Part shown: one piece after another, positions 1 through 64,000 of the stretch
Layout: every line of letters begins with the position of its first letter
Position numbering within the stretch: position 1 is the stretch's first letter
Assembly: GCA_025361725.1 (NCBI GenBank)
Contig: JANYJV010000140.1
Span: 9,428-73,427 of the forward strand
From: Acidimicrobiia bacterium
Lineage (GTDB): Bacteria > Actinomycetota > Acidimicrobiia > IMCC26256 > JAENVU01
Length of the DNA: 64,000 bases
Direction: 5' to 3'
Program-made: the position numbers and the translations under genes
Notes under the pieces: model-generated
Databases searched by the model: none
Told to the model about the DNA's origin: nothing
Seen by the model: only the letters and a program-made list of their open reading frames with translations

Positions 1-456
1 GAGAGAGTACGGACTGAGCATGAACGCCAACGCTCCGATGACCGCACCGGCACCGCGAACCCCGAGCGTGCGGAAGAGGAACAGCATCCCGAGGCCCGCG
101 GCGAAGAGAATCGATCCGAGCCACAGCCGTTGCGCGATCCAATCCGGCGATCCAATCGCTTGAAACAGCCAATAGAACGGTCCCATCGGAAAGAGGTATC
201 CGATGTTCTGATGGGTGACCGTGCCGAATCCGATGTTCGGATCCCACATGGTCCATGCCCGTTCGAGCAGCCGGGACGGATCCAGATAGAGGTACTGCTT
301 GGTGTCGGCCGCCACCTTGCCCGGGGCGCTCGCGAGTACCGGCAGGTACGAAAGCGCAGCGAGGAGGAGATAGCCGATACGTCGGATGCCGACGGTGCTC
401 CGTCCGACTGGCTGCGCCTGGGCCGCGTGCTCCGCCGCCGATGGCGGATCGGTCAC
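1..456 (-). CDS. AftD-like (DUF3367) arabinofuranosyltransferase-family GT-C membrane protein; N-terminal 152 codons only, the 3' part runs off the left edge
   Basis: Absent from the ORF track because it has no stop in the window. My minus-strand translation from GTG 456-454 gives VTDPPSAAEHAAQAQPVGRSTVGIRRIGYLLLAALSYLPVLASAPGKVAADTKQYLYLDPSRLLERAWTMWDPNIGFGTVTHQNIGYLFPMGPFYWLF... This carries the DTK..L.LDP...RA...W...QN.GYLFP.GPF pattern I associate with the AftD/DUF3367 N-terminus. The GTG overlaps the TGA (453-455) of the upstream GT4 gene as GTGA. Confidence 0.7.
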   Translation of the reverse strand, partial: MTDPPSAAEHAAQAQPVGRSTVGIRRIGYLLLAALSYLPVLASAPGKVAADTKQYLYLDPSRLLERAWTMWDPNIGFGTVTHQNIGYLFPMGPFYWLFQAIGSPDWIAQRLWLGSILFAAGLGMLFLFRTLGVRGAGAVIGALAFMLSPYSL

Positions 457-1667
457 GAGCGGCGGCGGCGTAACGCCTCGGCAGCGAGGACCTCGAGGGT
501 GCCGCGCGCCGTTGCGGCCCAGGTGAACTGTTCCGCGTGGTGCCGTGCACCCTGGCTCAACCGACCGCGGAGCTCGGGATCGCCAAGCACGCGATTCAAC
601 CCGTCGACCAACTCGTCGGGGCTGCCCGCGAGGAGCCCGGAACGTCCTTCGGAGACGGCGTCGGAGTGCCCTGCGATTCGCGTCACGACGGCCGGCGTCC
701 CGCACGCTGCGGCTTCGGTGACCGTCATCCCCCAACCTTCGCGCGCCGACGCGCTGGTGAGCACCCAGGCGCGCTGGTAGAGGTCAATGACTTCTTCGTC
801 GCTGATGTGACCAGGGAGTTGGATGTACTGATCGGCACCTGCCTCGTGAATCTGTGCCTCGAGCTGCTCCCGCCGGTACCCCTCGCCGACGATGACTGCC
901 TCCATCGTCGGATGATGCGCATGCAGTTTCACGAGCGCATCGACGAGCACGTCGAACTGTTTCACCGGCACCAGACGTCCGACGGCAACCACCAGCGGCG
1001 TCGGCGACTTCGGACCCAACGGGGAAAACCGAGGATCGATCCCCGGCGGCACCACGTGCACCATGGACGGCTTGAACTTGAGGTCGGTGACCAACTCGTG
1101 CCTCGACGAGTTGGAAAGCGTCACGATTGGGGTGCGCCGATAAAACTTGGGCGCGATCGTCGACTCGAGCGTCCGGCCGACCGCAGCAAGCTTCGGTGGC
1201 AGCGTCATGTTCCACATGTCGGCGTGCACGTGGTGGAGCCAGGTCACGTGGGGAGTCCGGGCCCAGACCGGTGACATGAAGGGCATGCCGTTCCAGATTT
1301 CGACCAGCCCGTCGCGTCCTCCGTGCCAGCCCATCATCTCGGAGAACGCGGCGCGAGGAAAGACCATGTATCGCCCGGCTTTCCGGATCACCCGGTACCC
1401 GTGTCTCCAGCTCATCTGCGGCTGCCCGGCCGCGAACGAGGTGCGCATCGTGACTTCGATCCCCGCCTCGGCCCAGAGCCGGGCGATCGTCGACGCGTGC
1501 ACCTCGGATCCGCCGGCTTCGGGGTCATCCAGATCCCGCCAGGCCAGCATGGCCACTCGCTGCAGACCGGCCTCGGCCGCAAGATCGCCCAACTTGGCGA
1601 TTTCGGCAGTGGTCGCAAGACCTTCGAGATCAGCCATGGTGCGAGTCTCCCCCAACGCTCCGCCCAT
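453..1667 (-). CDS. glycosyltransferase family 4 (GT-B fold)
   Basis: 404-aa track ORF. The C-terminal half reads ...VVAVGRLVPVKQFDVLVDAL...SASAREGWGMTVTEAAACGTPAVVT, which contains the GT4 E-x7-E motif (EGWGMTVTE). The start is uncertain: 1667 (track), ATG 1637 (preceded by GGGGGAG), or GTG 1556 / ATG 1550 just before RVAMLAWRD, where GT4 proteins usually begin. Confidence 0.85.
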   Translation of the reverse strand: MGGALGETRTMADLEGLATTAEIAKLGDLAAEAGLQRVAMLAWRDLDDPEAGGSEVHASTIARLWAEAGIEVTMRTSFAAGQPQMSWRHGYRVIRKAGRYMVFPRAAFSEMMGWHGGRDGLVEIWNGMPFMSPVWARTPHVTWLHHVHADMWNMTLPPKLAAVGRTLESTIAPKFYRRTPIVTLSNSSRHELVTDLKFKPSMVHVVPPGIDPRFSPLGPKSPTPLVVAVGRLVPVKQFDVLVDALVKLHAHHPTMEAVIVGEGYRREQLEAQIHEAGADQYIQLPGHISDEEVIDLYQRAWVLTSASAREGWGMTVTEAAACGTPAVVTRIAGHSDAVSEGRSGLLAGSPDELVDGLNRVLGDPELRGRLSQGARHHAEQFTWAATARGTLEVLAAEALRRRRS

Positions 1668-1781
1668 GCGGAGCAGCCCGATATTCTAGGCGGCCCGCGG
1701 TCCACGCGGACCCGCCAGGCCCTCCGGCCGACGATTCGCAACCGTAAAGGACCCTTGGTGAAGCTCACCGGCGAACGCCCC

Positions 1782-2570
1782 ATGGAAGGGCATACGCCCG
1801 ATTCCCTTCTCGCCCTCCACGACGCCGGCTATCGGGAGGTGATTGCTCGTCTCGGTTCCGGCCGAGTACTCGACGTTGGCTGCGGGGTGGGGATGGAGAC
1901 CGCCCGCTTCTGTGGGCCGGACCGACAGGTGATCGGCGTCGACTACGACGCCGCCACCGCCGCGGTCGCCCGCTCCGATTTTGGTCCGGGTGGACCCCGT
2001 GGGACCGACGCCGATTTCGTGGCGATGGACGGGGGACGGCTCGGATTCCGGTCGGGCTGCTTCGACGCCGTCTGTTCCTCGCACATCATCGAGCACTTCG
2101 TGATGCCGGAGGATCATGCCGCGGAGTTGGCCCGAGTGTGCGCCGAGGACGGCACTGCGTTTGTCATCACTCCGAACGGACCCGCGGACTTCGAGAACCC
2201 CTTCCACGTGTACCTGTTCGAGGCCGACCAGCTCGCCAGCTTGCTTCACTTGTTCTTCGAGGAAGTCGAGGTCATCGGCCTCGAAGGCGACGATGTTCTG
2301 AAGGCAGACTTCGCGTCCCGGCGTACGAGTGGAGAGAAGCTCTTGAAACTCGACGTGCTCAAGCTCCGCCAGCGGATGCCGCGCAATTGGTACGTCTGGT
2401 CCTACGAACACGCGCTGCCCGTCGTTTACAAGGTGCTCGGCTCGGACAACACGGGGATCGGTTCGGGTCTCGACGATTCACACTTCTTCGCGACGGACAC
2501 GATCGTGCCCACCACTCCGGTGTTGTTCGCCATCGCCCGCAAGCCGCGCCGGTTTCCCGCATCGAAGTAA
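1782..2570 (+). CDS. class I SAM-dependent methyltransferase
   Basis: In-frame tail of track ORF 1323..2570. The first ~150 codons are Arg/Pro/Gly-rich and lie antisense to the GT4 gene, so I trimmed to ATG 1782 (GTG 1758 is also possible). Motif I is VLDVGCGVGME, and ...FDAVCSSHIIEHF... is Methyltransf_11-like. Confidence 0.8.
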   Translation: MEGHTPDSLLALHDAGYREVIARLGSGRVLDVGCGVGMETARFCGPDRQVIGVDYDAATAAVARSDFGPGGPRGTDADFVAMDGGRLGFRSGCFDAVCSSHIIEHFVMPEDHAAELARVCAEDGTAFVITPNGPADFENPFHVYLFEADQLASLLHLFFEEVEVIGLEGDDVLKADFASRRTSGEKLLKLDVLKLRQRMPRNWYVWSYEHALPVVYKVLGSDNTGIGSGLDDSHFFATDTIVPTTPVLFAIARKPRRFPASK

Positions 2571-2572
2571 CC

Positions 2573-3919
2573 GTGGAAAGCGTCGGCGCTCCGAACGGTG
2601 GCGTCCTGCATGCTGAGCGTTCGCGCTTCGGGGTTCAGCTGGCAGTGATCGTGGCCCTGGCTGCAATCGTGCGGGTCCTCGTCGTCGTTCTCGTCGATCC
2701 CCACGTCCCGCCGGTGGGTGACGCCAGCGCGTACCACCTCCTCGCCAACCACCTCGCCGACGGTCGCGGGTACATCCGTCCGTTCGATTTCACCAAGTTT
2801 CATCTCGTCGTCCCCACCGCCGAGTATCCACCGTTCCACCCGTTCGTCCTGTCACTCTTCGCCCGGCTCGGAGCGCGCAGCGTCGAGGCGCAGCGGCTCG
2901 GACTCACGGTCATCGGGTCCGCCACAGTCGCGCTGGTCGGGCTCGTCGGCCGCCAGATCGCCGGACCGCGCGTCGGCATCGTCGCCGCGGGGTTGGCCGC
3001 CGTCTCCCCCATGATGTTCCTGCCCGAGGCGACACTGATGAGCGAAGCGATCTTCGTCTTCCTCGTGACGTTGGCACTGTTCCTCGCGGGCCGGATACGC
3101 ACGAACCCGAACCTGCGCGCCTTTGCGGTGCTCGGGATCGTGCTCGGACTTGCCGCGCTGACGCGCGCCGAGGCCACCGTCCTCGCGGTGCTGCTCGTGG
3201 TTCCACTCGCCGTGAGCGCACCGGACGCGTCAGGTCGCCGCCGGATCGCACTCGGCGCAGTCGCCCTGGCGATGGTCGGTGCCGTGATGGTCCCGTGGGC
3301 GGTCCGGAACCAGACCGCCTTCCATTCGTTCGTGCCCGTCTCCAACAACCTCGGAACCGCGCTCGTCGGCGCCAACTGCGCACTCACGTACCAAGGCCCG
3401 GCGCTCGGATCGTGGCGGTCGACGTTCGGCACCGGCGATACCGCGACCGGTCAGTGCTTCACCGGCTTCAACGGCAGCCAACCCCACTTCAACGAGGCGA
3501 CAGCGGCGGGTGCCGCTCGCAAGAAGGGAATCGACTTCGCCCGCGATCACCTCGGGGAAGTTCCGAAAGTGGCGGCCGCACGCCTGCTGCGGAGCGCCGG
3601 TCTCTTCCGGCCCGGTCAGCAGATCGAACTCGAAGCGCTCGAGGGCCGGCCGATCGACTGGGAGCGGGCCGGAACCTATCTGGACTGGGTCCTGTATCCA
3701 TTCGCGGCCGTGGGCCTGTATCTCCTGCTGCGACGGCGGACAGGTGCGTGGCCGCTCGCCGCGGCGGTGATCAGCGTGCTCGTCTCCACGCTGGTCACGT
3801 ACGGCAACCAACGATTCCGCATCGGCGCCGAGCCGACGATCCTGATCGCCGCGGCGGCCGGCATCGTCGCGCTCGTGAGCCGGCGTCGGACGCCGCAGTC
3901 TGCGTCGGTTGTTGCGTGA
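2573..3919 (+). CDS. GT-C family membrane glycosyltransferase (ArnT/PMT-like, GT39/GT83-type)
   Basis: Tail of track ORF 2138..3919, trimmed to GTG 2573, which lies 3 nt after the methyltransferase stop. It is a multi-TM protein with first loop ...VGDASAYHLLANHLADGRGY..., then ...LAALTRAEATVLAV..., and C-terminus ...YGNQRFRIGAEPTILIAAAAGIVAL. It is a paralog of 42810..44165 (...YGQTRFRVPAEPIIVVLAAVAMT). Confidence 0.7.
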   Translation: MESVGAPNGGVLHAERSRFGVQLAVIVALAAIVRVLVVVLVDPHVPPVGDASAYHLLANHLADGRGYIRPFDFTKFHLVVPTAEYPPFHPFVLSLFARLGARSVEAQRLGLTVIGSATVALVGLVGRQIAGPRVGIVAAGLAAVSPMMFLPEATLMSEAIFVFLVTLALFLAGRIRTNPNLRAFAVLGIVLGLAALTRAEATVLAVLLVVPLAVSAPDASGRRRIALGAVALAMVGAVMVPWAVRNQTAFHSFVPVSNNLGTALVGANCALTYQGPALGSWRSTFGTGDTATGQCFTGFNGSQPHFNEATAAGAARKKGIDFARDHLGEVPKVAAARLLRSAGLFRPGQQIELEALEGRPIDWERAGTYLDWVLYPFAAVGLYLLLRRRTGAWPLAAAVISVLVSTLVTYGNQRFRIGAEPTILIAAAAGIVALVSRRRTPQSASVVA

Positions 3920-3957
3920 GGATCGTCGCGAACCCGAACCGGTAGGATCTCGGCCTC

Positions 3958-4269
3958 ATGCTCTGGCTCGAACGTCGTATTGTCGCCGCGCTCGCCGGGC
4001 CAGATGACCAGCGCACCGGTGGCGCGATCACGGAGTTCGTCGACACGTCGTTTCGGACCATGCCCCAACATCTTCGAGCCGGTGTCGTCGGAGAATCGAT
4101 CCTCCTCGGGGCCTACGTTCGCCTCCGGCGGGGGCCGAACCCGAGCCCAGCTGCGATCGTGGCCTCGATGGAGCAGTGGGAACACCATCCGATCGGCGTC
4201 ATCCGCCAGTACGCCCGGCTGCTGTCGTCGCTCGTCATCTTTCCCCAGCAAGAGATCGTCGACGGATGA
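3958..4269 (+). CDS. small hypothetical protein, translationally coupled to the GMC oxidoreductase
   Basis: 103-aa ORF starting at ATG 3958. Its TGA (4267-4269) overlaps ATG 4266 of the next gene (ATGA). I recognise no family. The balanced, non-repetitive composition (...EQWEHHPIGVIRQYARLLSSLVIF...) argues for real coding. Confidence 0.45.
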   Translation: MLWLERRIVAALAGPDDQRTGGAITEFVDTSFRTMPQHLRAGVVGESILLGAYVRLRRGPNPSPAAIVASMEQWEHHPIGVIRQYARLLSSLVIFPQQEIVDG

Positions 4270-5693
4270 CCCGAACCATCGACACCGAGGTCTTGGTCAT
4301 CGGCTCCGGCGCGGGCGGGGCGGTCACTGCGGCCCGGTTGGCCGAGGCCGGTCGCTCGGTGCTGGTGGTGGAAGAGGGCCCCTGGTTCGACCCGGATGCT
4401 CACGAGCCGTCGTCCCTCGAAGAGTTCACCGCGCGGTGGCGCCATCAGGGCGCGTGTGCGGCCCTCGGAAGTCCGGGAATCGCGTTCGCCGAGGGGCGAT
4501 GCGTCGGCGGAAGCACCGAGATCAACATGGGCCTCTACCACCGGCTGCCTGCGCACTTCGCCGCCGAGTGGCGGCGCAAATATGGCATCGCGGACTTCGA
4601 CGATGCGACGCTGGACCGGTACGCAACCGACATCGAGAAGACGGTGACGGTGTCGTTCCTGCCCGGTGAAGCTCCGGCGTCCTCCGCGGTCTTGGAACAT
4701 GGTGCCGACGCGCTCGGGTGGAAGAGCACCGAGTTCGCGCGCGTCTTCGCGTACGACGACAAGGGGCATGGCACCAAACAGTCCATGTCTCGCACGATGA
4801 TCCCGAAGGCGGTGGCGGCGGGGGCCATCATCCAACCGGACTGCACCGTGCTCAAGCTCAACCGCTCCGGGCGCCGCGTCACCGGCGCGACCGCACGCCT
4901 TGGGTACGCGGACGGCAGCTCCGAGCTGGTCACCCTCCGGGCCGACCAGGTCTTCGTCTGCGGGGGCGCGATCCAGACCCCCACCCTCCTCCAGCGCAGT
5001 GGCTTTCGCCACAACATCGGTCCGGGCCTCAAGTTCCATCCGACCGTCAAAGTGGCCGCGCGATTCTCACACCCGTACGACCACGACGAAGTCCCCGTGC
5101 ACCGCGTGACGGAGTTCGACCCGTTCCTCACGATCGGTGGCTCCGCCAGCCGTCGCGGTCACGTAGCGCTCGCAGTGGCCGACGCGGCGCCGAGCGACCT
5201 CGACCGCGTGCTCGAAGAGTGGCAGAACGTCGTCGTCTACTACGCCGCGATTCGCAGCTCCGGCAGCGGTCGGGTGCGCGCCCTCCCGGGTCTGCGTGCG
5301 CCGCTCGTCACCTACGGGCTCACCGACTCGGACCTGAGTCGTCTGGCGCGCGGTCTGGTCCACCTGGGCGAAGTGTTGTTGGCGGCCGGTGCGGTCGAAC
5401 TCTTTCCTTCGATCGCCGGTGGACCGATCGTGCGGAGTCGCGAAGACCTCGGACAATGGTGGACCGCACTCACTCGGTCTCGATCCAACCTGATGACCGT
5501 GCACCTCACCAGTACGGTACGCATGGGTGACGCCAGTGACCTGACCGGTACGGACAGCTACGGGCGAGTGTGGGACACCGACAACCTCCGCGTGAACGAC
5601 GCGTCCTTGCTCCCCGATGCACCCGGCGTCAATCCCCAAGCTGCGGTGATGATGATCGCGGCGCGCAACGCCGACGCGTTCCTCTCGACCTAA
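4266..5693 (+). CDS. GMC-family FAD-dependent oxidoreductase
   Basis: Tail of track ORF 4176..5693, starting at ATG 4266 (MTRTIDTEVLVIGSGAGGAVTAARLAEAG, an FAD beta-alpha-beta fold). The C-terminal signature ...NLRVNDASLLPDAPGVNPQAAVMMIAARNA is typical of GMC oxidoreductases. Confidence 0.85.
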   Translation: MTRTIDTEVLVIGSGAGGAVTAARLAEAGRSVLVVEEGPWFDPDAHEPSSLEEFTARWRHQGACAALGSPGIAFAEGRCVGGSTEINMGLYHRLPAHFAAEWRRKYGIADFDDATLDRYATDIEKTVTVSFLPGEAPASSAVLEHGADALGWKSTEFARVFAYDDKGHGTKQSMSRTMIPKAVAAGAIIQPDCTVLKLNRSGRRVTGATARLGYADGSSELVTLRADQVFVCGGAIQTPTLLQRSGFRHNIGPGLKFHPTVKVAARFSHPYDHDEVPVHRVTEFDPFLTIGGSASRRGHVALAVADAAPSDLDRVLEEWQNVVVYYAAIRSSGSGRVRALPGLRAPLVTYGLTDSDLSRLARGLVHLGEVLLAAGAVELFPSIAGGPIVRSREDLGQWWTALTRSRSNLMTVHLTSTVRMGDASDLTGTDSYGRVWDTDNLRVNDASLLPDAPGVNPQAAVMMIAARNADAFLST

Positions 5694-5810
5694 CTGCTCC
5701 TCCGCTCGGATTTGCCGAGTCAGAGCTGCGTCGGGATGCTCCGGAGCTGGAATCCTCCGCTTCGCTTCGGACTCGGTGGTTTCAAAGCGAGGCAACAACC
5801 GCAGTGCGGT

Positions 5811-6833
5811 TCAGACGGGTAGGCGTTTCACCACGGCGAGCAGACCGAGTTTCGCGGGCGACTGGTGATGTGATTTCCCGGCGCCGCCGAGCGTCGTCCG
5901 ATTCCGCAAGAACCACTCGTAAGAATCGATCACGGCCGATGCGTTCGAGTGCGTGGGTTCCCACTCGAGTTCTCCCTCCGCCTTGCTCACATCGAACCAG
6001 AGCGATTCGCCGTACAAGAGCCAGTGGTAGGGAGCGAACGGCACCAGCGAGGACCGGCCGAGGACCTTCATCGCCATCTGGGCGGGCTTCGACGGCAGCC
6101 CGACGACGTGCGAACCGGTCTGGGCATGATCGACGAGCGCCTGCAGGGTCTCACGCATCGTCCCGAAGTCCCGGCACCCGATGTTGTACGTCGCCGCGCC
6201 CGGTCGCTGGGCGGCGCGCAGGCACGCCTCGGCGAGATCCTCGGCGTGGACGAACTGGTAGGTGTTGTCGCCCTTGCCCATGACGAAGACGGGCGCGCCA
6301 TCGGCGACGAACTCGAACAGGATCGCCATGATCCCAAGCCGTCCGTGCCCGAGCACGGTGCGGGGTCGGACGATCGAGACGTCGAGCCCGGCTGCAACGG
6401 CGTCGTGACAGAGGAACTCGGCTTCGAGTTTGGCGGTCCCGTACGCCTCCAACGGCCGGGGCCGGGTGGACTCGTCAACCGGGTTCGAGTCCGGGATTCC
6501 GAAGATTGCACTCGACGAGGTGTGCACCACCTTGGACACGCACGCGTCTCGTGCTGCGAGCAGCACATTGGCAGTGCCGACGACGTTGACCGACCAGAAC
6601 AGCTCGCGGTCTTTGGCGAGCGGCACCTGCGCAACGTTGTGGAGCACCACATCTACACCTTGCAAGGCGGCCCGCACGGCATCGATGTCTCGAACGTCGC
6701 CGATGACGTGCTCGATCGAACGATCCTCCGGTGGATTGAGGTCGAAGACCAGCACGTCGTGGCCTTGGGCGCGCGCTCGGTCGGTCAGCACCGAACCGAA
6801 GTAGCCGGCGCCGCCGGTGATCACCAACTTCAC
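5811..6833 (-). CDS. NAD-dependent epimerase/dehydratase family protein (extended SDR)
   Basis: Track ORF 5811..6995, trimmed to GTG 6833 so that the protein begins VKLVITGGAGYFGS (N-terminal Rossmann motif). The catalytic YxxxK is YGTAK. There is an unusual C-terminal tail ...GGAGKSHHQSPAKLGLLAVVKRLPV. Confidence 0.8.
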   Translation of the reverse strand: MKLVITGGAGYFGSVLTDRARAQGHDVLVFDLNPPEDRSIEHVIGDVRDIDAVRAALQGVDVVLHNVAQVPLAKDRELFWSVNVVGTANVLLAARDACVSKVVHTSSSAIFGIPDSNPVDESTRPRPLEAYGTAKLEAEFLCHDAVAAGLDVSIVRPRTVLGHGRLGIMAILFEFVADGAPVFVMGKGDNTYQFVHAEDLAEACLRAAQRPGAATYNIGCRDFGTMRETLQALVDHAQTGSHVVGLPSKPAQMAMKVLGRSSLVPFAPYHWLLYGESLWFDVSKAEGELEWEPTHSNASAVIDSYEWFLRNRTTLGGAGKSHHQSPAKLGLLAVVKRLPV

Positions 6834-6897
6834 GGACGCTCCTCGTTCGGTTGCAGCGCGACGGGTGTTGGAATCGGGGTGGTCCGGATCATCGACA

Positions 6898-7935
6898 TCA
6901 CAGGATCTCGCCGTGGTCCAGGCAGTAACGAATGCTCGACCGCATGCCATCGAGCAACGTGGTCTGCGGGTCGTATCCGAGTTCGGTGCGGGCACGCGTG
7001 ATGTCGCACGCGATCGTGTCCTTCAGCTCTCCGAGCACGTGAACTGCTTGGAGGTACTTCCCTCGCCGCTGTAGGAAGCCGTCGACCTTCTCGGCCACCA
7101 CGCCGACGGCCCGGGGGATCCGGGGCTGACCGCCGGAGACCGGAAGGCCTTCCGCCGCCAACGCCTCGCGCACGGTCGCGAGCACCGTCCGGAGTTCGTA
7201 CGGCGCGGCGTCGGCGATCCAGTACGCACGGCCGGACGCCGCCGGTGTGGCCTCCGCGCGCAGCAGACCCTGCACGAGATGGTCGGTGTACACCATGGAC
7301 CGTTGTTGGGTGCCGTCGCCGATCAACGGAAACCGACCGCGCCGCACCGCCTTGAACCACTGCGACTGCCGAGCCGGTTGGTACGGGCCATAGAACCACG
7401 GCGCGCGGACGATGACGGCGTCGAGGTCACCGCGATCCGCGCCCCGCCGCACGATCGCTTCCGCCTCCACCTTCGACTCGCCGTAGCCCATGTACGGGTT
7501 GAGGGGTGAGTCCTCGGTGAACCGGTCGGTGGGATGTGCATTGGCCCCGAACGGCGAGTTCGATGACACGTGGACGAGCCGAGCCGAACCCGACCGGCGA
7601 GCCTGATCGGCCACGAGTTCGGTGCCGCCGACGTTGATGTCGAAGAACTCCCGCACCGTTACCGGATGGATCACCGCCGCGCAGTGGAACACCGTCGCGC
7701 CGGAGATTCCGTCGAACAACGAATCCAGGGTCGCCGGATTGCGGACATCTCCGGCAACCGTCGACACGCCCGGCCCGATCAACTCGAGGGGTGGACCTTC
7801 GGCGGCTGATTGCACGAGTGCTCGCACCGGTCGGCCCTGCGCGACGATCGCACGCACCAGGTTGCGCCCCAGCCAACCGGCTGCGCCGGTGATGACCGTC
7901 GGGCGATCTGGACTGGGCCGATCGGACAGCTTCAC
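6898..7935 (-). CDS. NAD-dependent epimerase/dehydratase family protein (extended SDR)
   Basis: 345-aa ORF with Rossmann motif VITGAAGWLGRNL and catalytic YGESK. It sits in tandem with the SDR at 5811..6833. Confidence 0.8.
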   Translation of the reverse strand: MKLSDRPSPDRPTVITGAAGWLGRNLVRAIVAQGRPVRALVQSAAEGPPLELIGPGVSTVAGDVRNPATLDSLFDGISGATVFHCAAVIHPVTVREFFDINVGGTELVADQARRSGSARLVHVSSNSPFGANAHPTDRFTEDSPLNPYMGYGESKVEAEAIVRRGADRGDLDAVIVRAPWFYGPYQPARQSQWFKAVRRGRFPLIGDGTQQRSMVYTDHLVQGLLRAEATPAASGRAYWIADAAPYELRTVLATVREALAAEGLPVSGGQPRIPRAVGVVAEKVDGFLQRRGKYLQAVHVLGELKDTIACDITRARTELGYDPQTTLLDGMRSSIRYCLDHGEIL

Positions 7936-8033
7936 TCACACACCTCGTACACATTGGGGACCGCGGAGCGTACGTCATCGGACCATCGCGGCCTTCACCC
8001 CGCCGTCATGTCTCCGCCCGTACAATCGCCGCA

Positions 8034-9320
8034 ATGGCGTCGACGGCACCTCTCGAACGACGTACCTCGGCCGATCCTCGGTTCCCGAACTTCAACGGCC
8101 TTCGGGCCATCGCCGCGTTGGCGGTCGTGACGACGCACCTGGCCGACACCGGCGGCGCGAATGCTCCGAACATCCTGGGAGTGTTCTTCGCCCGCATGGA
8201 TGGTGGCGTCGCCATCTTCTTCGTGATCTCCGGCATCCTGCTCTACCGGCCGTTCGCTCGCGCCCACCTGCTCGACGACCCACGACCGCAACTCGTCCCC
8301 TACCTCTGGCGAAGGGGACTCCGGATCTATCCGGCGTACTGGCTCGCCATGACCGTGGTGGTCTACGTCCTCGGCGTCACGCAGATCCCGAGCCTCAAGA
8401 ACTTCCTGCTCGACTATTCGCTCCTGCACATCTACAGCCCGCACCAGCCGGACGTCTTCGCTCCGCTCGTGCAGTCCTGGACCCTCGCCACTGAGGTCGC
8501 CTTCTATCTCTTCCTTCCCGTGTGGTCCTGGGTCATGGCGCGGGTCGTGCGCGGGGAGGCCCGGCGGAGGGTCCGCACCGAACTCGTCGGGGTCGCGGTG
8601 TTGGTGGTGATCTCGGCGGCGTGGAAGGCGCTGGTCCTCGGCGTGGGTCTCTCCGACCCCCGAATCGGCCAGTTCAAACTCTGGCTGCCGTGGTGGCTCG
8701 ACCTCTTCGCGGTCGGTATGGGTCTGGCCGTCCTGTCCGTGGCCATCCAGCACTTCGACTGGTCCACGCCCTTCCGACTCGATCGCCGTCGAGCTGCTGC
8801 GATCTGCTGGCTTAGCGCGTTGGGCACGTTCTGGTGGGTCGCCGCGGGTGCTGGTCTGGACCACACCACCGCCGCGATCCCCCACTCCCTCCTGTGGGGT
8901 CAGCATTACCTCTACGGTGCGACCGCACTCCTGCTCGTGCTCCCGGCCGTCTTCGGGCCGCAGGGACGCGAGACCAGCCGCATCCATTGGTTTCTCCAGA
9001 CGCGCGTCATGGTGTTTCTCGGGTCGATCTCCTATGGCATCTACCTGTGGCACGAAGGCTGGATCGACCGGTACCTCCACTGGACCGATCTCACGTTCCG
9101 CGGCGTTTACTTCAGCGACACGCCGTTCGCCTGGCACACGAACCGCATCATCAGCGTGCCGTGGCTCGTGTTCTGCGTCGCGATCCTGGCGTTGACGATT
9201 GCGTCCGCGTCACTGTCGTGGTTCGGTCTCGAACGACCATTGCTGTCGCTGAAGCACCGATTCGACGGTGCCGGATCGGGGCGGGGCCACCGACCGCCGA
9301 GGAGCAGGGCCGTTCGGTGA
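8034..9320 (+). CDS. acyltransferase family 3 (integral-membrane O-acyltransferase)
   Basis: 428 aa from ATG 8034. The N-terminus ...FPNFNGLRAIAALAVVTTHL... is the acyltransferase_3 hallmark, followed by about ten hydrophobic segments. Confidence 0.8.
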   Translation: MASTAPLERRTSADPRFPNFNGLRAIAALAVVTTHLADTGGANAPNILGVFFARMDGGVAIFFVISGILLYRPFARAHLLDDPRPQLVPYLWRRGLRIYPAYWLAMTVVVYVLGVTQIPSLKNFLLDYSLLHIYSPHQPDVFAPLVQSWTLATEVAFYLFLPVWSWVMARVVRGEARRRVRTELVGVAVLVVISAAWKALVLGVGLSDPRIGQFKLWLPWWLDLFAVGMGLAVLSVAIQHFDWSTPFRLDRRRAAAICWLSALGTFWWVAAGAGLDHTTAAIPHSLLWGQHYLYGATALLLVLPAVFGPQGRETSRIHWFLQTRVMVFLGSISYGIYLWHEGWIDRYLHWTDLTFRGVYFSDTPFAWHTNRIISVPWLVFCVAILALTIASASLSWFGLERPLLSLKHRFDGAGSGRGHRPPRSRAVR

Positions 9321-9324
9321 TGTC

Positions 9325-11337
9325 TCAGGGCGGATCCGTCGCATCGACCGGTCCCACGTACACGCCGATCGTCTCGCGATCGGCACGCGTCTGCAGCCGC
9401 GCGTATTCCTCGAACTTCGCGTTCCATCGAGCGGGCAGCGCGAGCACGCGTTGGTCGACGGCGAACACCAGCTGGCGGGAATCGAACACGGCCGCTCGCG
9501 CCGCTTCGGTCGTGAATGGTCCTCGGAGATTCGAGAACACACCGAGCTTCTCGCCGGACACGAGTCGCGGGGTCGATCGGAGACCGCTCCGAGCGAGGTA
9601 GTCGCCAACGTCGCGCTTCAGCTCGTCCAACCGACGCGCGTCGCGCGCGTCGAGACCGTTGTGAAACGCGATGCGCGTGAAGACACCGAGTGTCTTGGCT
9701 CGGGCGACGTCCCCGGAGCGGTAGAAGATCTTGACCTTGGCGTCGCGACCGTTCGTGGCACGCGTCGGTCCGAGCTGACGCGCGAGGTAGACGTCGTCGG
9801 TCACGAGTTCGATGTTGCGGCGGCGCAACTCCGCCATCAACGCACCGCTGAAGGGCTCGCCGAATCGAAGCTTCGTGAAGTCGAGCAGCAGGGGCTGGGA
9901 TCGCTCCGCCGGCCCGAGCTGACGGTCCAGGTCGCGGATCGCCGGAAGCGACGCGGCTTCCAACTGCGGACCAACAGTGGCGGCATAGGTCGGGAGGTTC
10001 CACAGCGTCATCACGGCAACCAGCGCGATCGCCAGGACCCGCGCCCACCGACCAACCGCGGGAGTCCGACTCATCTGCACCAGGCCGAGCAAGATCACGA
10101 AGGTGACGAACGCGGCCATCGACCACAGGAATCGGAACTGGTGCGAAGCCACGCCGACGATGTCGACGGTGACCTTCGATGCGGTGTACCAGCTGCCTGC
10201 CAGTGCGACGAGTCCCACCGCCGCCGCGGCGAGCCCACTGGCATTCCGGCGTCGCCACGCGATCAGCCCGACGCTGACGAGGAGGAGGAGCACGAGACCG
10301 ATCGCCAGCGCCGCGAGCCGGGCGCCGACGGCGCCGGTCCCGTCGACCGTCGGTGCGGTCGCGCCGTACGGCGTGCCGGCGGGCCGGAACGTGTTCGGGA
10401 ATGAATCGCGTCCCCAAAAGGGTGGGTCCGCGAGGACCGTTGCGGTCATGCGAAGTGCGCCCGTACCGCCGACCACACCCTTGGGGGGATCTTGGATCTG
10501 GCGCACGAGCCGGGACATGTTGCCGTCCGAGGTGGTCACCTGCTCGATCAACGACGGAGTCCATACCACGAGCCCCACGAGGACGCCGATCACGATCCAG
10601 CGGCCGGCTCGTGTCGCGCTGGCCGCGATCGGCGGCTCGGCCTTGGCGCCAGCCTGGCGGCGGGTCCGACGAGATTGCAGCAGTCCGATGGTCAACCCCG
10701 CGACGATCAGCAGCGGCGTCAGGTAGCCGTACGTGAGGTGGGTCTGCATCAGCAAACTGCCGGCGAAAATCGCGACGGGGAGCATCGGCCAATCGGACGC
10801 GGCCACGGACCAGATCAGGAACAAGAACGCCAGGAATGGGAGCAACAAGCCGTGTGGCTGCCAGATGTCGTACAGCAGCTCGCTGCCCATGGACCACGCC
10901 AGCGTCGACGCCACGAGCATTGCCAGCGCCGTCCCGAGCAACCCGGCTCGCCGCCAACCGATCATTCCGATGGCAACCATCGCCGCCAGGTTCACGGCGG
11001 CTGCTCCCACCGCAGTACCGACCACTGAGCCGAACGCGGCGACCGGAACGCCCAGGAGATAGAAGTACAACGGCCCGGGATTGTTGAGGGGCTTCGTCGC
11101 CGCGAACGACGCAGACGACGCGGTGCCGAGCAACGGAATATGTCGGGAGAACAGGTCCTGCGCGCGGATCGCTAGGAGGCCGTCGTCGCCGATCGGCATC
11201 CAGTGATGCAGGAGCGCGCGCACCGTGGCGACAACGATCGGGAGACACGCGAACACCACCACCACGATCGCGAACGTGCGCGCGCGGCGCGTCGGATCTG
11301 GTCGTCTGCTCTCGTTCGCTGCGGTCAGGTTGCTCAC
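9325..11337 (-). CDS. large polytopic membrane protein, GT-C-like glycosyltransferase candidate (tandem paralog A)
   Basis: 670 aa. TM1 is followed by an acidic first loop ...HHWMPIGDDGLLAIRAQDLF..., then many hydrophobic segments up to about aa 430, then a soluble C-terminal domain of about 240 aa. I recognise no named family. The GTG start (11337-11335) overlaps the TGA (11334-11336) of paralog B. Confidence 0.6.
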   Translation of the reverse strand: MSNLTAANESRRPDPTRRARTFAIVVVVFACLPIVVATVRALLHHWMPIGDDGLLAIRAQDLFSRHIPLLGTASSASFAATKPLNNPGPLYFYLLGVPVAAFGSVVGTAVGAAAVNLAAMVAIGMIGWRRAGLLGTALAMLVASTLAWSMGSELLYDIWQPHGLLLPFLAFLFLIWSVAASDWPMLPVAIFAGSLLMQTHLTYGYLTPLLIVAGLTIGLLQSRRTRRQAGAKAEPPIAASATRAGRWIVIGVLVGLVVWTPSLIEQVTTSDGNMSRLVRQIQDPPKGVVGGTGALRMTATVLADPPFWGRDSFPNTFRPAGTPYGATAPTVDGTGAVGARLAALAIGLVLLLLVSVGLIAWRRRNASGLAAAAVGLVALAGSWYTASKVTVDIVGVASHQFRFLWSMAAFVTFVILLGLVQMSRTPAVGRWARVLAIALVAVMTLWNLPTYAATVGPQLEAASLPAIRDLDRQLGPAERSQPLLLDFTKLRFGEPFSGALMAELRRRNIELVTDDVYLARQLGPTRATNGRDAKVKIFYRSGDVARAKTLGVFTRIAFHNGLDARDARRLDELKRDVGDYLARSGLRSTPRLVSGEKLGVFSNLRGPFTTEAARAAVFDSRQLVFAVDQRVLALPARWNAKFEEYARLQTRADRETIGVYVGPVDATDPP

Positions 11338-13232
11338 TCGGCCAGGGCCTTCGGGCCGATGAAGACGGCAGACGGCTCACCGATCTGGAGCATGCGGAGA
11401 AGATGATCGCGAGTCGCGTTCGGAAGATCGGCGACGAAGGTGGCGGTGAAGATGTTCTCGTCCAAGTTCGGGACGAGATCGTCGCGGCCGGCGGCGTGTA
11501 GTTCGTCACGAGTCATCGCGCGGAGCCGGGCGAACTCGCGTCGCTCGGCCGGGCTGCGGAGGTCCGCGGTGGCGACTTCGACCGCGTCCGACTTCGCGCG
11601 CCAGACCGCGATGTCCGGGCCGACGGAGAGATGGACGACGCCGGTCGCCGCCTTCGGTCCCACGACGCGCCGATCTCGCACGATGGCTGCGTACTTCGTG
11701 GGAAATCCGGCGTGCAGCCCGGCGCGCTCGAGTTCCGAGAGCAGTCCGTACCCCGGCGCATTGATCGTGACGGGATCGACGATGGTGATCTGATAGCGCC
11801 CGCTCGGGCCGCCCCCGGGAACCGCTCCGCTCTCGATCGCACGCACCGTCGGACCGACCAGCCGCCCTAATGACGAAGACACGCGCGGCGTCGGGGGCTC
11901 GACGGTCGAGCTGTCCAACGCGAAACCGAAGAGGTACGCCAGCGCAATCACGCCGAGCACCAGGCCGGCGGCGGGATACATCGTTCTGGTCTTCGATCGA
12001 ACGACCGGTGCGCGACCCCGTCCCACGAGCAGCGCGGCGGACCAGCCGATCGACACCAGCATGAGACCGTTGATGGCCCACGCCCACAGCATGAGGTAGT
12101 ACCAGACGAAACCGAAGATGTTGCCGATCGACAGCGCGCCCAACGCCAAGGAAACGGCGATGACCACGTCCAACGCGATGAGCGGGTGACGTCTCCGCCG
12201 GATTGCGACCCCGACGCCCGCGAACCACACCACACACAGCGCAACGCCGGGAATGACCGAGCCGGTCGTGGCGTCCTGGCCGGCGATGAGGCGCCACGGG
12301 TTCAGATGAACCATCAGAACGCGGAGCCCGGCCCGGATGCCGATCGGAACTTCGGGCGGCGAGGTGAAGTGGTCCCAGATGATGGTGAGATTCCCGGGTG
12401 TGTGGGTGAACTGCTGCACCACGATCGGGATTGACGTCACCACCACGATCGCGAGCGAGAGCCAGATCCACCGACCGGCGCGATCCGGCCAGGACGCACG
12501 CCGCCGCCAGAAGGTCCACGCCAACCAGGCAACGGTGACCCCGCCCAGTCCGCCGACGAGGCCGAGGTAGGAGATGTGGGTCTGCAGACAGAAGAGCGCA
12601 GCGAAGGTCGTGATCGGCAGCATCGCGACGTCGTCGCACAACACCGACCACACGCCCAACGTCACGACGATGAACCACAGCATCGGCAGGTACGGATTCC
12701 ACGCCTGAGTCAGGACCGACGGTCCGTAGAACCACGTGAGTGCGGCGAGCACTGCGCCCACGCCGAGGAGCAGCGTCGATCCACCTCGACGCCTCGCAAT
12801 CACGAGACTCAGTCCGATCGCCATGGCGTTAACGCTGGCCGTCGCCGCTTGCAGTGCCCACGCCGAGGACCCGAAGAGCTTGTAGAAGGGAGCGAGGAGC
12901 CAGAAACTCAGTGGTCCCGGATGGCTCCCCTGCCGAGCCAACGTGCCGATTCGACCGGGGAGCCCGATGAGCGGCGGGTGCAGGGTGAAGACGTCACGAA
13001 CCCGCATCTCGGTCTGGGCCAAGTCCAGGATCGGAAACCACCGGGGTTTCGCGAGTGCCACCAGCGCGACCGCGAACCCGATGACGAAGCCGGACCAGAT
13101 GATGCCCACGAGCACTCGAGACGCGTGGGGTGGACGTGGCGCACCGCTTGGCGCGGAGCCCGATGTCCGTGCGGTGGCGTCGGTGCTGGTCACGTCCCGT
13201 TCGTTCGCCGTCGACGTGGACATCCGGTCCAT
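11334..13232 (-). CDS. large polytopic membrane protein, GT-C-like glycosyltransferase candidate (tandem paralog B)
   Basis: From track ORF 11334..13331. I prefer ATG 13232 (MDRMSTST...) or ATG 13223, either of which leaves a ~110-bp divergent intergenic region. It shares these blocks with paralog A: W.PI.D, HPGPL.F.LL, FGS, VN..A, WSV...D..MLP...FA...QTH..Y. Confidence 0.6.
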   Translation of the reverse strand: MDRMSTSTANERDVTSTDATARTSGSAPSGAPRPPHASRVLVGIIWSGFVIGFAVALVALAKPRWFPILDLAQTEMRVRDVFTLHPPLIGLPGRIGTLARQGSHPGPLSFWLLAPFYKLFGSSAWALQAATASVNAMAIGLSLVIARRRGGSTLLLGVGAVLAALTWFYGPSVLTQAWNPYLPMLWFIVVTLGVWSVLCDDVAMLPITTFAALFCLQTHISYLGLVGGLGGVTVAWLAWTFWRRRASWPDRAGRWIWLSLAIVVVTSIPIVVQQFTHTPGNLTIIWDHFTSPPEVPIGIRAGLRVLMVHLNPWRLIAGQDATTGSVIPGVALCVVWFAGVGVAIRRRRHPLIALDVVIAVSLALGALSIGNIFGFVWYYLMLWAWAINGLMLVSIGWSAALLVGRGRAPVVRSKTRTMYPAAGLVLGVIALAYLFGFALDSSTVEPPTPRVSSSLGRLVGPTVRAIESGAVPGGGPSGRYQITIVDPVTINAPGYGLLSELERAGLHAGFPTKYAAIVRDRRVVGPKAATGVVHLSVGPDIAVWRAKSDAVEVATADLRSPAERREFARLRAMTRDELHAAGRDDLVPNLDENIFTATFVADLPNATRDHLLRMLQIGEPSAVFIGPKALAE

Positions 13233-13342
13233 CCTACGGGCGAATCCGACGATCTGACGAACACCCATCACGCGGAATTTGCAATCGCCACTGCTACTCT
13301 GCGCCGGATGCTTCAACGGCCTGCGCGTCACCCGCGGTCGCC
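13233..13342. promoter_or_regulatory. divergent intergenic region between two membrane-protein genes (probable bidirectional promoter region)
   Basis: This is the only non-coding gap of about 110 bp in this part of the locus. It is locally AT-richer (…GGAATTTGCAATCGCC…) and is flanked by divergent starts at 13232 (-) and 13343 (+). I cannot identify promoter boxes with confidence. Confidence 0.3.
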
Positions 13343-15100
13343 GTGGTAGCTCGCCTCGAACCGATCCGGCGCCGCACCGAGAGTCTGTCGGACCGCATCG
13401 CCGCGTGGTCGCCGCGCACCAAACGCACGATCATCTTCCTGATCATCGGCCTCGCATTCGCGCTGCCATTGCGTGGTCTGCTTCGCAACCAGGGACCACC
13501 GATGGAAGAGGGCTTCATGCTCGTCTTCCCCGAGCGGGTGCTCCACGGCGACTTCCCGAACCGGGACTTCCTTCATCTGTACGGACCCGGCAGCTTGTGG
13601 GTGCTCGCCGGCTGGATGAAGGTGCTCGGAGTCACGCTCGAATCCGAGCGCCTCTTTGCTCTGCTCCAACAGGTGGGCGTGGTCACCGGCCTGTACTGGT
13701 TGGCGCGCCCGTGGGGGCGGCGGATTGCATTGCCCTGCGCGCTGTTGTCGCTGTTGTTCATTCTTCCTCCGCTGGGGCTTACCGCCCTGGCCTGGGTGGG
13801 AGGTGTTGCGCTCGGTCTGCTCGGACTCGGTTTGGTCCTCGCCGGTCGCACACGGCTGCCGAGCGCTCCGGCCGTCGCGATGCGGTACGCGTTCTGGGGC
13901 GGACTGGTCAGCGCCGCCGCGTTGTTGTTCCGGCTCGACCTGGTGGTCGCAGTATTCCTCGGCGGGCTCGCGGCCACCGCCGGCCTCAACGCAGCGTTCC
14001 GAAAACGTGTCCTCGCGGGCTTCGGTCTCGGAATGAGCGCGTACATCGTGCAGCTCGTCACCGCAGGCCCGTACAACACGTTCAAGGGCATGGTGCTCGA
14101 CCCGGTGGTCTACCTCCGGGGCGGGCGGCGGCTTCCGATTCCACCGTCGTGGGACCACCTCGACGGTTTCCTCCAACGCTCGGGCGCGATCTCCCCGCCC
14201 AAGTGGCCGCTTCCCCATCTTGAGACTTCACAACAACTTTTCGTCTGGTTCTTCTTCATGATCGCCGCGGTCGCCTTCATCCCTCTCGTGGGCCGGTGGT
14301 CGGTTCGCGCGACGCCGGGCCGCCACGCGAGCCGGGTCCTGCTCTCGGCTGGTCTCTTCGGACTGGGCATGGTCTCGCAAGGGGTGCAACGCGTCGACTC
14401 CGCGCACTTCTCGTGGATCAGCTGTGTCTCGGTGGCGTTACTCCCGGTCGCCGTCTACGAGCTGGTGTCGATCAGGAGACGAAGGATCCCAGCTCCACGA
14501 CCGCGAACGCTCAGTGGTCGCTTCGCGTGCGGCATCGCGATCCCGGTGGCCGTGGTCTTGCTACTCCCCCACTTCACCGCTTGGTCGTACCTGGACTTCT
14601 CGGCGCAGAGTTTCGGACGACACCGGCTCGCGTTCGAGATCGAACGCAATGGCCGTCGGTTCTATTACGGACGGGACGACGTCGCGCGTGCGGCGCGCGC
14701 GCTGCTTGCCGAAGTCCCGAAGGTGGCCAAGCCCGGTTGGCGCCTGTTCGTGGGTCCGACGGACCTGCGCAAGACGCCGTATTCGGACGCCTATCTGTAC
14801 TACCTACTGCCCGAGTATCCGCCCGGGACGTACTACATCGAGATGGATCCGGGGGTCGCGAACCGCAAGGGCTCGCGGATGCCGTCCGATCTCGCGCATT
14901 CCCAGGTGGCGATTCTCTCGGGCGTGTGGACGGACTGGGCCGAGCCCAACGATTCGCGCAAGTTCGGCAGCTCCGAGTCCACGAAGGTGCTGAAACGCGA
15001 CTTCTGCCTGGTCAAGAAGTTCGGGAGCCGTCCGGACGACGGGAAGCCGCTCTATGAGTTGTACGTGAAGTGCGACGCGCGGAGTGGCTCAGGCACGTGA
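13343..15100 (+). CDS. large polytopic membrane protein with C-terminal soluble domain, function unknown (possible GT-C)
   Basis: Tail of track ORF 13130..15100, trimmed to GTG 13343 because the upstream part overlaps the divergent gene. TM1 (IIFLIIGLAFALPL) is followed by ...NQGPPMEEGFMLVFPERVLHGDFPNRDFLHLYGPG..., then many TM segments, then a ~170-aa C-terminal domain (...YYLLPEYPPGTYYIEMDPGVANRKG...). Confidence 0.55.
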   Translation: MVARLEPIRRRTESLSDRIAAWSPRTKRTIIFLIIGLAFALPLRGLLRNQGPPMEEGFMLVFPERVLHGDFPNRDFLHLYGPGSLWVLAGWMKVLGVTLESERLFALLQQVGVVTGLYWLARPWGRRIALPCALLSLLFILPPLGLTALAWVGGVALGLLGLGLVLAGRTRLPSAPAVAMRYAFWGGLVSAAALLFRLDLVVAVFLGGLAATAGLNAAFRKRVLAGFGLGMSAYIVQLVTAGPYNTFKGMVLDPVVYLRGGRRLPIPPSWDHLDGFLQRSGAISPPKWPLPHLETSQQLFVWFFFMIAAVAFIPLVGRWSVRATPGRHASRVLLSAGLFGLGMVSQGVQRVDSAHFSWISCVSVALLPVAVYELVSIRRRRIPAPRPRTLSGRFACGIAIPVAVVLLLPHFTAWSYLDFSAQSFGRHRLAFEIERNGRRFYYGRDDVARAARALLAEVPKVAKPGWRLFVGPTDLRKTPYSDAYLYYLLPEYPPGTYYIEMDPGVANRKGSRMPSDLAHSQVAILSGVWTDWAEPNDSRKFGSSESTKVLKRDFCLVKKFGSRPDDGKPLYELYVKCDARSGSGT

Positions 15101-15817
15101 ACGCTTGCGGCGAAGCCGGTCCCGCAGACCCCACCACGTCATCAGTGCCATCTCTTCGACGATGACTGAGCCCGACATCTTCGAATAGCCGCGCACTCGG
15201 TCGGTGAACGTGATCGGGATCTCGACGATGCGAGCCCCGACCCGAGCGACCCGGTACGTGGTTTCGAGCTGGAATCCGTACCCCTTCGCTCGCGTGTGCG
15301 AAAAGTCGATCGCCTGCAACAGGTCCGCGCGGTAGGCACGAAATCCCGCCGAGGTGTCTCGAACGCCGGTGCGCAACATAAAACGGGCGTACATGTTTCC
15401 GTACTTGGAGAGCGCCAATCGACGCTTCGGCCAGTGTGGGATCGCTCCACCCGGCACGTATCGGGAGCCGATGGCAAGGTCCGCGTCACCGGCGACTGCC
15501 GCGATCAGGTCTGGCAGTACCTCGGGGTCGTGGGATAAGTCGGCATCGACCTGGCAGATCACGTCGTAACCCCGCGCGATCCCGATCGCGAAGCCCGCCC
15601 GGTACGCGGCACCGAGTCCACGCTTCTCCGGCCGACGCAGAACGTCGATCTGTCCGAGCTCGATACCCACCCGTTCCGCGATGTCCGCAGTGCCGTCGGG
15701 ACTGTTGTCGTCGAGCACCAAGATGTCGGCGTCCGGGACGGCCGCACGCGCTCGCCGCAGGAACTCTTCGATGTTCTCCGCTTCGATATAGGTCGGCGTA
15801 CAGATTTGGACGCGCAC
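15089..15817 (-). CDS. polyprenol-phosphate mannosyltransferase-like GT2 (Ppm1/DPM1 family)
   Basis: 242 aa. The sequence MRVQICTPTYIEAENIEEFL...ILVLDDNSPDGT...QVDADLSHDP...GSRYVPGG... is the classic DPM1/Ppm1 catalytic-domain pattern. Its GTG start (15817-15815) shares one nucleotide with the upstream TAG (15819-15817). Confidence 0.85.
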   Translation of the reverse strand: MRVQICTPTYIEAENIEEFLRRARAAVPDADILVLDDNSPDGTADIAERVGIELGQIDVLRRPEKRGLGAAYRAGFAIGIARGYDVICQVDADLSHDPEVLPDLIAAVAGDADLAIGSRYVPGGAIPHWPKRRLALSKYGNMYARFMLRTGVRDTSAGFRAYRADLLQAIDFSHTRAKGYGFQLETTYRVARVGARIVEIPITFTDRVRGYSKMSGSVIVEEMALMTWWGLRDRLRRKRSRA

Positions 15818-17397
15818 TACGCCTCACCTTCACGGCGTCGTTGCGCGGCCGCTTCGATTGAATCACGGGACAGCACGGGTGCGTCCCGGCCGGTGCCACG
15901 CTCCGCACCGACGCGATCATCATCCGAACGCTCGATGGACTCTTCGTGGTATTCGTCCTCGACGTTCACGGTCCACACGTCGTGATGGGCGCCCAGGATG
16001 TTCTCGACCGACAACATCGCCGTCAGCATCGAGTGATCCTGGTTGTTGTACTTGTGCATCCCGTTGCGACCGGTCGGCATCACGTTCGGTGCGTGCTCGG
16101 CGATCCATGCCCGCAAGACCGCAACGTTGTCCTGATAGTGCTCGTCGTAGACCGGATACGCCTTCGGCATGCGCACCGCGTAACCGGCCTCGACCTTCGA
16201 GCTATCCGCCAGGCCGAGGTGCTGGAGTTCACGCTTCGCCTGCGCGATCAGATCCTCGTCGGACTTGGTCCACATGTCGTCGCCTTCGTTCACGAAGAAC
16301 TCGAGTCCCAGACAGGTGCGTCCCTCCTTCACGAGGTACGGAGACCACGAACCGAAGTTCTGGATGCGCCCGACCTTCACTGCCGGATCGTGGATGTAGA
16401 TCCAGTTGTCCGGGAACGAGTACTCCTGCGGGACGACCAACGCCACGGTCATGAAGTCTCGGTAGGTCAGGCCCTCCGCGGCGGCCCTGACCTCGGGTGG
16501 GACGGGGGGATCCATCGCCCTGATCAACGAACGGAACGGCATCGACGAGATGACCGAATCGCAGGGATAGGTCCGCTCCACGCCGTCGTGGATCGCAGTG
16601 ACCTCGTACGCAGCACCGTCACGGTGTGAGATCCGCACGACCTTGGTGTCGTAGACCAGTGTGCTGCCGGCCCCAGTGACGATCTCGGCGCACTTCTCCC
16701 ACATCTGACCGGGGCCGTACTTCGGGTAGTTGAAAGATTCGATGAGCGAGGTCACCTGCTCGCCCTTGGAACGCCGCGCCTTGACCCACCTCGGGGTCAT
16801 GCCATCGGTGATCGCGGTCATCAGTGACATGCCCTTGGAGCGCTGCGCGCCGAAGTCAGCGGACATCTCCCGAGTGGGAATGCCCCAGACTTTTTCGTTG
16901 TAACGGCGGAAGAAATGTTCGTACAGCCGCCATCCGAACTGGCTCACGTAGAAGCCCTCGAGGTTGCTCGTGTCCTTCGGTGGCCTGACCTTCGCCCAGC
17001 CGTACGAACTCACGCAGCGCACAGCTTCGACGGGACCGAGGTTCCTCAAGGCGTTGATCGGCTTTAGTGGGTAGTCGTAGAGCTTTCCGCGATACAGGAT
17101 GCGAGACATGCGGGGCCGCTGAAGGAACTCGTCCGCGCCGAGGATCTCGAACCACAGGTCGTCGACTTCTTTGACCTTGGTGAAGAACCGGTGGCCGCCG
17201 ATGTCGAACCGCCAGCCGTCGCGTTCGACGGTGCGGCTGATTCCTCCGACGATGTCGTCGGCCTCAAGGATCGTGGCCGTGTGTCCGAGCTTCGAGAGTT
17301 GGTAGGCAGCAGTCAGACCAGCCGGACCCGCACCGATGATGACGACGGCCGTCGGCTCCGCAGCGCCGCCCGTCAAGTTGTCCACCATCGACTCCAA
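15817..17397 (-). CDS. FAD/NAD(P)-dependent oxidoreductase (amine-oxidase / UDP-galactopyranose-mutase-like architecture)
   Basis: 526 aa with an N-terminal dinucleotide fold (VVIIGAGPAGLTAAYQLSKLG...ILEADDIVGGISRT...GGHRFFTK). It is co-oriented and overlaps the Ppm1-like gene. Confidence 0.8.
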   Translation of the reverse strand: MESMVDNLTGGAAEPTAVVIIGAGPAGLTAAYQLSKLGHTATILEADDIVGGISRTVERDGWRFDIGGHRFFTKVKEVDDLWFEILGADEFLQRPRMSRILYRGKLYDYPLKPINALRNLGPVEAVRCVSSYGWAKVRPPKDTSNLEGFYVSQFGWRLYEHFFRRYNEKVWGIPTREMSADFGAQRSKGMSLMTAITDGMTPRWVKARRSKGEQVTSLIESFNYPKYGPGQMWEKCAEIVTGAGSTLVYDTKVVRISHRDGAAYEVTAIHDGVERTYPCDSVISSMPFRSLIRAMDPPVPPEVRAAAEGLTYRDFMTVALVVPQEYSFPDNWIYIHDPAVKVGRIQNFGSWSPYLVKEGRTCLGLEFFVNEGDDMWTKSDEDLIAQAKRELQHLGLADSSKVEAGYAVRMPKAYPVYDEHYQDNVAVLRAWIAEHAPNVMPTGRNGMHKYNNQDHSMLTAMLSVENILGAHHDVWTVNVEDEYHEESIERSDDDRVGAERGTGRDAPVLSRDSIEAAAQRRREGEA

Positions 17398-17464
17398 ACC
17401 CTTCCGAAGAACCGGATGACTCTACTCCAGGCTCGAGCGCCTTCCCGCCTCCGTCGCCGCTGAA

Positions 17465-19048
17465 TCAGGCGGCAGGAAACTGCAGCAAGCCCATGAATTC
17501 GTAGATCGATTCGTCAGCCGTGACCCGATCAATCACGCCCGGGCGCTGGGCGGCAATCGAGTTCAACATTGACTCGCATTGTCCTTTCAACGTCTTGTAG
17601 CGCGGCGCCCAGACCGCCCAGACGGCGTGTCCGGCTGCCGCTTTCAGCACCCGGTCGGCAAACTGCTTCGGCTGCGCCCGGCTGTTGCGATCCGCGTAGT
17701 CGACCCAATCGACCAACTTCGGTCCTGCGAACGTCGGGTAGACGACTTCACGGACGCCGGCCGATCGGTTGATCAGCCGGTCACCATCAGGTCCGAGTTG
17801 GTCAGGACAGAAGACCACGACGTCGCCGGGTTTGGCTTCGGCGTTCACGATTCCGATGACCTGGGACGATTGCGTTCGGTTCGTGTGGGCGTTGCGCACT
17901 CCGCCGAGGAACCCGATGGCCACGATGAACACCAACACGCCGATCCGGATCCGGTGATCGGTGATGACCAGGATCCCCGCCGCAACCGCCAGCGCGAAGA
18001 GCGGGTACATCACGGCGGCGTAACGAGCCTGGAAACCGGTCCCCCCGAGGTACGAAGCGACGAGGCCGAGCATCAGCGTGGCGGCGCCGACGAACCACTC
18101 CCACCGGACACCCGGGACCGTGCGCAGGTCGACCGAGATCTGGTACCGCCCGGCCGCGCGTCCCGCCAGCGCCAGCAGCGCCAACACGAAGGCGACCGGG
18201 ATGACCGACCAGCCTTCGACGGTCTTGCCGCCGACGAAATCGATGATGCCGAGCGCAGCCGCGGTGGGAGGAGTGGCGGGGGTATCCCACGGCGTGCCCG
18301 TGTGCGCCAACTGGTAGAGGAAGTCGGAGATCCATGGGAGGAACAGCAACCCCCCGGCGACCATCGCGAGCAGCACTATCCGCGGTTGACGTCGTTCGAG
18401 CTCCGGTGCCCTCCACGCCCGCAGCACCATCATCACACCGACCACGGCGAGGAGGAACAGCGACCAGTACTGGGTGTACAGCAGCGCCGCGGTCGTCAGG
18501 GCGACGGCGGCGAAGCGGCCGATCGACGGGCCCTGCTCGATCATTCGCTGAACCGCTAAGTACCCGAAGAGCACGAGCACCATGGCCAGCATGTACATCC
18601 GGGCTTCGGTGGAGTACCGAATCGCGTAGGGCGACGACGCCACGACGAGGACCGCCGCCCACGCCGACCACCGCCGTTCTCGGTCGTCAGCACCGAATCG
18701 CAATCCAGCGACGTAACTCAATCCGATCAGGACCAGACCGAGGACACCGGACAGCGCCCGCACCGCGACGTCACCGGAGCCGAACACCTGGATCCAACCG
18801 TGGAGCAGGACGTAGTACAACGGCGGCGCACCGTCCTGGCGCAGCGCATGTTGGAGTTCCGACAGCGGCAGCTTGGCGATATTGACCGTGAGTGCTTCGT
18901 CGAGCCAGAGGTCCGAAGTGGTCAGGAACCGGAAGACGATCGCGACGACGAGAACAGCCGCAAGGGCCGCGGGAACGAGCAGCCGAGCGGGACCCGTCGC
19001 TCGAGCGGACGACGGGGCGTGTGTCGGGGCGGCAGGAGAGACCTTCAT
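17465..19048 (-). CDS. GT-C family membrane glycosyltransferase (GT39-like mannosyltransferase-type)
   Basis: 527 aa. TM1 is followed by ...TSDLWLDEALTVNIAKLP...APPLYYVLLHGW... (an acidic DE in the first outer loop, typical of GT-C). There are about 11 hydrophobic segments and a ~130-aa C-terminal domain. Confidence 0.7.
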   Translation of the reverse strand: MKVSPAAPTHAPSSARATGPARLLVPAALAAVLVVAIVFRFLTTSDLWLDEALTVNIAKLPLSELQHALRQDGAPPLYYVLLHGWIQVFGSGDVAVRALSGVLGLVLIGLSYVAGLRFGADDRERRWSAWAAVLVVASSPYAIRYSTEARMYMLAMVLVLFGYLAVQRMIEQGPSIGRFAAVALTTAALLYTQYWSLFLLAVVGVMMVLRAWRAPELERRQPRIVLLAMVAGGLLFLPWISDFLYQLAHTGTPWDTPATPPTAAALGIIDFVGGKTVEGWSVIPVAFVLALLALAGRAAGRYQISVDLRTVPGVRWEWFVGAATLMLGLVASYLGGTGFQARYAAVMYPLFALAVAAGILVITDHRIRIGVLVFIVAIGFLGGVRNAHTNRTQSSQVIGIVNAEAKPGDVVVFCPDQLGPDGDRLINRSAGVREVVYPTFAGPKLVDWVDYADRNSRAQPKQFADRVLKAAAGHAVWAVWAPRYKTLKGQCESMLNSIAAQRPGVIDRVTADESIYEFMGLLQFPAA

Positions 19049-19101
19049 GAGAAGGGCGACACGTTACCGGCGCCAGTTCGGGCGACGGTGCACCGATGGG
19101 C

Positions 19102-19539
19102 TCAGCGGTACTCCCACCACTGGATCTCGACCATCATCGGCAGGAGATACCGCACGTAGATCGACGTGATCGCCAGCATCCCGTGGCCTTCGGTCTTCTT
19201 GTCGATGATGTCCACTCGCGAGTCTCGCTCCCGCCACGCTTGTGCGCCGCTGAGCACGGCATCGAGCTCGGACTCGGTCGCCACGCTGAGTCCGAAGTGG
19301 TCGAGCCGCGGACAGGTCATCGGCGGATCGTCGGCGATCAGGAACACGAACTGCTCGATGGTATGGACGCTGAAGACCAGTTTCTGACCGTCGACGGTCT
19401 CGGTCGGGAGTTCGTGCCACCCGAAGACATCTCCGTAGAACGCACCCAGCTCGGCCCGGCCTGCCGGCTCGAGCAGCTCAGCTTCGACGCTCATGGCGAC
19501 GTGGTTGAACCGCGGTGGTCGAACCAAGGACTCGGTCAC
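19102..19539 (-). CDS. VOC (glyoxalase/bleomycin-resistance/dioxygenase) family protein
   Basis: Track ORF 19102..19635, trimmed to GTG 19539, which lies 1 nt after the ADH stop at 19541-19543. The sequence ...FNHVAMSVEAELLEPAGRAELGAFYGDVFGW...LDHFGLSV... is VOC-like. Confidence 0.65.
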   Translation of the reverse strand: MTESLVRPPRFNHVAMSVEAELLEPAGRAELGAFYGDVFGWHELPTETVDGQKLVFSVHTIEQFVFLIADDPPMTCPRLDHFGLSVATESELDAVLSGAQAWRERDSRVDIIDKKTEGHGMLAITSIYVRYLLPMMVEIQWWEYR

Positions 19540-19540
19540 G

Positions 19541-20581
19541 TCAGGTCCTCCCGTGACTCGGCGCGATGACCACCTTGGCCGGTATTTCCCCCGCAGCCAA
19601 TCGACCGATGGCGTCACGGAGGCCTTCCAGACCAACGTCGTCCGGCTCGATCAGCAGATCGGTCGGGAAGTCCGGCGCGGCGAGGAGTGTCAACGCGGCT
19701 TCGAAGCCGTCCGCGTCGTAACAGAACGAGCCGGTGATCACCAGCTCGTTGAGGATGATCCGATTCGGGTCGAAGCGAGGTGGCGTGATCCCTGCACCAA
19801 CCAGCACGAGCCGACCGGTGCGAGCAAGTTGACCCAGACACTGCTCCATCGCCACCGCATGGCCCGAACATTCAAGCGCAGCCTGGAACGGACGGCCCAC
19901 GATCTCGTCGGGCATGGACGGAGTGGCGAGCGTCTCCGGTTCGATCACAGTCGCGCCGAGGCGCTCGCACAACGCCCGCCGAGCCGGCGAGGGCTCGCTC
20001 ACCACGACGTCGGTGATGCCGCGATGGATCAGGGCGGCGGCGCTCAGCGCGCCGATCGGACCTCCGCCGGTGATGAGGACGCGGTCGCCGGGTTGGATTT
20101 CGGCCAGGGTGATGCCGTGCAACGCGACGGTGAGTGGTTCGGTCAGCGCCGCCTCCCGCAGTGTCAGCCCCTCAGGAAGCCGCAACAATTCAGCTTCCGG
20201 AACGCGCACGTACTCAGCGAACGCACCCTGACCGTCGCCTCCGCCCACGGCGGCCCGACCGTTGCAGAGATTCGGCCGGCCGGCGACGCAGTACTCGCAG
20301 GTGCCGCAGCGCAACGCCGGTCCTCCCACCACCGAGTCGCCGACGGTCCATCGGGTGACGTCGTCGCCGAGGGCCACCACCGTGCCGCTGTACTCGTGGC
20401 CGTGGACCCGGTTCGGCGCGGACCAACCTTCGAGCACGAAGTGGATATCGGAGCCACACACACCGCAGTGGCTGATCTTGAGCAGCACGTCGGCCGGCCC
20501 GATCTCCGGCGTCGGGTAGTCCTCGACCACGATGTTCTGTTTGCCCTTGTAGACCGCGGCCCGCATCCGTGACGGAATCAT
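19541..20581 (-). CDS. zinc-dependent alcohol dehydrogenase (MDR family)
   Basis: Tail of track ORF 19541..21109, starting at ATG 20581 (MIPSRMRAAVY; ATG 20566 is also possible). It carries the GHEYSG motif, a structural-zinc motif CGTCEYCVAGRPNLC, and a Rossmann motif GGGPIGALSA. Confidence 0.85.
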   Translation of the reverse strand: MIPSRMRAAVYKGKQNIVVEDYPTPEIGPADVLLKISHCGVCGSDIHFVLEGWSAPNRVHGHEYSGTVVALGDDVTRWTVGDSVVGGPALRCGTCEYCVAGRPNLCNGRAAVGGGDGQGAFAEYVRVPEAELLRLPEGLTLREAALTEPLTVALHGITLAEIQPGDRVLITGGGPIGALSAAALIHRGITDVVVSEPSPARRALCERLGATVIEPETLATPSMPDEIVGRPFQAALECSGHAVAMEQCLGQLARTGRLVLVGAGITPPRFDPNRIILNELVITGSFCYDADGFEAALTLLAAPDFPTDLLIEPDDVGLEGLRDAIGRLAAGEIPAKVVIAPSHGRT

Positions 20582-20612
20582 CGGTGCAGCGTGCCCGGAC
20601 CTGACCCAGCCG

Positions 20613-21173
20613 TCAACCAGAGCTCGGAGTGTCGTTCGACGGCAGGAGTCGACGGAGCCGAACAATCCGAGCATCGTCGGCTCCGAGCAGATCGACCAAC
20701 CAGCCGAGGGCCGAATGCAGATCGGCGGTTCCGGCCTCGGCCATGGCCTCGATGTCGGCCCAGTCCTTGGTGCGATCGAAGAACGCCTTGAACACCAGCA
20801 GTTCGGTCGCGCCGAGGATCGGGATGGTGATGCCGGCAAACGGGACCCGCTCGACGTGGAGGTGCGCGACATCGTGAAAGCTGTGGGTCGTGAAGAACAG
20901 ATCGATCGGGGTGTCGTCCCAGAACACCCGGATCTGGCCGTCACGTTCGCCCCGAGCCAGATCGTCGCGGTCCCAGGACACTCCGGGCGGGAGCGCCGTG
21001 AACACGCTCTCGATGTCCGGTCCGGCGACAAACGCGTTGACATCGATGTCACGCGTACCCCGTGGCTCTGCGGCGTGGAAGGCGAGCGCGAGCGCTCCCC
21101 CAAATGCATGAGGAACCCGGGCTTCCGCGAGCGCCGCTTCGAGCGCCACGATTCGCTGGACCAGTGAGGTCAC
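20613..21173 (-). CDS. nucleotidyltransferase-fold protein (candidate toxin or effector of a two-gene module)
   Basis: Tail of track ORF 20613..21527, trimmed to GTG 21173, which overlaps the TGA (21170-21172) of the XRE gene as GTGA. The minimal NTase motif is FGGALALAFHAAEPRGTRDIDVNAF (G-G...D-x-D). Confidence 0.6.
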   Translation of the reverse strand: MTSLVQRIVALEAALAEARVPHAFGGALALAFHAAEPRGTRDIDVNAFVAGPDIESVFTALPPGVSWDRDDLARGERDGQIRVFWDDTPIDLFFTTHSFHDVAHLHVERVPFAGITIPILGATELLVFKAFFDRTKDWADIEAMAEAGTADLHSALGWLVDLLGADDARIVRLRRLLPSNDTPSSG

Positions 21174-21496
21174 GGGCGCGACCGGACCCAACCGAAGCGC
21201 GGGTACGGGAGCGTGCGAGAAGGCGCGCGGTGCGGGAGCGCATCGGCGAGTCCCAGCACTTGCTCCAAGCGCTGCGCTGCGAGCGCGGCGTCCGGGCGCG
21301 CTGGGGTCCCGAGTCGCACCGAGGCCTCGGAGCCGGCTGCGTGGAGAATCCGGTTCAAGGTCTCGACGGAGGGGTCTCGTGTGCCCTGTTCGTAGGTGAC
21401 AATCGCCGCCGGCGAGGTCTTCGCTCGCCTCGCGAGTTCCCGCTTCGACAGTCCCGCGCGCCGACGAGCTGCGCTGATCATCGTGGCTGAATCCAT
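21170..21496 (-). CDS. XRE-family helix-turn-helix protein (candidate antitoxin or regulator)
   Basis: 108 aa. MISAARRRAGLSKRELARRAKTSPAAIVTYEQGTRDPSVETLNRIL is a canonical XRE/Cro HTH. Confidence 0.75.
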   Translation of the reverse strand: MDSATMISAARRRAGLSKRELARRAKTSPAAIVTYEQGTRDPSVETLNRILHAAGSEASVRLGTPARPDAALAAQRLEQVLGLADALPHRAPSRTLPYPRFGWVRSRP

Positions 21497-21527
21497 CTCC
21501 GGATGTTATCGGATCCGATAACACCAA

Positions 21528-22010
21528 TCAATCTGGGGTGGCTCGCCACCAATAGCCAGCCATCAACTCCGTGGCCCACGTGGGTTGTCGGATCTCACCC
21601 CCTGGTCCGAACTCGGCGAGGTACGGCTTCACGTCGATCACCGGCGTCCCATCCACGGCATCCAGGCCCGAGACCTCGATCGCAGCGCCGTCCACTCGCA
21701 CCAGGTTGCACACCGTGCTGCCGATGCGGTTCGGTCGATCCTTGGCTCGCTGGGCGAAAATCCCGACGAGCGGCCAGCCCTCACGGCCACGTGGGTGTCT
21801 CGCCCCTCGACACACGGCGTCCGGATCCACCTGATCGAACACGAAGAGGACCTCAACGTGTGAACACGCGTCGAGTCCGGCGAATGCTTCGGGTCCAAAC
21901 TGTTCTCCGTCCAACTCGATACGGCTGAGCACGCTCCCCCACGCGTCGTCTTCGACCTCACCGCGGCCGCCGCGCACCCATCCGATCGCTCGCATCTCGA
22001 ATCGACTCAT
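21528..22010 (-). CDS. TrmO/YaeB-family SAM-dependent tRNA methyltransferase-like protein
   Basis: Track ORF 21528..22040, trimmed to ATG 22010 (MSRFEMRAIGWVR). ...GIFAQRAKDRPNRIGSTVCNLVRV...LDAVDGTPVIDVKPY is the UPF0066/TrmO beta-barrel signature. Confidence 0.7.
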   Translation of the reverse strand: MSRFEMRAIGWVRGGRGEVEDDAWGSVLSRIELDGEQFGPEAFAGLDACSHVEVLFVFDQVDPDAVCRGARHPRGREGWPLVGIFAQRAKDRPNRIGSTVCNLVRVDGAAIEVSGLDAVDGTPVIDVKPYLAEFGPGGEIRQPTWATELMAGYWWRATPD

Positions 22011-22047
22011 CGCCGCACACTGCCAGGTGGGCACACCCACCCGTCGA

Positions 22048-22812
22048 TCAGGAAGCCGCGTAGCGCTTCCAGATTTGGGCTCGCTCGGCGCCAGTCAGGT
22101 CTTCGGGGGCGCGCTCAGGAAACATTGACGAACGTCCGGCGCGGATCTTTGCGGCCCGGTCCAGGATCGTGCGGTCGAAGCGAACGACCTCGTCAGCCGG
22201 GATCGGGTCTCCGGTGTCATCGAGGCTTTCCCACGAGAACGCCCCGAACTCCGCTGCGGCAACGGCGTAGGCACGCAGTGCTGACGGGGGCATCGTTGCG
22301 GTCACGAGACCGGCCTGACGCGTGACCCACGTGTCCCAATCGTCTGCGCTCCACGCCGGCACGTCGGGCTCGTCTCGTTCCTTGGCGCCAAAGGATTCCG
22401 GATTGGTGAGCGCACGATCCAGTCCGGCCGTCCTGAGCTTCAACGTCCCGTCCGACTCGGAGGCGAGCGGGAGATGGCCCCGCAAACCGTCGAGCATCTC
22501 CGGCGAGGGGCTTCCGAGGTCTGCGTTCACCCACACAACCGGGCGGGACGACTCACCGGTGTCGGGGTTCGGAACCATGACCGGGAGGTCGAAGAGCAGC
22601 GCAGTGCGTTCGTTGTGCTGGAACGCGAGCGCCCAGAGCGCATGCGCCAAGAACTCCATGCTCGCCACCGACCCGAGCACCTGCACCGAGTCACTGACCA
22701 CACCGGTCGAGAACCGATGCGGGTCACCCGGCCGGGGCGTGAGAAGCGTCCACATGCCGGCGTCGAGGTACACCGAGCGGCGATGGAGGCGAATCGATGA
22801 ACCGGACTGCAT
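22048..22812 (-). CDS. hypothetical protein (no family recognised)
   Basis: Track ORF 22048..22851, trimmed to ATG 22812 to avoid overlap with the GNAT stop at 22818. The composition is protein-like and acidic (...WSADDWDTWVTRQAGLV...FSWESLDDTGDPIPADEVVRFDRTILDRAAKIR...). Confidence 0.5.
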   Translation of the reverse strand: MQSGSSIRLHRRSVYLDAGMWTLLTPRPGDPHRFSTGVVSDSVQVLGSVASMEFLAHALWALAFQHNERTALLFDLPVMVPNPDTGESSRPVVWVNADLGSPSPEMLDGLRGHLPLASESDGTLKLRTAGLDRALTNPESFGAKERDEPDVPAWSADDWDTWVTRQAGLVTATMPPSALRAYAVAAAEFGAFSWESLDDTGDPIPADEVVRFDRTILDRAAKIRAGRSSMFPERAPEDLTGAERAQIWKRYAAS

Positions 22813-22817
22813 GCGCC

Positions 22818-23258
22818 TCAGGATGACAGACGAGGTCCGGCCGGCCCGCACGGTTCGTCCGGGACCGCGATCCGAAGGCGTGAGTAGACGAGCTCGGCGC
22901 CGTCGCGCGCTACGGCGCCGAAACCGGTCCGTTCGAACAGACGACGGGCTCGGTCGTGAGCTTCCGGCACCACTGCGATGACACGCTCGAAGCGGTGCGC
23001 GTCCAGCAACTGATCGACGAGCCGGCCCAGGACCTCGGACGCGTAGCCCAGGCCACGGACGCCCTCGACCACGGCGATCCTCACCTCGGCGGTCGGCTCA
23101 GACGGCTCGATCCTCACGATCACTTCGCCGACGATCACCGCGTCCGCACGGCGTGACACCCGAAGCGACGTGCTCGAGTCGCGTGGAAAGGGGGATTCCG
23201 TCGGTTGCGCGAGTTCGACCGTGAGGCGATGCGTGACGATCGGCCACGCGGGCGCCAC
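22818..23258 (-). CDS. GNAT-family N-acetyltransferase
   Basis: Track ORF 22818..23375, trimmed to GTG 23258 because the longer form overlaps typA. ...VVEGVRGLGYASEVLGRLVDQL...ARRLFERTGF is the acetyl-CoA-binding Q/RxxGxG/A region. Confidence 0.65.
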   Translation of the reverse strand: MAPAWPIVTHRLTVELAQPTESPFPRDSSTSLRVSRRADAVIVGEVIVRIEPSEPTAEVRIAVVEGVRGLGYASEVLGRLVDQLLDAHRFERVIAVVPEAHDRARRLFERTGFGAVARDGAELVYSRLRIAVPDEPCGPAGPRLSS

Positions 23259-23274
23259 CGAACTGACCGTCGGG

Positions 23275-25119
<1,845 letters not shown>

Positions 25120-25324
25120 AGAAACAATTCTCCGTAGAAGGGGAGCCCAAGTGTACTGGTGTTCGGAGCTGCCCCCCGACTCGCGACGCTCCCACCAGCA
25201 CTAACGTCGACTCACTCGAGCAAGAGGGGAAACAGGAGCGAAGCGGGACAAGGTCCGCGGCTCGTCCGATACGCCAGCGAAGCGTGGCCCGAGCGGCCCG
25301 CTCCGAAGGAGCAAGAGCGGGAAT

Positions 25325-26995
25325 ATGGCAGATTTGGTGGTTCGTGGGGGGACGGTCGTCGACGGGACAGGAGCGCCGGGGTATCTCGCCGACGTCGCCG
25401 TCACAGGTGGGCGCATCAGCGGCATCGGGACTCGGCTTGACGGGCACACCGTCTTGGACGCCAGCGACCAGGTCGTGAGCCCCGGGTTCGTCGACATTCA
25501 TTCCCACTACGACGCGCAGGTGTTCTGGGATCCGGCGCTGACGCCGTCGAGCTTCCACGGCGTCACCTCGGTCGTCGCCGGGAACTGTGGGTTCTCGATC
25601 GCGCCCTGCCGGCCCGAACACCGCGATCTCCTGGCACGCACCTTGCAGCACGTGGAGGATATGAACCTCGACACTCTGGCTGCCGGAATCCCGTGGGATT
25701 TCGAGACCTTCCCTGAGTACCTCGATTCGGTGTCCCGTCACGGCACGGCCCTGAACTTCGCGGTCTACGTCGGCCACACCGCGCTCCGACTCTTCGTCAT
25801 GGGTGAGGCCGGCTACGACCGCGATCCCACCGACGACGAACTGCGCGCGATGCAGGGTGTGGTGCACGAGGCGATGCAAGCGGGCGCGATCGGCTTCGCG
25901 ACGAGTTCATCACCGACGCACAGTGGTGACGGCGGCCGACCGGTTCCGAGCCGCCGCGCTGACCTCGTGGAACTCGAAGCGCTCCTCCAACCGTTGCGTG
26001 ATCTCGACAAGGGGGTGGCCGCGCTCCTGCCCGGGGAGAAGATCAAACACGCGGACGTCTACGGCTTGCAAGCGCGCATCGGCCGCCCGCTCACCTGGAC
26101 CGCGCTCCTCACCGTCAAGGGCTATCCCTGGCATGAGGGGATCATCAGCGACAACAACGCCGCGCGCGCCAACGGTGGTCAGGTGTGGCCGCAGATCTCG
26201 GTCCGGGAACTCGCGTTCCAGATGAACCTCCGAGAACCGTTCACGTTCAACATGGCGCCGGCGTTCGCGGCGTTGATGAACGCGCCGATCGAGACCCGTC
26301 TCGAGGCGTACGCGGACCCGGAGTGGCGACGCGTCGCATTGGACGACCTCGACACCAAGACGATGATTCGGCCCAACTGGGAGGCACTGGAGCTCGCCGA
26401 GTCCGCCAAGCATCCTGACCTCGTGGGCCGGCGGGTGGTCGATCTCGCGAAGGAACGAGGGTGCACACCGTTCGACGTGATGCTTGACCTCGCCCTCGAC
26501 GACGACCTCGAACCACGGTTTCGGAGCGTGCTCGCGAACAACGATCCCGACGCCATCGCGTGGTTGCTCCAGCAGGAAGGCTGTCTCCTTGGGCTCGCCG
26601 ACTCGGGTGCGCACGTCAGCCAACTCTGCGACGCCTGCCTCCCCACTGATCTGCTCGGAAACTGGGTGCGCGAGAAGGAAGTCATCTCCCTCGAACGCGC
26701 GATCCACAAGCTCACTGCCGAGCCGGCCGGGGTCTACGGCATCGACGATCCCGTGGGGGGTCGGGGTCGACTCGAAATGGGGATGGCTGCGGACATCACG
26801 GTCTTCGATCCCGCGACCGTCGCGCCCGGACCACTCCGCCGGGTTCGGGACTTCCCCGCCGATGGTGAACGACTCACCGCCGACCAACCAAGCGGCATGA
26901 CCCACACGGTGGTGAACGGCGTTCCGATCCGTGTCAACGGCGCGCCCGCGACCGACGGCCTCGCCCGGAACCCTGGAGTCGTCCTCAGGAGTTAG
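25325..26995 (+). CDS. N-acyl-D-amino-acid deacylase (D-aminoacylase) family amidohydrolase
   Basis: 556 aa. MADLVVRGGTVVDGTG...SPGFVDIHSHYD (HxH metal site) ...GVTSVVAGNCGFS... It is a paralog of 50805..52529. Confidence 0.85.
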   Translation: MADLVVRGGTVVDGTGAPGYLADVAVTGGRISGIGTRLDGHTVLDASDQVVSPGFVDIHSHYDAQVFWDPALTPSSFHGVTSVVAGNCGFSIAPCRPEHRDLLARTLQHVEDMNLDTLAAGIPWDFETFPEYLDSVSRHGTALNFAVYVGHTALRLFVMGEAGYDRDPTDDELRAMQGVVHEAMQAGAIGFATSSSPTHSGDGGRPVPSRRADLVELEALLQPLRDLDKGVAALLPGEKIKHADVYGLQARIGRPLTWTALLTVKGYPWHEGIISDNNAARANGGQVWPQISVRELAFQMNLREPFTFNMAPAFAALMNAPIETRLEAYADPEWRRVALDDLDTKTMIRPNWEALELAESAKHPDLVGRRVVDLAKERGCTPFDVMLDLALDDDLEPRFRSVLANNDPDAIAWLLQQEGCLLGLADSGAHVSQLCDACLPTDLLGNWVREKEVISLERAIHKLTAEPAGVYGIDDPVGGRGRLEMGMAADITVFDPATVAPGPLRRVRDFPADGERLTADQPSGMTHTVVNGVPIRVNGAPATDGLARNPGVVLRS

Positions 26996-27026
26996 CGGAC
27001 AGCATCCGGCCCCCACGTCGCCGACG

Positions 27027-29105
27027 TCAGGTCGCCGGACATTCCAATCGGACTCGACCACGCACTTCGTACAACGTGGCGCGCCGGGTGTGGGCCACTC
27101 GGTGGAGTCCAGGAGCGTCGAACCACTTCGCGTCCGGGCGTTCGACGGGAACGAACTCGCCCCCGTCGATGACGTAGCGCGGTGCCGCCCGGCGGAGCGC
27201 CCGCTCCCAGTCGTGGCAGCGCTCGACCGCACCGTTGCCGTTCCCACTCCCCGGTGGCGGTTCAAGCACGACGACATCGTTCGCGAAGGACGGACCGAGG
27301 AACGGATAGAACTGGATCGTCGCGAACGCAACAACGAGGCCGGGCCTGTGCCCGCTGAGATACTCATCGATGGGATCAAGTCGCAGGCCCGCGCCGACCG
27401 CGTACCGGTGCGTCGAGAAATCTCGTTGCACGAAGAACCCGCCCAGGACCATGACGAACAGCACCGGGGCGACGAGCGTGTACCGAGCCAGCCGTCCGCC
27501 AACGCGACCGAAGCCGATCACTGCGCCAACGACGAGGACGACGACGACTGCGAGGAAACGATCGTCGTATCGCCATGCCGCGAACCGATCGACATTCGGG
27601 GCGCCGGCATTCATCACGATCACCACGAGCGCCGCGAAAGAGATCGCGCAGCGCATGAGAACTCCTCGACGTTCAAGCCGCAGCGCGATTGGGAGCATCA
27701 CCAGACCGAGCAGCAACGCGGGACTCGCGTACCGCGCCGTAGCCGCGAAGACTGCGCCACCGAGTTCCATCGTGAACGGCATCACCACGTACCCGATCCC
27801 TGCCGCGACCGTGACGGCGCCGGCGACGCGTTCGGCCCCCGATCGCCGTCGGCCGAACATCGCGAGCGCACCGATGCCGGGAGCGGCAGTCAGGAGCGGC
27901 CAGGCGCGCCCGAAGGCCTGATGAAGCCCTGGTCGCCAAATCCGGTCCCAGATGCCGCCCTCGAAGAGGTGGTCCGCGATCGACGCGTTGTCCGTGAGGC
28001 GCGAGCGATTCGGGAGGTGGAGCGGTCCCAAGTGCAGGTCGTACCAGGGCAGCGGATTGTCGGCCCTGACCCAGTTGCGCAGGAACCAGAACGCGCCGAA
28101 GGCGGCGAGCGGCACCAGCCACGCGATCACGAGTCGTAGGTTCCGACGCCGCATCGCCACCGCGACGATGGCGACCGTCAGCACGGCCAACGGGAACGCA
28201 ACGGTGAGCTTCGTTCCGACGGACAGCGCCGCGGCGATCCCGGCCAGTGCCAGCGGCGCGGGTTGGAGGCCACCCTCGATGATCAGCGCGATGGCGACGA
28301 GCAGGAACGTCGCGCACAGAAAGTCGTTGGTGCCTTGACCGGGGTGGGTCCCGACGACCGCCGGCAATCCCATCACCACGACCGACGCGGTGACGCACAC
28401 GGCTCCGAGTCCGCGGCGGCGACCGATGCAATAGGCCGCGAGAACAGCAAGCGACGCGAACACGAGGTTCAGCGTGGGCGAAAGCAGATCGCGATCGAAC
28501 GGGAAGAACGCGAGCGCGTGGTACATCTGGCTGTTCGCAGGAAAGTAGCCCTGTGCCGACGCGCCGATGTCGGGGAAGATGTCGAGCCGACCCACCTGGA
28601 CGAAACGGGCGGCGAAGACGCCGTGGTACCAGAGGGTGTCGCCTTCGGTCATGCCATGGCCGAGTGCCCACGCCGTGTGACTGACCCACTGCGCGCCGAC
28701 GATCATTACCGCGAGAACCCCAACCCATCGCTCGATCGCCCGGCTCCGCAGCGTCGCGTCCGACCCCGACGAGGGCACCGCCGGGCCTGCCCGCCGAGCC
28801 AACCCGCGGACGGCGACGCTCACCCCGATCAGGCCAAGCGCCAGCGGCCACCCTGAGAACACGTGGAGCCCACCCAAAACGAAGCTCGTACCGGTGACGA
28901 TCGCGAGGACGATGACCGCTTCCACGAGCCGCGCCGGGGCGCGGTCCCATCCGACGAGTGCGCGTCGTGCCGCGACCGCCGCCACCACGACCGCGCCACC
29001 GACGCTGAGGATGACGAGCCAGCCGAAGAGGTACTGCCCGAACGAGAGCGGTTCACGACCGAAACGCGCGGCCGCGCCGACGACGAGAGAGGCCAGCACC
29101 GACAC
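27027..29105 (-). CDS. large polytopic membrane protein with C-terminal soluble domain, function unknown (possible GT-C)
   Basis: 692 aa with about 16 hydrophobic segments. After the early TMs there is a loop ...HGMTEGDTLWYHGVFAARFVQ..., and a ~110-aa C-terminal tail (...VERCHDWERALRRAAPRYVIDGGEFVPVERPD...). I recognise no family. Confidence 0.55.
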   Translation of the reverse strand: MSVLASLVVGAAARFGREPLSFGQYLFGWLVILSVGGAVVVAAVAARRALVGWDRAPARLVEAVIVLAIVTGTSFVLGGLHVFSGWPLALGLIGVSVAVRGLARRAGPAVPSSGSDATLRSRAIERWVGVLAVMIVGAQWVSHTAWALGHGMTEGDTLWYHGVFAARFVQVGRLDIFPDIGASAQGYFPANSQMYHALAFFPFDRDLLSPTLNLVFASLAVLAAYCIGRRRGLGAVCVTASVVVMGLPAVVGTHPGQGTNDFLCATFLLVAIALIIEGGLQPAPLALAGIAAALSVGTKLTVAFPLAVLTVAIVAVAMRRRNLRLVIAWLVPLAAFGAFWFLRNWVRADNPLPWYDLHLGPLHLPNRSRLTDNASIADHLFEGGIWDRIWRPGLHQAFGRAWPLLTAAPGIGALAMFGRRRSGAERVAGAVTVAAGIGYVVMPFTMELGGAVFAATARYASPALLLGLVMLPIALRLERRGVLMRCAISFAALVVIVMNAGAPNVDRFAAWRYDDRFLAVVVVLVVGAVIGFGRVGGRLARYTLVAPVLFVMVLGGFFVQRDFSTHRYAVGAGLRLDPIDEYLSGHRPGLVVAFATIQFYPFLGPSFANDVVVLEPPPGSGNGNGAVERCHDWERALRRAAPRYVIDGGEFVPVERPDAKWFDAPGLHRVAHTRRATLYEVRGRVRLECPAT

Positions 29106-29188
29106 AATCGATCAGGGTAACGATCTCCACCGGGAGCGCCGGGCCCAGGCGGTCGGGTGAACGGGGGCGGGGATGGCAAGATCGGCCC

Positions 29189-30694
29189 GTGATCGCGCCG
29201 AACGAGCCCCGTCGCTCCACCTGGTGGGTGATCTTCACCCTCTTTCTCGTGGGACTGCTCGCCTGGACGGTGGCGACACCGTTGATGGCCGCGCCGGACG
29301 AAGGTGCCCATGCGGTCCGAGCCGCGGCGGTCGCACGGGGGCAGCTCGACGGGCCGCACCGCACGTTCATCATCCAGAACTGGGTCCTCGACGTCCCCGA
29401 GGCCTACGCCCATGCGCCCGCGGCGCTGTGTTTCGTTCGCTCGCCAGCCGTTCGAGCCACGACGCCGGCCCGAGCGTTGACCCCGCGCTGCGTGCCGTCC
29501 TTTCGCGGATCTGATCGGCTGGTCAAGAGTCTCACCTACGAGTTCCGTGGCACGCCGCACCTCTACGGTCTGCTCGGACTTCCGTCGCTGGTCTGGCCAG
29601 ACCGCGTGAGCATGTACCTCATGCGGGTCATCAACGCGCTGGTATGCGCAGCGTTCCTTGCGAGCGCGTGCGTCTCGGCCCTTCGCCGACCCCGGCGCCG
29701 CCTCGCCGTCGTTGGGGTGCTCGCGGCTGCGACCCCGGGCGTCTGGTATCTCGGCGGCATCATCAACCCGAACGGCATAGAGATCGCAGCCGCGATTTCA
29801 CTCTGGGCGACGCTCCTCGCACTTGCGGCGAACGACTCGGTGGAATCGGATCTCCGTCTCGTCCATCGCGCCGGCGTGGCCGCATTCGCGCTGGTGAGCA
29901 TTCGCGGGCTCGGCCCGGGCTGGGTGATTGCCGCGGTCGTGATGTGCACGATCCTCGCCGAGCCCGGGCGCATGCGCGCACTCACCGGGCTCCGAGCGAC
30001 GAAGGTCTGGGCGGCGCTGGTCGTGCTGAGTACGGCGCTGACCGCGGCGTGGGTGATCCACTCGCCGCTCGGAGATCAGATGCGGCATCCGGCGATCGGC
30101 TTGCGCGACGCAATCGCGGGACTTCCGACGATCGCCCGGCAATCGGTCGGCGTCTTCGGCACGGACTACATGCCACTCCCCCGAGCGCTCGACATCGGTT
30201 GGGGCGTCGTCGTCCTCGCCGCGGTGGTCGTCGGATTCATCTTCGCCACGAACCGCCAGCGAATCGCGCTGCTCGGCACGATCGTCGCGTCGACCGTCCT
30301 TCCGATCACTACGGACGGTTTCAACTTCCCGTACATCGGGTTCCCGTGGCAGGGCCGGTACGGCCTCCCACTCACCGTTGGCGTCGTAGTGATTGCATTG
30401 GGGGTGATTCCGAGTTCCACCCGACGGGTTCGATGGGGCGGTGTCGTCGTCGGCTCGACGTTGCTACTCGGACAGGTCGGTGCATTCCTTGCGATCGGTC
30501 GGCGACTGGCCATGGGTCGGCCCCGCGGCGCGAACATCTTCGACTACGTGTCGAACCCGCTCTGGAATCCGCCGATTTCGAACGGGGTCCTCCTAGCCGT
30601 GGCGGTCGCGGTTGCCGTCGGCCTCGGGATAGCGCTGCTCCGACCGTTGATTCAACCGCCGACGGGACCCGGGGCGCTCCAGCCCGTCCTCTGA
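29189..30694 (+). CDS. DUF2142-like polytopic membrane protein (putative glycosyltransferase)
   Basis: 501 aa from GTG 29189. TM1 is followed by ...PLMAAPDEGAHAVRAAAVARGQL..., the APDE..H motif I associate with DUF2142. Then come about 10 TM segments. Confidence 0.6.
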   Translation: MIAPNEPRRSTWWVIFTLFLVGLLAWTVATPLMAAPDEGAHAVRAAAVARGQLDGPHRTFIIQNWVLDVPEAYAHAPAALCFVRSPAVRATTPARALTPRCVPSFRGSDRLVKSLTYEFRGTPHLYGLLGLPSLVWPDRVSMYLMRVINALVCAAFLASACVSALRRPRRRLAVVGVLAAATPGVWYLGGIINPNGIEIAAAISLWATLLALAANDSVESDLRLVHRAGVAAFALVSIRGLGPGWVIAAVVMCTILAEPGRMRALTGLRATKVWAALVVLSTALTAAWVIHSPLGDQMRHPAIGLRDAIAGLPTIARQSVGVFGTDYMPLPRALDIGWGVVVLAAVVVGFIFATNRQRIALLGTIVASTVLPITTDGFNFPYIGFPWQGRYGLPLTVGVVVIALGVIPSSTRRVRWGGVVVGSTLLLGQVGAFLAIGRRLAMGRPRGANIFDYVSNPLWNPPISNGVLLAVAVAVAVGLGIALLRPLIQPPTGPGALQPVL

Positions 30695-30760
30695 ACGCCG
30701 CACCCGGGGGTGGAACCAGACTCGGAACGGGCGCTGCGAGGGCACGGCTATCGTCCCCCG

Positions 30761-31423
30761 ATGGATCGCTGGGTGAACAACGACCAGCAAGCGCATTGGG
30801 ATAAGCGGACCTTCTATCGCGACGCTCGCGACCGCGCGGCCGAGGCATTTGCGGTCCCGAAGATGGATTGGTTCTGCGATCAGCTCGGAATCGGCGAGGA
30901 CGCCTCCGTGCTGGACGTCGGTGCCGGAACCGGAATGTTCACGTACTGGTGGTCCCAGCGCGCCAAGACGGTGACCGGACTCGAGCTGTCCGAGAACATG
31001 ATCGAACGCAGCCCCGTCGCCGAGCTGATGCAGGTCGGGAACGCCTACGAGTTGCCGTTCGCCGACGACAGCTACGACCTCGTATTCGCCGGCAACCTCC
31101 TCCATCACCTCGATCGGCCGGTGGATGCACTCCGAGAGATGGGCCGGGTCGCCCGTGCCGGAGTGGCGATCTGCGAACCGAACCGCAACCACCCCCCGAT
31201 GGCCGCGTTCGCGGCGCTCTCGAGTGTGTGTCGTGGAATCTTGCACTACTCCCGACGCACGCTCGCCGAGCTCGCACAGGAAGCCGGCCTGCACGTGGAG
31301 GGCGTCCGCCTGCATGGCTACATCTATGAGAACCGTTCGCCGGACGCATCGGTTCCGATCGCCAGCAAGCTGGAAACGATCCTGCCCGGCGGCGCGTACA
31401 TCCTGCTCGCCGCCCGCCCCTGA
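30761..31423 (+). CDS. class I SAM-dependent methyltransferase
   Basis: Track ORF 30710..31423, trimmed to ATG 30761. Motif I is VLDVGAGTGMF, followed by ...YDLVFAGNLLHHL... Confidence 0.75.
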   Translation: MDRWVNNDQQAHWDKRTFYRDARDRAAEAFAVPKMDWFCDQLGIGEDASVLDVGAGTGMFTYWWSQRAKTVTGLELSENMIERSPVAELMQVGNAYELPFADDSYDLVFAGNLLHHLDRPVDALREMGRVARAGVAICEPNRNHPPMAAFAALSSVCRGILHYSRRTLAELAQEAGLHVEGVRLHGYIYENRSPDASVPIASKLETILPGGAYILLAARP

Positions 31424-31447
31424 AGTACCGCCGGCGCGACGGTTCCG

Positions 31448-32911
31448 TCAGAGCGGGCGCGAGAGTTCGAACAGGTACTGGTAGGCGAACAGGGTGGGCC
31501 GAAGCGCAACGCCGACCCCGTCGGCGAGCGCCAGCGTTCGTGACCGCTCGGCGTCGAGTGGCAGTCCGACGACCTCGCGCCGGCGCAACTCGAAGCCGGC
31601 CATTTTCAAGATCCGTTCCGCGTCCGGACCGGTGAAGAAGCGGAGCTGAGCTGCGTCCAACAAGCCGCGGGTGTCGTAGGACCACCGGCCCGTGACGACG
31701 CGTGCACGTGGATACCAGTGGGCGAAGTTCGGGACACTCGTGAGCAACCGGCCCCCGGGCACGAGCGCGTCCCGCAGGCGCGCGAGGAACGCATCAGTAT
31801 CCCGGACCCGCCCGATTGCGTCCACCGCAACGATGGCGTCGAAGTCACCGACCCCGGGCGCCAAGACACCATCGAGGTCAGCGACGATCACGCCGGGGTC
31901 ATCGGGCTCGGGCTCATCGGGGCGAGTCGATCCCGCGGGTCCATCCGGGACAGGGTCGACGATCGCGATGACGTCATGGCCCATTCCCCGGATCTCTGGG
32001 GCGATAAGCCTCGCCGCCGCGCCCACCACGAGTACGCGACCCGCTTCGAGTCCCGACAGCCACGCGAGCATCCGACCGGTGGCGGTGTCTGCGCCGGACT
32101 TCGGTTCGTAGAGACTCGACGCGAAGGCGGTGTCGCCCTTGCCGATGCCGATCTTGTGGGCTCGGTAGCGAAGGACGTCCTTCACGATGTCCTTCGCGTA
32201 CCGCGGTCCGTTGACGTAGGAGATCTCGTCGCCGTAGTAGGTGGGCATCGGGATCTCCATGATCCGTTTCCCGGCCTCGTGGAACTGAATGATGATCTCG
32301 GTGTCGAAGTCGTACTCGTTGCTGTTGCGCTGGAATGGCACATCCCTGAGCGCGGCCACCGAATACGCCCGATATCCGCTGTGCCATTCGCTCAGGTCGG
32401 TGCCGGCGAGGCGGTTCTCGATGGTCGAGAGCACCTTGTTGCCGATGACCTTGTACATCGGCATCCCGCCCTTGCGGGCACCGCCGGGGGTCATCATGCG
32501 AGAACCGAACACGGCGTCCGCATCCCCACGCTCAAGAGGGGCGACGATCTCGGGGAGCATCTCGGGCGAGTACTGACCGTCGGCGTGGAGTAGAACGACG
32601 ATGTCCAGTTCGTGCGCGATCGCCCACTCGTAACCGATCTTCTGGTTGCCGCCGTACCCGACGTTCTTCGGATTCCTGAGCACCTCGAGCGGCAGCTTGC
32701 GACCGTCGACCTGCTTGTACCCGAGCCCGACGAGATAGGTCTGGTCCTCCGACGCGTTGTCACAGATCAAGATCTGGGTGATGCGCGGAATGAAGTCTCG
32801 AGGGATGCGGTCCAGCACCTTGGCCAGGGTTGATGCGGCGTTGTACGCCACGACGATGATGCCAATGCGTTTCGCAGCCACCGGTTCAGGGTACCGCTCG
32901 ATGTGGAGCAA
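31448..32911 (-). CDS. bifunctional GT2 glycosyltransferase / class I SAM methyltransferase fusion
   Basis: 487 aa. The N-terminal half is GT2 (IGIIVVAYNAASTL...ILICDNASEDQT...LLHADGQY). The C-terminal half is methyltransferase-like (GRVLVVGAAARLIAP...FDAIVAVDAIGRV...PGGRLLTSVPN). The track start is TTG 32911. GTG 32881 is an alternative that removes the overlap with the divergent gene. Confidence 0.8.
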   Translation of the reverse strand: MLHIERYPEPVAAKRIGIIVVAYNAASTLAKVLDRIPRDFIPRITQILICDNASEDQTYLVGLGYKQVDGRKLPLEVLRNPKNVGYGGNQKIGYEWAIAHELDIVVLLHADGQYSPEMLPEIVAPLERGDADAVFGSRMMTPGGARKGGMPMYKVIGNKVLSTIENRLAGTDLSEWHSGYRAYSVAALRDVPFQRNSNEYDFDTEIIIQFHEAGKRIMEIPMPTYYGDEISYVNGPRYAKDIVKDVLRYRAHKIGIGKGDTAFASSLYEPKSGADTATGRMLAWLSGLEAGRVLVVGAAARLIAPEIRGMGHDVIAIVDPVPDGPAGSTRPDEPEPDDPGVIVADLDGVLAPGVGDFDAIVAVDAIGRVRDTDAFLARLRDALVPGGRLLTSVPNFAHWYPRARVVTGRWSYDTRGLLDAAQLRFFTGPDAERILKMAGFELRRREVVGLPLDAERSRTLALADGVGVALRPTLFAYQYLFELSRPL

Positions 32912-33550
32912 TCCGCGATCTCCTGGCGGGGTTCAGTCACCGAACGCACACGGCATGGTGCGTTCCCGGTTCTCTCACCCGCGGTCGGCGTGCCGACCTT
33001 CCGGACGGCCATCGGCCGCCGGCCATTCCTGATCGCAGGAGCCGTCGGAGCCGCGCTCTCGCTCATCGGCTTTGCGCTGATCCTCACGGTCGGTGGACGC
33101 GAACTGCTCACCCACGACGTCTACGGCAACTTCTACGACGCGCAGGCGCGCGCCCTGTTGGCCGGCCACTGGGACGTCCCGGCGAAGGCCATGTTCTTCG
33201 AGGGATTCCGGCTCCACGGCCGGACGTATACGTACTTCGGAATCTGGCCGAGCCTGCTGCGGATGCCCGTGGTGGAACTCGCACCGAGCTTGGTCGGCCG
33301 GTTGACCCGAGTGAGCATGCTGGCCGGCTTCGGTGTGTTCCTGAGCGCCGTGATCGCGCTGCACTGGCGCATCCGGAACATTTTTCGCCCGGACACGCCC
33401 GTGCGCCGTTCGGATCTGGTGCTCAGCTGCGCCGTCCCGATCGTGGCCGGGTGCGGGAGTTGTGCGCTCTTCCTCGCCAGCCGTGCGTGGGTGTACCACG
33501 AAGCAATCGTGTGGGGAGTGCGTGGTCGCTCGTGGCGTACGAGCGCATGA
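32903..33550 (+). CDS. polytopic membrane protein, N-terminal part (either a separate 215-aa gene or the 5' half of a frameshifted gene)
   Basis: GTG 32903; the true start may lie further downstream. There are hydrophobic segments and a loop ...HDVYGNFYDAQARALLAGHWDVPAKAMFFEGFRLHGRTYTYFGIWPSLLR... It ends at TGA 33548-33550, overlapping ATG 33547. Confidence 0.5.
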   Translation: MEQSAISWRGSVTERTRHGAFPVLSPAVGVPTFRTAIGRRPFLIAGAVGAALSLIGFALILTVGGRELLTHDVYGNFYDAQARALLAGHWDVPAKAMFFEGFRLHGRTYTYFGIWPSLLRMPVVELAPSLVGRLTRVSMLAGFGVFLSAVIALHWRIRNIFRPDTPVRRSDLVLSCAVPIVAGCGSCALFLASRAWVYHEAIVWGVRGRSWRTSA

Positions 33551-35124
33551 TCGCCTTCTCGCTCCGCCCAAGCCGGGCTCGGCTTGCGGGCGCATCTGCG
33601 GGCGTGGCGTTGGCCCTCGCCTCCCGTGCGTCATTGGGTTTCGGTGCGCTGTTCGCCTTGGCCCTGGTGGTCGGCGGGACCTGGATTCGCACTCACGAAG
33701 GTGCGCTCACCCGCATCCGCTTCGCGGGATGGCACCGCATTCGACGTGCAATGGGAACGCTCGGGGCACCGGTCCAGACCGACACGTCACCCGCACGGCT
33801 GCGCTCCCCGCTCCTCGCAGCCGCGGTGATGATTCCGATCGTCCTGTTCGCGTACGTGAACTGGTCCCGGTTCGGGAGCGCCTTCAGTGTTCCGTGGCGT
33901 CATCAGGTCCTGTTCCAAGTTCGCCCCCAGGCGGCGCGCGCGCTCGACGCGAATGGCGGGAGCTACTTCGGCTTGCAGTACTTGCCCACAACTCTGTGGC
34001 AATCCCTTCGTCCCGACGCTCTCGGACGCGCCCCGATGTTTCCGTGGGTGACGTTTCCCCGCTTTCGCACCGATGTGTTCGGCGGAGCGGTCATCGACAT
34101 GCTCGACGTCTCGAGCAGCGTGCCGGCGTCGATGCCTGCGCTCACGATCCTGACCGGTTTCGGCACGGTCGCCGCCTTCTCACGACGAACCGCGATGACG
34201 GCTCGCCCAGACGTCCTGCGCGCGCCCCTCATCGGAGCCGTGTCCGGCATCGGGTTCGTCCTGACGATCGCCTTCATCGCCCAGCGGTACCTCGGCGACT
34301 GGCTTCCGCTCCTGATCCTCGGAAGCATCGCCGGTTTGTACGCGCTCCTCGAACGTCGGACCCTGTGTCGGAGCCGGACCGGCAGACGCTTCGTGGTCGG
34401 CACGCTCGTCGCCGTGAGTGCGCTCGCGCTCGCTGGCGTCTGGATCGACGGATCCCTTGCGTACCTCTACCAGCGCTTGTACAACCCGCAGCCGGACACA
34501 CTGCGCGCGGGCGCGATCGCTTTCCAGTCCGACGTCGATCGCTCGCTCGGCGGCTCGGGAGTCGAACAGGTGGACGAGGTGCGAGGACGGCTCGGTGTCG
34601 CCGCACCCGCCGGAACCACCCGTGTCATCGGAAGCTGTACCGGGATGTATTGGAGCGACGGGACGCAGTGGCACCTCGTGGAGGGTTCGCCCTCTGGTGG
34701 CGTGCTCCGGCTGCGGGCTGCACTTCCGCCGGCCGACGCCCAGTGGCATCCGTTGGTGTCGTGGGGTTCGGCGACGCACGCCCGCGCGTTGGTGTTCCGC
34801 AGAGCGGGCGACCGCGTCCGCGTCGCCCTCGCGTCGCCGGGGCCCGGTGGCGGACCGAGCTTCGGCCCGAATGCGATCGATCTGGCCCTGGGGAGCGGTC
34901 GAGTTCATGACATCGAGTTTGTGGCCGCCGCGCCGATCAACCTGCTCCGGGTCCGAATCGACGATGCCGACGCCTATCTCGGCGACCTCGGCCGCACCAA
35001 CCCCGGTGCTCTGCAAGTCGGCCGGAGTGACGTCCCCGGGATCGCGTCCACCTATGGGCCTCCCCTTCAGCCGCTGCTGCCGGAGGTCTCGACGTGTCGG
35101 ACGCTGCTCGCCCGGCTTCCCTGA
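33547..35124 (+). CDS. polytopic membrane protein, C-terminal part (525 aa if separate)
   Basis: ATG 33547 (MIAFSLRP...) lies inside track ORF 33451..35124. Several TM segments are followed by a ~200-aa soluble C-terminal domain (...YNPQPDTLRAGAIAFQSDVDRSLGG...). Confidence 0.5.
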   Translation: MIAFSLRPSRARLAGASAGVALALASRASLGFGALFALALVVGGTWIRTHEGALTRIRFAGWHRIRRAMGTLGAPVQTDTSPARLRSPLLAAAVMIPIVLFAYVNWSRFGSAFSVPWRHQVLFQVRPQAARALDANGGSYFGLQYLPTTLWQSLRPDALGRAPMFPWVTFPRFRTDVFGGAVIDMLDVSSSVPASMPALTILTGFGTVAAFSRRTAMTARPDVLRAPLIGAVSGIGFVLTIAFIAQRYLGDWLPLLILGSIAGLYALLERRTLCRSRTGRRFVVGTLVAVSALALAGVWIDGSLAYLYQRLYNPQPDTLRAGAIAFQSDVDRSLGGSGVEQVDEVRGRLGVAAPAGTTRVIGSCTGMYWSDGTQWHLVEGSPSGGVLRLRAALPPADAQWHPLVSWGSATHARALVFRRAGDRVRVALASPGPGGGPSFGPNAIDLALGSGRVHDIEFVAAAPINLLRVRIDDADAYLGDLGRTNPGALQVGRSDVPGIASTYGPPLQPLLPEVSTCRTLLARLP

Positions 35125-35172
35125 GGTGCGCATCGTCCGACCCTCCAGTAGGCGCCAACTACCCTGACCGCC

Positions 35173-35961
35173 ATGGCTCCCAAGGTCGTCATACTCTGCG
35201 GCGGCCTCGGGACCCGGCTTCGTGAAGAAACCGAATACCGTCCGAAGCCGATGGTCGAGATCGGCGGCAAGCCGGTGTTGTGGCACGTCATGAAGCTCTT
35301 CGCCCATCACGGCATGACCGAGTTCGTGTTGTGTGCGGGCTACCGCGGCCAGATGATCAAGGACTATTTCCTCAACTACGAGGCCCGGAACAGTGATCTC
35401 ACGATCACGCTCGGTGATCACTCCTCGGTCCGATTCCACGGCACCCATCTCGAAACGGGGTGGGAGGTCACGGTCGCCGACACCGGTGAGCTGACCCAGA
35501 CCGGCGGCCGGGTAAAGCGTGTCGAGCACTATCTCGACGGTGACGCCTTCGTCGTGACCTACGGCGACGGTCTGGCCAACGTCGACCTCACCGCACTCCT
35601 TGCGCACCACCAAGCCCACGGCAAGCTCGCCACGGTCACGACCACTCGCCCCCTCTCTCGCTTCGGGATCGTCGACCTCGAGTCCGATGCCACGGTGGCG
35701 CGCTTTCGTGAGAAGCCTCAGGCCGACGACTGGGTGTCGTCCGGCTTCTTCGTGTTCCAACGAGAGTTCCTCGCCGAACTCGATCCGGACTGCATCTTGG
35801 AACGAGAACCGCTCGAACGCCTGGCCGCCGCCGGTGAACTGGTTGCGTATCAGCACGACGGCTTCTGGCAACCGATGGACACGTATCGCGAGTTCCAGAT
35901 GTTGAACGAGATGTGGGAAGCCGGCAAGGCGCCGTGGGCCGTCTGGGAGGACGACGAATGA
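35173..35961 (+). CDS. rfbF: glucose-1-phosphate cytidylyltransferase
   Basis: 262 aa. MAPKVVILCGGLGTRLREETEYRPKPMVEIGGKPVLWHVMK...GFWQPMDTYRE... is the RfbF/DdhA pattern throughout. Confidence 0.9.
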   Translation: MAPKVVILCGGLGTRLREETEYRPKPMVEIGGKPVLWHVMKLFAHHGMTEFVLCAGYRGQMIKDYFLNYEARNSDLTITLGDHSSVRFHGTHLETGWEVTVADTGELTQTGGRVKRVEHYLDGDAFVVTYGDGLANVDLTALLAHHQAHGKLATVTTTRPLSRFGIVDLESDATVARFREKPQADDWVSSGFFVFQREFLAELDPDCILEREPLERLAAAGELVAYQHDGFWQPMDTYREFQMLNEMWEAGKAPWAVWEDDE

Positions 35962-36917
35962 GCACGGCGTTCGTGACCGGTGCGACCGGTATGGTCGGCA
36001 GCGCCCTCGTGCGCCGTCTCGTCGAATCTGACGTGGAGGTGGTGGTGTTGGTCCTCGACCCGGACCCGCAGTCGGAGTTGTACCGAAGCGGACTCGTCGC
36101 GCGGACCACCGTCGTCAGCGGCGCCCTCGAAGATCTCAGGGTGCTCGAGCGCGCGCTGGCGGTGCACGCGCCGGATGCGGTGTACCACCTCGGAGCACAG
36201 ACCATCGTCGGCGCAGCACGGCGCTCTCCCTTGAGCACCCTCGAAGCGAACGTGCGCGGCACCTGGAATCTGCTCGAGGCCGCCCGGCGCGTGGCCAGCG
36301 CGACCGCGGTGGTCGTGGCGTCGAGCGACAAGGCGTACGGGACCGTCGATGAACTCCCCTACACCGAATCGATGGCGCTCGCCGGCGACGAGCCCTACGA
36401 GGTGTCGAAGGCGGCGGCCGACCTCATCTCGCAGATGTACGCCCACACCTACGACGTCCCCGTCGCCATTGCGCGCTGCGGGAACATCTACGGCCCCGGT
36501 GACCTCAACTGGTCCCGCATCGTTCCGGGCACGATCCGGTCGTTGCTCCGCGACGAGCAACCGGTCCTACGGAGTGACGGAACGTTCGTGCGGGATTACC
36601 TGCACGTGGATGACGTCGTGGACGCCTACCTCGCACTCGGTGACGCCCTGACCGCTCGCACGATCGCTGCGGGTGAGGGCTGGAACTTTTCCGACGAGTC
36701 CCCGCGCACGGTGCGCGAGATCTACGACGCAGTGTGTGCGGCCGCCGGCCGGCCGCACACCGAACCGAGCATCCTCGGACACGCGCCGGGCGAGATCCAC
36801 GACCAGTGGCTGAGCGCAGCCAAAGCGCGTCACGAACTCGGGTGGCAGCCGCACATCGAGTTGGACGCCGGACTCGTGTCGACCGTCGAGTGGTACCGCT
36901 CGTATCTGGGTCGGTGA
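35958..36917 (+). CDS. rfbG: CDP-glucose 4,6-dehydratase-type SDR
   Basis: ATG 35958 overlaps TGA 35959-35961 (ATGA). It carries [20 protein letters not shown], the catalytic YEVSK, and ...[18 protein letters not shown]... The position between rfbF and rfbH supports the assignment. It is shorter (319 aa) than the enterobacterial RfbG I remember. Confidence 0.75.
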
Positions 36918-36924
36918 ATCGTTG

Positions 36925-38265
36925 ATGACGCCCGAAGAACTCCGCGGCGAAATCCAGACCCTGGTCGCGCAGTATCACGACGCCGCGTTCGCCGCGTCTC
37001 CGTTCGTTGCGGGTGAAACGCCGGTGCCGGTCTCGGGCAAGGTGTTCGACGGCCACGAACTCGCGCTCCTCGTGGACGCATCCCTGGACTTCTGGCTCAC
37101 GACGGGCCGGTTCGCCGACGCCTTCGAACCGCGCTTCGCGGCCCTGATGGGAGCCGGTGCGGCGCGCCTGTGTAACTCCGGGTCGTCGGCGAACTTGCTG
37201 GCCGTTGCGTCACTGACCTCGATCACGCTCGGCGACGAAGCGCTGGCGCCGGGCGACGAAGTGATCACGTGCGCATCGGGTTTCCCCACCACGGTCACTC
37301 CGCTGTACCAGCACGGACTCGTCCCGGTGTACGTGGACGTCGACCCCGTGACGCTCAACCTCGACCCCACGCAGTTGGAAGCGGCCATCGGTCCGCGGAC
37401 TCGTGGGGTGATGGTGGCCCACACCTTGGGCAACCCCTTCGACCTCGACGCAGTACGCGCGTTGTGCGATCGACACGGGCTCTGGCTCGTCGAGGACTGT
37501 TGTGACGCCGTGGGCTCCACCTACCGGGACGCACCGGTCGGCTCGTTCGGCGCACTCGCCACCACCAGCTTCTATCCCGCCCATCACATCACCATGGGTG
37601 AGGGCGGCTGCGTCCTCGTGAATCAACCTCGCCTGGAGAAAGTGGTGGAGTCGTTCCGCGACTGGGGCCGAGACTGCTGGTGCGCGCCCGGCGCCGAGAA
37701 CACCTGCGGACGCCGATTCGGGTGGCAACTCGGTGAGCTGCCGTTCGGGTACGACCACAAGTACATCTACTCCCACCTCGGTTACAACCTGAAGCTCACC
37801 GACATGCAAGCGGCCGTCGGCCTCGCCCAGCTGGACAAGCTCCCAGGATTCATCACGACCCGCAAGGCCAACTGGCAGCGGCTCCACGACGGATTCGCAG
37901 ATCTGGATGCGCTCGACATCGTCCTCCCCACTCCGAACTCGGACCCGGCCTGGTTCGGCTTCCCGCTCCTGGTCTCTGATGCGGCCGGATTCGAACGCTT
38001 CGATCTCGTCGAACACCTCGAGGCCGCCAAGATCGCGACTCGGCTGGTGTTCGGAGGCAACCTGCTCCGCCAGCCCGCATTCGCCGGCCGGGAGCATCGC
38101 CGAATTGGAGCCCTCCCCAACGCCGACGCGGTCGCCGAACGTGGCCTCTGGATCGGGTGCTACCCCGGCCTTTCGGCGCCGATGATCGACTACACGATCG
38201 ACGTCATCCGCGAGTTCGTCGCCGCGCCCGTGATCGCTCCTCGTCGGGATCGACGTGGACGCTGA
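36925..38265 (+). CDS. rfbH: CDP-4-keto-6-deoxy-glucose 3-dehydrase (E1; RfbH/DdhC/AscC type, PMP- and [2Fe-2S]-dependent)
   Basis: The track start is TTG 36922, and ATG 36925 follows immediately. The protein has a DegT/DnrJ/EryC1 fold with [13 protein letters not shown] (His in place of the PLP lysine; CAT 37582-37584). Four cysteines are spaced C-X57-C-X1-C-X7-C (EDCC...[14 protein letters not shown]; TGC codons at 37675, 37681 and 37705). Confidence 0.9.
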
Positions 38266-38818
38266 ACCCACGGCCATCCCCGGTTGTCTGATCCGACCCT
38301 TGTTCCACCACACCGACGACCGCGGCGAGTTCGTCAAGGTGTACCAAGCATCCGGTCAATCAGAGACTCAGGACGACGGCGAGGAGGCCGACATCGCCGA
38401 GTTGTTCTGGTCCCGGTCCGCGCGTGGCGTGGTGCGTGGCCTCCACTTTCAGGTGCCACCGCACGCGCACGCCAAGTTGGTGACCGTCATCTCCGGTACC
38501 GCGCTCGATGTGGTCGTAGATCTGCGCGTCGGGTCACCCACCTACGGTGACCACGTGACCATCGCCCTCAATGCCGCTACTCCCGTGGCGGTCCAAGTAC
38601 CGATCGGATGCGCCCACGGATTTCAATCGACGATCGATGACACCGTGATCCTCTACGCGACGAGCACCGAACATGCACCGGACGTGGACCGGGGGATCCG
38701 GTGGGACAGCATCGGGGTGGAGTGGCCGATCCCCCGCGTCGTGGTGTCCCACCGAGACGCCGAGTTCCCGTGGCTTGCAGACTTCGAGTCGCCGTTCACC
38801 TTCGGCTCGTCCGCATGA
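38255..38818 (+). CDS. RmlC-like cupin sugar-nucleotide 3,5- (or 5-) epimerase
   Basis: 187 aa from GTG 38255, overlapping the rfbH 3' end by 11 nt. ...[10 protein letters not shown]...[32 protein letters not shown]...GCAHGF... is the RmlC/AscE-type pattern. Confidence 0.8.
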
Positions 38819-39675
38819 CCGAGCGCCACGCCTTGGTCACCGGCGCCACCGGCTTCGTCGGCACGGCCGTGGTACGCCGCCTCGCGGCGGACGGATGGGC
38901 CGTCGACGCGCTGGTTCGCACCGACGGTGCGGTTCTCCCCGAAGGCGTCCGACCTCAGCTGGTCCCCGACTCCGTCGACGAAATGATCGAGCTCGTCGGG
39001 AATCTCGTGCCGACCCATTGCTTCCACCTCGCCACCGCGTTTCGCGGCGTGCACACCCCGGCGGACATCGCACCGATGATCGACGCGAACCTTGGATTCG
39101 GGACCATGGTGGCCGAAGCGTGTGCTCGGATTCCGGACCTGCGTTTCGTGAACACCGCCACGGTGTGGCAGCACTTCGATGCCGCGGCCTACAGCCCGGT
39201 CTCGCTCTACGCGGCCACCAAACAAGCCTTCGCCGATCTGCTGGTCTTCTACGCCGAGGTCGAAGGGTTGGCCGTGCACACGCTGGAGTTGACCGACACC
39301 TACGGCCCCAGCGATCCGCGGCCGAAGTTGATCCCGTTCCTCCTGCGCGCCGGGGCGGAGGGAACTCGACTCGAGATGACCGACGGATCGCAGCTCATCG
39401 ACCTCGTCCACGTGGAAGACGCGGTTCGTGCACTGCTCGCGACCGCCGCGGCTCCGCCCGGGCCGAGCTACGGCGCGCGTGGTGACGGAGCGATCACGTT
39501 GCGCGAACTGGTCGACCGTTTCCAAGCTGCGACGGGGCTCACGCTCGACGTTGTGTGGGGCGCGCGAGCTTCCCGACCCCGCGAGATGGTGCGTCCGTGG
39601 ATGACGGCCGAGCCGCCACCCGGATGGTCACCCGAGATCCGTCTCGACGACGGTCTCCGCGCCCTCGTCACCTGA
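38815..39675 (+). CDS. NAD(P)-dependent sugar-nucleotide 4-reductase-type SDR (AscF/RfbS/RfbJ-like)
   Basis: ATG 38815 overlaps TGA 38816-38818 (ATGA), inside track ORF 38701..39675. It carries LVTGATGFVGTAV and the catalytic YAATK. At 286 aa it is the last gene of the dideoxyhexose operon. Confidence 0.7.
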   Translation: MTERHALVTGATGFVGTAVVRRLAADGWAVDALVRTDGAVLPEGVRPQLVPDSVDEMIELVGNLVPTHCFHLATAFRGVHTPADIAPMIDANLGFGTMVAEACARIPDLRFVNTATVWQHFDAAAYSPVSLYAATKQAFADLLVFYAEVEGLAVHTLELTDTYGPSDPRPKLIPFLLRAGAEGTRLEMTDGSQLIDLVHVEDAVRALLATAAAPPGPSYGARGDGAITLRELVDRFQAATGLTLDVVWGARASRPREMVRPWMTAEPPPGWSPEIRLDDGLRALVT

Positions 39676-39677
39676 GA

Positions 39678-39734
39678 GGGCGCCCCAAGAGCCAACGAGC
39701 GCCTCCGGAACCCCAAGGACCCCGTGGGGCGCCC
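39678..39734. terminator. 10-bp perfect inverted repeat between convergent genes (possible bidirectional terminator or structured element)
   Basis: GGGCGCCCCA (39678-39687) and TGGGGCGCCC (39725-39734) are exact reverse complements with a 37-nt spacer. The first arm starts 3 nt after the TGA at 39673-39675. There is no U-tract. Confidence 0.25.
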
Positions 39735-39805
39735 GTGGCCCGAGCGGCCCGTGAACGAAGTGAACAAGAGCGGGAGATCAGTTCGCCAATCCGACGACGC
39801 CGAAC

Positions 39806-40513
39806 CTATTGGCCCTCGTCACCTGAGCCGGCTCGGGGCGGTCGTTTCCCGATGCGCGCGTACGCCGTGTCCGGGATGGCGCTGAGGTCCTTGTACACGT
39901 GGTGCACGCACGGGTCGCCGGCGCGTTCGGGCGGGAACTCGATGCTCGTGGGGACATCACCCCATTCGACCGGTTGGATTTCGTTGTTCACCGAGCAGTG
40001 GGCGCAGTAGACCCACATCGACTCGCGATCGAACGTGCGCGGTGCCCGCTCCGCCAACGTGGCGTAGGCGTGCTCACCCTCGTAGCGACCGTCGTCGACC
40101 AACTTCCCGCCGCTGCCGCACTCGAACTCAAGGATGATCTTCTCGTCGTCCTCACTCACGGCGACCGCGCCCATGTTGGCCAGCATCGACCGGGCGATCA
40201 CCTTGGCCCGCTGCGCGGCCGGCAGGTCACCCCACGGGCGCTCGGACGTTCGCCGGGGTCGCACGAAGGTCTCCCCGGTACTGCGCAGCGCCCGCTCGAC
40301 CGCCTCCTCCCCCATCTCCTCGCTGATAAAGGTGAGCAGCGACGTGATCCAGTTGATCGAGTAGTCCTGCAAGCTCGACCATTGGTCGACCGCGCGATCG
40401 ATCAGTTCCTTTGCGGTCTCTGCGCCGCCGGCATCGATCGCGGCCTTGGCCTGCTCCCAGATCGGAGTCTGCATTTTGGCGATCTCGGCCGCGCTCAGGA
40501 TCGGCTCACTCAC
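39806..40513 (-). CDS. hypothetical protein with Cys/His cluster, co-transcribed with an acyl-CoA dehydrogenase
   Basis: 235 aa, starting 9 nt downstream of the ACAD stop. ...ILEFECGSGGKLVDDGRYEG...MWVYCAHCSVNNEIQP...GDPCVHHVYK... I recognise no family. Confidence 0.5.
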   Translation of the reverse strand: MSEPILSAAEIAKMQTPIWEQAKAAIDAGGAETAKELIDRAVDQWSSLQDYSINWITSLLTFISEEMGEEAVERALRSTGETFVRPRRTSERPWGDLPAAQRAKVIARSMLANMGAVAVSEDDEKIILEFECGSGGKLVDDGRYEGEHAYATLAERAPRTFDRESMWVYCAHCSVNNEIQPVEWGDVPTSIEFPPERAGDPCVHHVYKDLSAIPDTAYARIGKRPPRAGSGDEGQ

Positions 40514-40522
40514 GGTTACTCC

Positions 40523-41716
40523 CTACGCGCGCGGCAAGCCGAGGACGCGCTCGGCGATGATGTTGCGTTGGATCTCGCTGGTGCCGCCCGGGATCGTGCC
40601 GCCGAACGAACGCATCCACTGCGTCAGCCACGCGCCGTCCCGCCACAGCCGCGGGCCGAGTCGGTTGCGATCGAGTCCCGCCGCACCGATCGCGCTGGTA
40701 CCGATGGCGAGACTGCGCTGGACGCTCTCACTCCCGAACAGCTTCAGCAGTGAGTGCTCGGGAGCGGACTTGCCGGCCATGAACTTGGAGAACCCGCGGA
40801 AGCCCATGCACAGGAGCGCCTGCGCGTCGATGGCGACACTCGCCACCTCGTCCCGGTACACCGCGTCGTCGCCGATACGACCGCCCCCGGCGCGCGGTTC
40901 TGCGCCGAGCGCCACCAAGCCCCGCAGCGATCGCTCGACGTTGTACGCGTAGTCGATCCAGAGCATGGCGCGTTCGTGTGCCAGCGAGCCCTGGGTGATC
41001 GGCCATCCGTGGTCGACCTCACCGAGCAGGTTCGCCATCGGAACGCGCGCGTCGGTGAAGAAGACCTCGTTGAAGTCCATGAAGTCGGGCTCGGTGAGTT
41101 CGGGAAACGGCCTTGCTTCCACGCCCGGGGTCGTCATGTCCACGATCAGCGCGGTGATGCCCTTGTGCTTCGGAACTTCGGTGTTGGTACGCACGAAACA
41201 GAGACACCAATCGGCTTGGTGCGCACCCGAGGTCCACACCTTCTGTCCGTTCACCACGAACTCGTCGCCGTCGCGGACCGCACGAGTCCGCAGGCTCGCG
41301 AGGTCGCTCCCCGCCGTCGGTTCGCTCATCCCGAGACACCACGAGATCTCGGCTCGCAGGGTGGGAAGCAGGAACTGCTGTTGCTGCGCATCGGTCCCGT
41401 AGTCGCGAATCGACGGTGCGATGATCCCGAGACCTTGGGGGTTCAGACTGCGCGGAATCTCGCGGCGAGACATCTCCTCGAAATAGATCATCTGCTCGAC
41501 GGGCGACGCGTCCCGGCCACCGAGTTCCGGGGGCCACCCCGGGACCAACCACCCGGCGTCGAACAGCCGGCGTTGCCAATCGCGCGCCCACGGTTGGAGA
41601 TCCGCACTCGACGCTTTCGGCATCCGCAGCTGCTCGGGCGACGGGGCGTTCGACTCCAGCCAGCTCACCAACTCGGAGCGGAATGCTTCCTCGCCGGCTC
41701 CGTATCGCAGTCGCAC
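40523..41716 (-). CDS. acyl-CoA dehydrogenase (alpha-type subunit)
   Basis: Track ORF 40523..42190, trimmed to GTG 41716 (VRLRYGAGEEAFRSEL...) because the upstream 158 codons are Arg/Pro-rich junk. ...[17 protein letters not shown]...[12 protein letters not shown]...[21 protein letters not shown]. Confidence 0.85.
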   Translation of the reverse strand: MRLRYGAGEEAFRSELVSWLESNAPSPEQLRMPKASSADLQPWARDWQRRLFDAGWLVPGWPPELGGRDASPVEQMIYFEEMSRREIPRSLNPQGLGIIAPSIRDYGTDAQQQQFLLPTLRAEISWCLGMSEPTAGSDLASLRTRAVRDGDEFVVNGQKVWTSGAHQADWCLCFVRTNTEVPKHKGITALIVDMTTPGVEARPFPELTEPDFMDFNEVFFTDARVPMANLLGEVDHGWPITQGSLAHERAMLWIDYAYNVERSLRGLVALGAEPRAGGGRIGDDAVYRDEVASVAIDAQALLCMGFRGFSKFMAGKSAPEHSLLKLFGSESVQRSLAIGTSAIGAAGLDRNRLGPRLWRDGAWLTQWMRSFGGTIPGGTSEIQRNIIAERVLGLPRA

Positions 41717-41763
41717 AGCCGGAAACGTACCCGCTAGCGTCGCCCGGCTGACGCCGACGTCAG

Positions 41764-42843
41764 GTGAGTCCCATGGATTTCGAGTTCCACGACGACCAGG
41801 AACAGCTCCGGGATTCGGTGCGCCGCTACCTCGCGGACCGAGCGCCGATCTCATACGTGCGGTCCCACTACGGCCGGCCCGTGCCGGTCGACGCGGTGTG
41901 GTCCGGCCTCGTTGATCTCGGATTGACCGCGATGCCGATACCGGAGCATTCCGGAGGGACCGGCGCCGGTCTCGTGGACCTGGCGCTGGTGCTCGGCGAG
42001 ATGGGCCGGTCCGTCTACCCGGGTCCTTTTGCCAGCTCGGCCATCGGCGCCACCAGCCTGCTCGTTGCGCTGCCGGGCGACGCCGTCGCCGCCGAATGGC
42101 TCCCGCGCCTGGCTTCCGGCGCGGCCGTGGCCACGATCGCGCGCTCCGACCACCGCTCGGCGCCAGTCCACACCGATGCACACGGCGCACTCCGCGGCAC
42201 CAAGCTGCATGTTCCCGATGCTGAGTTTGCCGATCTCGTGCTCGTCGTCGCCGACGCTGATACCGCGTGCATCGCCGTGCGTCCGGACGAGCCGGGCGTG
42301 ACGATCACGCGCAGCGAGACCGTCGACGGTTCCCGCAGCTTCGCCACCGTCGAGCTCGACGGAGCGCATGGGATCACGCTGACCGGTGACGTTTCTGCTG
42401 CGGTCGAAGCCGCCACCGACCGCCTCGGAGTGGCCTGGGTCCTCGACGGCATCGGTGCGGCCGAGCGGGCGCTCGAACTGACGCTGGACTATGCGAAGGT
42501 GCGCGAGCAGTTCGGCCGTCCGATCGGTTCCTTTCAGGCCGTGCAACACCTCTGCGCCGACATGCTCCGCGCGATCGAACTCGGGCGCGCGGTCGGCTAT
42601 TACGCGGCGTGGGCGTGCGACGACGCGAGTCCCGAGGAACGCCATCGCGCCGCCACCATGGCTCGAGCCTTCGCCGCCAACGACTTCTACCGGGTGGCCG
42701 CGAACGCGATCCAGATCTTTGGTGGCGTGGGGTTCACGTGGGAACACGACATCCACCTGTTCTACAAGCGGCTCCTCACGCTGCAACTCGCCGACGGCAG
42801 CGCCGCCGATCACCTCGAAACGCTCGCCTCCATCGTGCTCTGA
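41764..42843 (+). CDS. acyl-CoA dehydrogenase family protein (beta-type subunit)
   Basis: 359 aa, divergent from 40523..41716 with a 47-bp gap. ...FGRPIGSFQAVQHLCADM...QIFGGVGFTWEHDIHLFYKRL... The start is GTG 41764 or ATG 41773. Confidence 0.8.
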   Translation: MSPMDFEFHDDQEQLRDSVRRYLADRAPISYVRSHYGRPVPVDAVWSGLVDLGLTAMPIPEHSGGTGAGLVDLALVLGEMGRSVYPGPFASSAIGATSLLVALPGDAVAAEWLPRLASGAAVATIARSDHRSAPVHTDAHGALRGTKLHVPDAEFADLVLVVADADTACIAVRPDEPGVTITRSETVDGSRSFATVELDGAHGITLTGDVSAAVEAATDRLGVAWVLDGIGAAERALELTLDYAKVREQFGRPIGSFQAVQHLCADMLRAIELGRAVGYYAAWACDDASPEERHRAATMARAFAANDFYRVAANAIQIFGGVGFTWEHDIHLFYKRLLTLQLADGSAADHLETLASIVL

Positions 42844-44165
42844 CCTCGGGGCGCACGCCGTCGCGCCGCTGCGGTCATGGCCACGGCGGCGAGGACGACG
42901 ATGATCGGTTCGGCCGGAACCCGGAACCGGGTTTGGCCGTAGGAGAGCAGCGCGCCGGCGGTCACGATCACCGGCGGAACGAGCAGGAACCACATGCGGA
43001 CCCGACGTCGACGCAGCACGATGGCACCGACGATCGCGAGTGCGAGCAGCGGGTAATAGAACCAGAGGCCCAGGTTCGTGAGCCAGCGCGGGCGTCCCTC
43101 GGCTTCGTTGATGAACAGCATGTCTTTCGGCCGGAACAGCCCCCAGTCTCGTGCCACCCGCGCCGCCACCACCTTCACGAACTGACCGCGCCGGCCGTCG
43201 TTGATGTAGGCGATCGCGCGCTGCCGGTAGATCTTCGAGATGCGGGACTGATCCCCCGGTGGTGCGTGCTTCGGGATGCACACGGTGAGGTTGGTCAGGC
43301 CGATCGCGCGGCCGAAGAAGACGGCGTCACAGGTCGAGCCGAGAATGGCGATGCCGTCGTTGGTGGAGATGAAGGTCGTGTCCGAGAACCGACTCTGATT
43401 GAACGCAACCCACGGGCCCACGACGACGAGCGCGCCGAGCCCGACCACCGCAATCGAGGTGAGACGGGTGCGCAGCGACCGGGTCCGCCAGGTCCAGAAC
43501 AGCGGAATCGCGAGCAGTGGCGCGAGCAGGATGAGTTCGGCCCGGGCCAACGCAGCAAGACCGCAGACCACGCCCAACCCCGCTGCGACGTTCCGCGATG
43601 GTTGCTCGACGAGTCGGAGAAACAGCAACAGTGCACCGACGACGGCCGCGACCGCGAAGGCCTCCGACATGATGAGGCCGTCGTTCACCCAGAGGTAGGG
43701 ATAGATCGCGGCAATGCCCGCGGCGATCAGTCCCGCGGTTTCGCCGGCCAACCGTCGAGCCAGCATCGCCATGAGGACGATCCCGAAGAGTCCGACGATC
43801 AGGATCTCGAACCGCACGATGAGCTGTGTGGTCGGCTCGGCCAGCCCGAGCTGGTCACCCGCCCAGATCACCGGCAGGATGGCGAAGACCGTGAGCGGCG
43901 GATGGTCAGCCGCGGGCCGCGACCGGTGGGGGTGGCCGGGCAAGAACTCGAAAGGATCGTTGTATCCGTGGCCCTTGCCGAGCTGACGGGCCTGGAGCTC
44001 GTAGTACCCGGCGTCGTAGAAGGAATGGTCGTGGCGGGCGACGGCGAGGATGAACGTGGTCCGGATCCCGGCCGCGAGCACCAGGATCACGAGCAGCGCC
44101 GCACGGAAGCGGCGCGAGGTCGGTCCGAGCACCCGCTCGACGTTAGCGGCGCTACGCCGGCCCAC
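42810..44165 (-). CDS. GT-C family membrane glycosyltransferase (ArnT/PMT-like), paralog of 2573..3919
   Basis: Track ORF 42810..44609, trimmed to GTG 44165 (GTG 44132 is also possible) because the upstream part overlaps the thiolase-like gene. ...FYDAGYYELQARQLGKGHGYN...LAALARAELILLAP...YGQTRFRVPAEPIIVVL. There is a 34-nt convergent overlap with the ACAD gene. Confidence 0.7.
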   Translation of the reverse strand: MGRRSAANVERVLGPTSRRFRAALLVILVLAAGIRTTFILAVARHDHSFYDAGYYELQARQLGKGHGYNDPFEFLPGHPHRSRPAADHPPLTVFAILPVIWAGDQLGLAEPTTQLIVRFEILIVGLFGIVLMAMLARRLAGETAGLIAAGIAAIYPYLWVNDGLIMSEAFAVAAVVGALLLFLRLVEQPSRNVAAGLGVVCGLAALARAELILLAPLLAIPLFWTWRTRSLRTRLTSIAVVGLGALVVVGPWVAFNQSRFSDTTFISTNDGIAILGSTCDAVFFGRAIGLTNLTVCIPKHAPPGDQSRISKIYRQRAIAYINDGRRGQFVKVVAARVARDWGLFRPKDMLFINEAEGRPRWLTNLGLWFYYPLLALAIVGAIVLRRRRVRMWFLLVPPVIVTAGALLSYGQTRFRVPAEPIIVVLAAVAMTAAARRRAPRGQSTMEASVSR

Positions 44166-44194
44166 TGCGGTGGTGGGCAGTTGATCGGTGACGT

Positions 44195-45400
44195 TCAGCG
44201 GTGGGTGGTGAGCAACAGCGCACCGGCGAGCGGACCACCGCCGGCACAGGCCACCCCGACCTCGGGATCGCCGGCCACCTGACGCGGACCACCCTCGCCC
44301 CACAGTTGGGTGCATGCCTCGTGGAGAAATCCGTAGCCGTGCAACCGTCCGGCCGACAGCTGCCCGCCGTGAGTGTTCAGGGGCAACACGCCACTGTCGC
44401 GCGCAATGTTCGTGCCGCCCTCGAGAAACGGACCCGCCTCGCCGTGCCCGCAGAACCCCATCGCCTCCAGCCACGTGAGCGCGATGAATGAGAAGCCGTC
44501 GTACATCTCGGCCAGGTCCACGTCGGCGGGCGTGAGGTCCGTGCGACCCCAGAGCTGCGCGCTCGCGTCGCGATTCGCCATCGTGGTCAGGTCGTCGAAC
44601 TGATCCCAACTCGGCCGCCCGCGCAACGCAGTGCCGACGGCCTCCACGTGGATCGGCGGCTTCGCCAGATCGGCGACGGTGTCCACGTGCGACACGATCA
44701 CTGCGGTCGCGCCATCGCAGGGCACATCGCAGTCGTACAACGACAGCGGCGTCGACACCATACGAACGTTGAGGTAATCGTCCATCGTCATCGGGTCGGT
44801 GTAGATCGCCTTCGGATTCAGCGCGGCGTTCTTGCGGGCGTTCAGGGGGATCTGACCGAGCTGTTCACGCGTGGTCCCGAACTCGTGGAAGTGCCGCTGC
44901 GCCATGAGTGCAATCCACGGTGCGGCCGACGGTGCCGCGAACGGCAACGTCCATTCCATGAATCCGCTCGCACGGAAGCTGCCACCGCCACCGCTGCCCG
45001 GCATGGTGGATGCGCGCCCCTTGGTTCCCTGCGCGCTGCCTTCGTAGACACTGCGGAAACAGAGCACGTGGGTGGCGAGACCCGCCGCCACGGCAAGACA
45101 GGCATTGATCACCGAACCGAGCTGACCCGGTGCTTCGATACCGCCGGACCACCAACCGAGTTCGAGCCGGAGCGCGTCCTGCACGTCCACCACGCCCGCA
45201 CCGCTGAACCCCGGAGGGATCGACATCGGACCCGGGTACGTCGCGACGCCGTCGATGTCCTTCGTGGTCAGACCGGCATCGGCGATCGCCGCGAGACACG
45301 CGTCGAGCGTGAGTTCCAACGGATCGCGGAACAGGCGACGCCCGATGTCGGACTGACCGGCACCGCTGATGACGGTCTGCTTCTCGATGAACGTGCTCAC
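44195..45400 (-). CDS. thiolase-superfamily protein, SCP-x / lipid-transfer-protein (Ltp) type
   Basis: 401 aa. MSTFIEKQTVISGAGQSDIGRR...DIDGVATYPG...GGQLSAGRLHGYGFLHEACTQL... is typical of the non-acetoacetyl Ltp-like branch that partners with DUF35 proteins. The GTG start overlaps the DUF35 stop (GTGA, 45397-45400). Confidence 0.8.
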   Translation of the reverse strand: MSTFIEKQTVISGAGQSDIGRRLFRDPLELTLDACLAAIADAGLTTKDIDGVATYPGPMSIPPGFSGAGVVDVQDALRLELGWWSGGIEAPGQLGSVINACLAVAAGLATHVLCFRSVYEGSAQGTKGRASTMPGSGGGGSFRASGFMEWTLPFAAPSAAPWIALMAQRHFHEFGTTREQLGQIPLNARKNAALNPKAIYTDPMTMDDYLNVRMVSTPLSLYDCDVPCDGATAVIVSHVDTVADLAKPPIHVEAVGTALRGRPSWDQFDDLTTMANRDASAQLWGRTDLTPADVDLAEMYDGFSFIALTWLEAMGFCGHGEAGPFLEGGTNIARDSGVLPLNTHGGQLSAGRLHGYGFLHEACTQLWGEGGPRQVAGDPEVGVACAGGGPLAGALLLTTHR

Positions 45401-45849
45401 GCGCTCGTCCGATCAGGTTCGAACAGCGGGATGGCGATCACGTCCTCACCGTCGGCGTGGATCTCGAACGTCACGCGCATTGGCATGCCGATCACGAGGT
45501 CGTCGTGCGCGCAGTTGACGATATTGGTGGTGAGGCGCAGATCGGCTTGCTCGGGGATGTCGACGATCCCGATCACGTAGGGCAGCTCCGGCCCCGGCAT
45601 CCACGCCTGATGGTTGATGGTGTACGTGTGCAATGTTGCGCGCCCCGACACCGTGGACGGCGCGAGGTCCTTCGAGTGACAGACCGGACACACCGCCGTC
45701 GGTGGATGGTTGTAGTAGCCGCACGCGTTGCACCGCAGGAAGCGAAGTTCGCCGCGGGTGCCGGCGGTCCAGAACTCGCGGTTCAGGTCCGTGAGCGCCG
45801 GCAAGATCCGGAATGGGAGGTCGGCGGTCGGTGCGGGCGAGTCGGCCAT
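45397..45849 (-). CDS. DUF35 OB-fold / zinc-ribbon protein
   Basis: Track ORF 45397..46047, trimmed to ATG 45849 (MADSPAP...). It has a zinc ribbon RCNACGYYNHPPTAVCPVCHS followed by an OB-fold. Confidence 0.75.
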   Translation of the reverse strand: MADSPAPTADLPFRILPALTDLNREFWTAGTRGELRFLRCNACGYYNHPPTAVCPVCHSKDLAPSTVSGRATLHTYTINHQAWMPGPELPYVIGIVDIPEQADLRLTTNIVNCAHDDLVIGMPMRVTFEIHADGEDVIAIPLFEPDRTSA

Positions 45850-45851
45850 GC

Positions 45852-46205
45852 TCAATCGTCCTCTGGGAGTTCGGCGGCGTCGTAGCCGGCTCGTGCGACC
45901 GGGATCGCTTCCACGGCTCCCAGCATGCCGAAGGCCGGCACGGTGAGCATGATCGAACCCAGCACTTCGTCCCAGGTTACGCCGACCTCGGCTGCGACGC
46001 GCGCGTGACGCGCGATGCCCGCAGCATTGCGCAGGACCACCGTGCACACGAGCCGGATCAACTCGTGCGTCTTACGATCCGGCGCCGGGAGGGAGTCGAT
46101 CTGGCTCAACCACGCGCTCTGCGCGTCGTGGAGTGCCGGAAACACCTCGTGCAGTGATTCCTCGAAGGGAAAGCTCCAGCCGGATTCGGGCACGGGCGTC
46201 ACCAC
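45852..46205 (-). CDS. carboxymuconolactone decarboxylase (AhpD-like) family protein
   Basis: 117 aa. ...DRKTHELIRLVCTVVLRNAAGIARHARVAAEVGVTWDEVLGSI... is CMD/AhpD-like. The stop lies 2 nt before the DUF35 start. Confidence 0.6.
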   Translation of the reverse strand: MVTPVPESGWSFPFEESLHEVFPALHDAQSAWLSQIDSLPAPDRKTHELIRLVCTVVLRNAAGIARHARVAAEVGVTWDEVLGSIMLTVPAFGMLGAVEAIPVARAGYDAAELPEDD

Positions 46206-46218
46206 CGGGACCGCGCGC

Positions 46219-46629
46219 TCACTCGGCGGGACGGAACTGGACGATCGTGACCTCGTCCGACGTCGGATGGAACACCGCGTCGAGCGCCATGCCGACCTCG
46301 AGCCGGTCGAACTCGCAGTCCACCACGTTGGTCATCATGCGCGGACCTTCGGCGAGGTCGACGACGGCCGCAACGTACGGCACACGTTCATGAAACGGTG
46401 GCAGATCGTTCCGGTGCACGACCGACCAGGTGTACAGCGTCGCCCGTCCCGAAGCGTCCATCCACTCGACGTCCGGACTCCAACAGTGCGGGCAGAACGG
46501 CCGAGGGTAGAAGTGCGTCCTCGTGCACGCATTGCAACGTTTGATCAGCAGACGTCTCTCGCGTGCCGCGTCCCAGAACGGTTGGGTCTCGAGGTCCGGC
46601 TGCGGAAGATCGAATCGCATCGCGGTCAT
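46219..46629 (-). CDS. DUF35 OB-fold / zinc-ribbon protein (second copy)
   Basis: 136 aa with a zinc ribbon KRCNACTRTHFYPRPFCPHCWS followed by an OB-fold. Confidence 0.75.
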   Translation of the reverse strand: MTAMRFDLPQPDLETQPFWDAARERRLLIKRCNACTRTHFYPRPFCPHCWSPDVEWMDASGRATLYTWSVVHRNDLPPFHERVPYVAAVVDLAEGPRMMTNVVDCEFDRLEVGMALDAVFHPTSDEVTIVQFRPAE

Positions 46630-46678
46630 GACGCGTCCTTCTGTCCGCGCCGGTCGCGCCGGTTGAGTCTGCGCACAC

Positions 46679-47110
46679 TCACGCGCGCACGGGCAGGGCG
46701 GCGACGGCGACGGCGGCCAGCTTTGACTCGCCGGCCTGGTTCGTGACGGTGCACTCGAGATCGACTCTTCGCTCCGACCCCTCTTCGTAGGTGCGCAGCA
46801 CCGTGACGTGGGTCGTCAGGACCTCACCGGGCCAGGTCTGCTTGGTGAATCGGATCTTGTAGTTGCGCAGGTTGCCGACGCCGACATAGTCGGTGATCGC
46901 CTTCCCGAGGAGCCCAGCAGTGAACATGCCGTGCCCGAACACACTCGGCAGACCGGCGGCCTGGGCTGCGACCTCGTCGGTGTGCATCGGATTGAAATCA
47001 CCCGACGCGCCGGCGTACATCACGAGATCCGTTCGTGTCAGCTCGTGCGCGTACTCGGGCGCCACATCACCGGCAGTCACGTCGTCGAAGAACAGCTTCG
47101 CCTCACTCAT
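46679..47110 (-). CDS. MaoC-like (R)-specific enoyl-CoA hydratase (hot-dog fold)
   Basis: 143 aa. ...YAGASGDFNPMHTDEVAAQAAGLPSVFGHGM... is the MaoC hydratase motif. Confidence 0.85.
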   Translation of the reverse strand: MSEAKLFFDDVTAGDVAPEYAHELTRTDLVMYAGASGDFNPMHTDEVAAQAAGLPSVFGHGMFTAGLLGKAITDYVGVGNLRNYKIRFTKQTWPGEVLTTHVTVLRTYEEGSERRVDLECTVTNQAGESKLAAVAVAALPVRA

Positions 47111-47196
47111 CCGACCCAGTGTCCCCGCTCCTCCACAGAAGCGTCAACTCTCCGACTGAGGTGCCATCATCGTCGCAGGCCCTCGTCGATCTGTCA

Positions 47197-47243
47197 GCGT
47201 TTGTCGCCGTAGACGTCTCACGGGTGGCGCAAACGACAAACGC
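47197..47243. repeat. 47-nt palindromic repeat, copy 1
   Basis: GCGTTTGTCGCCGTAGACGTCTCACGGGTGGCGCAAACGACAAACGC. The outer arms GCGTTTGTCG and CGACAAACGC are exact reverse complements. It matches copy 3 at 44 of 47 positions. Confidence 0.8.
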
Positions 47244-47293
47244 GAGGCGATGCGACCGGACGGACGGACGATTCACTCGGTGGCATCACCCGA

Positions 47294-47340
47294 GCGTTTG
47301 TCGTCTCGGACATCTGTGAGGTGGTTCAAACGCCAAACGC
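47294..47340. repeat. 47-nt palindromic repeat, copy 2 (degenerate)
   Basis: GCGTTTGTCGTCTCGGACATCTGTGAGGTGGTTCAAACGCCAAACGC, matching copy 3 at 36 of 47 positions, in the same orientation and register. It overlaps the last codons of the DUF559 pseudogene. Confidence 0.6.
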
Positions 47341-48248
47341 TCGCACCGACTGCACGATGTCGGCGTCGGTGTCCTTCGACGCGAAGGTGAGGACCCGCCA
47401 TCCGACGGCCGTGAGATCTCTCGCTCGTTTTGCATCGCCGTCGAAGGCGGTCCGTGTCCGGTGCGCATCGAAACCGTGATACTCCAAGGCCAGGCGAATG
47501 TCCGGGTAGGCCGCGTCGATGAAATACTTCTTCGGTCCGCAGCGAACCGGGTGTTGCCCGACCGGCTCGGAGAGGCCACCCTCACGCAACACCCGGAACA
47601 GACGCATTTCGGGCCGGCTGTCTGCGGTATCGGCCTCCGCCCCCGTTCGGCGATGAGCAGTCGCAACGTCTTCATCCGACGGCCGGGCGCAGGACCGAGG
47701 CGTTCCGCGGTCTCGGCGATCTCGTCGATCGTCACCAGCCGTCTCACCAAGGCGTCATCCATGACGCGCGCCAGCTGACCCATCGACAGGAGGCCTGTGC
47801 AGTGCACGATGGTGCAGGCGACCGACATCACGGGAATGCCGTCGATCGAAGCTCGGTCCTGAGGCGCAAGCACCAAACTGCGATGGACCACTACTCCCCG
47901 GAGCCGAAGCGCAGTTGTGCCGCCGACGGTCACGATGATCCGAGTCCGAGCGATTTCGTCGAGCCAGTACAGCGCAGCACCCGTCAGATGGGACGCCAAC
48001 GCGTCGCTCCCGGCCGCGAGTACCGCTGCCATCACCTTGTGATTCCACGACATCGGAGTCCCGGCGATTGCGTACACCCCCGGATGTCGGATGACTCAGA
48101 TCCCCGACTCGAGTCGGTGCTCCACCATCGAGCGGCTCATCCCGACGCCGACGGCCTGCTCGCGTGTCACCAACCCGAGTTGTCGTTGCGCCATCGTCGC
48201 AATTTCGTCCACGAGACGCACTCCTCTGCGGGTCGCACGCGGACGCAT
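47326..48248 (-). pseudogene. DUF559 (Vsr-like endonuclease domain) protein gene, disrupted by an in-frame TGA and a 1-nt frameshift
   Basis: My translation from ATG 48248 gives MRPRATRRGVRLVDEIATMAQRQLGLVTREQAVGVGMSRSMVEHRLESGI-TGA(48098-48096)-VIRHPGVYAIAGTPMSWNHKV... This runs on as track ORF 47286..48077 until ...LLIAERG. The DUF559 domain (MRLFRVLREGGLSEPVGQHPV...FIDAAYPDIRLALEYHGFDAH...GWRVLTF) then continues in the -1 frame (track ORF 47326..47607). The switch is at a C5 run, 47640-47644. The total length of 923 nt is 1 nt short of a multiple of 3. Confidence 0.7.
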
Positions 48249-48403
48249 CGATCGTGAACTTCTGGTGTGCATGGCTCGGCCCTCACCGTCATCGTCGCGA
48301 CGTCGTCGCGTACCTTCAAACGGGGGAAGCCATGAGGAAGCTCTCGCACAATACCGAGAGTGTGACAGCCATCATGAAGGTGCCGGAGGCGGCCCACAAC
48401 ACG

Positions 48404-48450
48404 GCGTTTGTCGCCGTGAACATCTCACGGGTGGCGCAAACGACAAACGC
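48404..48450. repeat. 47-nt palindromic repeat, copy 3
   Basis: GCGTTTGTCGCCGTGAACATCTCACGGGTGGCGCAAACGACAAACGC. It has the same outer 10-bp arms as copy 1 plus an inner 6-bp hairpin (CCGTGA/TCACGG). It ends 31 nt before the forward coordinate of the fused ACAD stop (48482). Confidence 0.8.
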
Positions 48451-48481
48451 CGGAGATGGGTTGGGGATGTGTGAGTTCGCT

Positions 48482-50659
48482 TCACGGGTCTTTGGGGAGG
48501 CCGAGGACTCGCTCGCCGATGATGTTGCGCTGAATTTCGCTGGTGCCACCGGCGATAGTGAGGTTCCGGGTGAAGAGGAACTGCTCGGACCAACCGGCCG
48601 CGGGACCCTCGGCGACCGCGCCGTCGGGGCCGAACATCGCAAGCCCAACTTCTTGCACGCGCTGGTCGTGTTCCACGCCGAGGAGTTTGCGGACCGACGC
48701 CTCCGAGCCGGACGGATCCGCGCCGCCGAGGGCGGAGAGCATCAGCCGGTATCCGAGCACCGACAACGCGTAGTCCCTGGCGACGAGTTCGCCGACCTCG
48801 CTCAGCGTTGCGGTGTCCGATTCCACGCCTTGCTCGCGCACCATGTCGAGGATCCCGCGTACCCCTCGGCCGATGGTGGATCCGTTCCCCATGAAGACGC
48901 GCTCGTTCGCCAGCGACGTGCGCGTGGCGCGCCAACCGTCGTGTTCACGGCCGACGAGACAGTCGTCGGGAATGAACACGTCGTTGAAGAAGACCTCATT
49001 GAAGAACGCGTGACCAGTGAGTTCGCGCAGCGGCCGGATGTCGATCCCGGGGGTGTTCATGTCCAGCATGAAGAACGAGATGCCCTCGTGCTTGGGTACC
49101 TCCGGATCGGTGCGAGCAAGCAGGATTCCCCAGCTGGCCTCCTTGGCCATCGAGGTCCACACTTTCTGGCCGTTGACCAACCAACCGCCTTCGATGCGCT
49201 CGGCGCGCGTGGACAGGCTTGCGAGGTCCGAACCCGCGCCGGGCTCGCTGAACAGCTGACACCAGCTGATATCGCCGTGCAGCGTGGGCGGGATCCATCG
49301 TTGCTGCTGTTCGACGGTGCCGTAGATCATCAGCGGCGGCAACGCCCACGCCCCGATCATCAGGGACGGTCGCGCCACCTTCGCGGCGCGGAACTCTTCG
49401 TCGATCACGAGCTGTTCGATGGCACCGGCATCGCGACCCCACGGCCGGGGCCACTGCGGTGCGAGGTAGCCGCCCTCGGCAAGCGCGACGCGAGTCGAGG
49501 CCGGGTCGAGACCTTGGAGCCCGTCGACGAACCCGGCCACCTCGGCTCGGATCGGTGCCGCCACCTCGGGGAGGTCCACCACCATCCGCCGGATTGCGCC
49601 TCCGAGCGCGTGCTGCGCACTCCGGACTCGCCACGACGACGACGTTCCCACCAACGCACGGGTCGTGATCGCCCGGCGTAGGTACACGTGGGCGTCGTGT
49701 TCCCACGTGAACCCGATACCACCCAGGACCTGCACGCAGTCCTTGGCGGTCTCGAAGAAGGAGTCGATCGTCAGCGCCCCGGCCGCGGCGGCAGTGAACG
49801 CCGCAGTCTCTGGATCGTCGATGCCCCGCGCCGCGTCCCACACGGCCGCCCGCGCCAACTCGGTGCGCGCCAGCATGTTGGCGCACCGGTGTTTCACTCC
49901 TTGGAACTGGCCGATCGGGCGTCCGAACTGGCGCCGGTCACGTGCGTAATCCGCGGCCGTGTCCACACACCACTGCGACGCGCCCACCGCATCCGCGGCG
50001 AACATCACGACGGCAAGATCTCGCACGCGGTCCGTCGGCACCGAGACGAACAGTCGTGACGCCGGAACCGTCGCGCCGACAGCAACACGCGCAACCCGAC
50101 GCGTGGGGTCGACGGTCGGCGCCTCCGCGGCCTCGTACTCTCCGGCCCGCAGCACGACCCACCCTCGCTCCGTGGGCGCGACGAGGAGACCGCTCAGGTG
50201 GCCCGAGAGCACCGAGCTCAGCTCGCCGTCGACGCGGATCTCCTCTGCACCCCCACCGTCGATCACCTGCAGTGAGCCATTCAGCGCGACGGCGCCGACG
50301 AGTCCGCCGGCGGCCAAGGATTCGAGGTGCTCTCGTACTTCGGTCTCACCGGTGCGGACCGCGTCAACCAACACTGCAACTGCGAGCGCGTGCGCGAGGA
50401 AGGGACCCGGCGCGCCGGCCCGACCCAACTCTTCGAGCACCACCACCACCTCTTCGAACGATGCACCTTCACCGCCATGGGCTTCGTCGACGGCCAGGCC
50501 CAACCAGCCCTGGCCCGTCAGCTCGGACCAGAACGAAGGAAGTCCTTCTTCGGGCGCGTCGAGGAGCGCACGCGGTACCGCCGGCGGACAATGGCGTTCG
50601 ACCCAACCCCGGACGGCTCGATGAAGGTGCTGGTGGTCTTCGCTGATCCCGATCGGCAT
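48482..50659 (-). CDS. fused two-module acyl-CoA dehydrogenase (beta-like module followed by alpha-like module)
   Basis: Track ORF 48482..51184, trimmed to ATG 50659 ([12 protein letters not shown]...). The N-terminal module ends ...[21 protein letters not shown], like 41764..42843. The C-terminal module has ...[17 protein letters not shown]...[11 protein letters not shown]...[22 protein letters not shown], like 40523..41716. The protein is 725 aa. Confidence 0.8.
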
Positions 50660-50804
50660 CCGGGGATCGTACGGGCGCCGCTCCGGCCCTTCGGACCCGC
50701 CTGCGGCGCAGGAGTAGATGCGAGACCGCCCGGACTCGCTGACCGTTGCGATACCCCGCAATAGGCTGCGCCGACTCGATTCAACATTTCTTGGGAGGGA
50801 CGCC

Positions 50805-52529
50805 ATGGCCGATCTCGTGATCACCGGCGGAACACTGGTCGACGGCACCGGGGCGGCGCCTCGCCTCGCCGACATCGCGGTCGAGGATGGCCGCGTCACC
50901 GAGGTCGGGGACGCCGGTTCCTTGCGCGCCACCAACGCCACCCGCACCATCGACGCCGACGGCCTGCTGGTCACCCCCGGATTCGTGGACATCCACACCC
51001 ACTTCGACGGCCAGATCACGTGGGATCCGCTGCTCACGCCGTCGTGTTGGCACGGCGTGACCACCGTGGTCATGGGGAACTGCGGTGTGGGCTTTGCTCC
51101 AGTGCAGCCCGACAAGCATGAGTGGCTGATCGGCCTCATGGAAGGCGTCGAGGACATCCCCGGTGCCGCGTTGTCCGAGGGCATCCAGTGGGGTTGGGAG
51201 ACCTACCCCGAGTACCTCGACGCCGTTGATCAACTACCGAAGGCCATCGACATCGGTTCCCAGATCCCTCACGGGGCGGTCCGCGCGTACGTGATGGGTG
51301 AACGGGGGGCGAAGAACGAACCGGCCACCGCCGACGACATCGCGGCGATGGCCGAAATCGTCCGAGACGCGATTTTGGCCGGCGCGCTCGGCGTCTCGAC
51401 CTCCCGCACGATTGCCCACATGGCCATCGACGGCGAGCCCGTGCCCGGTACCTTCGCGGCCGAGGACGAGCTGTTCGGTATCGGCGCCGCCCTCGCCGAG
51501 GCCGGCGCAGGCCTCTTCGAGCTGGCGCCCGCCGGCGCCCTGGGTGAGGACCTCGCAGCGCCGGACCGAGAGATGGACTGGATGCGGCGGCTCTCGGCCG
51601 CGATCGGGCGCCCGGTGACGTTCGCACTCACCCAGAACGACCACGACCCCGAAAGCTGGCGGTCGATGCTGAAGTTGGCCGGTGACGCTCGGGCCGAGGG
51701 TGCGCGCGTGCGCCCGCAAGTGGCCGGCCGTCCGGTCACACTGCTGCTCGGGATCCAGACGTTCCACCCCTTCGCGTACTGTCCGAGTTGGGCCGAGATC
51801 GGGCTGCTCTCCGTCGCCGATCGGGTCGGCACCCTTCGTGCCAATGCGGAGCTGCGCGCCCGCCTGATCGCGGAGGCTGAGCACGCCGACCCGGCGATGG
51901 CCCAGTTCCTCGATCCCTCTCGCGCGTACCCGCTCGGCGACCCGCCCAACTACGAGCCTCACCCGTCCGAGAGTGTGGCCGCACGCGCTGCTCAGGCCGG
52001 TCGGAACGTCCACGAGTTGTACCTCGAACTCCTCATGGAAGACGACGGCCGCGCGCTCATCATGCGTCCGCTGCTCAACTACACGGACTCGAACCTGGAC
52101 GCGGTGCGCGAAATGCTGCTGCACCCCACGAGTGCGTGGGGACTCGGCGACGGTGGCGCGCACTGCGGCACCACTTGCGACGCGTCCACTCCCACGTTCA
52201 TGCTGACCCATTGGGCGCGCGATCGAGACCACGATCAGCTCCCGCTCGAGTGGGTGGTGCGGAAGATGACGTCAGAAACGGCCTCGCTCTACGGCCTCGG
52301 CGACCGCGGTGTCGTGGCACCCGGGATGCGCGCCGACCTCAACGTGATCGACCACGCGGGTTTGCAACTTCACGCGCCGGAAATGGCACACGACCTGCCC
52401 GGTGACGCCCGGCGCTTCATCCAGAAAGCCGACGGGTATGTGGCCACGATCCTCGCCGGTCAGGTCACGCTCGAACACGGTGCCGACACCGGGGCGCGCC
52501 CGGGTCAGCTCATCCGCGGAGCACGCTGA
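50805..52529 (+). CDS. N-acyl-D-amino-acid deacylase (D-aminoacylase) family amidohydrolase, second copy
   Basis: Track ORF 50718..52529, trimmed to ATG 50805, which is preceded by GGGAGGGA (50793-50800). [16 protein letters not shown]...[12 protein letters not shown]...[13 protein letters not shown]... Confidence 0.85.
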
Positions 52530-53671
52530 ACTCCCCCGAGGCGCCGTAGCGCACGGGCGCCGGATTCCCAGCCGCCGAGCGCGGTCACGATCATGGAGCC
52601 GATAACCACGGCTCTGACCACGACGATGACAGGGACGAGATTCCCGGCGACGCTCGAGTCCACGAGACCGTGGAAGCGCCCGAACACCACGACGTACATG
52701 GCGAGATCCGCCGCGCAGAACGCGACCCACTGGCGGCGAGAGAACGGCACGAGCACGAAGAACGGCACCAGCCACACGTCGTAGTTCGGTGAGTACACCT
52801 TGTTGCTCAGCATGAAGATGGCCACGACCGCAGCGCCGACCGCCGCCGCGTCCAGGCGGCGACACACTCCGAGGACCGAGATCGTGATCAAGCCCAGCGC
52901 GAGCAGCGCGAACGCGACGGTGTTCGCGACCTTGGCCGGGTCCGAGAACTCCGCCAGTCGCGTGATGCCCCACGGCGGTGACGTGACCCACGAGACGAGA
53001 CTCCCCCACGTTGCGTGCCTTGCGCCCTGGAACTTCGCCGGGTAGCTCCAACCTGTCCAGGTGGCCAGAGCCACCGGCGCGTTCAGTACCACGGTGACCG
53101 CAACCCCACTCGCGGCCATTCGGATCGCTCCCCGCCGGTCACCGTCGAACCAGCGTCGCACCACCAACGGCGCCAGGATCAGACCGGGAAAGACCTTGGT
53201 CGAGAGGCCCAGGCCGAGCCACGCGCCGGCGTTCACATCCTCACCGCGCCCGTACGCGAGGATCCCCAAGACCGCCGGAACCATCGCGAACAGATCCCAG
53301 TTGTGGAATGCGTACAACAGCACCGGGAGTCCAATCACCCAGCGGAGCACTCGCGCAGGAGCCAGGGACGAGAGCAGGCGCGTCATGACGAAGGCGAGGC
53401 CGGCACTCATCAGCGCCGTCAGTACGAAGAACGTGGTGGCCGACCGTCCGACGATGGCGGTCAGGTACGCCACCATGCCGATGACCACCGGATACTCGAC
53501 TCGGCGGTCCAGGTACGGCAACGCGTGAGGTCCGAGATGCCACGCGAAATACCGACCGGGGATGTCTCCGAGCGCGGTGTGCCCGCCATGGCGGTAGACC
53601 GCGAGTTGCAGCGCCGCCGAGGCCACCAGCGTCAGCGCGGTGAGCCGGTACGCGGTTCGTCGTGAGATCAC
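52505..53671 (-). CDS. polytopic membrane protein, DUF2029/GT87-like glycosyltransferase candidate
   Basis: 388 aa with about 10 TM segments. ...HALPYLDRRVEYPVVIGMVAY...FHNWDLFAMVPAVLGILAY...LSTKVFPGLILAPL... resembles the GT87/DUF2029 membrane mannosyltransferase pattern as I remember it. The GTG start overlaps the patatin stop (GTGA, 53668-53671). Confidence 0.5.
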   Translation of the reverse strand: MISRRTAYRLTALTLVASAALQLAVYRHGGHTALGDIPGRYFAWHLGPHALPYLDRRVEYPVVIGMVAYLTAIVGRSATTFFVLTALMSAGLAFVMTRLLSSLAPARVLRWVIGLPVLLYAFHNWDLFAMVPAVLGILAYGRGEDVNAGAWLGLGLSTKVFPGLILAPLVVRRWFDGDRRGAIRMAASGVAVTVVLNAPVALATWTGWSYPAKFQGARHATWGSLVSWVTSPPWGITRLAEFSDPAKVANTVAFALLALGLITISVLGVCRRLDAAAVGAAVVAIFMLSNKVYSPNYDVWLVPFFVLVPFSRRQWVAFCAADLAMYVVVFGRFHGLVDSSVAGNLVPVIVVVRAVVIGSMIVTALGGWESGARALRRLGGVQRAPRMS

Positions 53672-54987
53672 GCGGTCAGACCGCAGCCACCGGGAGCCAA
53701 CGGTGCGCCCGCCGTCACGCGCGCTTCAACAAGACGCGCCAGGGTCGCCAACTCGCGTCGTTCGGCATCAGGGTCGGCGAGCGCGGCGGCGAGGTCCGAT
53801 TGCAGCAGTCCCGGCACCGGTCCTCGGGCCACTCGCAAACGCATTCGGGTCCGCGCGATCTCCGCACTCAGCGCGCACTGCTCGTCGTCGAGATCCAGCA
53901 ACACATCTGCGGCGCGCATGTACCCGTAGTCGATCGACGCGGCAATGAGTTCCGGATCGATGGTCAACGCGTCGTGCACATCGAGTTCGGGCACGATCAC
54001 AGTGACCCGCCGACCCCAACCGCGCGGTGGATTGATCTCCTTCAACAGTGTCTCGTCTGGCGCAATGTCCGCAGAGACGCGTCGAGCGATCTCGAGCAGT
54101 CCGCGATCACCGGCGTCCGACCACGGATCGACCCCGGGAGCAGAGGCCACCACCGCGAAGATGTGGCCGGCGCCGAGACCGTTGAACGCCAGCGCGAGCG
54201 GCAGGATCTCCCGAACGCCACCGTCCACATAGTGCTCGCCACCCAGCGCGATGGGTGGGAACACGACCGGGATGGACGCGGACGCGAGGATGGCGTCGTG
54301 CACCGGTACCGGCTCGACGTCGAGGGCCTCGCCTTTGCGGCCGTAGAACCGTCCGTGCTCGTCGATGTAACGCAGGTCGCCGGTCTCCAAGCTGACTGCA
54401 CCCACGCGCAGCGTCAGGCCGGACTGCTGCATCAGCTCCGGCGAAACGTGCTCGGCGACGATCTGGCGGACCGGGTCCATGTTGAGCAGTGACTTCGCAC
54501 GGAGTGCCGCGCGCAATGCTTCGACGGTGCCGTCGGCGGTCGGCGGGTGCCGCACGATCTCTCCGAGCATCCGCATGACAACCCGAGTCTGACTGCCGGC
54601 ACTCCCGTGCTCCCCGGCGCGGCCACGAAGCTCGGACGCCCACGTGGCCTGCGACCGCAGCTTGTCCAACCACGGCTCCGTGAGCCACATGTCTCGGTTC
54701 GTCTTCAAACCCCGCCAGATGCCTTCGAGGTCGTCGATGGGACGCCGACCGGTCTCATCGTCTTCGCCTTCGGCCAGCTTGGCCGCAATGATCGCGCCGA
54801 CCGATGACCCCACGAGGATGGAAGGCCGCAGCCCGAGATCGTCGTACAAGAACCGCAACACACCGACTTCGAAACTGCCCTGAGAGCCACCGCCGCTCAA
54901 GACGAAGGCGATGGGTCGGCGCGCCATTCGGCGCCGCAGGTTCGTGCGCGCGATCCGGACCAGCCGGGGGACGTCGAGTTCGGCCAT
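53668..54987 (-). CDS. patatin-like phospholipase
   Basis: 439 aa with an oxyanion hole FVLSGGGSQG, a nucleophile elbow GSSVGA (GxSxG), and the Asp of the dyad in HYVDGGV. Confidence 0.85.
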   Translation of the reverse strand: MAELDVPRLVRIARTNLRRRMARRPIAFVLSGGGSQGSFEVGVLRFLYDDLGLRPSILVGSSVGAIIAAKLAEGEDDETGRRPIDDLEGIWRGLKTNRDMWLTEPWLDKLRSQATWASELRGRAGEHGSAGSQTRVVMRMLGEIVRHPPTADGTVEALRAALRAKSLLNMDPVRQIVAEHVSPELMQQSGLTLRVGAVSLETGDLRYIDEHGRFYGRKGEALDVEPVPVHDAILASASIPVVFPPIALGGEHYVDGGVREILPLALAFNGLGAGHIFAVVASAPGVDPWSDAGDRGLLEIARRVSADIAPDETLLKEINPPRGWGRRVTVIVPELDVHDALTIDPELIAASIDYGYMRAADVLLDLDDEQCALSAEIARTRMRLRVARGPVPGLLQSDLAAALADPDAERRELATLARLVEARVTAGAPLAPGGCGLTA

Positions 54988-55018
54988 CAGCAGACCACTG
55001 GTTCCGAGCGGGAGCCGC

Positions 55019-55228
55019 TCAGACGATCTTGTCGCCGTCTCGGAAGACCGCGATCGCCTGGGTCGGACATCCCTGCGCGGCGAGGATCACCTTGTCCTCG
55101 GAGTCGCCGGCCGGGTCCAGGACGATCGCAACGCCGTCGTCGTCGAGGTCGAAGACGGCCGGCGCCCAGAACGAGCAGTTGCCCGAGCCCATACAGACCT
55201 CACGGTTGATTTCGATCGACAGTGCCAC
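55019..55228 (-). CDS. small single-cluster ferredoxin (3Fe-4S/4Fe-4S, P450-partner type)
   Basis: Tail of track ORF 55019..56002, starting at GTG 55228, which is preceded by GAAGGGAAGG. VALSIEINREVCMGSGNCSFWAPAVFDLDDDG...AAQGCPTQAI fits a CxxSxxC...CP cluster motif. The protein is 69 aa. Confidence 0.75.
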   Translation of the reverse strand: MALSIEINREVCMGSGNCSFWAPAVFDLDDDGVAIVLDPAGDSEDKVILAAQGCPTQAIAVFRDGDKIV

Positions 55229-55278
55229 GGACCTTCCCTTCTCGATGACCTGGAGCAAGTTAGCGGCGAGTGGCGCGC

Positions 55279-55854
55279 CTACATGGATGCCGCGAGCTTT
55301 TTGGCCAGCGAGCGAACCGCCGACGCGCGTGACCAGACGTCGACTCCAGCGCCGGTCGAGTAGTCGACGACGCCCGTGGATCCGCCTTTCACGAACTGGA
55401 TCACCACCTTGTGTGAGGTGGTGTTCACGTCCTCGAAGGCCTTGCTGCCGAGCCCCGCGATCGCCGTTCGCTTCGGGAAGAGTCGTTCGCCGTAGAACTG
55501 AGCTCCTGGATAGCTGCGGATCTGGAGCAGATTGCGGACCGTGAGGTCGTCGCCGGCATGCTGGTACAGACATAAACCCGACACCAACTTCTCGGCCCCC
55601 GACGAAGGCGTCGGCTCGGCGGACTCGCCGAACAGCCCGGCCGCATCCGTTGCGGTGATCACTGCGCAGAGATCCTTGGGTTTCGAGTTCTTCGCGCCGT
55701 CGACGCTCGAGTTCGACGTTGTCGACAGCTGCTTCGGTTCGTTCGAACTCTTCGACGCGGCGCTGCTCCCACACCCGCCCACGGCGGCGAGCACGCCGAA
55801 TGCGACCACACGTCTGCATCCAACCCTCACACCGTGCGACATCGACTCGATCAT
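55279..55854 (-). CDS. lipoprotein, function unknown
   Basis: Track ORF 55279..56091, trimmed to ATG 55854. The signal peptide has a lipobox (VVAFGVLAAVGGCGSS) followed by a Ser/Asn-rich linker. Confidence 0.6.
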   Translation of the reverse strand: MIESMSHGVRVGCRRVVAFGVLAAVGGCGSSAASKSSNEPKQLSTTSNSSVDGAKNSKPKDLCAVITATDAAGLFGESAEPTPSSGAEKLVSGLCLYQHAGDDLTVRNLLQIRSYPGAQFYGERLFPKRTAIAGLGSKAFEDVNTTSHKVVIQFVKGGSTGVVDYSTGAGVDVWSRASAVRSLAKKLAASM

Positions 55855-56032
55855 GGTGAGCTCCCGGAACTCGCCAGCCGGACTCGCGCACCGTAGGCGG
55901 CCTCGCGTTCGGTCGCGCGGATCGGTGCCAGACTGCGTTGGTGGGGCATTCGAAATGACCACGAACCCGTGGAATCTGCACTGGCGTCGATCCGAGGCGC
56001 ATGCGCTACTCCCCGATCCGGCTCCTCGACCG

Positions 56033-57220
56033 ATGCGCCACACCTTGATCTCGGTCGACGACCACCTCGTCGAACCGCCGGACATGTTCATCGGCCGGCT
56101 CCCAGCGCGATTCCAGGATCAGTCACCGAAGGTCGTCGAGACCGTGGAGGGCCATGAGGTCTGGGAGTTCGACGGGCGCGTGCATTTCCAGGTCGGTCTC
56201 AACGCGGTGGTCGGTCGGGACCGTCGCGACTGGTTGGTGGAACCGACCCGCTTCGAGGACATGCGACCGGGTTGCTACGACATCGACGCGCGAATCACAG
56301 ATATGGACATCAACGGCGTCTGGGCGTCGGTGAACTTCCCGAGCCAGATCACGGGCTTCTGCGGATCGGTGTTCTCACGGGTATCGGACCCCGAACTCGG
56401 ACTCGCGGTGACCCAGGCGTGGAACGACTGGTTCTTCGACGAGTGGCACACGTCGTATCCCGAGCGGGTCGTGCCGATGGGCATCACGTTCCTCGGCGAT
56501 CCTGACCTCGGGGCCGAGGAGATCCGCCGAAACGCGGCGCGCGGCTTCACCGCGGTCACACTTCCCGAACAGCCGCATCGCATCGATCTACCGTCGATCT
56601 TCTCCGGCTGGTGGGATCCGATCATCACCGCGTGCGCTGACACGGGAACGGTCATCTGTTTGCATGTCGGATCCACCGGCGTCACCGCGATGCCGCCGGA
56701 CGCGCCGATGGTGCCACTCGCGGCCACGCTGTTCGGACAACTGTCGCTGTCGGCATGCGCCGAATGGTTGTGGTCGGGCTATGCCGTTCGGTTCCCTGAC
56801 TTGAAGATCGCGATGAGCGAAGGCGGGATCGGTTGGGTCGCAATGCTGCACGACCGCCTCGAGAACATCGTCGATCGGGCCGGGTACGGCCACTACTTTC
56901 CCGGCGACCGCCGCCCCGCCGACGTGCTGCGGGAGAACTTCTGGTTCTGCACCATCGATGACCCGTCCACGCTGGTCACTCGCAAGACCATCGGCGTCGA
57001 CCACATCATGTTCGAGACCGACTATCCCCACGGCGACGGCACCTGGCCCGATTCGCAACGCGTCTTCGCCGACGTCTTTGGCCAACTTCCGGCCGACGAG
57101 ATCGCGAAGATCAGTCACGAGAATGCGGCGCAGCTGTTCCGTCACCCGCTTCCACCACGGGAGAGCCCCCACGCCGTTGGGCTCCGAGCGCTTCACACCC
57201 CGGACCGCCGCGTCGGTTAG
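56033..57220 (+). CDS. amidohydrolase-2 (ACMSD-like metal-dependent hydrolase/decarboxylase) family protein
   Basis: Track ORF 55532..57220, trimmed to ATG 56033 (MRHTLISVDDHLVEPPDMF; ATG 55955 is an alternative). ...GVWASVNFPS...ICLHVGS...IMFETDYPHGDG... Confidence 0.8.
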   Translation: MRHTLISVDDHLVEPPDMFIGRLPARFQDQSPKVVETVEGHEVWEFDGRVHFQVGLNAVVGRDRRDWLVEPTRFEDMRPGCYDIDARITDMDINGVWASVNFPSQITGFCGSVFSRVSDPELGLAVTQAWNDWFFDEWHTSYPERVVPMGITFLGDPDLGAEEIRRNAARGFTAVTLPEQPHRIDLPSIFSGWWDPIITACADTGTVICLHVGSTGVTAMPPDAPMVPLAATLFGQLSLSACAEWLWSGYAVRFPDLKIAMSEGGIGWVAMLHDRLENIVDRAGYGHYFPGDRRPADVLRENFWFCTIDDPSTLVTRKTIGVDHIMFETDYPHGDGTWPDSQRVFADVFGQLPADEIAKISHENAAQLFRHPLPPRESPHAVGLRALHTPDRRVG

Positions 57221-57606
57221 GAACCGCGGGCGACCTTCACGGCGCCCCACAACATGGGGAGTTGCAGTGGCAACCGAGCCCACGCGACCGCAGCCGAGTC
57301 CATCGGCGGCTTCGCATCCGGCATCCCCCCGTCGAGTGCCATCTGCCAGTTCGCGGGCCAGACCGCCAGGATCGTGGCGAACGCAGCCGCGCCGCCGATC
57401 CTGCGGGTCTGGAGACGCATCATGAGACCCGCGCACGCGAGTTCCACCGCACCGCTGGCGTAGGTCCACGTGCGCGCCTTCCCAGGCATCCATCGCGGGA
57501 CGATCGGGTCAAAGAACCCGGGGTTGGTGAAGTGGGTAACACCCGCGCCGCCCATCAGGGCGATCATCCGCCACGGCATGCAGGAAGCGGTCTCGGGCGA
57601 GTCCAT
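57217..57606 (-). CDS. DoxX-like small membrane protein
   Basis: Track ORF 57217..57918, trimmed to ATG 57606, which lies 13 nt after the P450 stop. ...GGAGVTHFTNPGFFDPIVPRWMP...YASGAVELACAGLMM...LAVWPANWQMAL... Confidence 0.55.
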   Translation of the reverse strand: MDSPETASCMPWRMIALMGGAGVTHFTNPGFFDPIVPRWMPGKARTWTYASGAVELACAGLMMRLQTRRIGGAAAFATILAVWPANWQMALDGGMPDAKPPMDSAAVAWARLPLQLPMLWGAVKVARGS

Positions 57607-57619
57607 CGGGTACGCCTGC

Positions 57620-58828
57620 TCAGGCTGCGTCGAACACGACGGGAAGGGTCGTGGGCGAACGGAACCGCTCGCCGTGGATGTGGACGTCATCGCCTTCCCA
57701 CCGGTCCGGGTCCGGTGCCAAGTTCGGGCACCGATCCAACAGGCGGTTGACTGCGGTCGCCATCTCCATGCGGGCCAGGTGGATACCGAGACACATGTGG
57801 ACACCGTGTCCGAACGCGATGTGCGGCTGCGACTCACGGAAGATGTCGAAGTCTTCGGGTCGGTCCCACCGCGTCTCATCGTGGTTCGCGGATCCGATGT
57901 TGACGGTGACGAAACCACCCTTGGGGATGACGGTGCCGGCGATCTCCGTCTCTGTGGCGCACTCGCGCGAGGTGATGAGCAGCGGGCCTTCCCACCGGAT
58001 CGATTCCTCGATCGCCTGGGGCATCAGCGAGCGATCTGCGCGCAATGCGGCGAACTGGTCGGGGTTGGACAACAACCCGTGCAGGAAACTGCCGGTGGCG
58101 CGATAGGTCGTTTCCGCCCCGGCCGGGAGCAGCAGCCGCAAGAAGGAAAAGATCTCTTCGTCGCCGAGGCGTTCGCCGTCGAGTTCGGCGACCGTGAGCT
58201 CGCTGATGATGTCCGTCCCCGGATGGGCACGACGTTCGTCCATGATGCCGGCGAAGTACTCGCGGAGTTCTTCGCTCGCGAGAATCCCCTCCTCGGGGCG
58301 CACGGCAACATTGATCACCGCCAGCGCGCGCGGATGGAAGAACGCGTGGTCTTCACGCGGCAGGCCGAGGATTGCGGCAATCACTTGTGCGGGATAGTGG
58401 TAGGTGAACTCGCTCACGAGATCCGCCTCACCGCGCGCCGCGAAGCCGTCGATCATGTCGTCGACCACCGGCACGACCAGATCCTGGTCCCAATGCGCGA
58501 GAGATCGCTGCCGGAACGCTTGCGCCACCAACGCACGCAACCGCCGGTGTTCAGGTTCGTCCATTCCCACGAGCGGGTATGGCCCCATGACCACGCTCAT
58601 GAACTCGCGGATCGAACCCGAAGGGAACGTCACGTTGTCGCGCATCACCTGCGAAACCAACTCGTACGAGTAGATCTCGTACCCGCCGTCGGCCATCAGC
58701 TCGACGGGCTGCGTGCGCCGCTTGGCGTGGAATGCGGGGTACGGGTCACGAACGTCGCCGGCGACGCCAGTGAACTGCGCCATCGGATCGAACGGAGCGG
58801 CGGTGGCACGACCTGACATGCGTGTCAC
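57620..58828 (-). CDS. cytochrome P450
   Basis: 402 aa with the heme-thiolate loop FGHGVHMCLGIHLARME, an ExxR motif in EESIRWEGP, and an I-helix LLLPAGAETT. Confidence 0.9.
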   Translation of the reverse strand: MTRMSGRATAAPFDPMAQFTGVAGDVRDPYPAFHAKRRTQPVELMADGGYEIYSYELVSQVMRDNVTFPSGSIREFMSVVMGPYPLVGMDEPEHRRLRALVAQAFRQRSLAHWDQDLVVPVVDDMIDGFAARGEADLVSEFTYHYPAQVIAAILGLPREDHAFFHPRALAVINVAVRPEEGILASEELREYFAGIMDERRAHPGTDIISELTVAELDGERLGDEEIFSFLRLLLPAGAETTYRATGSFLHGLLSNPDQFAALRADRSLMPQAIEESIRWEGPLLITSRECATETEIAGTVIPKGGFVTVNIGSANHDETRWDRPEDFDIFRESQPHIAFGHGVHMCLGIHLARMEMATAVNRLLDRCPNLAPDPDRWEGDDVHIHGERFRSPTTLPVVFDAA

Positions 58829-58858
58829 CTTAGAACCTGGCTGGTCCGGTCCGGGCGC

Positions 58859-60232
58859 TCACGTCGGTTCGCCACCCGAGAGGGCGAGAAACCGTTCGTA
58901 CCGTCGGTCCAGCGCCTCGAACCAGCGCGGGTCCGGGTCGATCACGCGGCCGGGTCGGGCCCAACGTCGGGCATCGGTCATCTGTCCCGCTTCGAGCCCG
59001 GCTGCGAGGCGGGCGAGGTAGGCCGAACCGAGCGCCGCGCCCTCGGGCACCTTGGTGCACTGCACGGGCACACCGGTGCAATCGGCGAGCGCCTGGACCC
59101 ACTCGTCGACTCGCGTCCCTCCCCCGGTCGCGACGATTCGGCGCGGCGTCACTCCGTGCGCGCTCGCGGCGGCTTCGATCATCCGCCGCGCAACGAATCC
59201 CGATGCCTCGAAGATCGAACGCCGCACTGCGGCCGTGTCGTGGGTGAGATCCAGATCGGCGAGCACCGCGGTTCGATGGGGGTCGTGAAGCGGGACGCGC
59301 TCACCGCGCGGGTAGGGCGCCCAGACGGGAATCCGATCGGGATGCGGAGCCGGTCCACCGCCACTCGCACCCAAGGTGCGAGTGGCCCAGTTGATGAACA
59401 GCCCACCGGCATTGCTCGGGCCACCCGCCAGGAACAGTCCCGGCTCCGTGAACGGCATGACCCAGTACCTCGGAACCTCGTCATGACGCGCGGTCACGGT
59501 ATTCACGATCAAGGTCGTACCCATGAGGACCAACACGTCGCCGACCGCGTTCGCACCGGAGACGATTTGGTCGGTGAGCACATCGATGCATCCCGGCGCG
59601 AGCACCGGACCGTCCGGTCCGCCCACGTGTCCGCACGCCCAACCCGTCGGCACGATTCGCGGCAGTTGCTCGACCGTGATCCCGAGTTCGGACGCGACCG
59701 CCGGGTCCCACTGCCGCCAATCGAAGAGTGGGTACGTGACGCTCGCCGTCGTCGTGTCGATCACCGCCTCGCCGGCCAGGGCGTGGTTCGCCATCGTGGT
59801 GGCCGGCCAGAAGCCGAGGGCATCGGGCGCCGTCCGGGCGGCCCAGCGCAGGAAGCTCACGAACTCGCCGGTCTCGGCGGGGTTACCGCCGTCGCCGACC
59901 TCTCCCCCGTCGGCTGCCACCCCACGCGCGTCGCCGTAGAGCAGCCCCGGCGTCAGCGGATTCCCGGCGCCGTCGACCGCCGCCACCGACGGCACCATCG
60001 CACTGACGCTCACGCCGGCCGGCGCGTCCTCGAGTTGGAGCGCATCGAGTGCAGCACGCGGCCCGTCGCGCCACGCCGCCGCGGCGTCGTGTTCGAAATG
60101 ACCCGGCTCCGGAATCCCGATGGCGTGCGGGATCCGGCTCTGCGCGACGACGGTGCCGTCCTCGTCGGCCGCAACTGCTTTGACCGAGGACGTGCCGATG
60201 TCGATCCCGACGGTGACGGGTCCGCTGGTCAT
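58859..60232 (-). CDS. FGGY-family carbohydrate kinase (xylulokinase-like)
   Basis: 457 aa. VGIDIGTSSVKAVAADEDG... is the N-terminal actin-fold phosphate-1 motif, and ...IVATGGGTRVDEWVQALADCTG... lies in the C-terminal domain. Confidence 0.85.
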   Translation of the reverse strand: MTSGPVTVGIDIGTSSVKAVAADEDGTVVAQSRIPHAIGIPEPGHFEHDAAAAWRDGPRAALDALQLEDAPAGVSVSAMVPSVAAVDGAGNPLTPGLLYGDARGVAADGGEVGDGGNPAETGEFVSFLRWAARTAPDALGFWPATTMANHALAGEAVIDTTTASVTYPLFDWRQWDPAVASELGITVEQLPRIVPTGWACGHVGGPDGPVLAPGCIDVLTDQIVSGANAVGDVLVLMGTTLIVNTVTARHDEVPRYWVMPFTEPGLFLAGGPSNAGGLFINWATRTLGASGGGPAPHPDRIPVWAPYPRGERVPLHDPHRTAVLADLDLTHDTAAVRRSIFEASGFVARRMIEAAASAHGVTPRRIVATGGGTRVDEWVQALADCTGVPVQCTKVPEGAALGSAYLARLAAGLEAGQMTDARRWARPGRVIDPDPRWFEALDRRYERFLALSGGEPT

Positions 60233-60951
60233 GGACGGGGCGGCGTTCCCTCGGCCAATGCGGCCACGACCTCCTCGTGGAGGAGTCCGTTGCTCGAGAT
60301 CGCGCTGCCGCCGTCAGCGGTGCGAACACCTTCGAGGGTGGTGAAGCGCCCTCCGGCCTCCTCCACGACGACGAGGAGCGCGGCGAGATCCCACAGGTTG
60401 ACGATGGGTTCCACCGCAATGTCGGCAGTTCCTTCGGCCACGAGCATGTGTTGCCAGAAATCACCGACGCCGCGCGTCCGCCAGACCGAGTGGAGTAGAT
60501 CGATCATCGGTTGCGCGCTCGACCGGTACTTCGTCCACGACGCCAGATCCGAGTAGCAGAGCTGCGCGTCGGCGAGATCACCAACCTTCGACACGGTGAT
60601 CCGCTCGCCGTTCGCGTACGCGCCCTCGCCCCGAGCCGCGTACCAGCGGCGGTGCAGCGCCGGCGCGGACACCACGCCCACGGTCAGCTCGCCGTCCTCC
60701 TCGAGCGCGATCAGCGTCGCCCAGATCGGAAGTCCCCGGACGTAGCTGGCGGTACCGTCGATGGGATCGACGATCCAGCGTCGGCGGCCCTCGCCCTCGG
60801 TACCGAACTCCTCACCCAGCACGGCATCGCCGGGACGCGCGTGCTGGATGCCCTCACGAATGAGCACCTCAGCCGCACGATCGGCCTCCGTCACATGGGT
60901 GGTGTCCGGTTTGCGTGCGACGCGCAGGTCTTCGGCTCGAAATCGAGCCAT
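60229..60951 (-). CDS. inositol monophosphatase family protein (possibly histidinol-phosphatase HisN type)
   Basis: 240 aa from ATG 60951. ...VTEADRAAEVLIR...WIVDPIDGTASYVRG...WDLAALLVVVEEAGG... Its stop overlaps the kinase start (ATGA, 60229-60232). The N-terminus looks short; see the finding at 60952..61020. Confidence 0.8.
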   Translation of the reverse strand: MARFRAEDLRVARKPDTTHVTEADRAAEVLIREGIQHARPGDAVLGEEFGTEGEGRRRWIVDPIDGTASYVRGLPIWATLIALEEDGELTVGVVSAPALHRRWYAARGEGAYANGERITVSKVGDLADAQLCYSDLASWTKYRSSAQPMIDLLHSVWRTRGVGDFWQHMLVAEGTADIAVEPIVNLWDLAALLVVVEEAGGRFTTLEGVRTADGGSAISSNGLLHEEVVAALAEGTPPRP

Positions 60952-61068
60952 GGTGAGTGCATCGGCGGCGTGGGCGAGTTCGAGGGCGAGCGCGAGATCG
61001 GGGTTGATGCGAAGAACCTACCGGAGGCGATGTCCGTTATTGACGAACCTCGCGCCTGGTGGTGGGTC

Positions 61069-61581
61069 ATGCTGGTCAGCATGCTGCACGCACGCCTCGT
61101 CGTCCCACTCGCCTTGATCGCCGTGGTCGGACTCGCAGCGTGTGACTCGGGATCATCCAAAGCCGCCACCAAGCCGCACACCTCCACCACGAGCAGCACC
61201 ACCGTCTCGTCGACCGCTACGTCGTCCACGACCGCGGCGCCGGTCGTCTCGACCACCGTGGCGCCGAGCTCGGTGACCACGCTGCCACCCACGATCGGGA
61301 CGTGTGACGCACGCGCCGGTGCGATCTTCGCTGCGGTCCAAGGCGGCGATCTCGGGCCGGTGCCGCTTGCGAAGTACACGATTTCGGACTGTCGGATCGC
61401 GAACTCGAACCAGATCTGGTCGGCCGTCAGTCTCGTCCCCAACCCCGGGACGGGTGTGATTCCTTTGACGGTCGCACTCGAGCGAGTTGGTTCGATCTGG
61501 CAGGTACGCAGTTACGCGACGAATCACGTTGCGTGTGACGCACCGCCACCGGTCCCCCAGGAACTCCGTCTCGGATGCTGA
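61069..61581 (+). CDS. lipoprotein, function unknown
   Basis: Inside track ORF 60511..61581. ATG 61069 gives MLVSMLHARLVVPLALIAVVGLAACDSG (signal peptide plus lipobox), followed by a Ser/Thr-rich linker and a ~100-aa domain. ATG 61030 is an alternative start. Confidence 0.55.
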   Translation: MLVSMLHARLVVPLALIAVVGLAACDSGSSKAATKPHTSTTSSTTVSSTATSSTTAAPVVSTTVAPSSVTTLPPTIGTCDARAGAIFAAVQGGDLGPVPLAKYTISDCRIANSNQIWSAVSLVPNPGTGVIPLTVALERVGSIWQVRSYATNHVACDAPPPVPQELRLGC

Positions 61582-61618
61582 ACGCCTCCCGCTCCCGGCC
61601 CCGCCGGTCGGGCCTCGC

Positions 61619-62797
61619 TCAGGCGGGCATGACCTCGAGGACCGTCGCCGAGCCCATGCCGCCGCCGGCACACATGCTTGAAACTCCGATGCCGCCGCCA
61701 CGGCGGGCCAGCTCGTTCACGAGGGTGACGATCATGCGCGCGCCCGTCGCGGCCACCGGGTGACCGAGGCTGCATCCGCTGCCATTCACGTTGGTGACCG
61801 CGTGATCAATGCCCAGGATGCGAGTGCTCGCCACACACATCGCGGCGAACGCCTCGTTGATCTCGAACAGGTCGACATCGGTGAGGGCGAGTCCCGCACG
61901 ATCGAGAGCTTTCGGAATCGCGTACGTCGGTCCGAGGCCGGTGTCCTGTGGTGGCACACCGGATGAAGCCCAGCTCTTGATGGTCGCCATCGGTGTGAGG
62001 CCGTGCGCCTTCGCGTACTCCGAGTCGACGATCATCATCGCCGCCGCGGCATCGTTCAGACCCGAGGAGTTCCCGGCCGTGATGCTGAAACCTTCGATCT
62101 CCGGGTGCAGCGGCTTGAGGCTTCCGAGCTTCTCCATGGTCGTCCCGCGCCGCGGATGTTCGTCGGTGGCGAACGTGACGGTCTCACCGTCGCGACGCGT
62201 GACCTCGATCGGGAAGATCTCCTTCTCGAACTTCCCGGTATCGATCGCGTCGACGGCTCGCAGCTGCGATTCGTACGCCCAGTGATCCATCTCTCCGCGC
62301 GTCACGTTGGCCTTCTGCGCGCTGTTCCACCCGACCGTGATCGACATGTCGAACGCCGGCGCGTCGGGGGTAGCCGGGTGACTCGGTGACATCCACGGCG
62401 CCATGTCGTCGGTGCCCATCGTGCGCTTCATTGCCGCCGGTGAGCTCGAGATGGACTCCGATCCACCGGCAATCACCACTCGATCCATGCCGGCGCGAAT
62501 ACTCGCGGCCGCGCCTTGTACTGCCGCCATCCCGGACGCGCAGTGACGGTTCAGGGCGACGCCGGGAACGTTCAGCAGGCCGAGGTCCACGGCCGCGTAG
62601 CGAGCGATGTCGCCACCGCCTTGGAGGGACTCGCCCATCTGGAGGTCGTCGACGTCGCCATGGTCCACACCGGAGCGGCTCAGCGCTTCGCCGACGGCGT
62701 ACTTCGCCAGATCGAAGGCGGAGACGTCGAGCAAGGTGCCTTTGCGCGCGGTGCCGATGGCGGTCCGTGCAGTCGAGACGATGACGGCGTCACCCAT
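61619..62797 (-). CDS. acetyl-CoA C-acyltransferase (degradative thiolase)
   Basis: Track ORF 61619..62974, trimmed to ATG 62797, which is preceded by GGAGGA 7 nt upstream. MGDAVIVSTARTAIGTARKG..., the Cys nucleophile in NRHCASGMAAV, and ...GSGCSLGHPVAATG...MCAGGGMG. Confidence 0.9.
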   Translation of the reverse strand: MGDAVIVSTARTAIGTARKGTLLDVSAFDLAKYAVGEALSRSGVDHGDVDDLQMGESLQGGGDIARYAAVDLGLLNVPGVALNRHCASGMAAVQGAAASIRAGMDRVVIAGGSESISSSPAAMKRTMGTDDMAPWMSPSHPATPDAPAFDMSITVGWNSAQKANVTRGEMDHWAYESQLRAVDAIDTGKFEKEIFPIEVTRRDGETVTFATDEHPRRGTTMEKLGSLKPLHPEIEGFSITAGNSSGLNDAAAAMMIVDSEYAKAHGLTPMATIKSWASSGVPPQDTGLGPTYAIPKALDRAGLALTDVDLFEINEAFAAMCVASTRILGIDHAVTNVNGSGCSLGHPVAATGARMIVTLVNELARRGGGIGVSSMCAGGGMGSATVLEVMPA

Positions 62798-62861
62798 CGG
62801 TGATCCTCCGGTGTGTGGGAGTAGGGCGCCGGAGCGTACCCACTCCCGACCGGTATCGGGC

Positions 62862-63959
62862 TCAGCAGGCGGTCCCAAGTGGAACGAGAGCGTTGGAACT
62901 GCCCGACCGAACGGTCGAGCTGGAAGGTGCGGGAGCCGCCGGCGACGGGGCGAAGATGTCGGTCCCAGGCGCACTCAGCGCGAGGCGGTTCGGATTGGTA
63001 GGACTCGCCATCACCGGCACTGTGGCGAAGGACAAGCCGTCGGTGCCATCGCGGACGAAACGAGCGACGAGGCTGAGGATCAACTGCTTGGACATCCGGC
63101 TGTCAACGGTGAGTGACGAGACCACGCGGTCGCTCAGCTCGACGGCCTTCGTCGGATCGTCGCCGACCACCTTCCGAGCGTGTGCTGCCAGAGCGCTGAG
63201 GAACCGCTGCTGGCGGTCGATCCGGTCGAGGTCAGACCGACCGCTCGCGTCGGTCCACCGACTCCCGTCCCATGCCTCGAGGTGACGAGACCGCACCATT
63301 GCGAGCGCCTGATCGCCGTCGAGCGTCGTGCAACCCGTCGCCTCGAGCGCGAGCCCCGAGAACGCGTCCCGAACTCGACTCGGAACCTCCACCGGCACAC
63401 CACCGACGGCGTCCACCACCTTGATGAAGGACGGGAAGTCGACCTGCACGTAGTGATCGATGGTCACGCCCAAGTTGGCCGTGATCGCGTCGATCAGCGG
63501 CGCCGGACCGCGGTCGAGGAGGGCGTTCAGCTGGATCATGGCGCCTTTGCCGTCCGACACCACGAGATCACGCGGAATGGAACGCACGATCGTCTCGTGC
63601 TTGGTCACGCGAACCAGCATCATCGTGTCGGCGCGCTTCCCGTCGACAGCTTGCGGCGAACCGAAGGCCTGGGCCTGTTCCGGCGTGCTCACGAAGGCTC
63701 GACTGTCACTCCCCACGACCAAGATCGTCATCGGCATCTGCAGAGGTGACGAGTCGAGCGAGCCGGCCGGAAGCGTGACGCGCTTGATGCGCGAGATCCG
63801 GTCGTCGACGGCACGATTCGCCACGACGAACAGCCCCAGTCCCACCGCGACGGTCAGGACACCGGCCACGAGCGCACGTCCGGCGAAACAGCGAGGGGCC
63901 GATCGGACCGTCGTGACCACCGCGAGATCCTCCGACGCGATTGCATCGGTCAGGAGCAC
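62862..63959 (-). CDS. LCP (LytR-CpsA-Psr) family glycopolymer ligase-like protein
   Basis: 365 aa from GTG 63959. The frame stays open up to the right window edge, so the true start may lie further upstream or outside the window. A TM anchor is followed by ...ILVVGSDSR...RADTMMLVRV...IPRDL...HYVQVDF... Confidence 0.75.
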   Translation of the reverse strand: MLLTDAIASEDLAVVTTVRSAPRCFAGRALVAGVLTVAVGLGLFVVANRAVDDRISRIKRVTLPAGSLDSSPLQMPMTILVVGSDSRAFVSTPEQAQAFGSPQAVDGKRADTMMLVRVTKHETIVRSIPRDLVVSDGKGAMIQLNALLDRGPAPLIDAITANLGVTIDHYVQVDFPSFIKVVDAVGGVPVEVPSRVRDAFSGLALEATGCTTLDGDQALAMVRSRHLEAWDGSRWTDASGRSDLDRIDRQQRFLSALAAHARKVVGDDPTKAVELSDRVVSSLTVDSRMSKQLILSLVARFVRDGTDGLSFATVPVMASPTNPNRLALSAPGTDIFAPSPAAPAPSSSTVRSGSSNALVPLGTAC

Positions 63960-64000
63960 GCGGGCTCGCTCGGGCTCATCCGGGTTCGCAACGACATCGG

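Follow-up and report, generated by a model that had tools for sequence, protein, structure and literature searches.

Two adjacent minus-strand genes in the window (the whole 64,000-nucleotide stretch of Acidimicrobiia bacterium DNA analysed here), termed copy A and copy B, probably encode membrane glycosyltransferases of GT-C type, paralogues that diverged anciently and are both catalytically competent; by analogy with characterised enzymes, they would act in the assembly of an envelope glycan. Most likely, the pair helps to build a cell-wall polysaccharide.

Results

Copy A and copy B are overlapping paralogous genes

The original prediction described minus-strand neighbours overlapping as GTGA, and both the ORFs and a direct reading of the sequence confirmed it: at the junction (...GCC GAG TGA / GTG AGC...) the GTG start of copy A (11337-11335) and the TGA stop of copy B (11336-11334) have 4 nt in common (Table 1). 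Every peptide block quoted at that time was found in the ORF translations. Public gene calls place the start of copy B at 13223 (MSTS), three codons downstream of an alternative in-frame ATG at 13232 which would yield a protein of 632 aa beginning with MDRMSTS; the maximal ORF spans 11334-13331(-), and the sequence is compatible with either start, 13223 or 13232.

The paralogy of the two genes, first noticed by eye, was clear both from pairwise BLASTP (29% identity over 288 aa, E=4e-24) and from the comparison of their family alignments with hhalign (probability 100%, E=9.8e-85), which extended over 583 columns and included the C-terminal domains, also homologous to each other. A and B are full-length paralogues, with a similarity well past that expected by chance. 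The models reproduced the layout proposed from the sequence, a polytopic N-terminal region followed by a soluble C-terminal alpha/beta domain, with the helical membrane region comprising residues 15-447 in A and 36-438 in B. Positive-inside analysis on the model helices gave 11 transmembrane (TM) helices and an N-in orientation, the short TM4/TM5 pair, with the conserved D182/D198 between its helices, being ambiguous. K/R-rich loops were found solely between TM2/3, TM6/7, TM8/9 and TM10/11, and since these clusters are restricted to alternate loops, loop 1, the QTH and G-N motifs described below and the C-terminal domain are predicted to lie outside. From the models we infer that the N-terminus is cytoplasmic and that loop 1, like the C-terminal domain, is extracytoplasmic.

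Table 1. Positions in the window of the gene pair, its predicted domains and motifs, and the neighbouring genes.
Feature	Position	Strand	Remarks
Copy A	9325..11337	-	670 aa, GTG start; P0001; deep paralogue, accessory subfamily
Copy B	11334..13223	-	629 aa from ATG 13223; P0121; core orphan (putative) GT-C family member
GTGA overlap, copy A start / copy B stop	11334..11337	-	sequence reading
Copy A C-terminal alpha/beta domain	9328..9972	-	residues ~456-670 (model), predicted extracytoplasmic; carries R526
Copy B C-terminal alpha/beta domain	11337..11888	-	residues ~446-629 (model)
Copy A loop-1 juxtamembrane helix, D51, R58, D61	11155..11187	-	candidate catalytic/donor-binding residues
Copy B loop-1 helix, D67, R74, D77	12993..13025	-	equivalent of copy A helix
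Copy A QTH, Q198-T199-H200	10738..10746	-	outer end of TM5
Copy B QTH, Q214-T215-H216	12576..12584	-	motif conservation
Copy A G272-N273	10519..10524	-	long outer loop after TM7
Copy B G277-N278	12390..12395	-	motif conservation
Mem3, polytopic membrane protein	13343..15100	+	585 aa; divergently transcribed; start from public gene call
GT2 glycosyltransferase	15089..15817	-	242 aa; Pfam Glycos_transf_2, E=3.5e-28
Redox module	3958..7935		four genes; Pfam and NCBIfam
103-aa protein	3958-4269	+	redox module
GMC FAD-oxidoreductase	4266-5693	+	redox module
SDR epimerase/reductase, first	5811-6833	-	redox module
SDR epimerase/reductase, second	6898-7935	-	redox module
Acyl_transf_3 membrane acyltransferase	8034..9320	+	convergent with copy A, stop codons 4 bp apart

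An orphan sequence family with a predicted GT-C fold

The family amounts to 7,473 clusters at 50% identity, and the genomes matching best are almost all Acidimicrobiia. Word-index searches retrieved 121 homologues of copy A and >1,355 of copy B, all of them named "hypothetical protein" and none carrying a functional annotation, let alone a demonstrated function. Copy B falls in clade 'a', present in nearly every surveyed locus, and copy A in the A superclade (sub-clade 'd'), a deep sister of the B clade. In agreement with their description as proteins of no recognisable family, neither matched Pfam, NCBIfam or PDB sequences, and the family profile matched no PDB sequence, GT-C chains (including ArnT, AftA, Emb and AftD) among them. 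The window proteins lacked matches at E<=1 to the ArnT/PMT families (Pfam PMT_2 PF13231, PMT PF02366; GT83/GT39) and had none in Pfam to AftA_N, the Emb-type arabinosyltransferase family or GT-C_AftD; within a set of 70 B-family members, PMT_2 matched two, with a best E of 3e-3 that is under the gathering score, and AftA_N matched one of 70 members (E=0.31). As a sequence-level link to a characterised GT-C was not found, even by profile, the GT-C case rests on predicted structures.

The AlphaFold (AF2) models were confident, with pLDDT values of 91.3 (A) and 88.9 (B). When they were compared to the PDB with Foldseek, the top 11 matches of copy A (AftA, ArnT, PglB, AglB, EmbA/B and STT3) and the top 25 of copy B (including ArnT, ALG9, Pmt4, AglB, STT3, AftA, AftD and Emb) were all GT-C proteins, with a probability of 0.99-1.00; taken over both models, the GT-C matches comprised ArnT, AftA, PglB/AglB/STT3, EmbA/B/C, AftD, Pmt and ALG9/12. 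AftA (8if8) ranked first for copy A, followed by ArnT, and ArnT (5f15) was the best match of copy B (E=1.5e-7, TM 0.48/0.54, ~600 aligned columns). Global TM-scores to GT-C structures were modest (0.3-0.55). Non-GT-C folds in the lists reached at most a probability of 0.84 and a TM of 0.31, and MFS transporters stayed below a probability of 0.3. The models support a GT-C fold for both proteins, so that the GT-C-like layout suspected from the sequence withstood a comparison whose best matches did not include a non-glycosyltransferase fold.

It is very improbable that the two proteins are instead transporters, flippases or Wzy/WaaL-type polymerases or ligases with a superficial GT-C likeness. 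WaaL and FtsW do appear in the match lists (probability 0.75-0.84), together with low-ranking MFS transporters, and a single Pfam match to Wzy_C_2 was obtained (E=0.45), but the TM-scores of WaaL, FtsW and MFS proteins were 0.1-0.2, their E-values were much worse than those of the probability-1.00 GT-C block, and the conserved polar residues, rather than lining a path through the membrane, are situated in predicted outer loops.

Conserved residues in the predicted outer loops

Conservation was counted over 377 full-length family members. The asparagine of the G-N motif (A N273 / B N278) was the sole fully invariant residue (377/377). The first loop-1 aspartate (A D51 / B D67) was D or E in 373 members (D in 365, E in 8), the second (A D61 / B D77) was present in 369 and the loop-1 arginine (A R58 / B R74) in 362, while 356, 335 and 358 members, respectively, retained the Q, T and H of the QTH motif, and the arginine corresponding to R526 in the C-terminal domain of A was found in 361. 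Conservation of the loop-1 acidic residues and of QTH, both flagged in the original prediction, is thus family-wide (~95-100% for the loop-1 Asp, Q/H and the G-N asparagine), and both window proteins carry the loop-1 D/R/D, the QTH and the G-N asparagine. GT-C enzymes carry, just behind TM1, a conserved acidic residue that serves as catalytic base or metal ligand; it is placed on juxtamembrane helices of the first outer loop. An arrangement of this kind is present in both models, where a helix immediately follows TM1 (residues 51-63 in A and 66-76 in B) and the conserved D51/D61 (A) and D67/D77 (B) lie on it or just after it. By their position, D51 and D67 are candidates for the catalytic base.

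These residues also bear on whether copy A could be a non-catalytic pseudo-enzyme that serves B as scaffold or chaperone or regulates it. Its subfamily is the smaller and more divergent one, as the word-index counts indicate, and A is dispensable in many genomes (see below), but it keeps all of the superfamily-invariant residues (D51, R58, D61, G88, R129, W159, P161, D182, Q198, T199, H200, N273 and R526), which are conserved throughout the A clade, and we consider a role of this kind highly unlikely. Beside the conserved motifs, the two subfamilies have residues of their own: GSHPGP in B vs NNPGP in A, R76 vs Q60, and WNPY vs WQPH at a further motif, predicted to be on the outer face. Since A differs from B at these flanking positions, its most likely role is to form a second linkage or to work with another donor or acceptor.

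Recurrence of the pair across genomes

The distribution of the pair was surveyed in 80 species-level loci. The tandem of adjacent paralogous genes recurred, with an A-type gene directly downstream of B in ~30 of the 80; B was upstream in every adjacent pair, and the usual 4-nt overlap, an NTGA junction, could be placed in 16 of the 31 adjacent B-then-A pairs of other genomes. Copy B was found without an adjacent A in 34 loci, some of them on long contigs, and in 9 loci A was located 1-5 kb from B. Because many genomes possess B with no adjacent A, A is dispensable for the function of B; B is the core gene and A the accessory one. At two loci with distant A-clade relatives (L087 and L088), no full-length B-clade gene was called within 8 kb on either side. 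Other lineages harbour analogous coupled pairs or triples (c-a and a-b-b).

Heteromeric tandem GT-C pairs are known, namely EmbA-EmbB and Pmt1-Pmt2. The subfamily-specific residues and the conserved overlapping order fit either of the two options first put forward, a heteromeric polymerase or two steps that each form their own linkage. It is possible, though doubtful, that A and B form an obligate heterodimeric GT-C complex, a single processive or bifunctional polymerase instead of two enzymes working independently. The 4-nt overlap of start and stop codons speaks for co-translation in equal dosage, the B-then-A order has been kept across deep lineages despite a near-maximal divergence of the A and B clades within the family, the coupled c-a and a-b-b sets recall embC-embA-embB, and solved Emb structures are among the Foldseek matches; the loci with B alone or with A 1-5 kb away, however, argue against strict obligacy, as do the A-clade relatives with no B-clade gene called nearby.

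A conserved neighbourhood of putative glycan-assembly genes

Neighbourhood frequencies were counted in 47 long loci, within 8 kb of B in the case of GT2 and the redox module. Mem3, found in 24 of these loci, is remotely related to the A/B superfamily and probably a third GT-C, as judged from its sequence: its family aligned with A3 in hhalign (probability 92.6%, E=4.6e-7, 234 columns), one JGI name is 'ArnT-like glycosyltransferase', and PMT_2 matched one member. GT2 (29/47 loci) had only polyprenyl-P glycosyltransferases as its nearest NCBIfam models (dolichyl-P hexose transferase, AglJ, PpgS and ArnC), each scoring below its cut-off; it is of the polyprenyl-phosphate sugar synthase type and plausibly a candidate maker of the lipid-linked donor. 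The genes of the redox module occurred in 29-37 of the 47 loci, and no DprE1 or DprE2 model was among the NCBIfam matches listed for the GMC and SDR genes of the cluster. At locus L089, the redox module genes, a UbiA gene of DPPR-synthase type and the B-A pair form one operon, headed by the decaprenyl-phosphate phosphoribosyltransferase (NCBIfam NF008978, 341.7 bits vs a cut-off of 207). This UbiA/DPPR-synthase link was confined to one lineage (L089 and L090): the 80 loci lacked it in the 8 kb around B, and so did 36 other long UbiA-seeded loci.

The Acyl_transf_3 gene occupies the same position in distant genomes (L084-L086), and the cluster is conserved where the B protein is only 47-60% identical to copy B of the window. 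It also holds a PMT_2 GT-C, an AftD-like GT-C (Pfam GT-C_AftD), a GT4 and several further GT-C-like proteins. The PMT_2-type GT-C and Acyl_transf_3, along with ArnT as top structural match of B and the high ranks of Pmt4 and STT3/PglB/AglB, would suit GT-C enzymes acting on a lipid or protein acceptor (ArnT-like lipid decoration or Pmt-like O-glycosylation) and not on a polysaccharide. We judge this unlikely, given that the AftD-like enzyme, the GT4 and the further GT-C-like proteins make up a mix typical of polysaccharide assembly, and that the Foldseek ranks of the GT-C families differ by small margins, uninformative on the type of acceptor.

Discussion

In their modelled layout, A and B come closest to ArnT and AftA. 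ArnT (CAZy GT83; PDB 5ezm/5f15) is the undecaprenyl-phosphate-L-Ara4N:lipid A transferase, and shares with these models a polytopic N-terminal domain, loop-1 juxtamembrane helices and acidic residues behind TM1; it ends in an alpha/beta domain outside the cytoplasm, as predicted for A and B. However, it has no detectable sequence similarity to the A/B family and possesses 13 TM helices, whereas the A/B models have 11; the A/B motif set (D-x6-R-x2-D, WNPY, QTH and G-N) also sets them apart, as does their context, where a multi-GT-C polysaccharide cluster takes the place of an arn operon.

The mycobacterial arabinofuranosyltransferases AftA (GT85), EmbA/EmbB/EmbC (GT53) and AftD resemble the pair in several respects: AftA is the top structural match of A, Emb and AftD were matched too, embCAB contains paralogous GT-C genes in tandem, an AftD-like gene belongs to the conserved cluster, and one related A/B operon starts with a DPPR-synthase equivalog. 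Unlike Emb and AftD, the A/B proteins are much smaller and devoid of carbohydrate-binding modules, and GMC and SDR genes stand at the expected place of a DprE1/DprE2-like step.

A published parallel is GT136 (Citrobacter youngae ORF12; Kelly et al. 2024, PMC11127046), an orphan by sequence whose GT-C nature was recognised with the help of AlphaFold. Its 11 TM helices are accompanied by a small helical domain that follows TM1 in the periplasm, a catalytic Asp adjoining TM1 and a periplasmic C-terminal domain, and members of the family would have equivalents of D31/E34/H106/R349 of ORF12. The donor is a polyprenyl-phosphate pentofuranose made by a synthase of UbiA type, optionally together with an SDR epimerase (PMC11127046). 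By that description, A and B are alike in being orphan GT-C proteins identified via AlphaFold, with, by prediction, 11 TM helices, an Asp by TM1 and a C-terminal outer domain, but the C-terminal domain is described as a beta-rich CBM in GT136 and modelled as alpha/beta in A and B, and GT136 is a single gene beside a MATE flippase in Proteobacteria O-antigen loci. We regard A and B as a new sequence family of a known kind of enzyme.

On the analogy of characterised GT-C enzymes, each protein would use a polyprenyl-phosphate-linked sugar donor on the outer side of the membrane and transfer the sugar onto a growing cell-envelope glycan, with a loop-1 aspartate as base. The donor would plausibly be supplied by the neighbouring GT2 and possibly remodelled by the GMC-oxidase/SDR module. 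B would be the core enzyme of an envelope-glycan cluster conserved in Acidimicrobiia and A an accessory partner, co-translated from the same mRNA.

A more specific and decidedly unlikely version is that in Acidimicrobiia A/B correspond to EmbA/EmbB and form a co-translated, heterodimeric GT-C polymerase which, with the AftD-like enzyme, would make an arabinan-like pentofuranose wall polysaccharide, the lipid-linked donor, polyprenyl-phospho-ribose, being epimerised by the 103-aa protein, the GMC and the SDRs in non-orthologous replacement of DprE1/DprE2. Arabinose as the sugar is pure conjecture. If this were true, an arabinogalactan-style wall chemistry would exist far outside Mycobacteriales, and with it a potential ethambutol- or benzothiazinone-like target logic outside that order.

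Two overlapping genes encode full-length paralogues

The window, with a G+C content of 62-69%, carries two adjacent genes, copy A and copy B, whose closest protein homologues belong to metagenome-assembled Acidimicrobiia. The overlap described in the original prediction was confirmed: the junction reads GAG-TGA, and four nucleotides are common to the GTG start of copy A and the TGA stop of copy B. All the peptide blocks quoted there were also found in the two translations. The start proposed for copy B, position 13232, is indeed an in-frame ATG; the public calls place it at the ATG three codons downstream, and the sequence fits both. As claimed, A and B are paralogous, since BLASTP aligned their N-terminal 288 residues with 29% identity (E=4e-24). 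When the alignments of the copy A family (79 sequences) and the copy B family (70 sequences) were compared with hhalign, the match (probability 100%, E=9.8e-85) extended over 583 columns, beginning at the first transmembrane helix (TM1) and ending at the final strand of the C-terminal domain, indicating that the duplication spans the entire protein.

A scan for promoters and terminators between 9000 and 13700 gave no site exceeding shuffled expectation. Copy A and the Acyl_transf_3 gene are convergent, with stop codons at 9325-9327 and 9318-9320; the 4 bp between them cannot accommodate a terminator, and none was seen in the scan.

Coordinates of the two paralogues and neighbouring genes, with the number of long-contig loci (n=47) in which each neighbour was found within 8 kb of B
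Feature	Position	Strand	Remarks	Loci near B
AftD-like GT-C	1-456 (start ~456, off left edge)	-	~1,400-1,540 aa; Pfam GT-C_AftD, CBM_AftD	
GT4	453-1637	-		
Methyltransferase	1758-2570	+		
PMT_2 GT-C	2573-3919	+		23/47
103-aa protein	3958-4269	+	4-nt overlap with GMC gene	29/47
GMC flavin oxidoreductase	4266-5693	+		30/47
SDR epimerase/reductase	5811-6833	-		32/47
SDR epimerase/reductase	6898-7935	-		37/47
Acyl_transf_3	8034-9320	+		
Copy A	9325-11337	-	670 aa; GTG start	
Copy B	11334-13331 (maximal frame)	-	public start ATG 13223, 629 aa (P0121)	
Mem3	13343-15100	+	585 aa, polytopic; divergent from copy B, 119-bp intergenic region	24/47
GT2	15089-15817	-	242 aa	29/47
PRK07208-type FAD oxidoreductase	15817-17397	-		
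ArnT/Agl23-like membrane protein	17465-19048	-	527 aa; weak Agl23/LA_3751-like matches	
Rightward gene	27027-29105	-		
Rightward gene	29189-30694	+		
Rightward gene	31448-32911	-		

Sequence searches do not name the family, and the models point to a GT-C fold

The two proteins had been described as belonging to no recognisable family, and the searches bore this out: neither copy matched Pfam-A or NCBIfam, phmmer against the PDB chain sequences returned only noise for both, and the family profile found nothing among those chains but spurious GPCR loops. When Pfam was run on all 70 members of the copy B family, only scattered sub-threshold matches arose; weak matches to DUF2304, a small membrane protein family, were seen in 16 of them (best E=1.9e-5), window copy B not being included. 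Every homologue was named "hypothetical protein" in its source, and a literature search turned up no publication on this family or on Acidimicrobiia GT-C enzymes. The family is large: when 1.84 billion representative proteins were searched with its profile, 7,473 clusters (50% identity) matched with E<=1e-3, and 3,573 with E<=1e-30.

Structures were then predicted by AlphaFold2 with the family alignments as input, yielding confident models for copy A (pLDDT 91.3, pTM 0.92) and copy B (pLDDT 88.9, pTM 0.90). The top Foldseek PDB matches of copy A were AftA, ArnT, PglB, AglB, EmbA/EmbB and STT3 (E from 8e-5 to 6e-3). For copy B the best was ArnT (E=1.5e-7, TM 0.48/0.54, about 600 columns aligned), with further matches to ALG9, Pmt4, AglB, STT3, AftA, ALG12, AftD and EmbB/C. 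Only GT-C enzymes, that is, glycosyltransferases of the membrane GT-C fold, stood at the top for either protein, with Foldseek probabilities of 0.99-1.00, which supports the GT-C-like layout originally proposed. A transporter-like or other non-glycosyltransferase fold was the alternative to be considered. MFS and other transporters did appear in the lists, with probabilities below 0.3 and TM about 0.1, and WaaL and FtsW reached 0.75-0.84 with TM of just 0.16-0.20; given the uniformly GT-C top matches, this alternative is unlikely.

Topology was derived from the helices of the models, followed by hydropathy and Lys/Arg counts. Each copy has 11 predicted TM helices, and Arg/Lys clusters are confined to the TM2/3, TM6/7, TM8/9 and TM10/11 loops, which predicts an N-terminus inside and a C-terminal domain outside. 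The predicted outer face would thus hold loop 1, with one helix right after TM1 and a second ahead of TM2, the WQPH/WNPY loop, the QTH motif where TM5 reaches that face, the long loop that follows TM7 and carries G-N, and the C-terminal alpha/beta domain of ~185-215 aa. This predicted layout follows the GT-C plan of ArnT and AftA. By description alone, the layout also agrees with that published for GT136, a recently founded GT-C family (Kelly et al. 2024, PMC11127046).

Candidate active-site residues are retained in both copies

Conservation was counted over 377 full-length members aligned to the superfamily profile. The loop-1 acidic residues and the QTH motif singled out in the original prediction are conserved across homologues, and one asparagine is invariant. 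All 13 positions are kept by both window copies, so neither looks like a pseudo-enzyme. The residues that separate the two subfamilies adjoin these conserved motifs (GSHPGP in B and NNPGP in A; WNPY and WQPH; R76 and Q60), a pattern that would be expected if the chemistry were common and the donor or acceptor different.

Conserved positions in the superfamily (numbering of copy B/copy A)
Position	Members conserved
D67/D51	D in 365/377, E in 8/377
R74/R58	362/377
D77/D61	369/377
G103/G88	375/377
R145/R129	371/377
W175/W159	360/377
P177/P161	366/377
D198/D182	352/377
Q214/Q198	356/377
T215/T199	335/377
H216/H200	358/377
N278/N273	377/377 (invariant)
R519/R526 (C-terminal domain)	361/377

The tandem arrangement is old and recurrent

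Relatives of B were found as 427 stretches in one-genome-per-species GTDB contigs, and nearly all of the best 80 were labelled Acidimicrobiia, Acidimicrobiales or unclassified Actinomycetota MAGs. It should be considered that the survey was seeded on the copy B alignment, because the combined superfamily alignment contains no conserved 7-10-mer, and is therefore biased towards B-containing loci. A few cluster-bearing contigs (L010, L012, L032) and protein P0393 carried the labels Bifidobacteriaceae, Bifidobacterium breve or Catenulispora, which probably reflects mis-binning or mislabelling of the MAGs rather than genuine outside occurrences.

Family members in the best 80 loci were classified by HMMs and distance clustering into three groups: clade a, the core B group, with 87 sequences; a deep A superclade, whose 45 sequences are divided among sub-clades b, d, e, f, h and k (window copy A in d); and a B-like clade c. 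The mean distance of the A superclade from B was 0.87, compared to ~0.5 within clades. The tandem was found to recur: in ~30 loci one A-type gene, or two, came immediately after B; B and A lay 1-5 kb apart in 9, c preceded B in 9, and B stood alone in 34, many of them on short contigs. In every adjacent B/A pair opening a tandem, B was upstream, and A-then-B adjacencies occurred solely in two loci (L024, L031), where A genes precede a second B copy. Among the 31 adjacent B-A junctions, 16 could be read as an NTGA overlap; the count is approximate, as starts were inferred, and chance was roughly estimated to give 15%. Most of the other junctions fell within a few bases. The B-A pair is an old, maintained, translationally coupled arrangement and not a recent local duplication.

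Other combinations were also observed. In other lineages a divergent c paralogue immediately precedes B, the two genes usually overlapping as NTGA, and B-B-B triples occur (variant coupled combinations: L035, L056, L057, L063, L064, L067, L070, L081-L083). Three loci carry B-A-A triples (L029, L041, L062), and one MAG has three B copies in ~60 kb of contig JAUJOW010000002.1 (L045, L046, L076). The family repeatedly expands in tandem.

The pair lies in a conserved envelope-glycan cluster

The same cluster, which in the table runs from the AftD-like gene to the ArnT/Agl23-like gene, was found in genomes whose B protein is just 47-60% identical to that of the window. The low counts obtained for the GT4 and methyltransferase genes are uninformative, as these lie 9-13 kb from B, outside the 8-kb flanks. 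The AftD-like gene, also seen at loci L002, L084 and L085, is conserved within the same cluster of distant Acidimicrobiia, and an Ilumatobacter AftD homologue appears in the alignment legend of an AftD cryo-EM preprint. The PMT_2 protein is called as 464 aa in L002 (GCA_043724125.1, JAYSNC010000326.1) versus 448 aa both in the window and in Logan contig L001, and L002-mapped coordinates are out of frame to the left of this gene. This points to an indel, or to a discrepancy in assembly, in contigs that are near-identical elsewhere.

Mem3, the divergent gene beside copy B, matched nothing in Pfam or NCBIfam, nor the A/B family by single-sequence comparison. Profile-profile comparison of its family (>1,780 homologues, one annotated by JGI as ArnT-like) with the A/B superfamily gave an hhalign probability of 92.6% (E=4.6e-7), which makes the two remote relatives; Mem3 probably adds a third GT-C from this lineage to the locus. 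Further envelope-glycan genes lie rightward, from the ArnT/Agl23-like gene onwards, among them a DUF2142 membrane protein, a methyltransferase, a GT2-methyltransferase fusion and a 692-aa ORF without any family.

In mycobacteria, the decaprenyl-phospho-arabinose route proceeds through a phosphoribosyltransferase, then the DprE1 oxidase and the DprE2 reductase. One surveyed locus (L089, 1476-9659) mirrors this composition in a single operon, in the order UbiA, 99-aa protein, GMC, SDR, SDR, B, A, and its UbiA scores 341.7 bits with the NCBIfam equivalog model of decaprenyl-phosphate phosphoribosyltransferase, above the cut-off of 207. The 103-aa, GMC and SDR genes form a conserved module that accompanies B across Acidimicrobiia. 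Its placement in L089 between the phosphoribosyltransferase and the B-A pair suggests a non-orthologous counterpart of DprE1/DprE2, with a lipid-linked sugar as substrate. This operon also mirrors three-component pentofuranose systems (Kelly et al. 2024, PMC11127046).

A general linkage of UbiA-type DPPR synthases to the family was rejected, as it is limited to one lineage, represented by L089 and by L090, a short contig near-identical to it. No UbiA gene lay within 8 kb of B in the 80 loci or anywhere in the 64-kb window; among 80 UbiA-seeded metagenome loci, the module genes (103-aa and GMC) were present solely in L090, and A and B were absent from all 36 UbiA-seeded loci of at least 9 kb, which carry more distant UbiA homologues. 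A pentofuranose donor is thus kept as a minority hypothesis of low probability. The widely conserved GT2, whose nearest NCBIfam models are all polyprenyl-phosphate glycosyltransferases (each below its cut-off), is a more general candidate donor synthase than UbiA.

Discussion

The original observation is confirmed, and the GT-C interpretation of A and B is supported. Beyond the features shown here (full-length paralogy, GT-C fold of the models, conserved motifs of the predicted outer face, co-translated gene order and envelope-glycan neighbourhood), A and B would each bind a polyprenyl-phosphate sugar, held in the groove that separates loop 1 from the membrane core, where a loop-1 aspartate would activate the acceptor hydroxyl and the C-terminal domain would help to hold the glycan acceptor. 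A core step would fall to B and a further, linkage-specific one to A, and the two may work as a complex. Coupled GT-C paralogues have precedents in embCAB (EmbA-EmbB) and Pmt1-Pmt2, and Emb and Pmt structures are among the Foldseek matches of the models.

A and B represent a new, large, unannotated sequence family inside a well-known enzyme superfamily. Its fold, presumed mechanism and operon logic all have close precedents, so it is neither a new kind of biology nor mechanistically unexpected. Acidimicrobiia abound in soils, freshwater and oceans but are seldom cultured, and to our knowledge there is essentially no work on the chemistry of their cell envelope. What was a set of hypothetical proteins now becomes a specific, testable picture, a GT-C family with defined candidate catalytic residues, for which a seed alignment and motifs are at hand for a new Pfam or CAZy family. 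The results also point to translational coupling of GT-C paralogues as a recurring, Emb-like theme. The family is useful for annotation and as an entry to the envelope biology of Acidimicrobiia.

Follow-up and report, generated by a model that had tools for sequence, protein, structure and literature searches.

In the window analysed here, a stretch of 64,000 nucleotides (64 kb) from an Acidimicrobiia bacterium, three copies of a 47-nt palindrome accompany a decayed gene for a DUF559/AbiEi_4 protein, and the arrangement recurs around the homologues of this gene. There is a reasonable case that the 47-mers are the putative cognate, dyad-symmetric sites of the AbiEi-Vsr gene that they bracket, the gene and its sites forming one self-contained cassette. 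Comparison of the loci suggests that this cassette is an undescribed selfish or mobile element; a search of the literature found no published description of such a unit. The evidence is comparative throughout and comes mostly from fragmented MAGs.

Palindromes and the gene that they bracket

Repeat finding and pattern search recover three palindromes in a shared (+) orientation, exactly where the earlier note had placed them. Along the bracketed gene, which is read on the minus strand, copy 3 (48404-48450) is the upstream palindrome, 31 nt past the ACAD stop (48482) and 131 nt ahead of the DUF559 ATG. Copy 2 (47294-47340) overlaps the stop codon of the gene, with an arm that encodes the final residues and the stop, and copy 1 (47197-47243), the distal downstream palindrome, lies 50 nt beyond copy 2 and 86-87 nt from the MaoC start (47110). 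The spacings of 31 and 87 nt previously given to the neighbouring genes agree with the measured ones. Copies 1 and 3 are identical at 44 of 47 positions (94%), the same count as obtained before; copy 2 is degenerate (35/47 positions identical to copy 1 and 36/47 to copy 3), in keeping with the 36/47 and the 50-nt distance already reported. Exact 10-bp arms (GCGTTTGTCG/CGACAAACGC) are present in copies 1 and 3, but the 3' arm of copy 2 reads CGCCAAACGC, with one mismatch, so that their attribution to every copy went a little too far. Both finer features described earlier are present: copy 3 has an inner CCGTGA/TCACGG hairpin, and copy 2 has the repeat CAAACGC-CAAACGC. Neither nhmmer nor a covariance model finds a further copy in the 64-kb window, and the consensus has 0 matches across 100 dinucleotide-preserving shuffles.

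The bracketed gene (47326..48272, minus strand, start at 48272) is assigned from Pfam, from its relatives and from fold matches. It is a pseudogene, as had been proposed, carrying an in-frame TGA at 48098-48096 (TGG in a relative) and a 1-nt deletion near 47638/47639. Its stop codon (47328-47326) and last four codons lie within copy 2 (GCG TTT GGC GTT TGA, i.e., AFGV*), an overlap absent from the earlier note. Pfam recognizes AbiEi_4 together with DUF559/MTES_1575. In an AlphaFold2 model of the protein (pLDDT 86), the N-terminal ~200 residues match the AbiEi structures 6y8q and 1zel (Foldseek probability 1.0 each), and the C-terminal ~100 residues match 3r3p, the nuclease domain of the homing endonuclease I-Bth0305I (probability 1.0, TM 0.68 on the target), which is also the sole PDB sequence match. 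PADLOC AbiEi models hit the protein with E = 1e-27 to 1e-32. The EDxHD residues (E222, D253, H271, and D280), assigned via the 3r3p sequence alignment and PMC3239194, are invariant across the homologue alignment. As modelled, the gene product joins a DNA-binding module of AbiEi fold to a Vsr-like nuclease domain of the EDxHD type, in which the catalytic residues are all kept. A dead nuclease, considered on account of EYQG/EYHG in place of E.DG, was dropped: the position is the variable 'x' of EDxHD, where I-Bth0305I has N and Vsr has H. The idea that the 255-aa ORFs of loci L070, L071, and L073-75 represent an allele at an earlier stage of decay was likewise dropped, since P0142, the product of these ORFs, is the same frameshifted gene read out of frame.

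Between the start codon and copy 3, the cassette 5' region (48273..48403, minus strand) holds a 15-nt perfect palindrome, CGCGACGTCGTCGCG (48296-48310), and a CTTCCCC motif (48329-48323). The positions of both are kept in relatives, while the sequence of the 15-nt palindrome varies among them.

Every 47-nt copy forms a stable stem-loop on either strand. Folding has no strand preference in 32 copies (the sense strand is stabler in 20 and the antisense strand in 10, with means of -22.8 and -21.2 kcal/mol) and hence gives no argument for an RNA or single-strand reading; the fold energy computed for the 48-nt segment at the stop does not set it apart from control ORFs in this GC-rich DNA. The terminator role suggested earlier finds no canonical counterpart, as a scan of 47000-48600 detects no intrinsic (Rho-independent) terminator at the three palindromes, whose 3' flanks are G-rich (TCGGGGTGGG-like) and not T-rich. 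A promoter scan finds no canonical promoter at the palindromes, copy 1 sitting 49 nt upstream of the -35 element in a MaoC promoter-like motif, and an Rfam scan of 46000-49500 (E <= 1) returns no match.

Recurrence of the layout in relatives

Every close homologue examined, in three genomic contexts, has one or two palindromes upstream, one over the stop codon, and zero or more beyond it. All of these palindromes are direct, 47 nt long, lineage-specific, and homogenised within their locus; their termini are conserved and their interiors differ between lineages. The geometry is the same in the ACAD/MaoC context (L083, L084, and L087), between XdhC and adh_short (L085 and L086), and between a hypothetical gene and a convergent ACAD gene (L106). 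Between the start codon and the upstream copies there are 113-203 nt. At the syntenic locus L022 (88% nucleotide identity), the gene is intact and encodes 315 residues. Four copies are present there, as against three in the window; one lies on the stop codon and two are upstream of the gene. Of the four, one falls in an ~80-nt indel relative to the window. The interior of copy 1 is closer to the upstream copies of L022 than to its positional orthologue, which points to gene conversion. The window cassette, situated between the ACAD gene and the promoter of the MaoC operon, is decaying or dead, with a premature stop, a frameshift, and the loss of one upstream copy.

The C-termini of homologues at 55-85% identity all end in ..RAF[GV][VIT]* or a close variant, i.e., in palindrome-arm sequence, and the constraint on this conserved ..RAFGV motif may act on the DNA and not on the protein. 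Across 35 aligned copies, the opening bases are (G/C/A)CGTTTG and the closing ones CAAACGC. Covariation between the halves of the copies exceeds 500/500 shuffles and every slid control, and UA, GC, and AU pairs are all seen at the covarying positions 8/40. Homologues at only 36-47% identity keep the layout with palindromes of unrelated sequence: in 10 of 16 of them, compared with 6.7% of 149 controls, the stop is covered by a palindrome that spans 45-54 nt and has arms no shorter than 9 bp. A copy of the stop segment (at least 62% identical) lies within 450 nt upstream in 11 of 13 family genes and in 1 of 90 control ORFs.

The relationships of the proteins cut across their surroundings. The L085 protein, from a different context, is 75% identical to that of L084. 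L084 shares its context with L022 and L083, yet its protein has only 61-64% identity to theirs; by these sequence comparisons, the gene tree does not track genomic context. The cassette is probably mobile, to judge from the sequences compared.

Empty site, solo copies and change of copy number

Both further copies of the motif and insertion polymorphism were found, whose joint absence the earlier note had named as speaking for a terminator or operator and against a mobile or recombination role. At L082, the gap between ACAD and MaoC is 77 nt and contains neither gene nor palindrome, although this empty site could reflect loss instead of the ancestral state. Exactly one 93-nt unit has been lost from L110, by comparison with L109 and L111. 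Among relatives with 89-97% identical MaoC and contigs reaching upstream of MaoC, no 'solo palindrome' allele of the ACAD-MaoC site is seen, and all are occupied except the rearranged L078. This near-universal occupancy therefore indicates long vertical inheritance at the locus, with no recent gain or loss caught. Megablast of the locus and tblastn of protein P0143 give no match in the plasmid collection, which therefore offers no cultured, annotated example.

Direct repeats around an insert that is missing from one site could also be attachment sites, of the attC or attL/attR type, for a tyrosine or serine recombinase encoded elsewhere, with the DUF559 gene as mere cargo. Conserved ends with a variable middle, hairpin potential, and the placement of one copy at the 3' end of the ORF are indeed attC-like. 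Integron attC sites have the core motifs RYYYAAC and GTTRRRY. These cores are absent from the aligned copies, neither an integrase nor a cassette array is found at the loci, and the lone integrase-like match in or beside any cassette is an rve fragment in L087. Moreover, the cargo always belongs to one gene family, with which the site sequence co-varies, and this reading is regarded as very improbable. Of the earlier suggestion that the copies are remnants of attachment or recombination sites, it holds that they bound a DUF559 cassette absent from the syntenic L082 and present elsewhere (L085 and L106); they are, however, intact, conserved, and co-evolving with the cassette, hence not remnants, and a recombinase is absent.

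Solo singlets and doublets of the 47-mer occur at no fewer than four further loci in the MAG of L022 (L002, L043, L052, and L055) and also in other Acidimicrobiia MAGs. They lie 11-42 nt after the stop codons of unrelated genes, and the L002 copy is located between convergent genes. No DUF559 homologue is encoded within 8 kb of the solo copies in the MAG of L022, and tblastn (E <= 1) finds nothing credible as a DUF559 remnant beside solo copies. The scan of genome contigs for solo copies used a pattern that imposed heptad arms; it returned 69 loci, most of them unrelated palindrome families in other phyla (e.g., Desulfatibacillum), and the arm conservation of solo copies is partly ascertainment, because the search pattern forced the arm sequence. 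No target-site duplication is seen in the flanks of at least 30 copies.

The gene-less singlets and doublets in other intergenic regions of the close relative's genome give partial substance to the REP/MITE-like element proposed earlier; on the other side, the copies show no sign of a target-site duplication, they flank a gene other than a RAYT, and those in the window are confined to one locus. The classical hallmarks of a MITE or insertion sequence, a target-site duplication and a DDE transposase within the cassette, are both missing. A related explanation, favoured by the earlier note, takes the palindromes as an ordinary REP-like or terminator hairpin family that is dense here by chance and has no functional tie to DUF559. 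The position of the solo copies just past unrelated stop codons and the stem-loops formed by all copies on either strand would suit such a family. Even so, it is disfavoured and appears improbable: bracketing recurs with unrelated palindromes at 36-47% identity and in three contexts, the upstream-copy comparison (11/13 against 1/90) separates family genes from controls, T-tract terminators and Rfam matches are lacking at the palindromes, and the other intergenic regions of the 64-kb window hold no copies. Each of the three roles first suggested is right in part, but none names the gene to which the palindromes would belong.

Known systems and a possible mechanism

The logic of the cassette resembles, by analogy, that of REP/RAYT systems with a different enzyme. 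As in REP/REPIN-RAYT (PMC3116915, PMC3337134), cognate short palindromes lie on either side of a single gene, extra copies are intergenic and often doublets, and the lineage-specific palindrome sequence is inherited with the gene. The predicted enzyme, however, combines an AbiEi fold with a Vsr-like EDxHD nuclease, whereas RAYT is a Y1 HUH transposase, and the locus gene tables contain no Y1 transposase. The flanking copies are direct and not inverted, one overlaps the stop codon, and the copy number appears low. REP palindromes carry at one terminus a conserved tag, GTAG or CGTC (PMC3733652), which is absent from the palindrome ends of the 35 aligned copies apart from CGTC in a few degenerate ones.

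The AbiE systems (type IV toxin-antitoxin) are comparable in a different part of the protein. Foldseek, PADLOC, and Pfam all identify an N-terminal winged-helix DNA-binding domain of the AbiE antitoxin kind, comprising ~200 residues. The site bound by AbiEi covers 49 bp and is made up of two 23-bp inverted repeats with 3 bp between them, and Rv2827c binds two such pairs in tandem (PMC7319586). In general, a spacer of 3 or 13 bp separates the paired 23-bp inverted repeats, giving operators of 49-59 bp, and in some cases two pairs stand in tandem (PMC7319586, PMC3985639). The size and doublets of these operators are close to those of the 47-bp palindromes, one or two of which lie upstream in every locus, yet at 113-203 nt from the start codon. 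No gene for the AbiEii toxin (DUF1814 nucleotidyltransferase) is found at any locus, the neighbours being ACAD, MaoC, XdhC, adh_short, and hypothetical genes. The nuclease domain would replace or extend the antitoxin function, and sites also lie at the gene's 3' end and, as solo copies, elsewhere. As for the operator for a dimeric regulator envisaged earlier, the likely binder is predicted to be the AbiEi-fold product of the bracketed gene itself.

A non-mobile regulator could account for part of these observations. The AbiEi-like protein would then be a transcription factor or other DNA-binding protein of the host, regulating its own gene with the upstream palindromes as operators. The copy at the stop would act as a roadblock at the 3' end or as a partner in looping, the solo copies would be further sites of the regulon, and ordinary rearrangement and paralogy would explain the different contexts. 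The AbiEi fold with the paired 49-59 bp operators of AbiEi/Rv2827c (PMC7319586), the co-divergence of palindromes and protein, and the long vertical inheritance of the cassette at the ACAD/MaoC locus fit such a regulator. It is nevertheless considered unlikely, if still to be reckoned with: the catalytic motif of the nuclease is conserved in full, a site is kept at the 3' end, over the stop codon, down to 36% identity, the solo copies lie just past stop codons (including between the convergent genes of L002) and not at promoters, the whole unit is missing from L082 and present in three unrelated contexts, and the gene tree departs from context.

With the EDxHD homing endonucleases, the protein shares the architecture of a DNA-binding region followed by a C-terminal nuclease, the latter matching 3r3p with E, D, H, and D kept. 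I-Bth0305I is homodimeric and has a pseudopalindrome at the centre of its ~60-bp footprint (PMC3239194). Unlike these enzymes, the gene is free-standing and intergenic, associated with neither intron nor intein, has complete palindromes on both sides instead of a split one, and encodes an AbiEi-type DNA-binding module and not NUMOD.

The cassette has some likeness to further mobile elements. The IS200/IS605 family has imperfect-hairpin ends in the same orientation, no terminal inverted repeats, and no target-site duplication, and its small gene-less derivatives are scattered in the genome. Same-orientation hairpin ends, the absence of a target-site duplication, and dispersed gene-less derivatives are common to both, but TnpA and TnpB are absent here, the palindromes are symmetric without a folding strand preference, and the ORF runs into the 3' palindrome.

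If gene and palindromes do form a cassette, a symmetric dimer of the protein could sit on each 47-bp palindrome, with the DNA-binding domains reading the conserved outer arms (GCGTTTGNC / GNCAAACGC) and the nuclease domains placed over the centre. The upstream sites would probably double as autoregulatory sites, as with AbiEi. Binding or cutting at both ends might allow the cassette to persist and spread as a selfish unit, while recombination among direct copies would collapse doublets and could delete the gene, leaving solo singlets or doublets, which may in turn act as landing sites with homology on either side. Several features fit poorly with this reading. Intact sites flanking the gene on both sides are a misfit with classical homing, in which insertion destroys the target; strand transfer is beyond a PD-(D/E)xK-type nuclease alone; and the upstream copies, 113-203 nt from the start codon, are further out than known AbiEi operators. 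More tentatively, and with the balance leaning against it, AbiEi-Vsr proteins could serve as the enzymes for a class of bacterial selfish elements not recognised before, in which direct copies of a ~47-bp palindromic site enclose the gene for the site-specific EDxHD endonuclease that acts on it. The endonuclease would cut solo palindromes or doublets, and recombination through the palindromes around the gene would then copy the gene in; alternatively, the enzyme might disperse the palindromes themselves, as RAYTs do with REPs.

The fixed, co-evolving pairing of the gene with a 47-bp palindrome at both ends offers a concrete hypothesis for function, in that a small protein with an intact catalytic motif has a candidate substrate. 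If mobile, the cassette would represent a new selfish-element design, with an AbiEi DNA-binding module, a Vsr-like nuclease, and hairpin-like direct ends, and a second origin for REP-like repeats; if the broader class exists, the DUF559 family would gain a function and a second, mechanistically unrelated REP-type system would be at hand. If it is not mobile, the AbiEi operator paradigm would extend to a nuclease with sites at both ends of its gene. For annotation, short palindromes near AbiEi-Vsr genes should not be labelled terminators or generic REPs. AbiEi-fused DUF559 proteins have no assigned function and are very common, notably in Actinomycetota; the AbiEi-Vsr (DUF559 + AbiEi) family comprises 8031 clusters (50% identity) at E <= 1e-10.

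The locus and its decayed gene

All genes of this locus lie on the minus strand, on which the fused acyl-CoA dehydrogenase (ACAD) gene (stop at 48482) is followed by palindrome copy 3 (48404-48450), the DUF559 pseudogene (ATG at 48272, stop codon at 47328-47326), copy 2 (47294-47340), copy 1 (47197-47243), and MaoC (start at 47110), and then by ChsH2-like and thiolase-like genes. A repeat search recovered the three copies at the positions and in the shared orientation described in the earlier note, and reproduced its figure of 44 identical positions out of 47 for copies 1 and 3. The 36/47 identity it gave for copy 2 holds against copy 3, the value against copy 1 being 35/47, and its description of exact arms in each copy goes a little too far, because the 3' arm of copy 2 contains one mismatch. 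The consensus had no matches in 100 shuffles, and neither nhmmer nor a covariance model detected further copies in the 64-kb window. Rfam yielded no match for the palindromes. RNA folding on both strands gives every copy a stem, internal loop, stem, and loop, foldable from either strand.

Copy 2 does not lie after the DUF559 gene: on the coding strand it starts GCG TTT GGC GTT TGA, so the final four codons (AFGV) and the stop are part of its arm. Translation and alignment with a relative reveal two lesions in the pseudogene, a TGG to TGA change at 48098-48096 and a 1-nt deletion near 47638/47639; the window cassette (the DUF559 gene with its flanking palindromes) is a dead example.

A promoter-like motif just 5' of MaoC (47119-47147, minus strand) comprises TTGACG, 17 nt, GACACT, and about 8 nt before the ATG at 47110, a spacing that suggests a leaderless or near-leaderless MaoC transcript. 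The motif, GTTGACG(C/T)T..TGT..AGG.A.CGGGGACACTG, is kept in five contigs of relatives (L078, L079, L082, L083, and L084), among them contigs with ACAD directly upstream. A 15-nt perfect palindrome, CGCGACGTCGTCGCG, occupies 48296-48310, 24 nt 5' of the DUF559 ATG, and relatives have another palindrome in the same place (GCGACGC..GCGTCGC in L084 and CCGCCAATTGGCGG in L083). The CTTCCCC motif (48323-48329 in the window), common to relatives at 55-70 nt 5' of the DUF559 start, is complementary to GGGGAG/GGGGAAG near the start codon, with which it could pair; the palindrome and motif may represent a second promoter-proximal operator or an RBS-occluding hairpin.

Relatives at the same site and the layout in the wider family

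A pattern search of representative genomes identified L022, a syntenic contig of an Acidimicrobiia MAG with 88% DNA identity to the window, in which the DUF559 gene is intact (315 aa) and four palindromes are present. Two of these are upstream, one overlaps the stop codon (..SFVV*), and the last lies downstream; compared with the window, the second upstream copy falls in an ~80-nt indel. Site occupancy was established by tracing MaoC orthologues to their own contigs. In L082 (3.8-Mb genome, MaoC 84% identical), 77 nt separate the ACAD stop from the MaoC start, and this spacer contains neither the gene nor a palindrome. In L079-L081, a PQQ_2-like 433-aa gene and a 145-aa reverse gene lie between ACAD and MaoC (3083-5001), with no palindrome at this spot, while L078 is rearranged, with a divergent amino-acid permease 5' of MaoC (4718-5001). 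The ACAD-MaoC spacer is an insertion or rearrangement hot spot. DUF559 and palindromes are present in all other relatives whose contig extends 5' of MaoC (L070-76, a 2.2-kb contig, L107-111, L083, and L084), and none of the relatives traced shows a recent gain or loss of the gene. The absence of the whole unit from L082 agrees with the attachment or recombination sites proposed in the earlier note; recombinase att or attC sites are nevertheless extremely unlikely, as there is no recombinase and the cargo is always the same gene.

Palindrome number varies, with four each in L109 and L111, as in L022, and three in L110, as in the window; in L110 the stop and distal copies are fused, with exactly one 93-nt unit lost. 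Contigs L071 and L073-L075 begin 72-75 nt before copy 3, and L077 begins 52 nt before MaoC; several short-read contigs of near-identical strains have an end within 50-75 nt of one of the palindromes, a pattern that would result if assemblies broke at the repeat or at differences in its copy number.

The evidence is comparative throughout and derives mostly from fragmented MAGs. Homologues with 55-85% identity to the L022 protein all end in ..RAF[GV][VIT] or a close variant, and their flanks have a constant layout of one or two palindromes upstream, one at the stop, and none or one beyond. The stop palindrome starts 14 nt before the end of the stop codon, every copy is exactly 47 nt long, and the termini GCGTTTGNC / GNCAAACGC are common to all these loci. 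This layout is found in the ACAD/MaoC context (L083, L084, and L087), between XdhC and a short-chain dehydrogenase gene (L085/L086), and between a hypothetical gene and a convergent ACAD (L106). Palindrome interiors are lineage-specific, yet near-identical inside one locus; window copy 1 is closer to the L022 upstream copies than to its positional orthologue, which points to probable gene conversion among copies. The L085 and L084 proteins are 75% identical in different contexts, and identity is only 61-64% between the L084 protein and those of L022 and L083; the gene tree does not track genomic context.

A metagenome search provided 18 loci of distant homologues (36-47% identity), whose palindromes are unrelated in sequence (e.g., GAGCAAGTGACGAT..ATCGTCACTTGCTC in L100). 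The layout recurs there: one palindrome covers the stop codon, another copy lies upstream in direct orientation, and some of these loci have tandem palindromes downstream (three in L096, with a 61-nt period). A copy at least 62% identical to the 48-nt stop segment lies within 450 nt upstream of 11 of 13 family genes, against 1 of 90 control ORFs from the same loci, and a palindrome over the stop (arms of at least 9 bp, span of 45-54 nt) occurs in 10 of 16 distant homologues, against 6.7% of 149 controls. Recurrence of the layout with unrelated sequences makes a generic REP or terminator family very unlikely; it likewise weighs against the REP-like role suggested earlier, which draws some support from solo copies elsewhere.

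In L096 (40% identity), three tandem palindromes of its own past the stop (3873-4055) and two upstream (2817-2925) keep the 61-nt period throughout, and the final codons of the gene recur in every downstream unit (CGCAGCAAGTGA). The stop-overlapping palindrome of L087 (4814-5212) is degenerate (CCGTTTGTCGAGTAG...) and abuts an opposite-strand rve-integrase fragment; an insertion sequence apparently landed in or beside the 3' palindrome. Non-coding copies often have a C-rich tract (CCCCCACCC / CCTCC) before and a TCGGGGTGGG-like G-rich sequence after them (e.g., L083 3716-3729, L085 1295-1309 and 2495-2515, L106 2740-2767, and window 48451-48481), and acccccaccc(t/a)ctc(c)a comes straight after the upstream gene's stop in both L083 and L085, despite their differing contexts. 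These flanks could reflect a target preference (terminator stem) or the outer part of the repeat unit.

The protein and the symmetry of the 47-mer

Pfam assigns AbiEi_4 to the N-terminus and DUF559/MTES_1575 to the C-terminus of the protein, and PADLOC AbiEi models span residues ~19-191 (E = 1e-27 to 1e-32). In the AlphaFold2 model (pLDDT 86), the N-terminal ~200 residues match AbiEi structures (6y8q and 1zel), and the C-terminal ~100 match 3r3p, the nuclease domain of I-Bth0305I (a homing endonuclease) and also the only PDB match by sequence. The EDxHD residues, mapped by alignment via the published I-Bth0305I active site, are E222, D253, H271, and D280, none of which varies in the family alignment. 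The variable 'x' is position 266, occupied by Q, H, or D (EYQG/EYHG in the close subfamily, EYDG/EVDG in more distant members), by N in I-Bth0305I, and by H in Vsr; EYQG/EYHG was therefore rejected as a sign of an inactivated nuclease, and variation at this residue may tune the chemistry. The family comprises 8031 clusters at E <= 1e-10, and at every locus an adjoining AbiEii toxin gene is absent.

The site bound by AbiEi comprises two 23-bp inverted repeats with a 3-bp spacer (49 bp in total), and two such pairs are bound in tandem by Rv2827c from M. tuberculosis (PMC7319586), while I-Bth0305I is a homodimer with a footprint of ~60 bp centered on a pseudopalindrome (PMC3239194). The 35 palindrome copies align without gaps. 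Under the proposed pairing of positions 1-10 to 38-47 and of 17-21 to 27-31, the paired fraction of cells is 85%, compared with 73% in shuffles and 27-45% in slid controls; changes on both sides occur in 61 cells (e.g., UA, GC, and AU at positions 8/40, GC and AU at 10/38), and the observed values were reached by none of 500 shuffles. Folding has no strand preference, the polarity of the palindrome arising from positions 11-16 and 32-37, which are not complementary. Such covariation fits either a hairpin/cruciform or recognition by a symmetric dimer. As for the terminator role considered earlier, a T-run 3' of the palindrome is absent at all three window copies.

By analogy, an AbiEi-Vsr homodimer would be expected to recognize a 47-bp palindrome whose outer arms are conserved and whose center is self-complementary. 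On this basis, the three elements are best read as cognate sites of the gene they bracket, gene and sites constituting one cassette, which is rated as a cognate palindrome-nuclease module whose protein would bind and cleave its palindromes. The strongest rival, a protein acting purely as a regulator on operators and regulon sites, would account for the upstream copies and for the co-evolution of palindrome and protein; it is rather unlikely, as it leaves unexplained why the nuclease site is conserved, why a copy sits at the 3' end, why the contexts are multiple, and why solo copies lie between convergent genes.

Solo copies and possible mobility

A check for the 47-mer elsewhere in relatives, by a pattern constraining the arm sequence, retrieved solo singlets and doublets from other contigs of the L022 MAG, with no DUF559 homologue within 8 kb. 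Most are direct doublets, 62-73 nt start to start, located directly past an acyl-CoA synthetase stop (L055), between two convergent stop codons (L002), or near the 5' end of a hydrolase gene (L052), while a singlet lies 17 nt past an ACAD stop (L043). Sister variants occur in other Acidimicrobiia MAGs (L034, L058, L059, and L068).

The best reading of the cassette is that of a putative selfish, at least occasionally mobile unit, because it has sites at both ends with the ORF running into the 3' site, occupies several contexts, is missing as a whole from a syntenic relative, has a gene tree at odds with context, and is accompanied by solo copies lacking the gene. Judging from the sequences of L110 and the window, units are demonstrably lost when direct copies recombine; the same process could remove the gene itself, with solo doublets left behind, and these could in turn serve as recipients with homology on both sides. 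The logic resembles that of REP/RAYT, but the enzyme is different. By the defining tests of RAYT/REP, AbiE toxin-antitoxin systems, homing endonucleases borne by introns or inteins, integron cassettes, MITEs, and intrinsic terminators, the cassette belongs to none of them, yet it borrows features from several. A full-text literature search found no published description of this gene-palindrome association, and a new class of mobile element is a tentative assignment, possible rather than probable.

Desulfatibacillum alkenivorans DSM 16219 contains an unrelated palindrome family, agtctaCGTTTGACGTTTGAG-N(13-18)-CTCAAACGTCAAACGtagact, at 12 or more loci (among them L007, L009, L017, L035, L040, L042, L044, L046, L051, L063, and L066), and palindromes with similar CGTTTGNCGTTTG arms are found in MAGs of Bacteroidota, Anaerolineae, and Planctomycetota. 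The heptad shared by these families may be coincidental, imposed by the search pattern, or may be a protein-binding motif that recurs.
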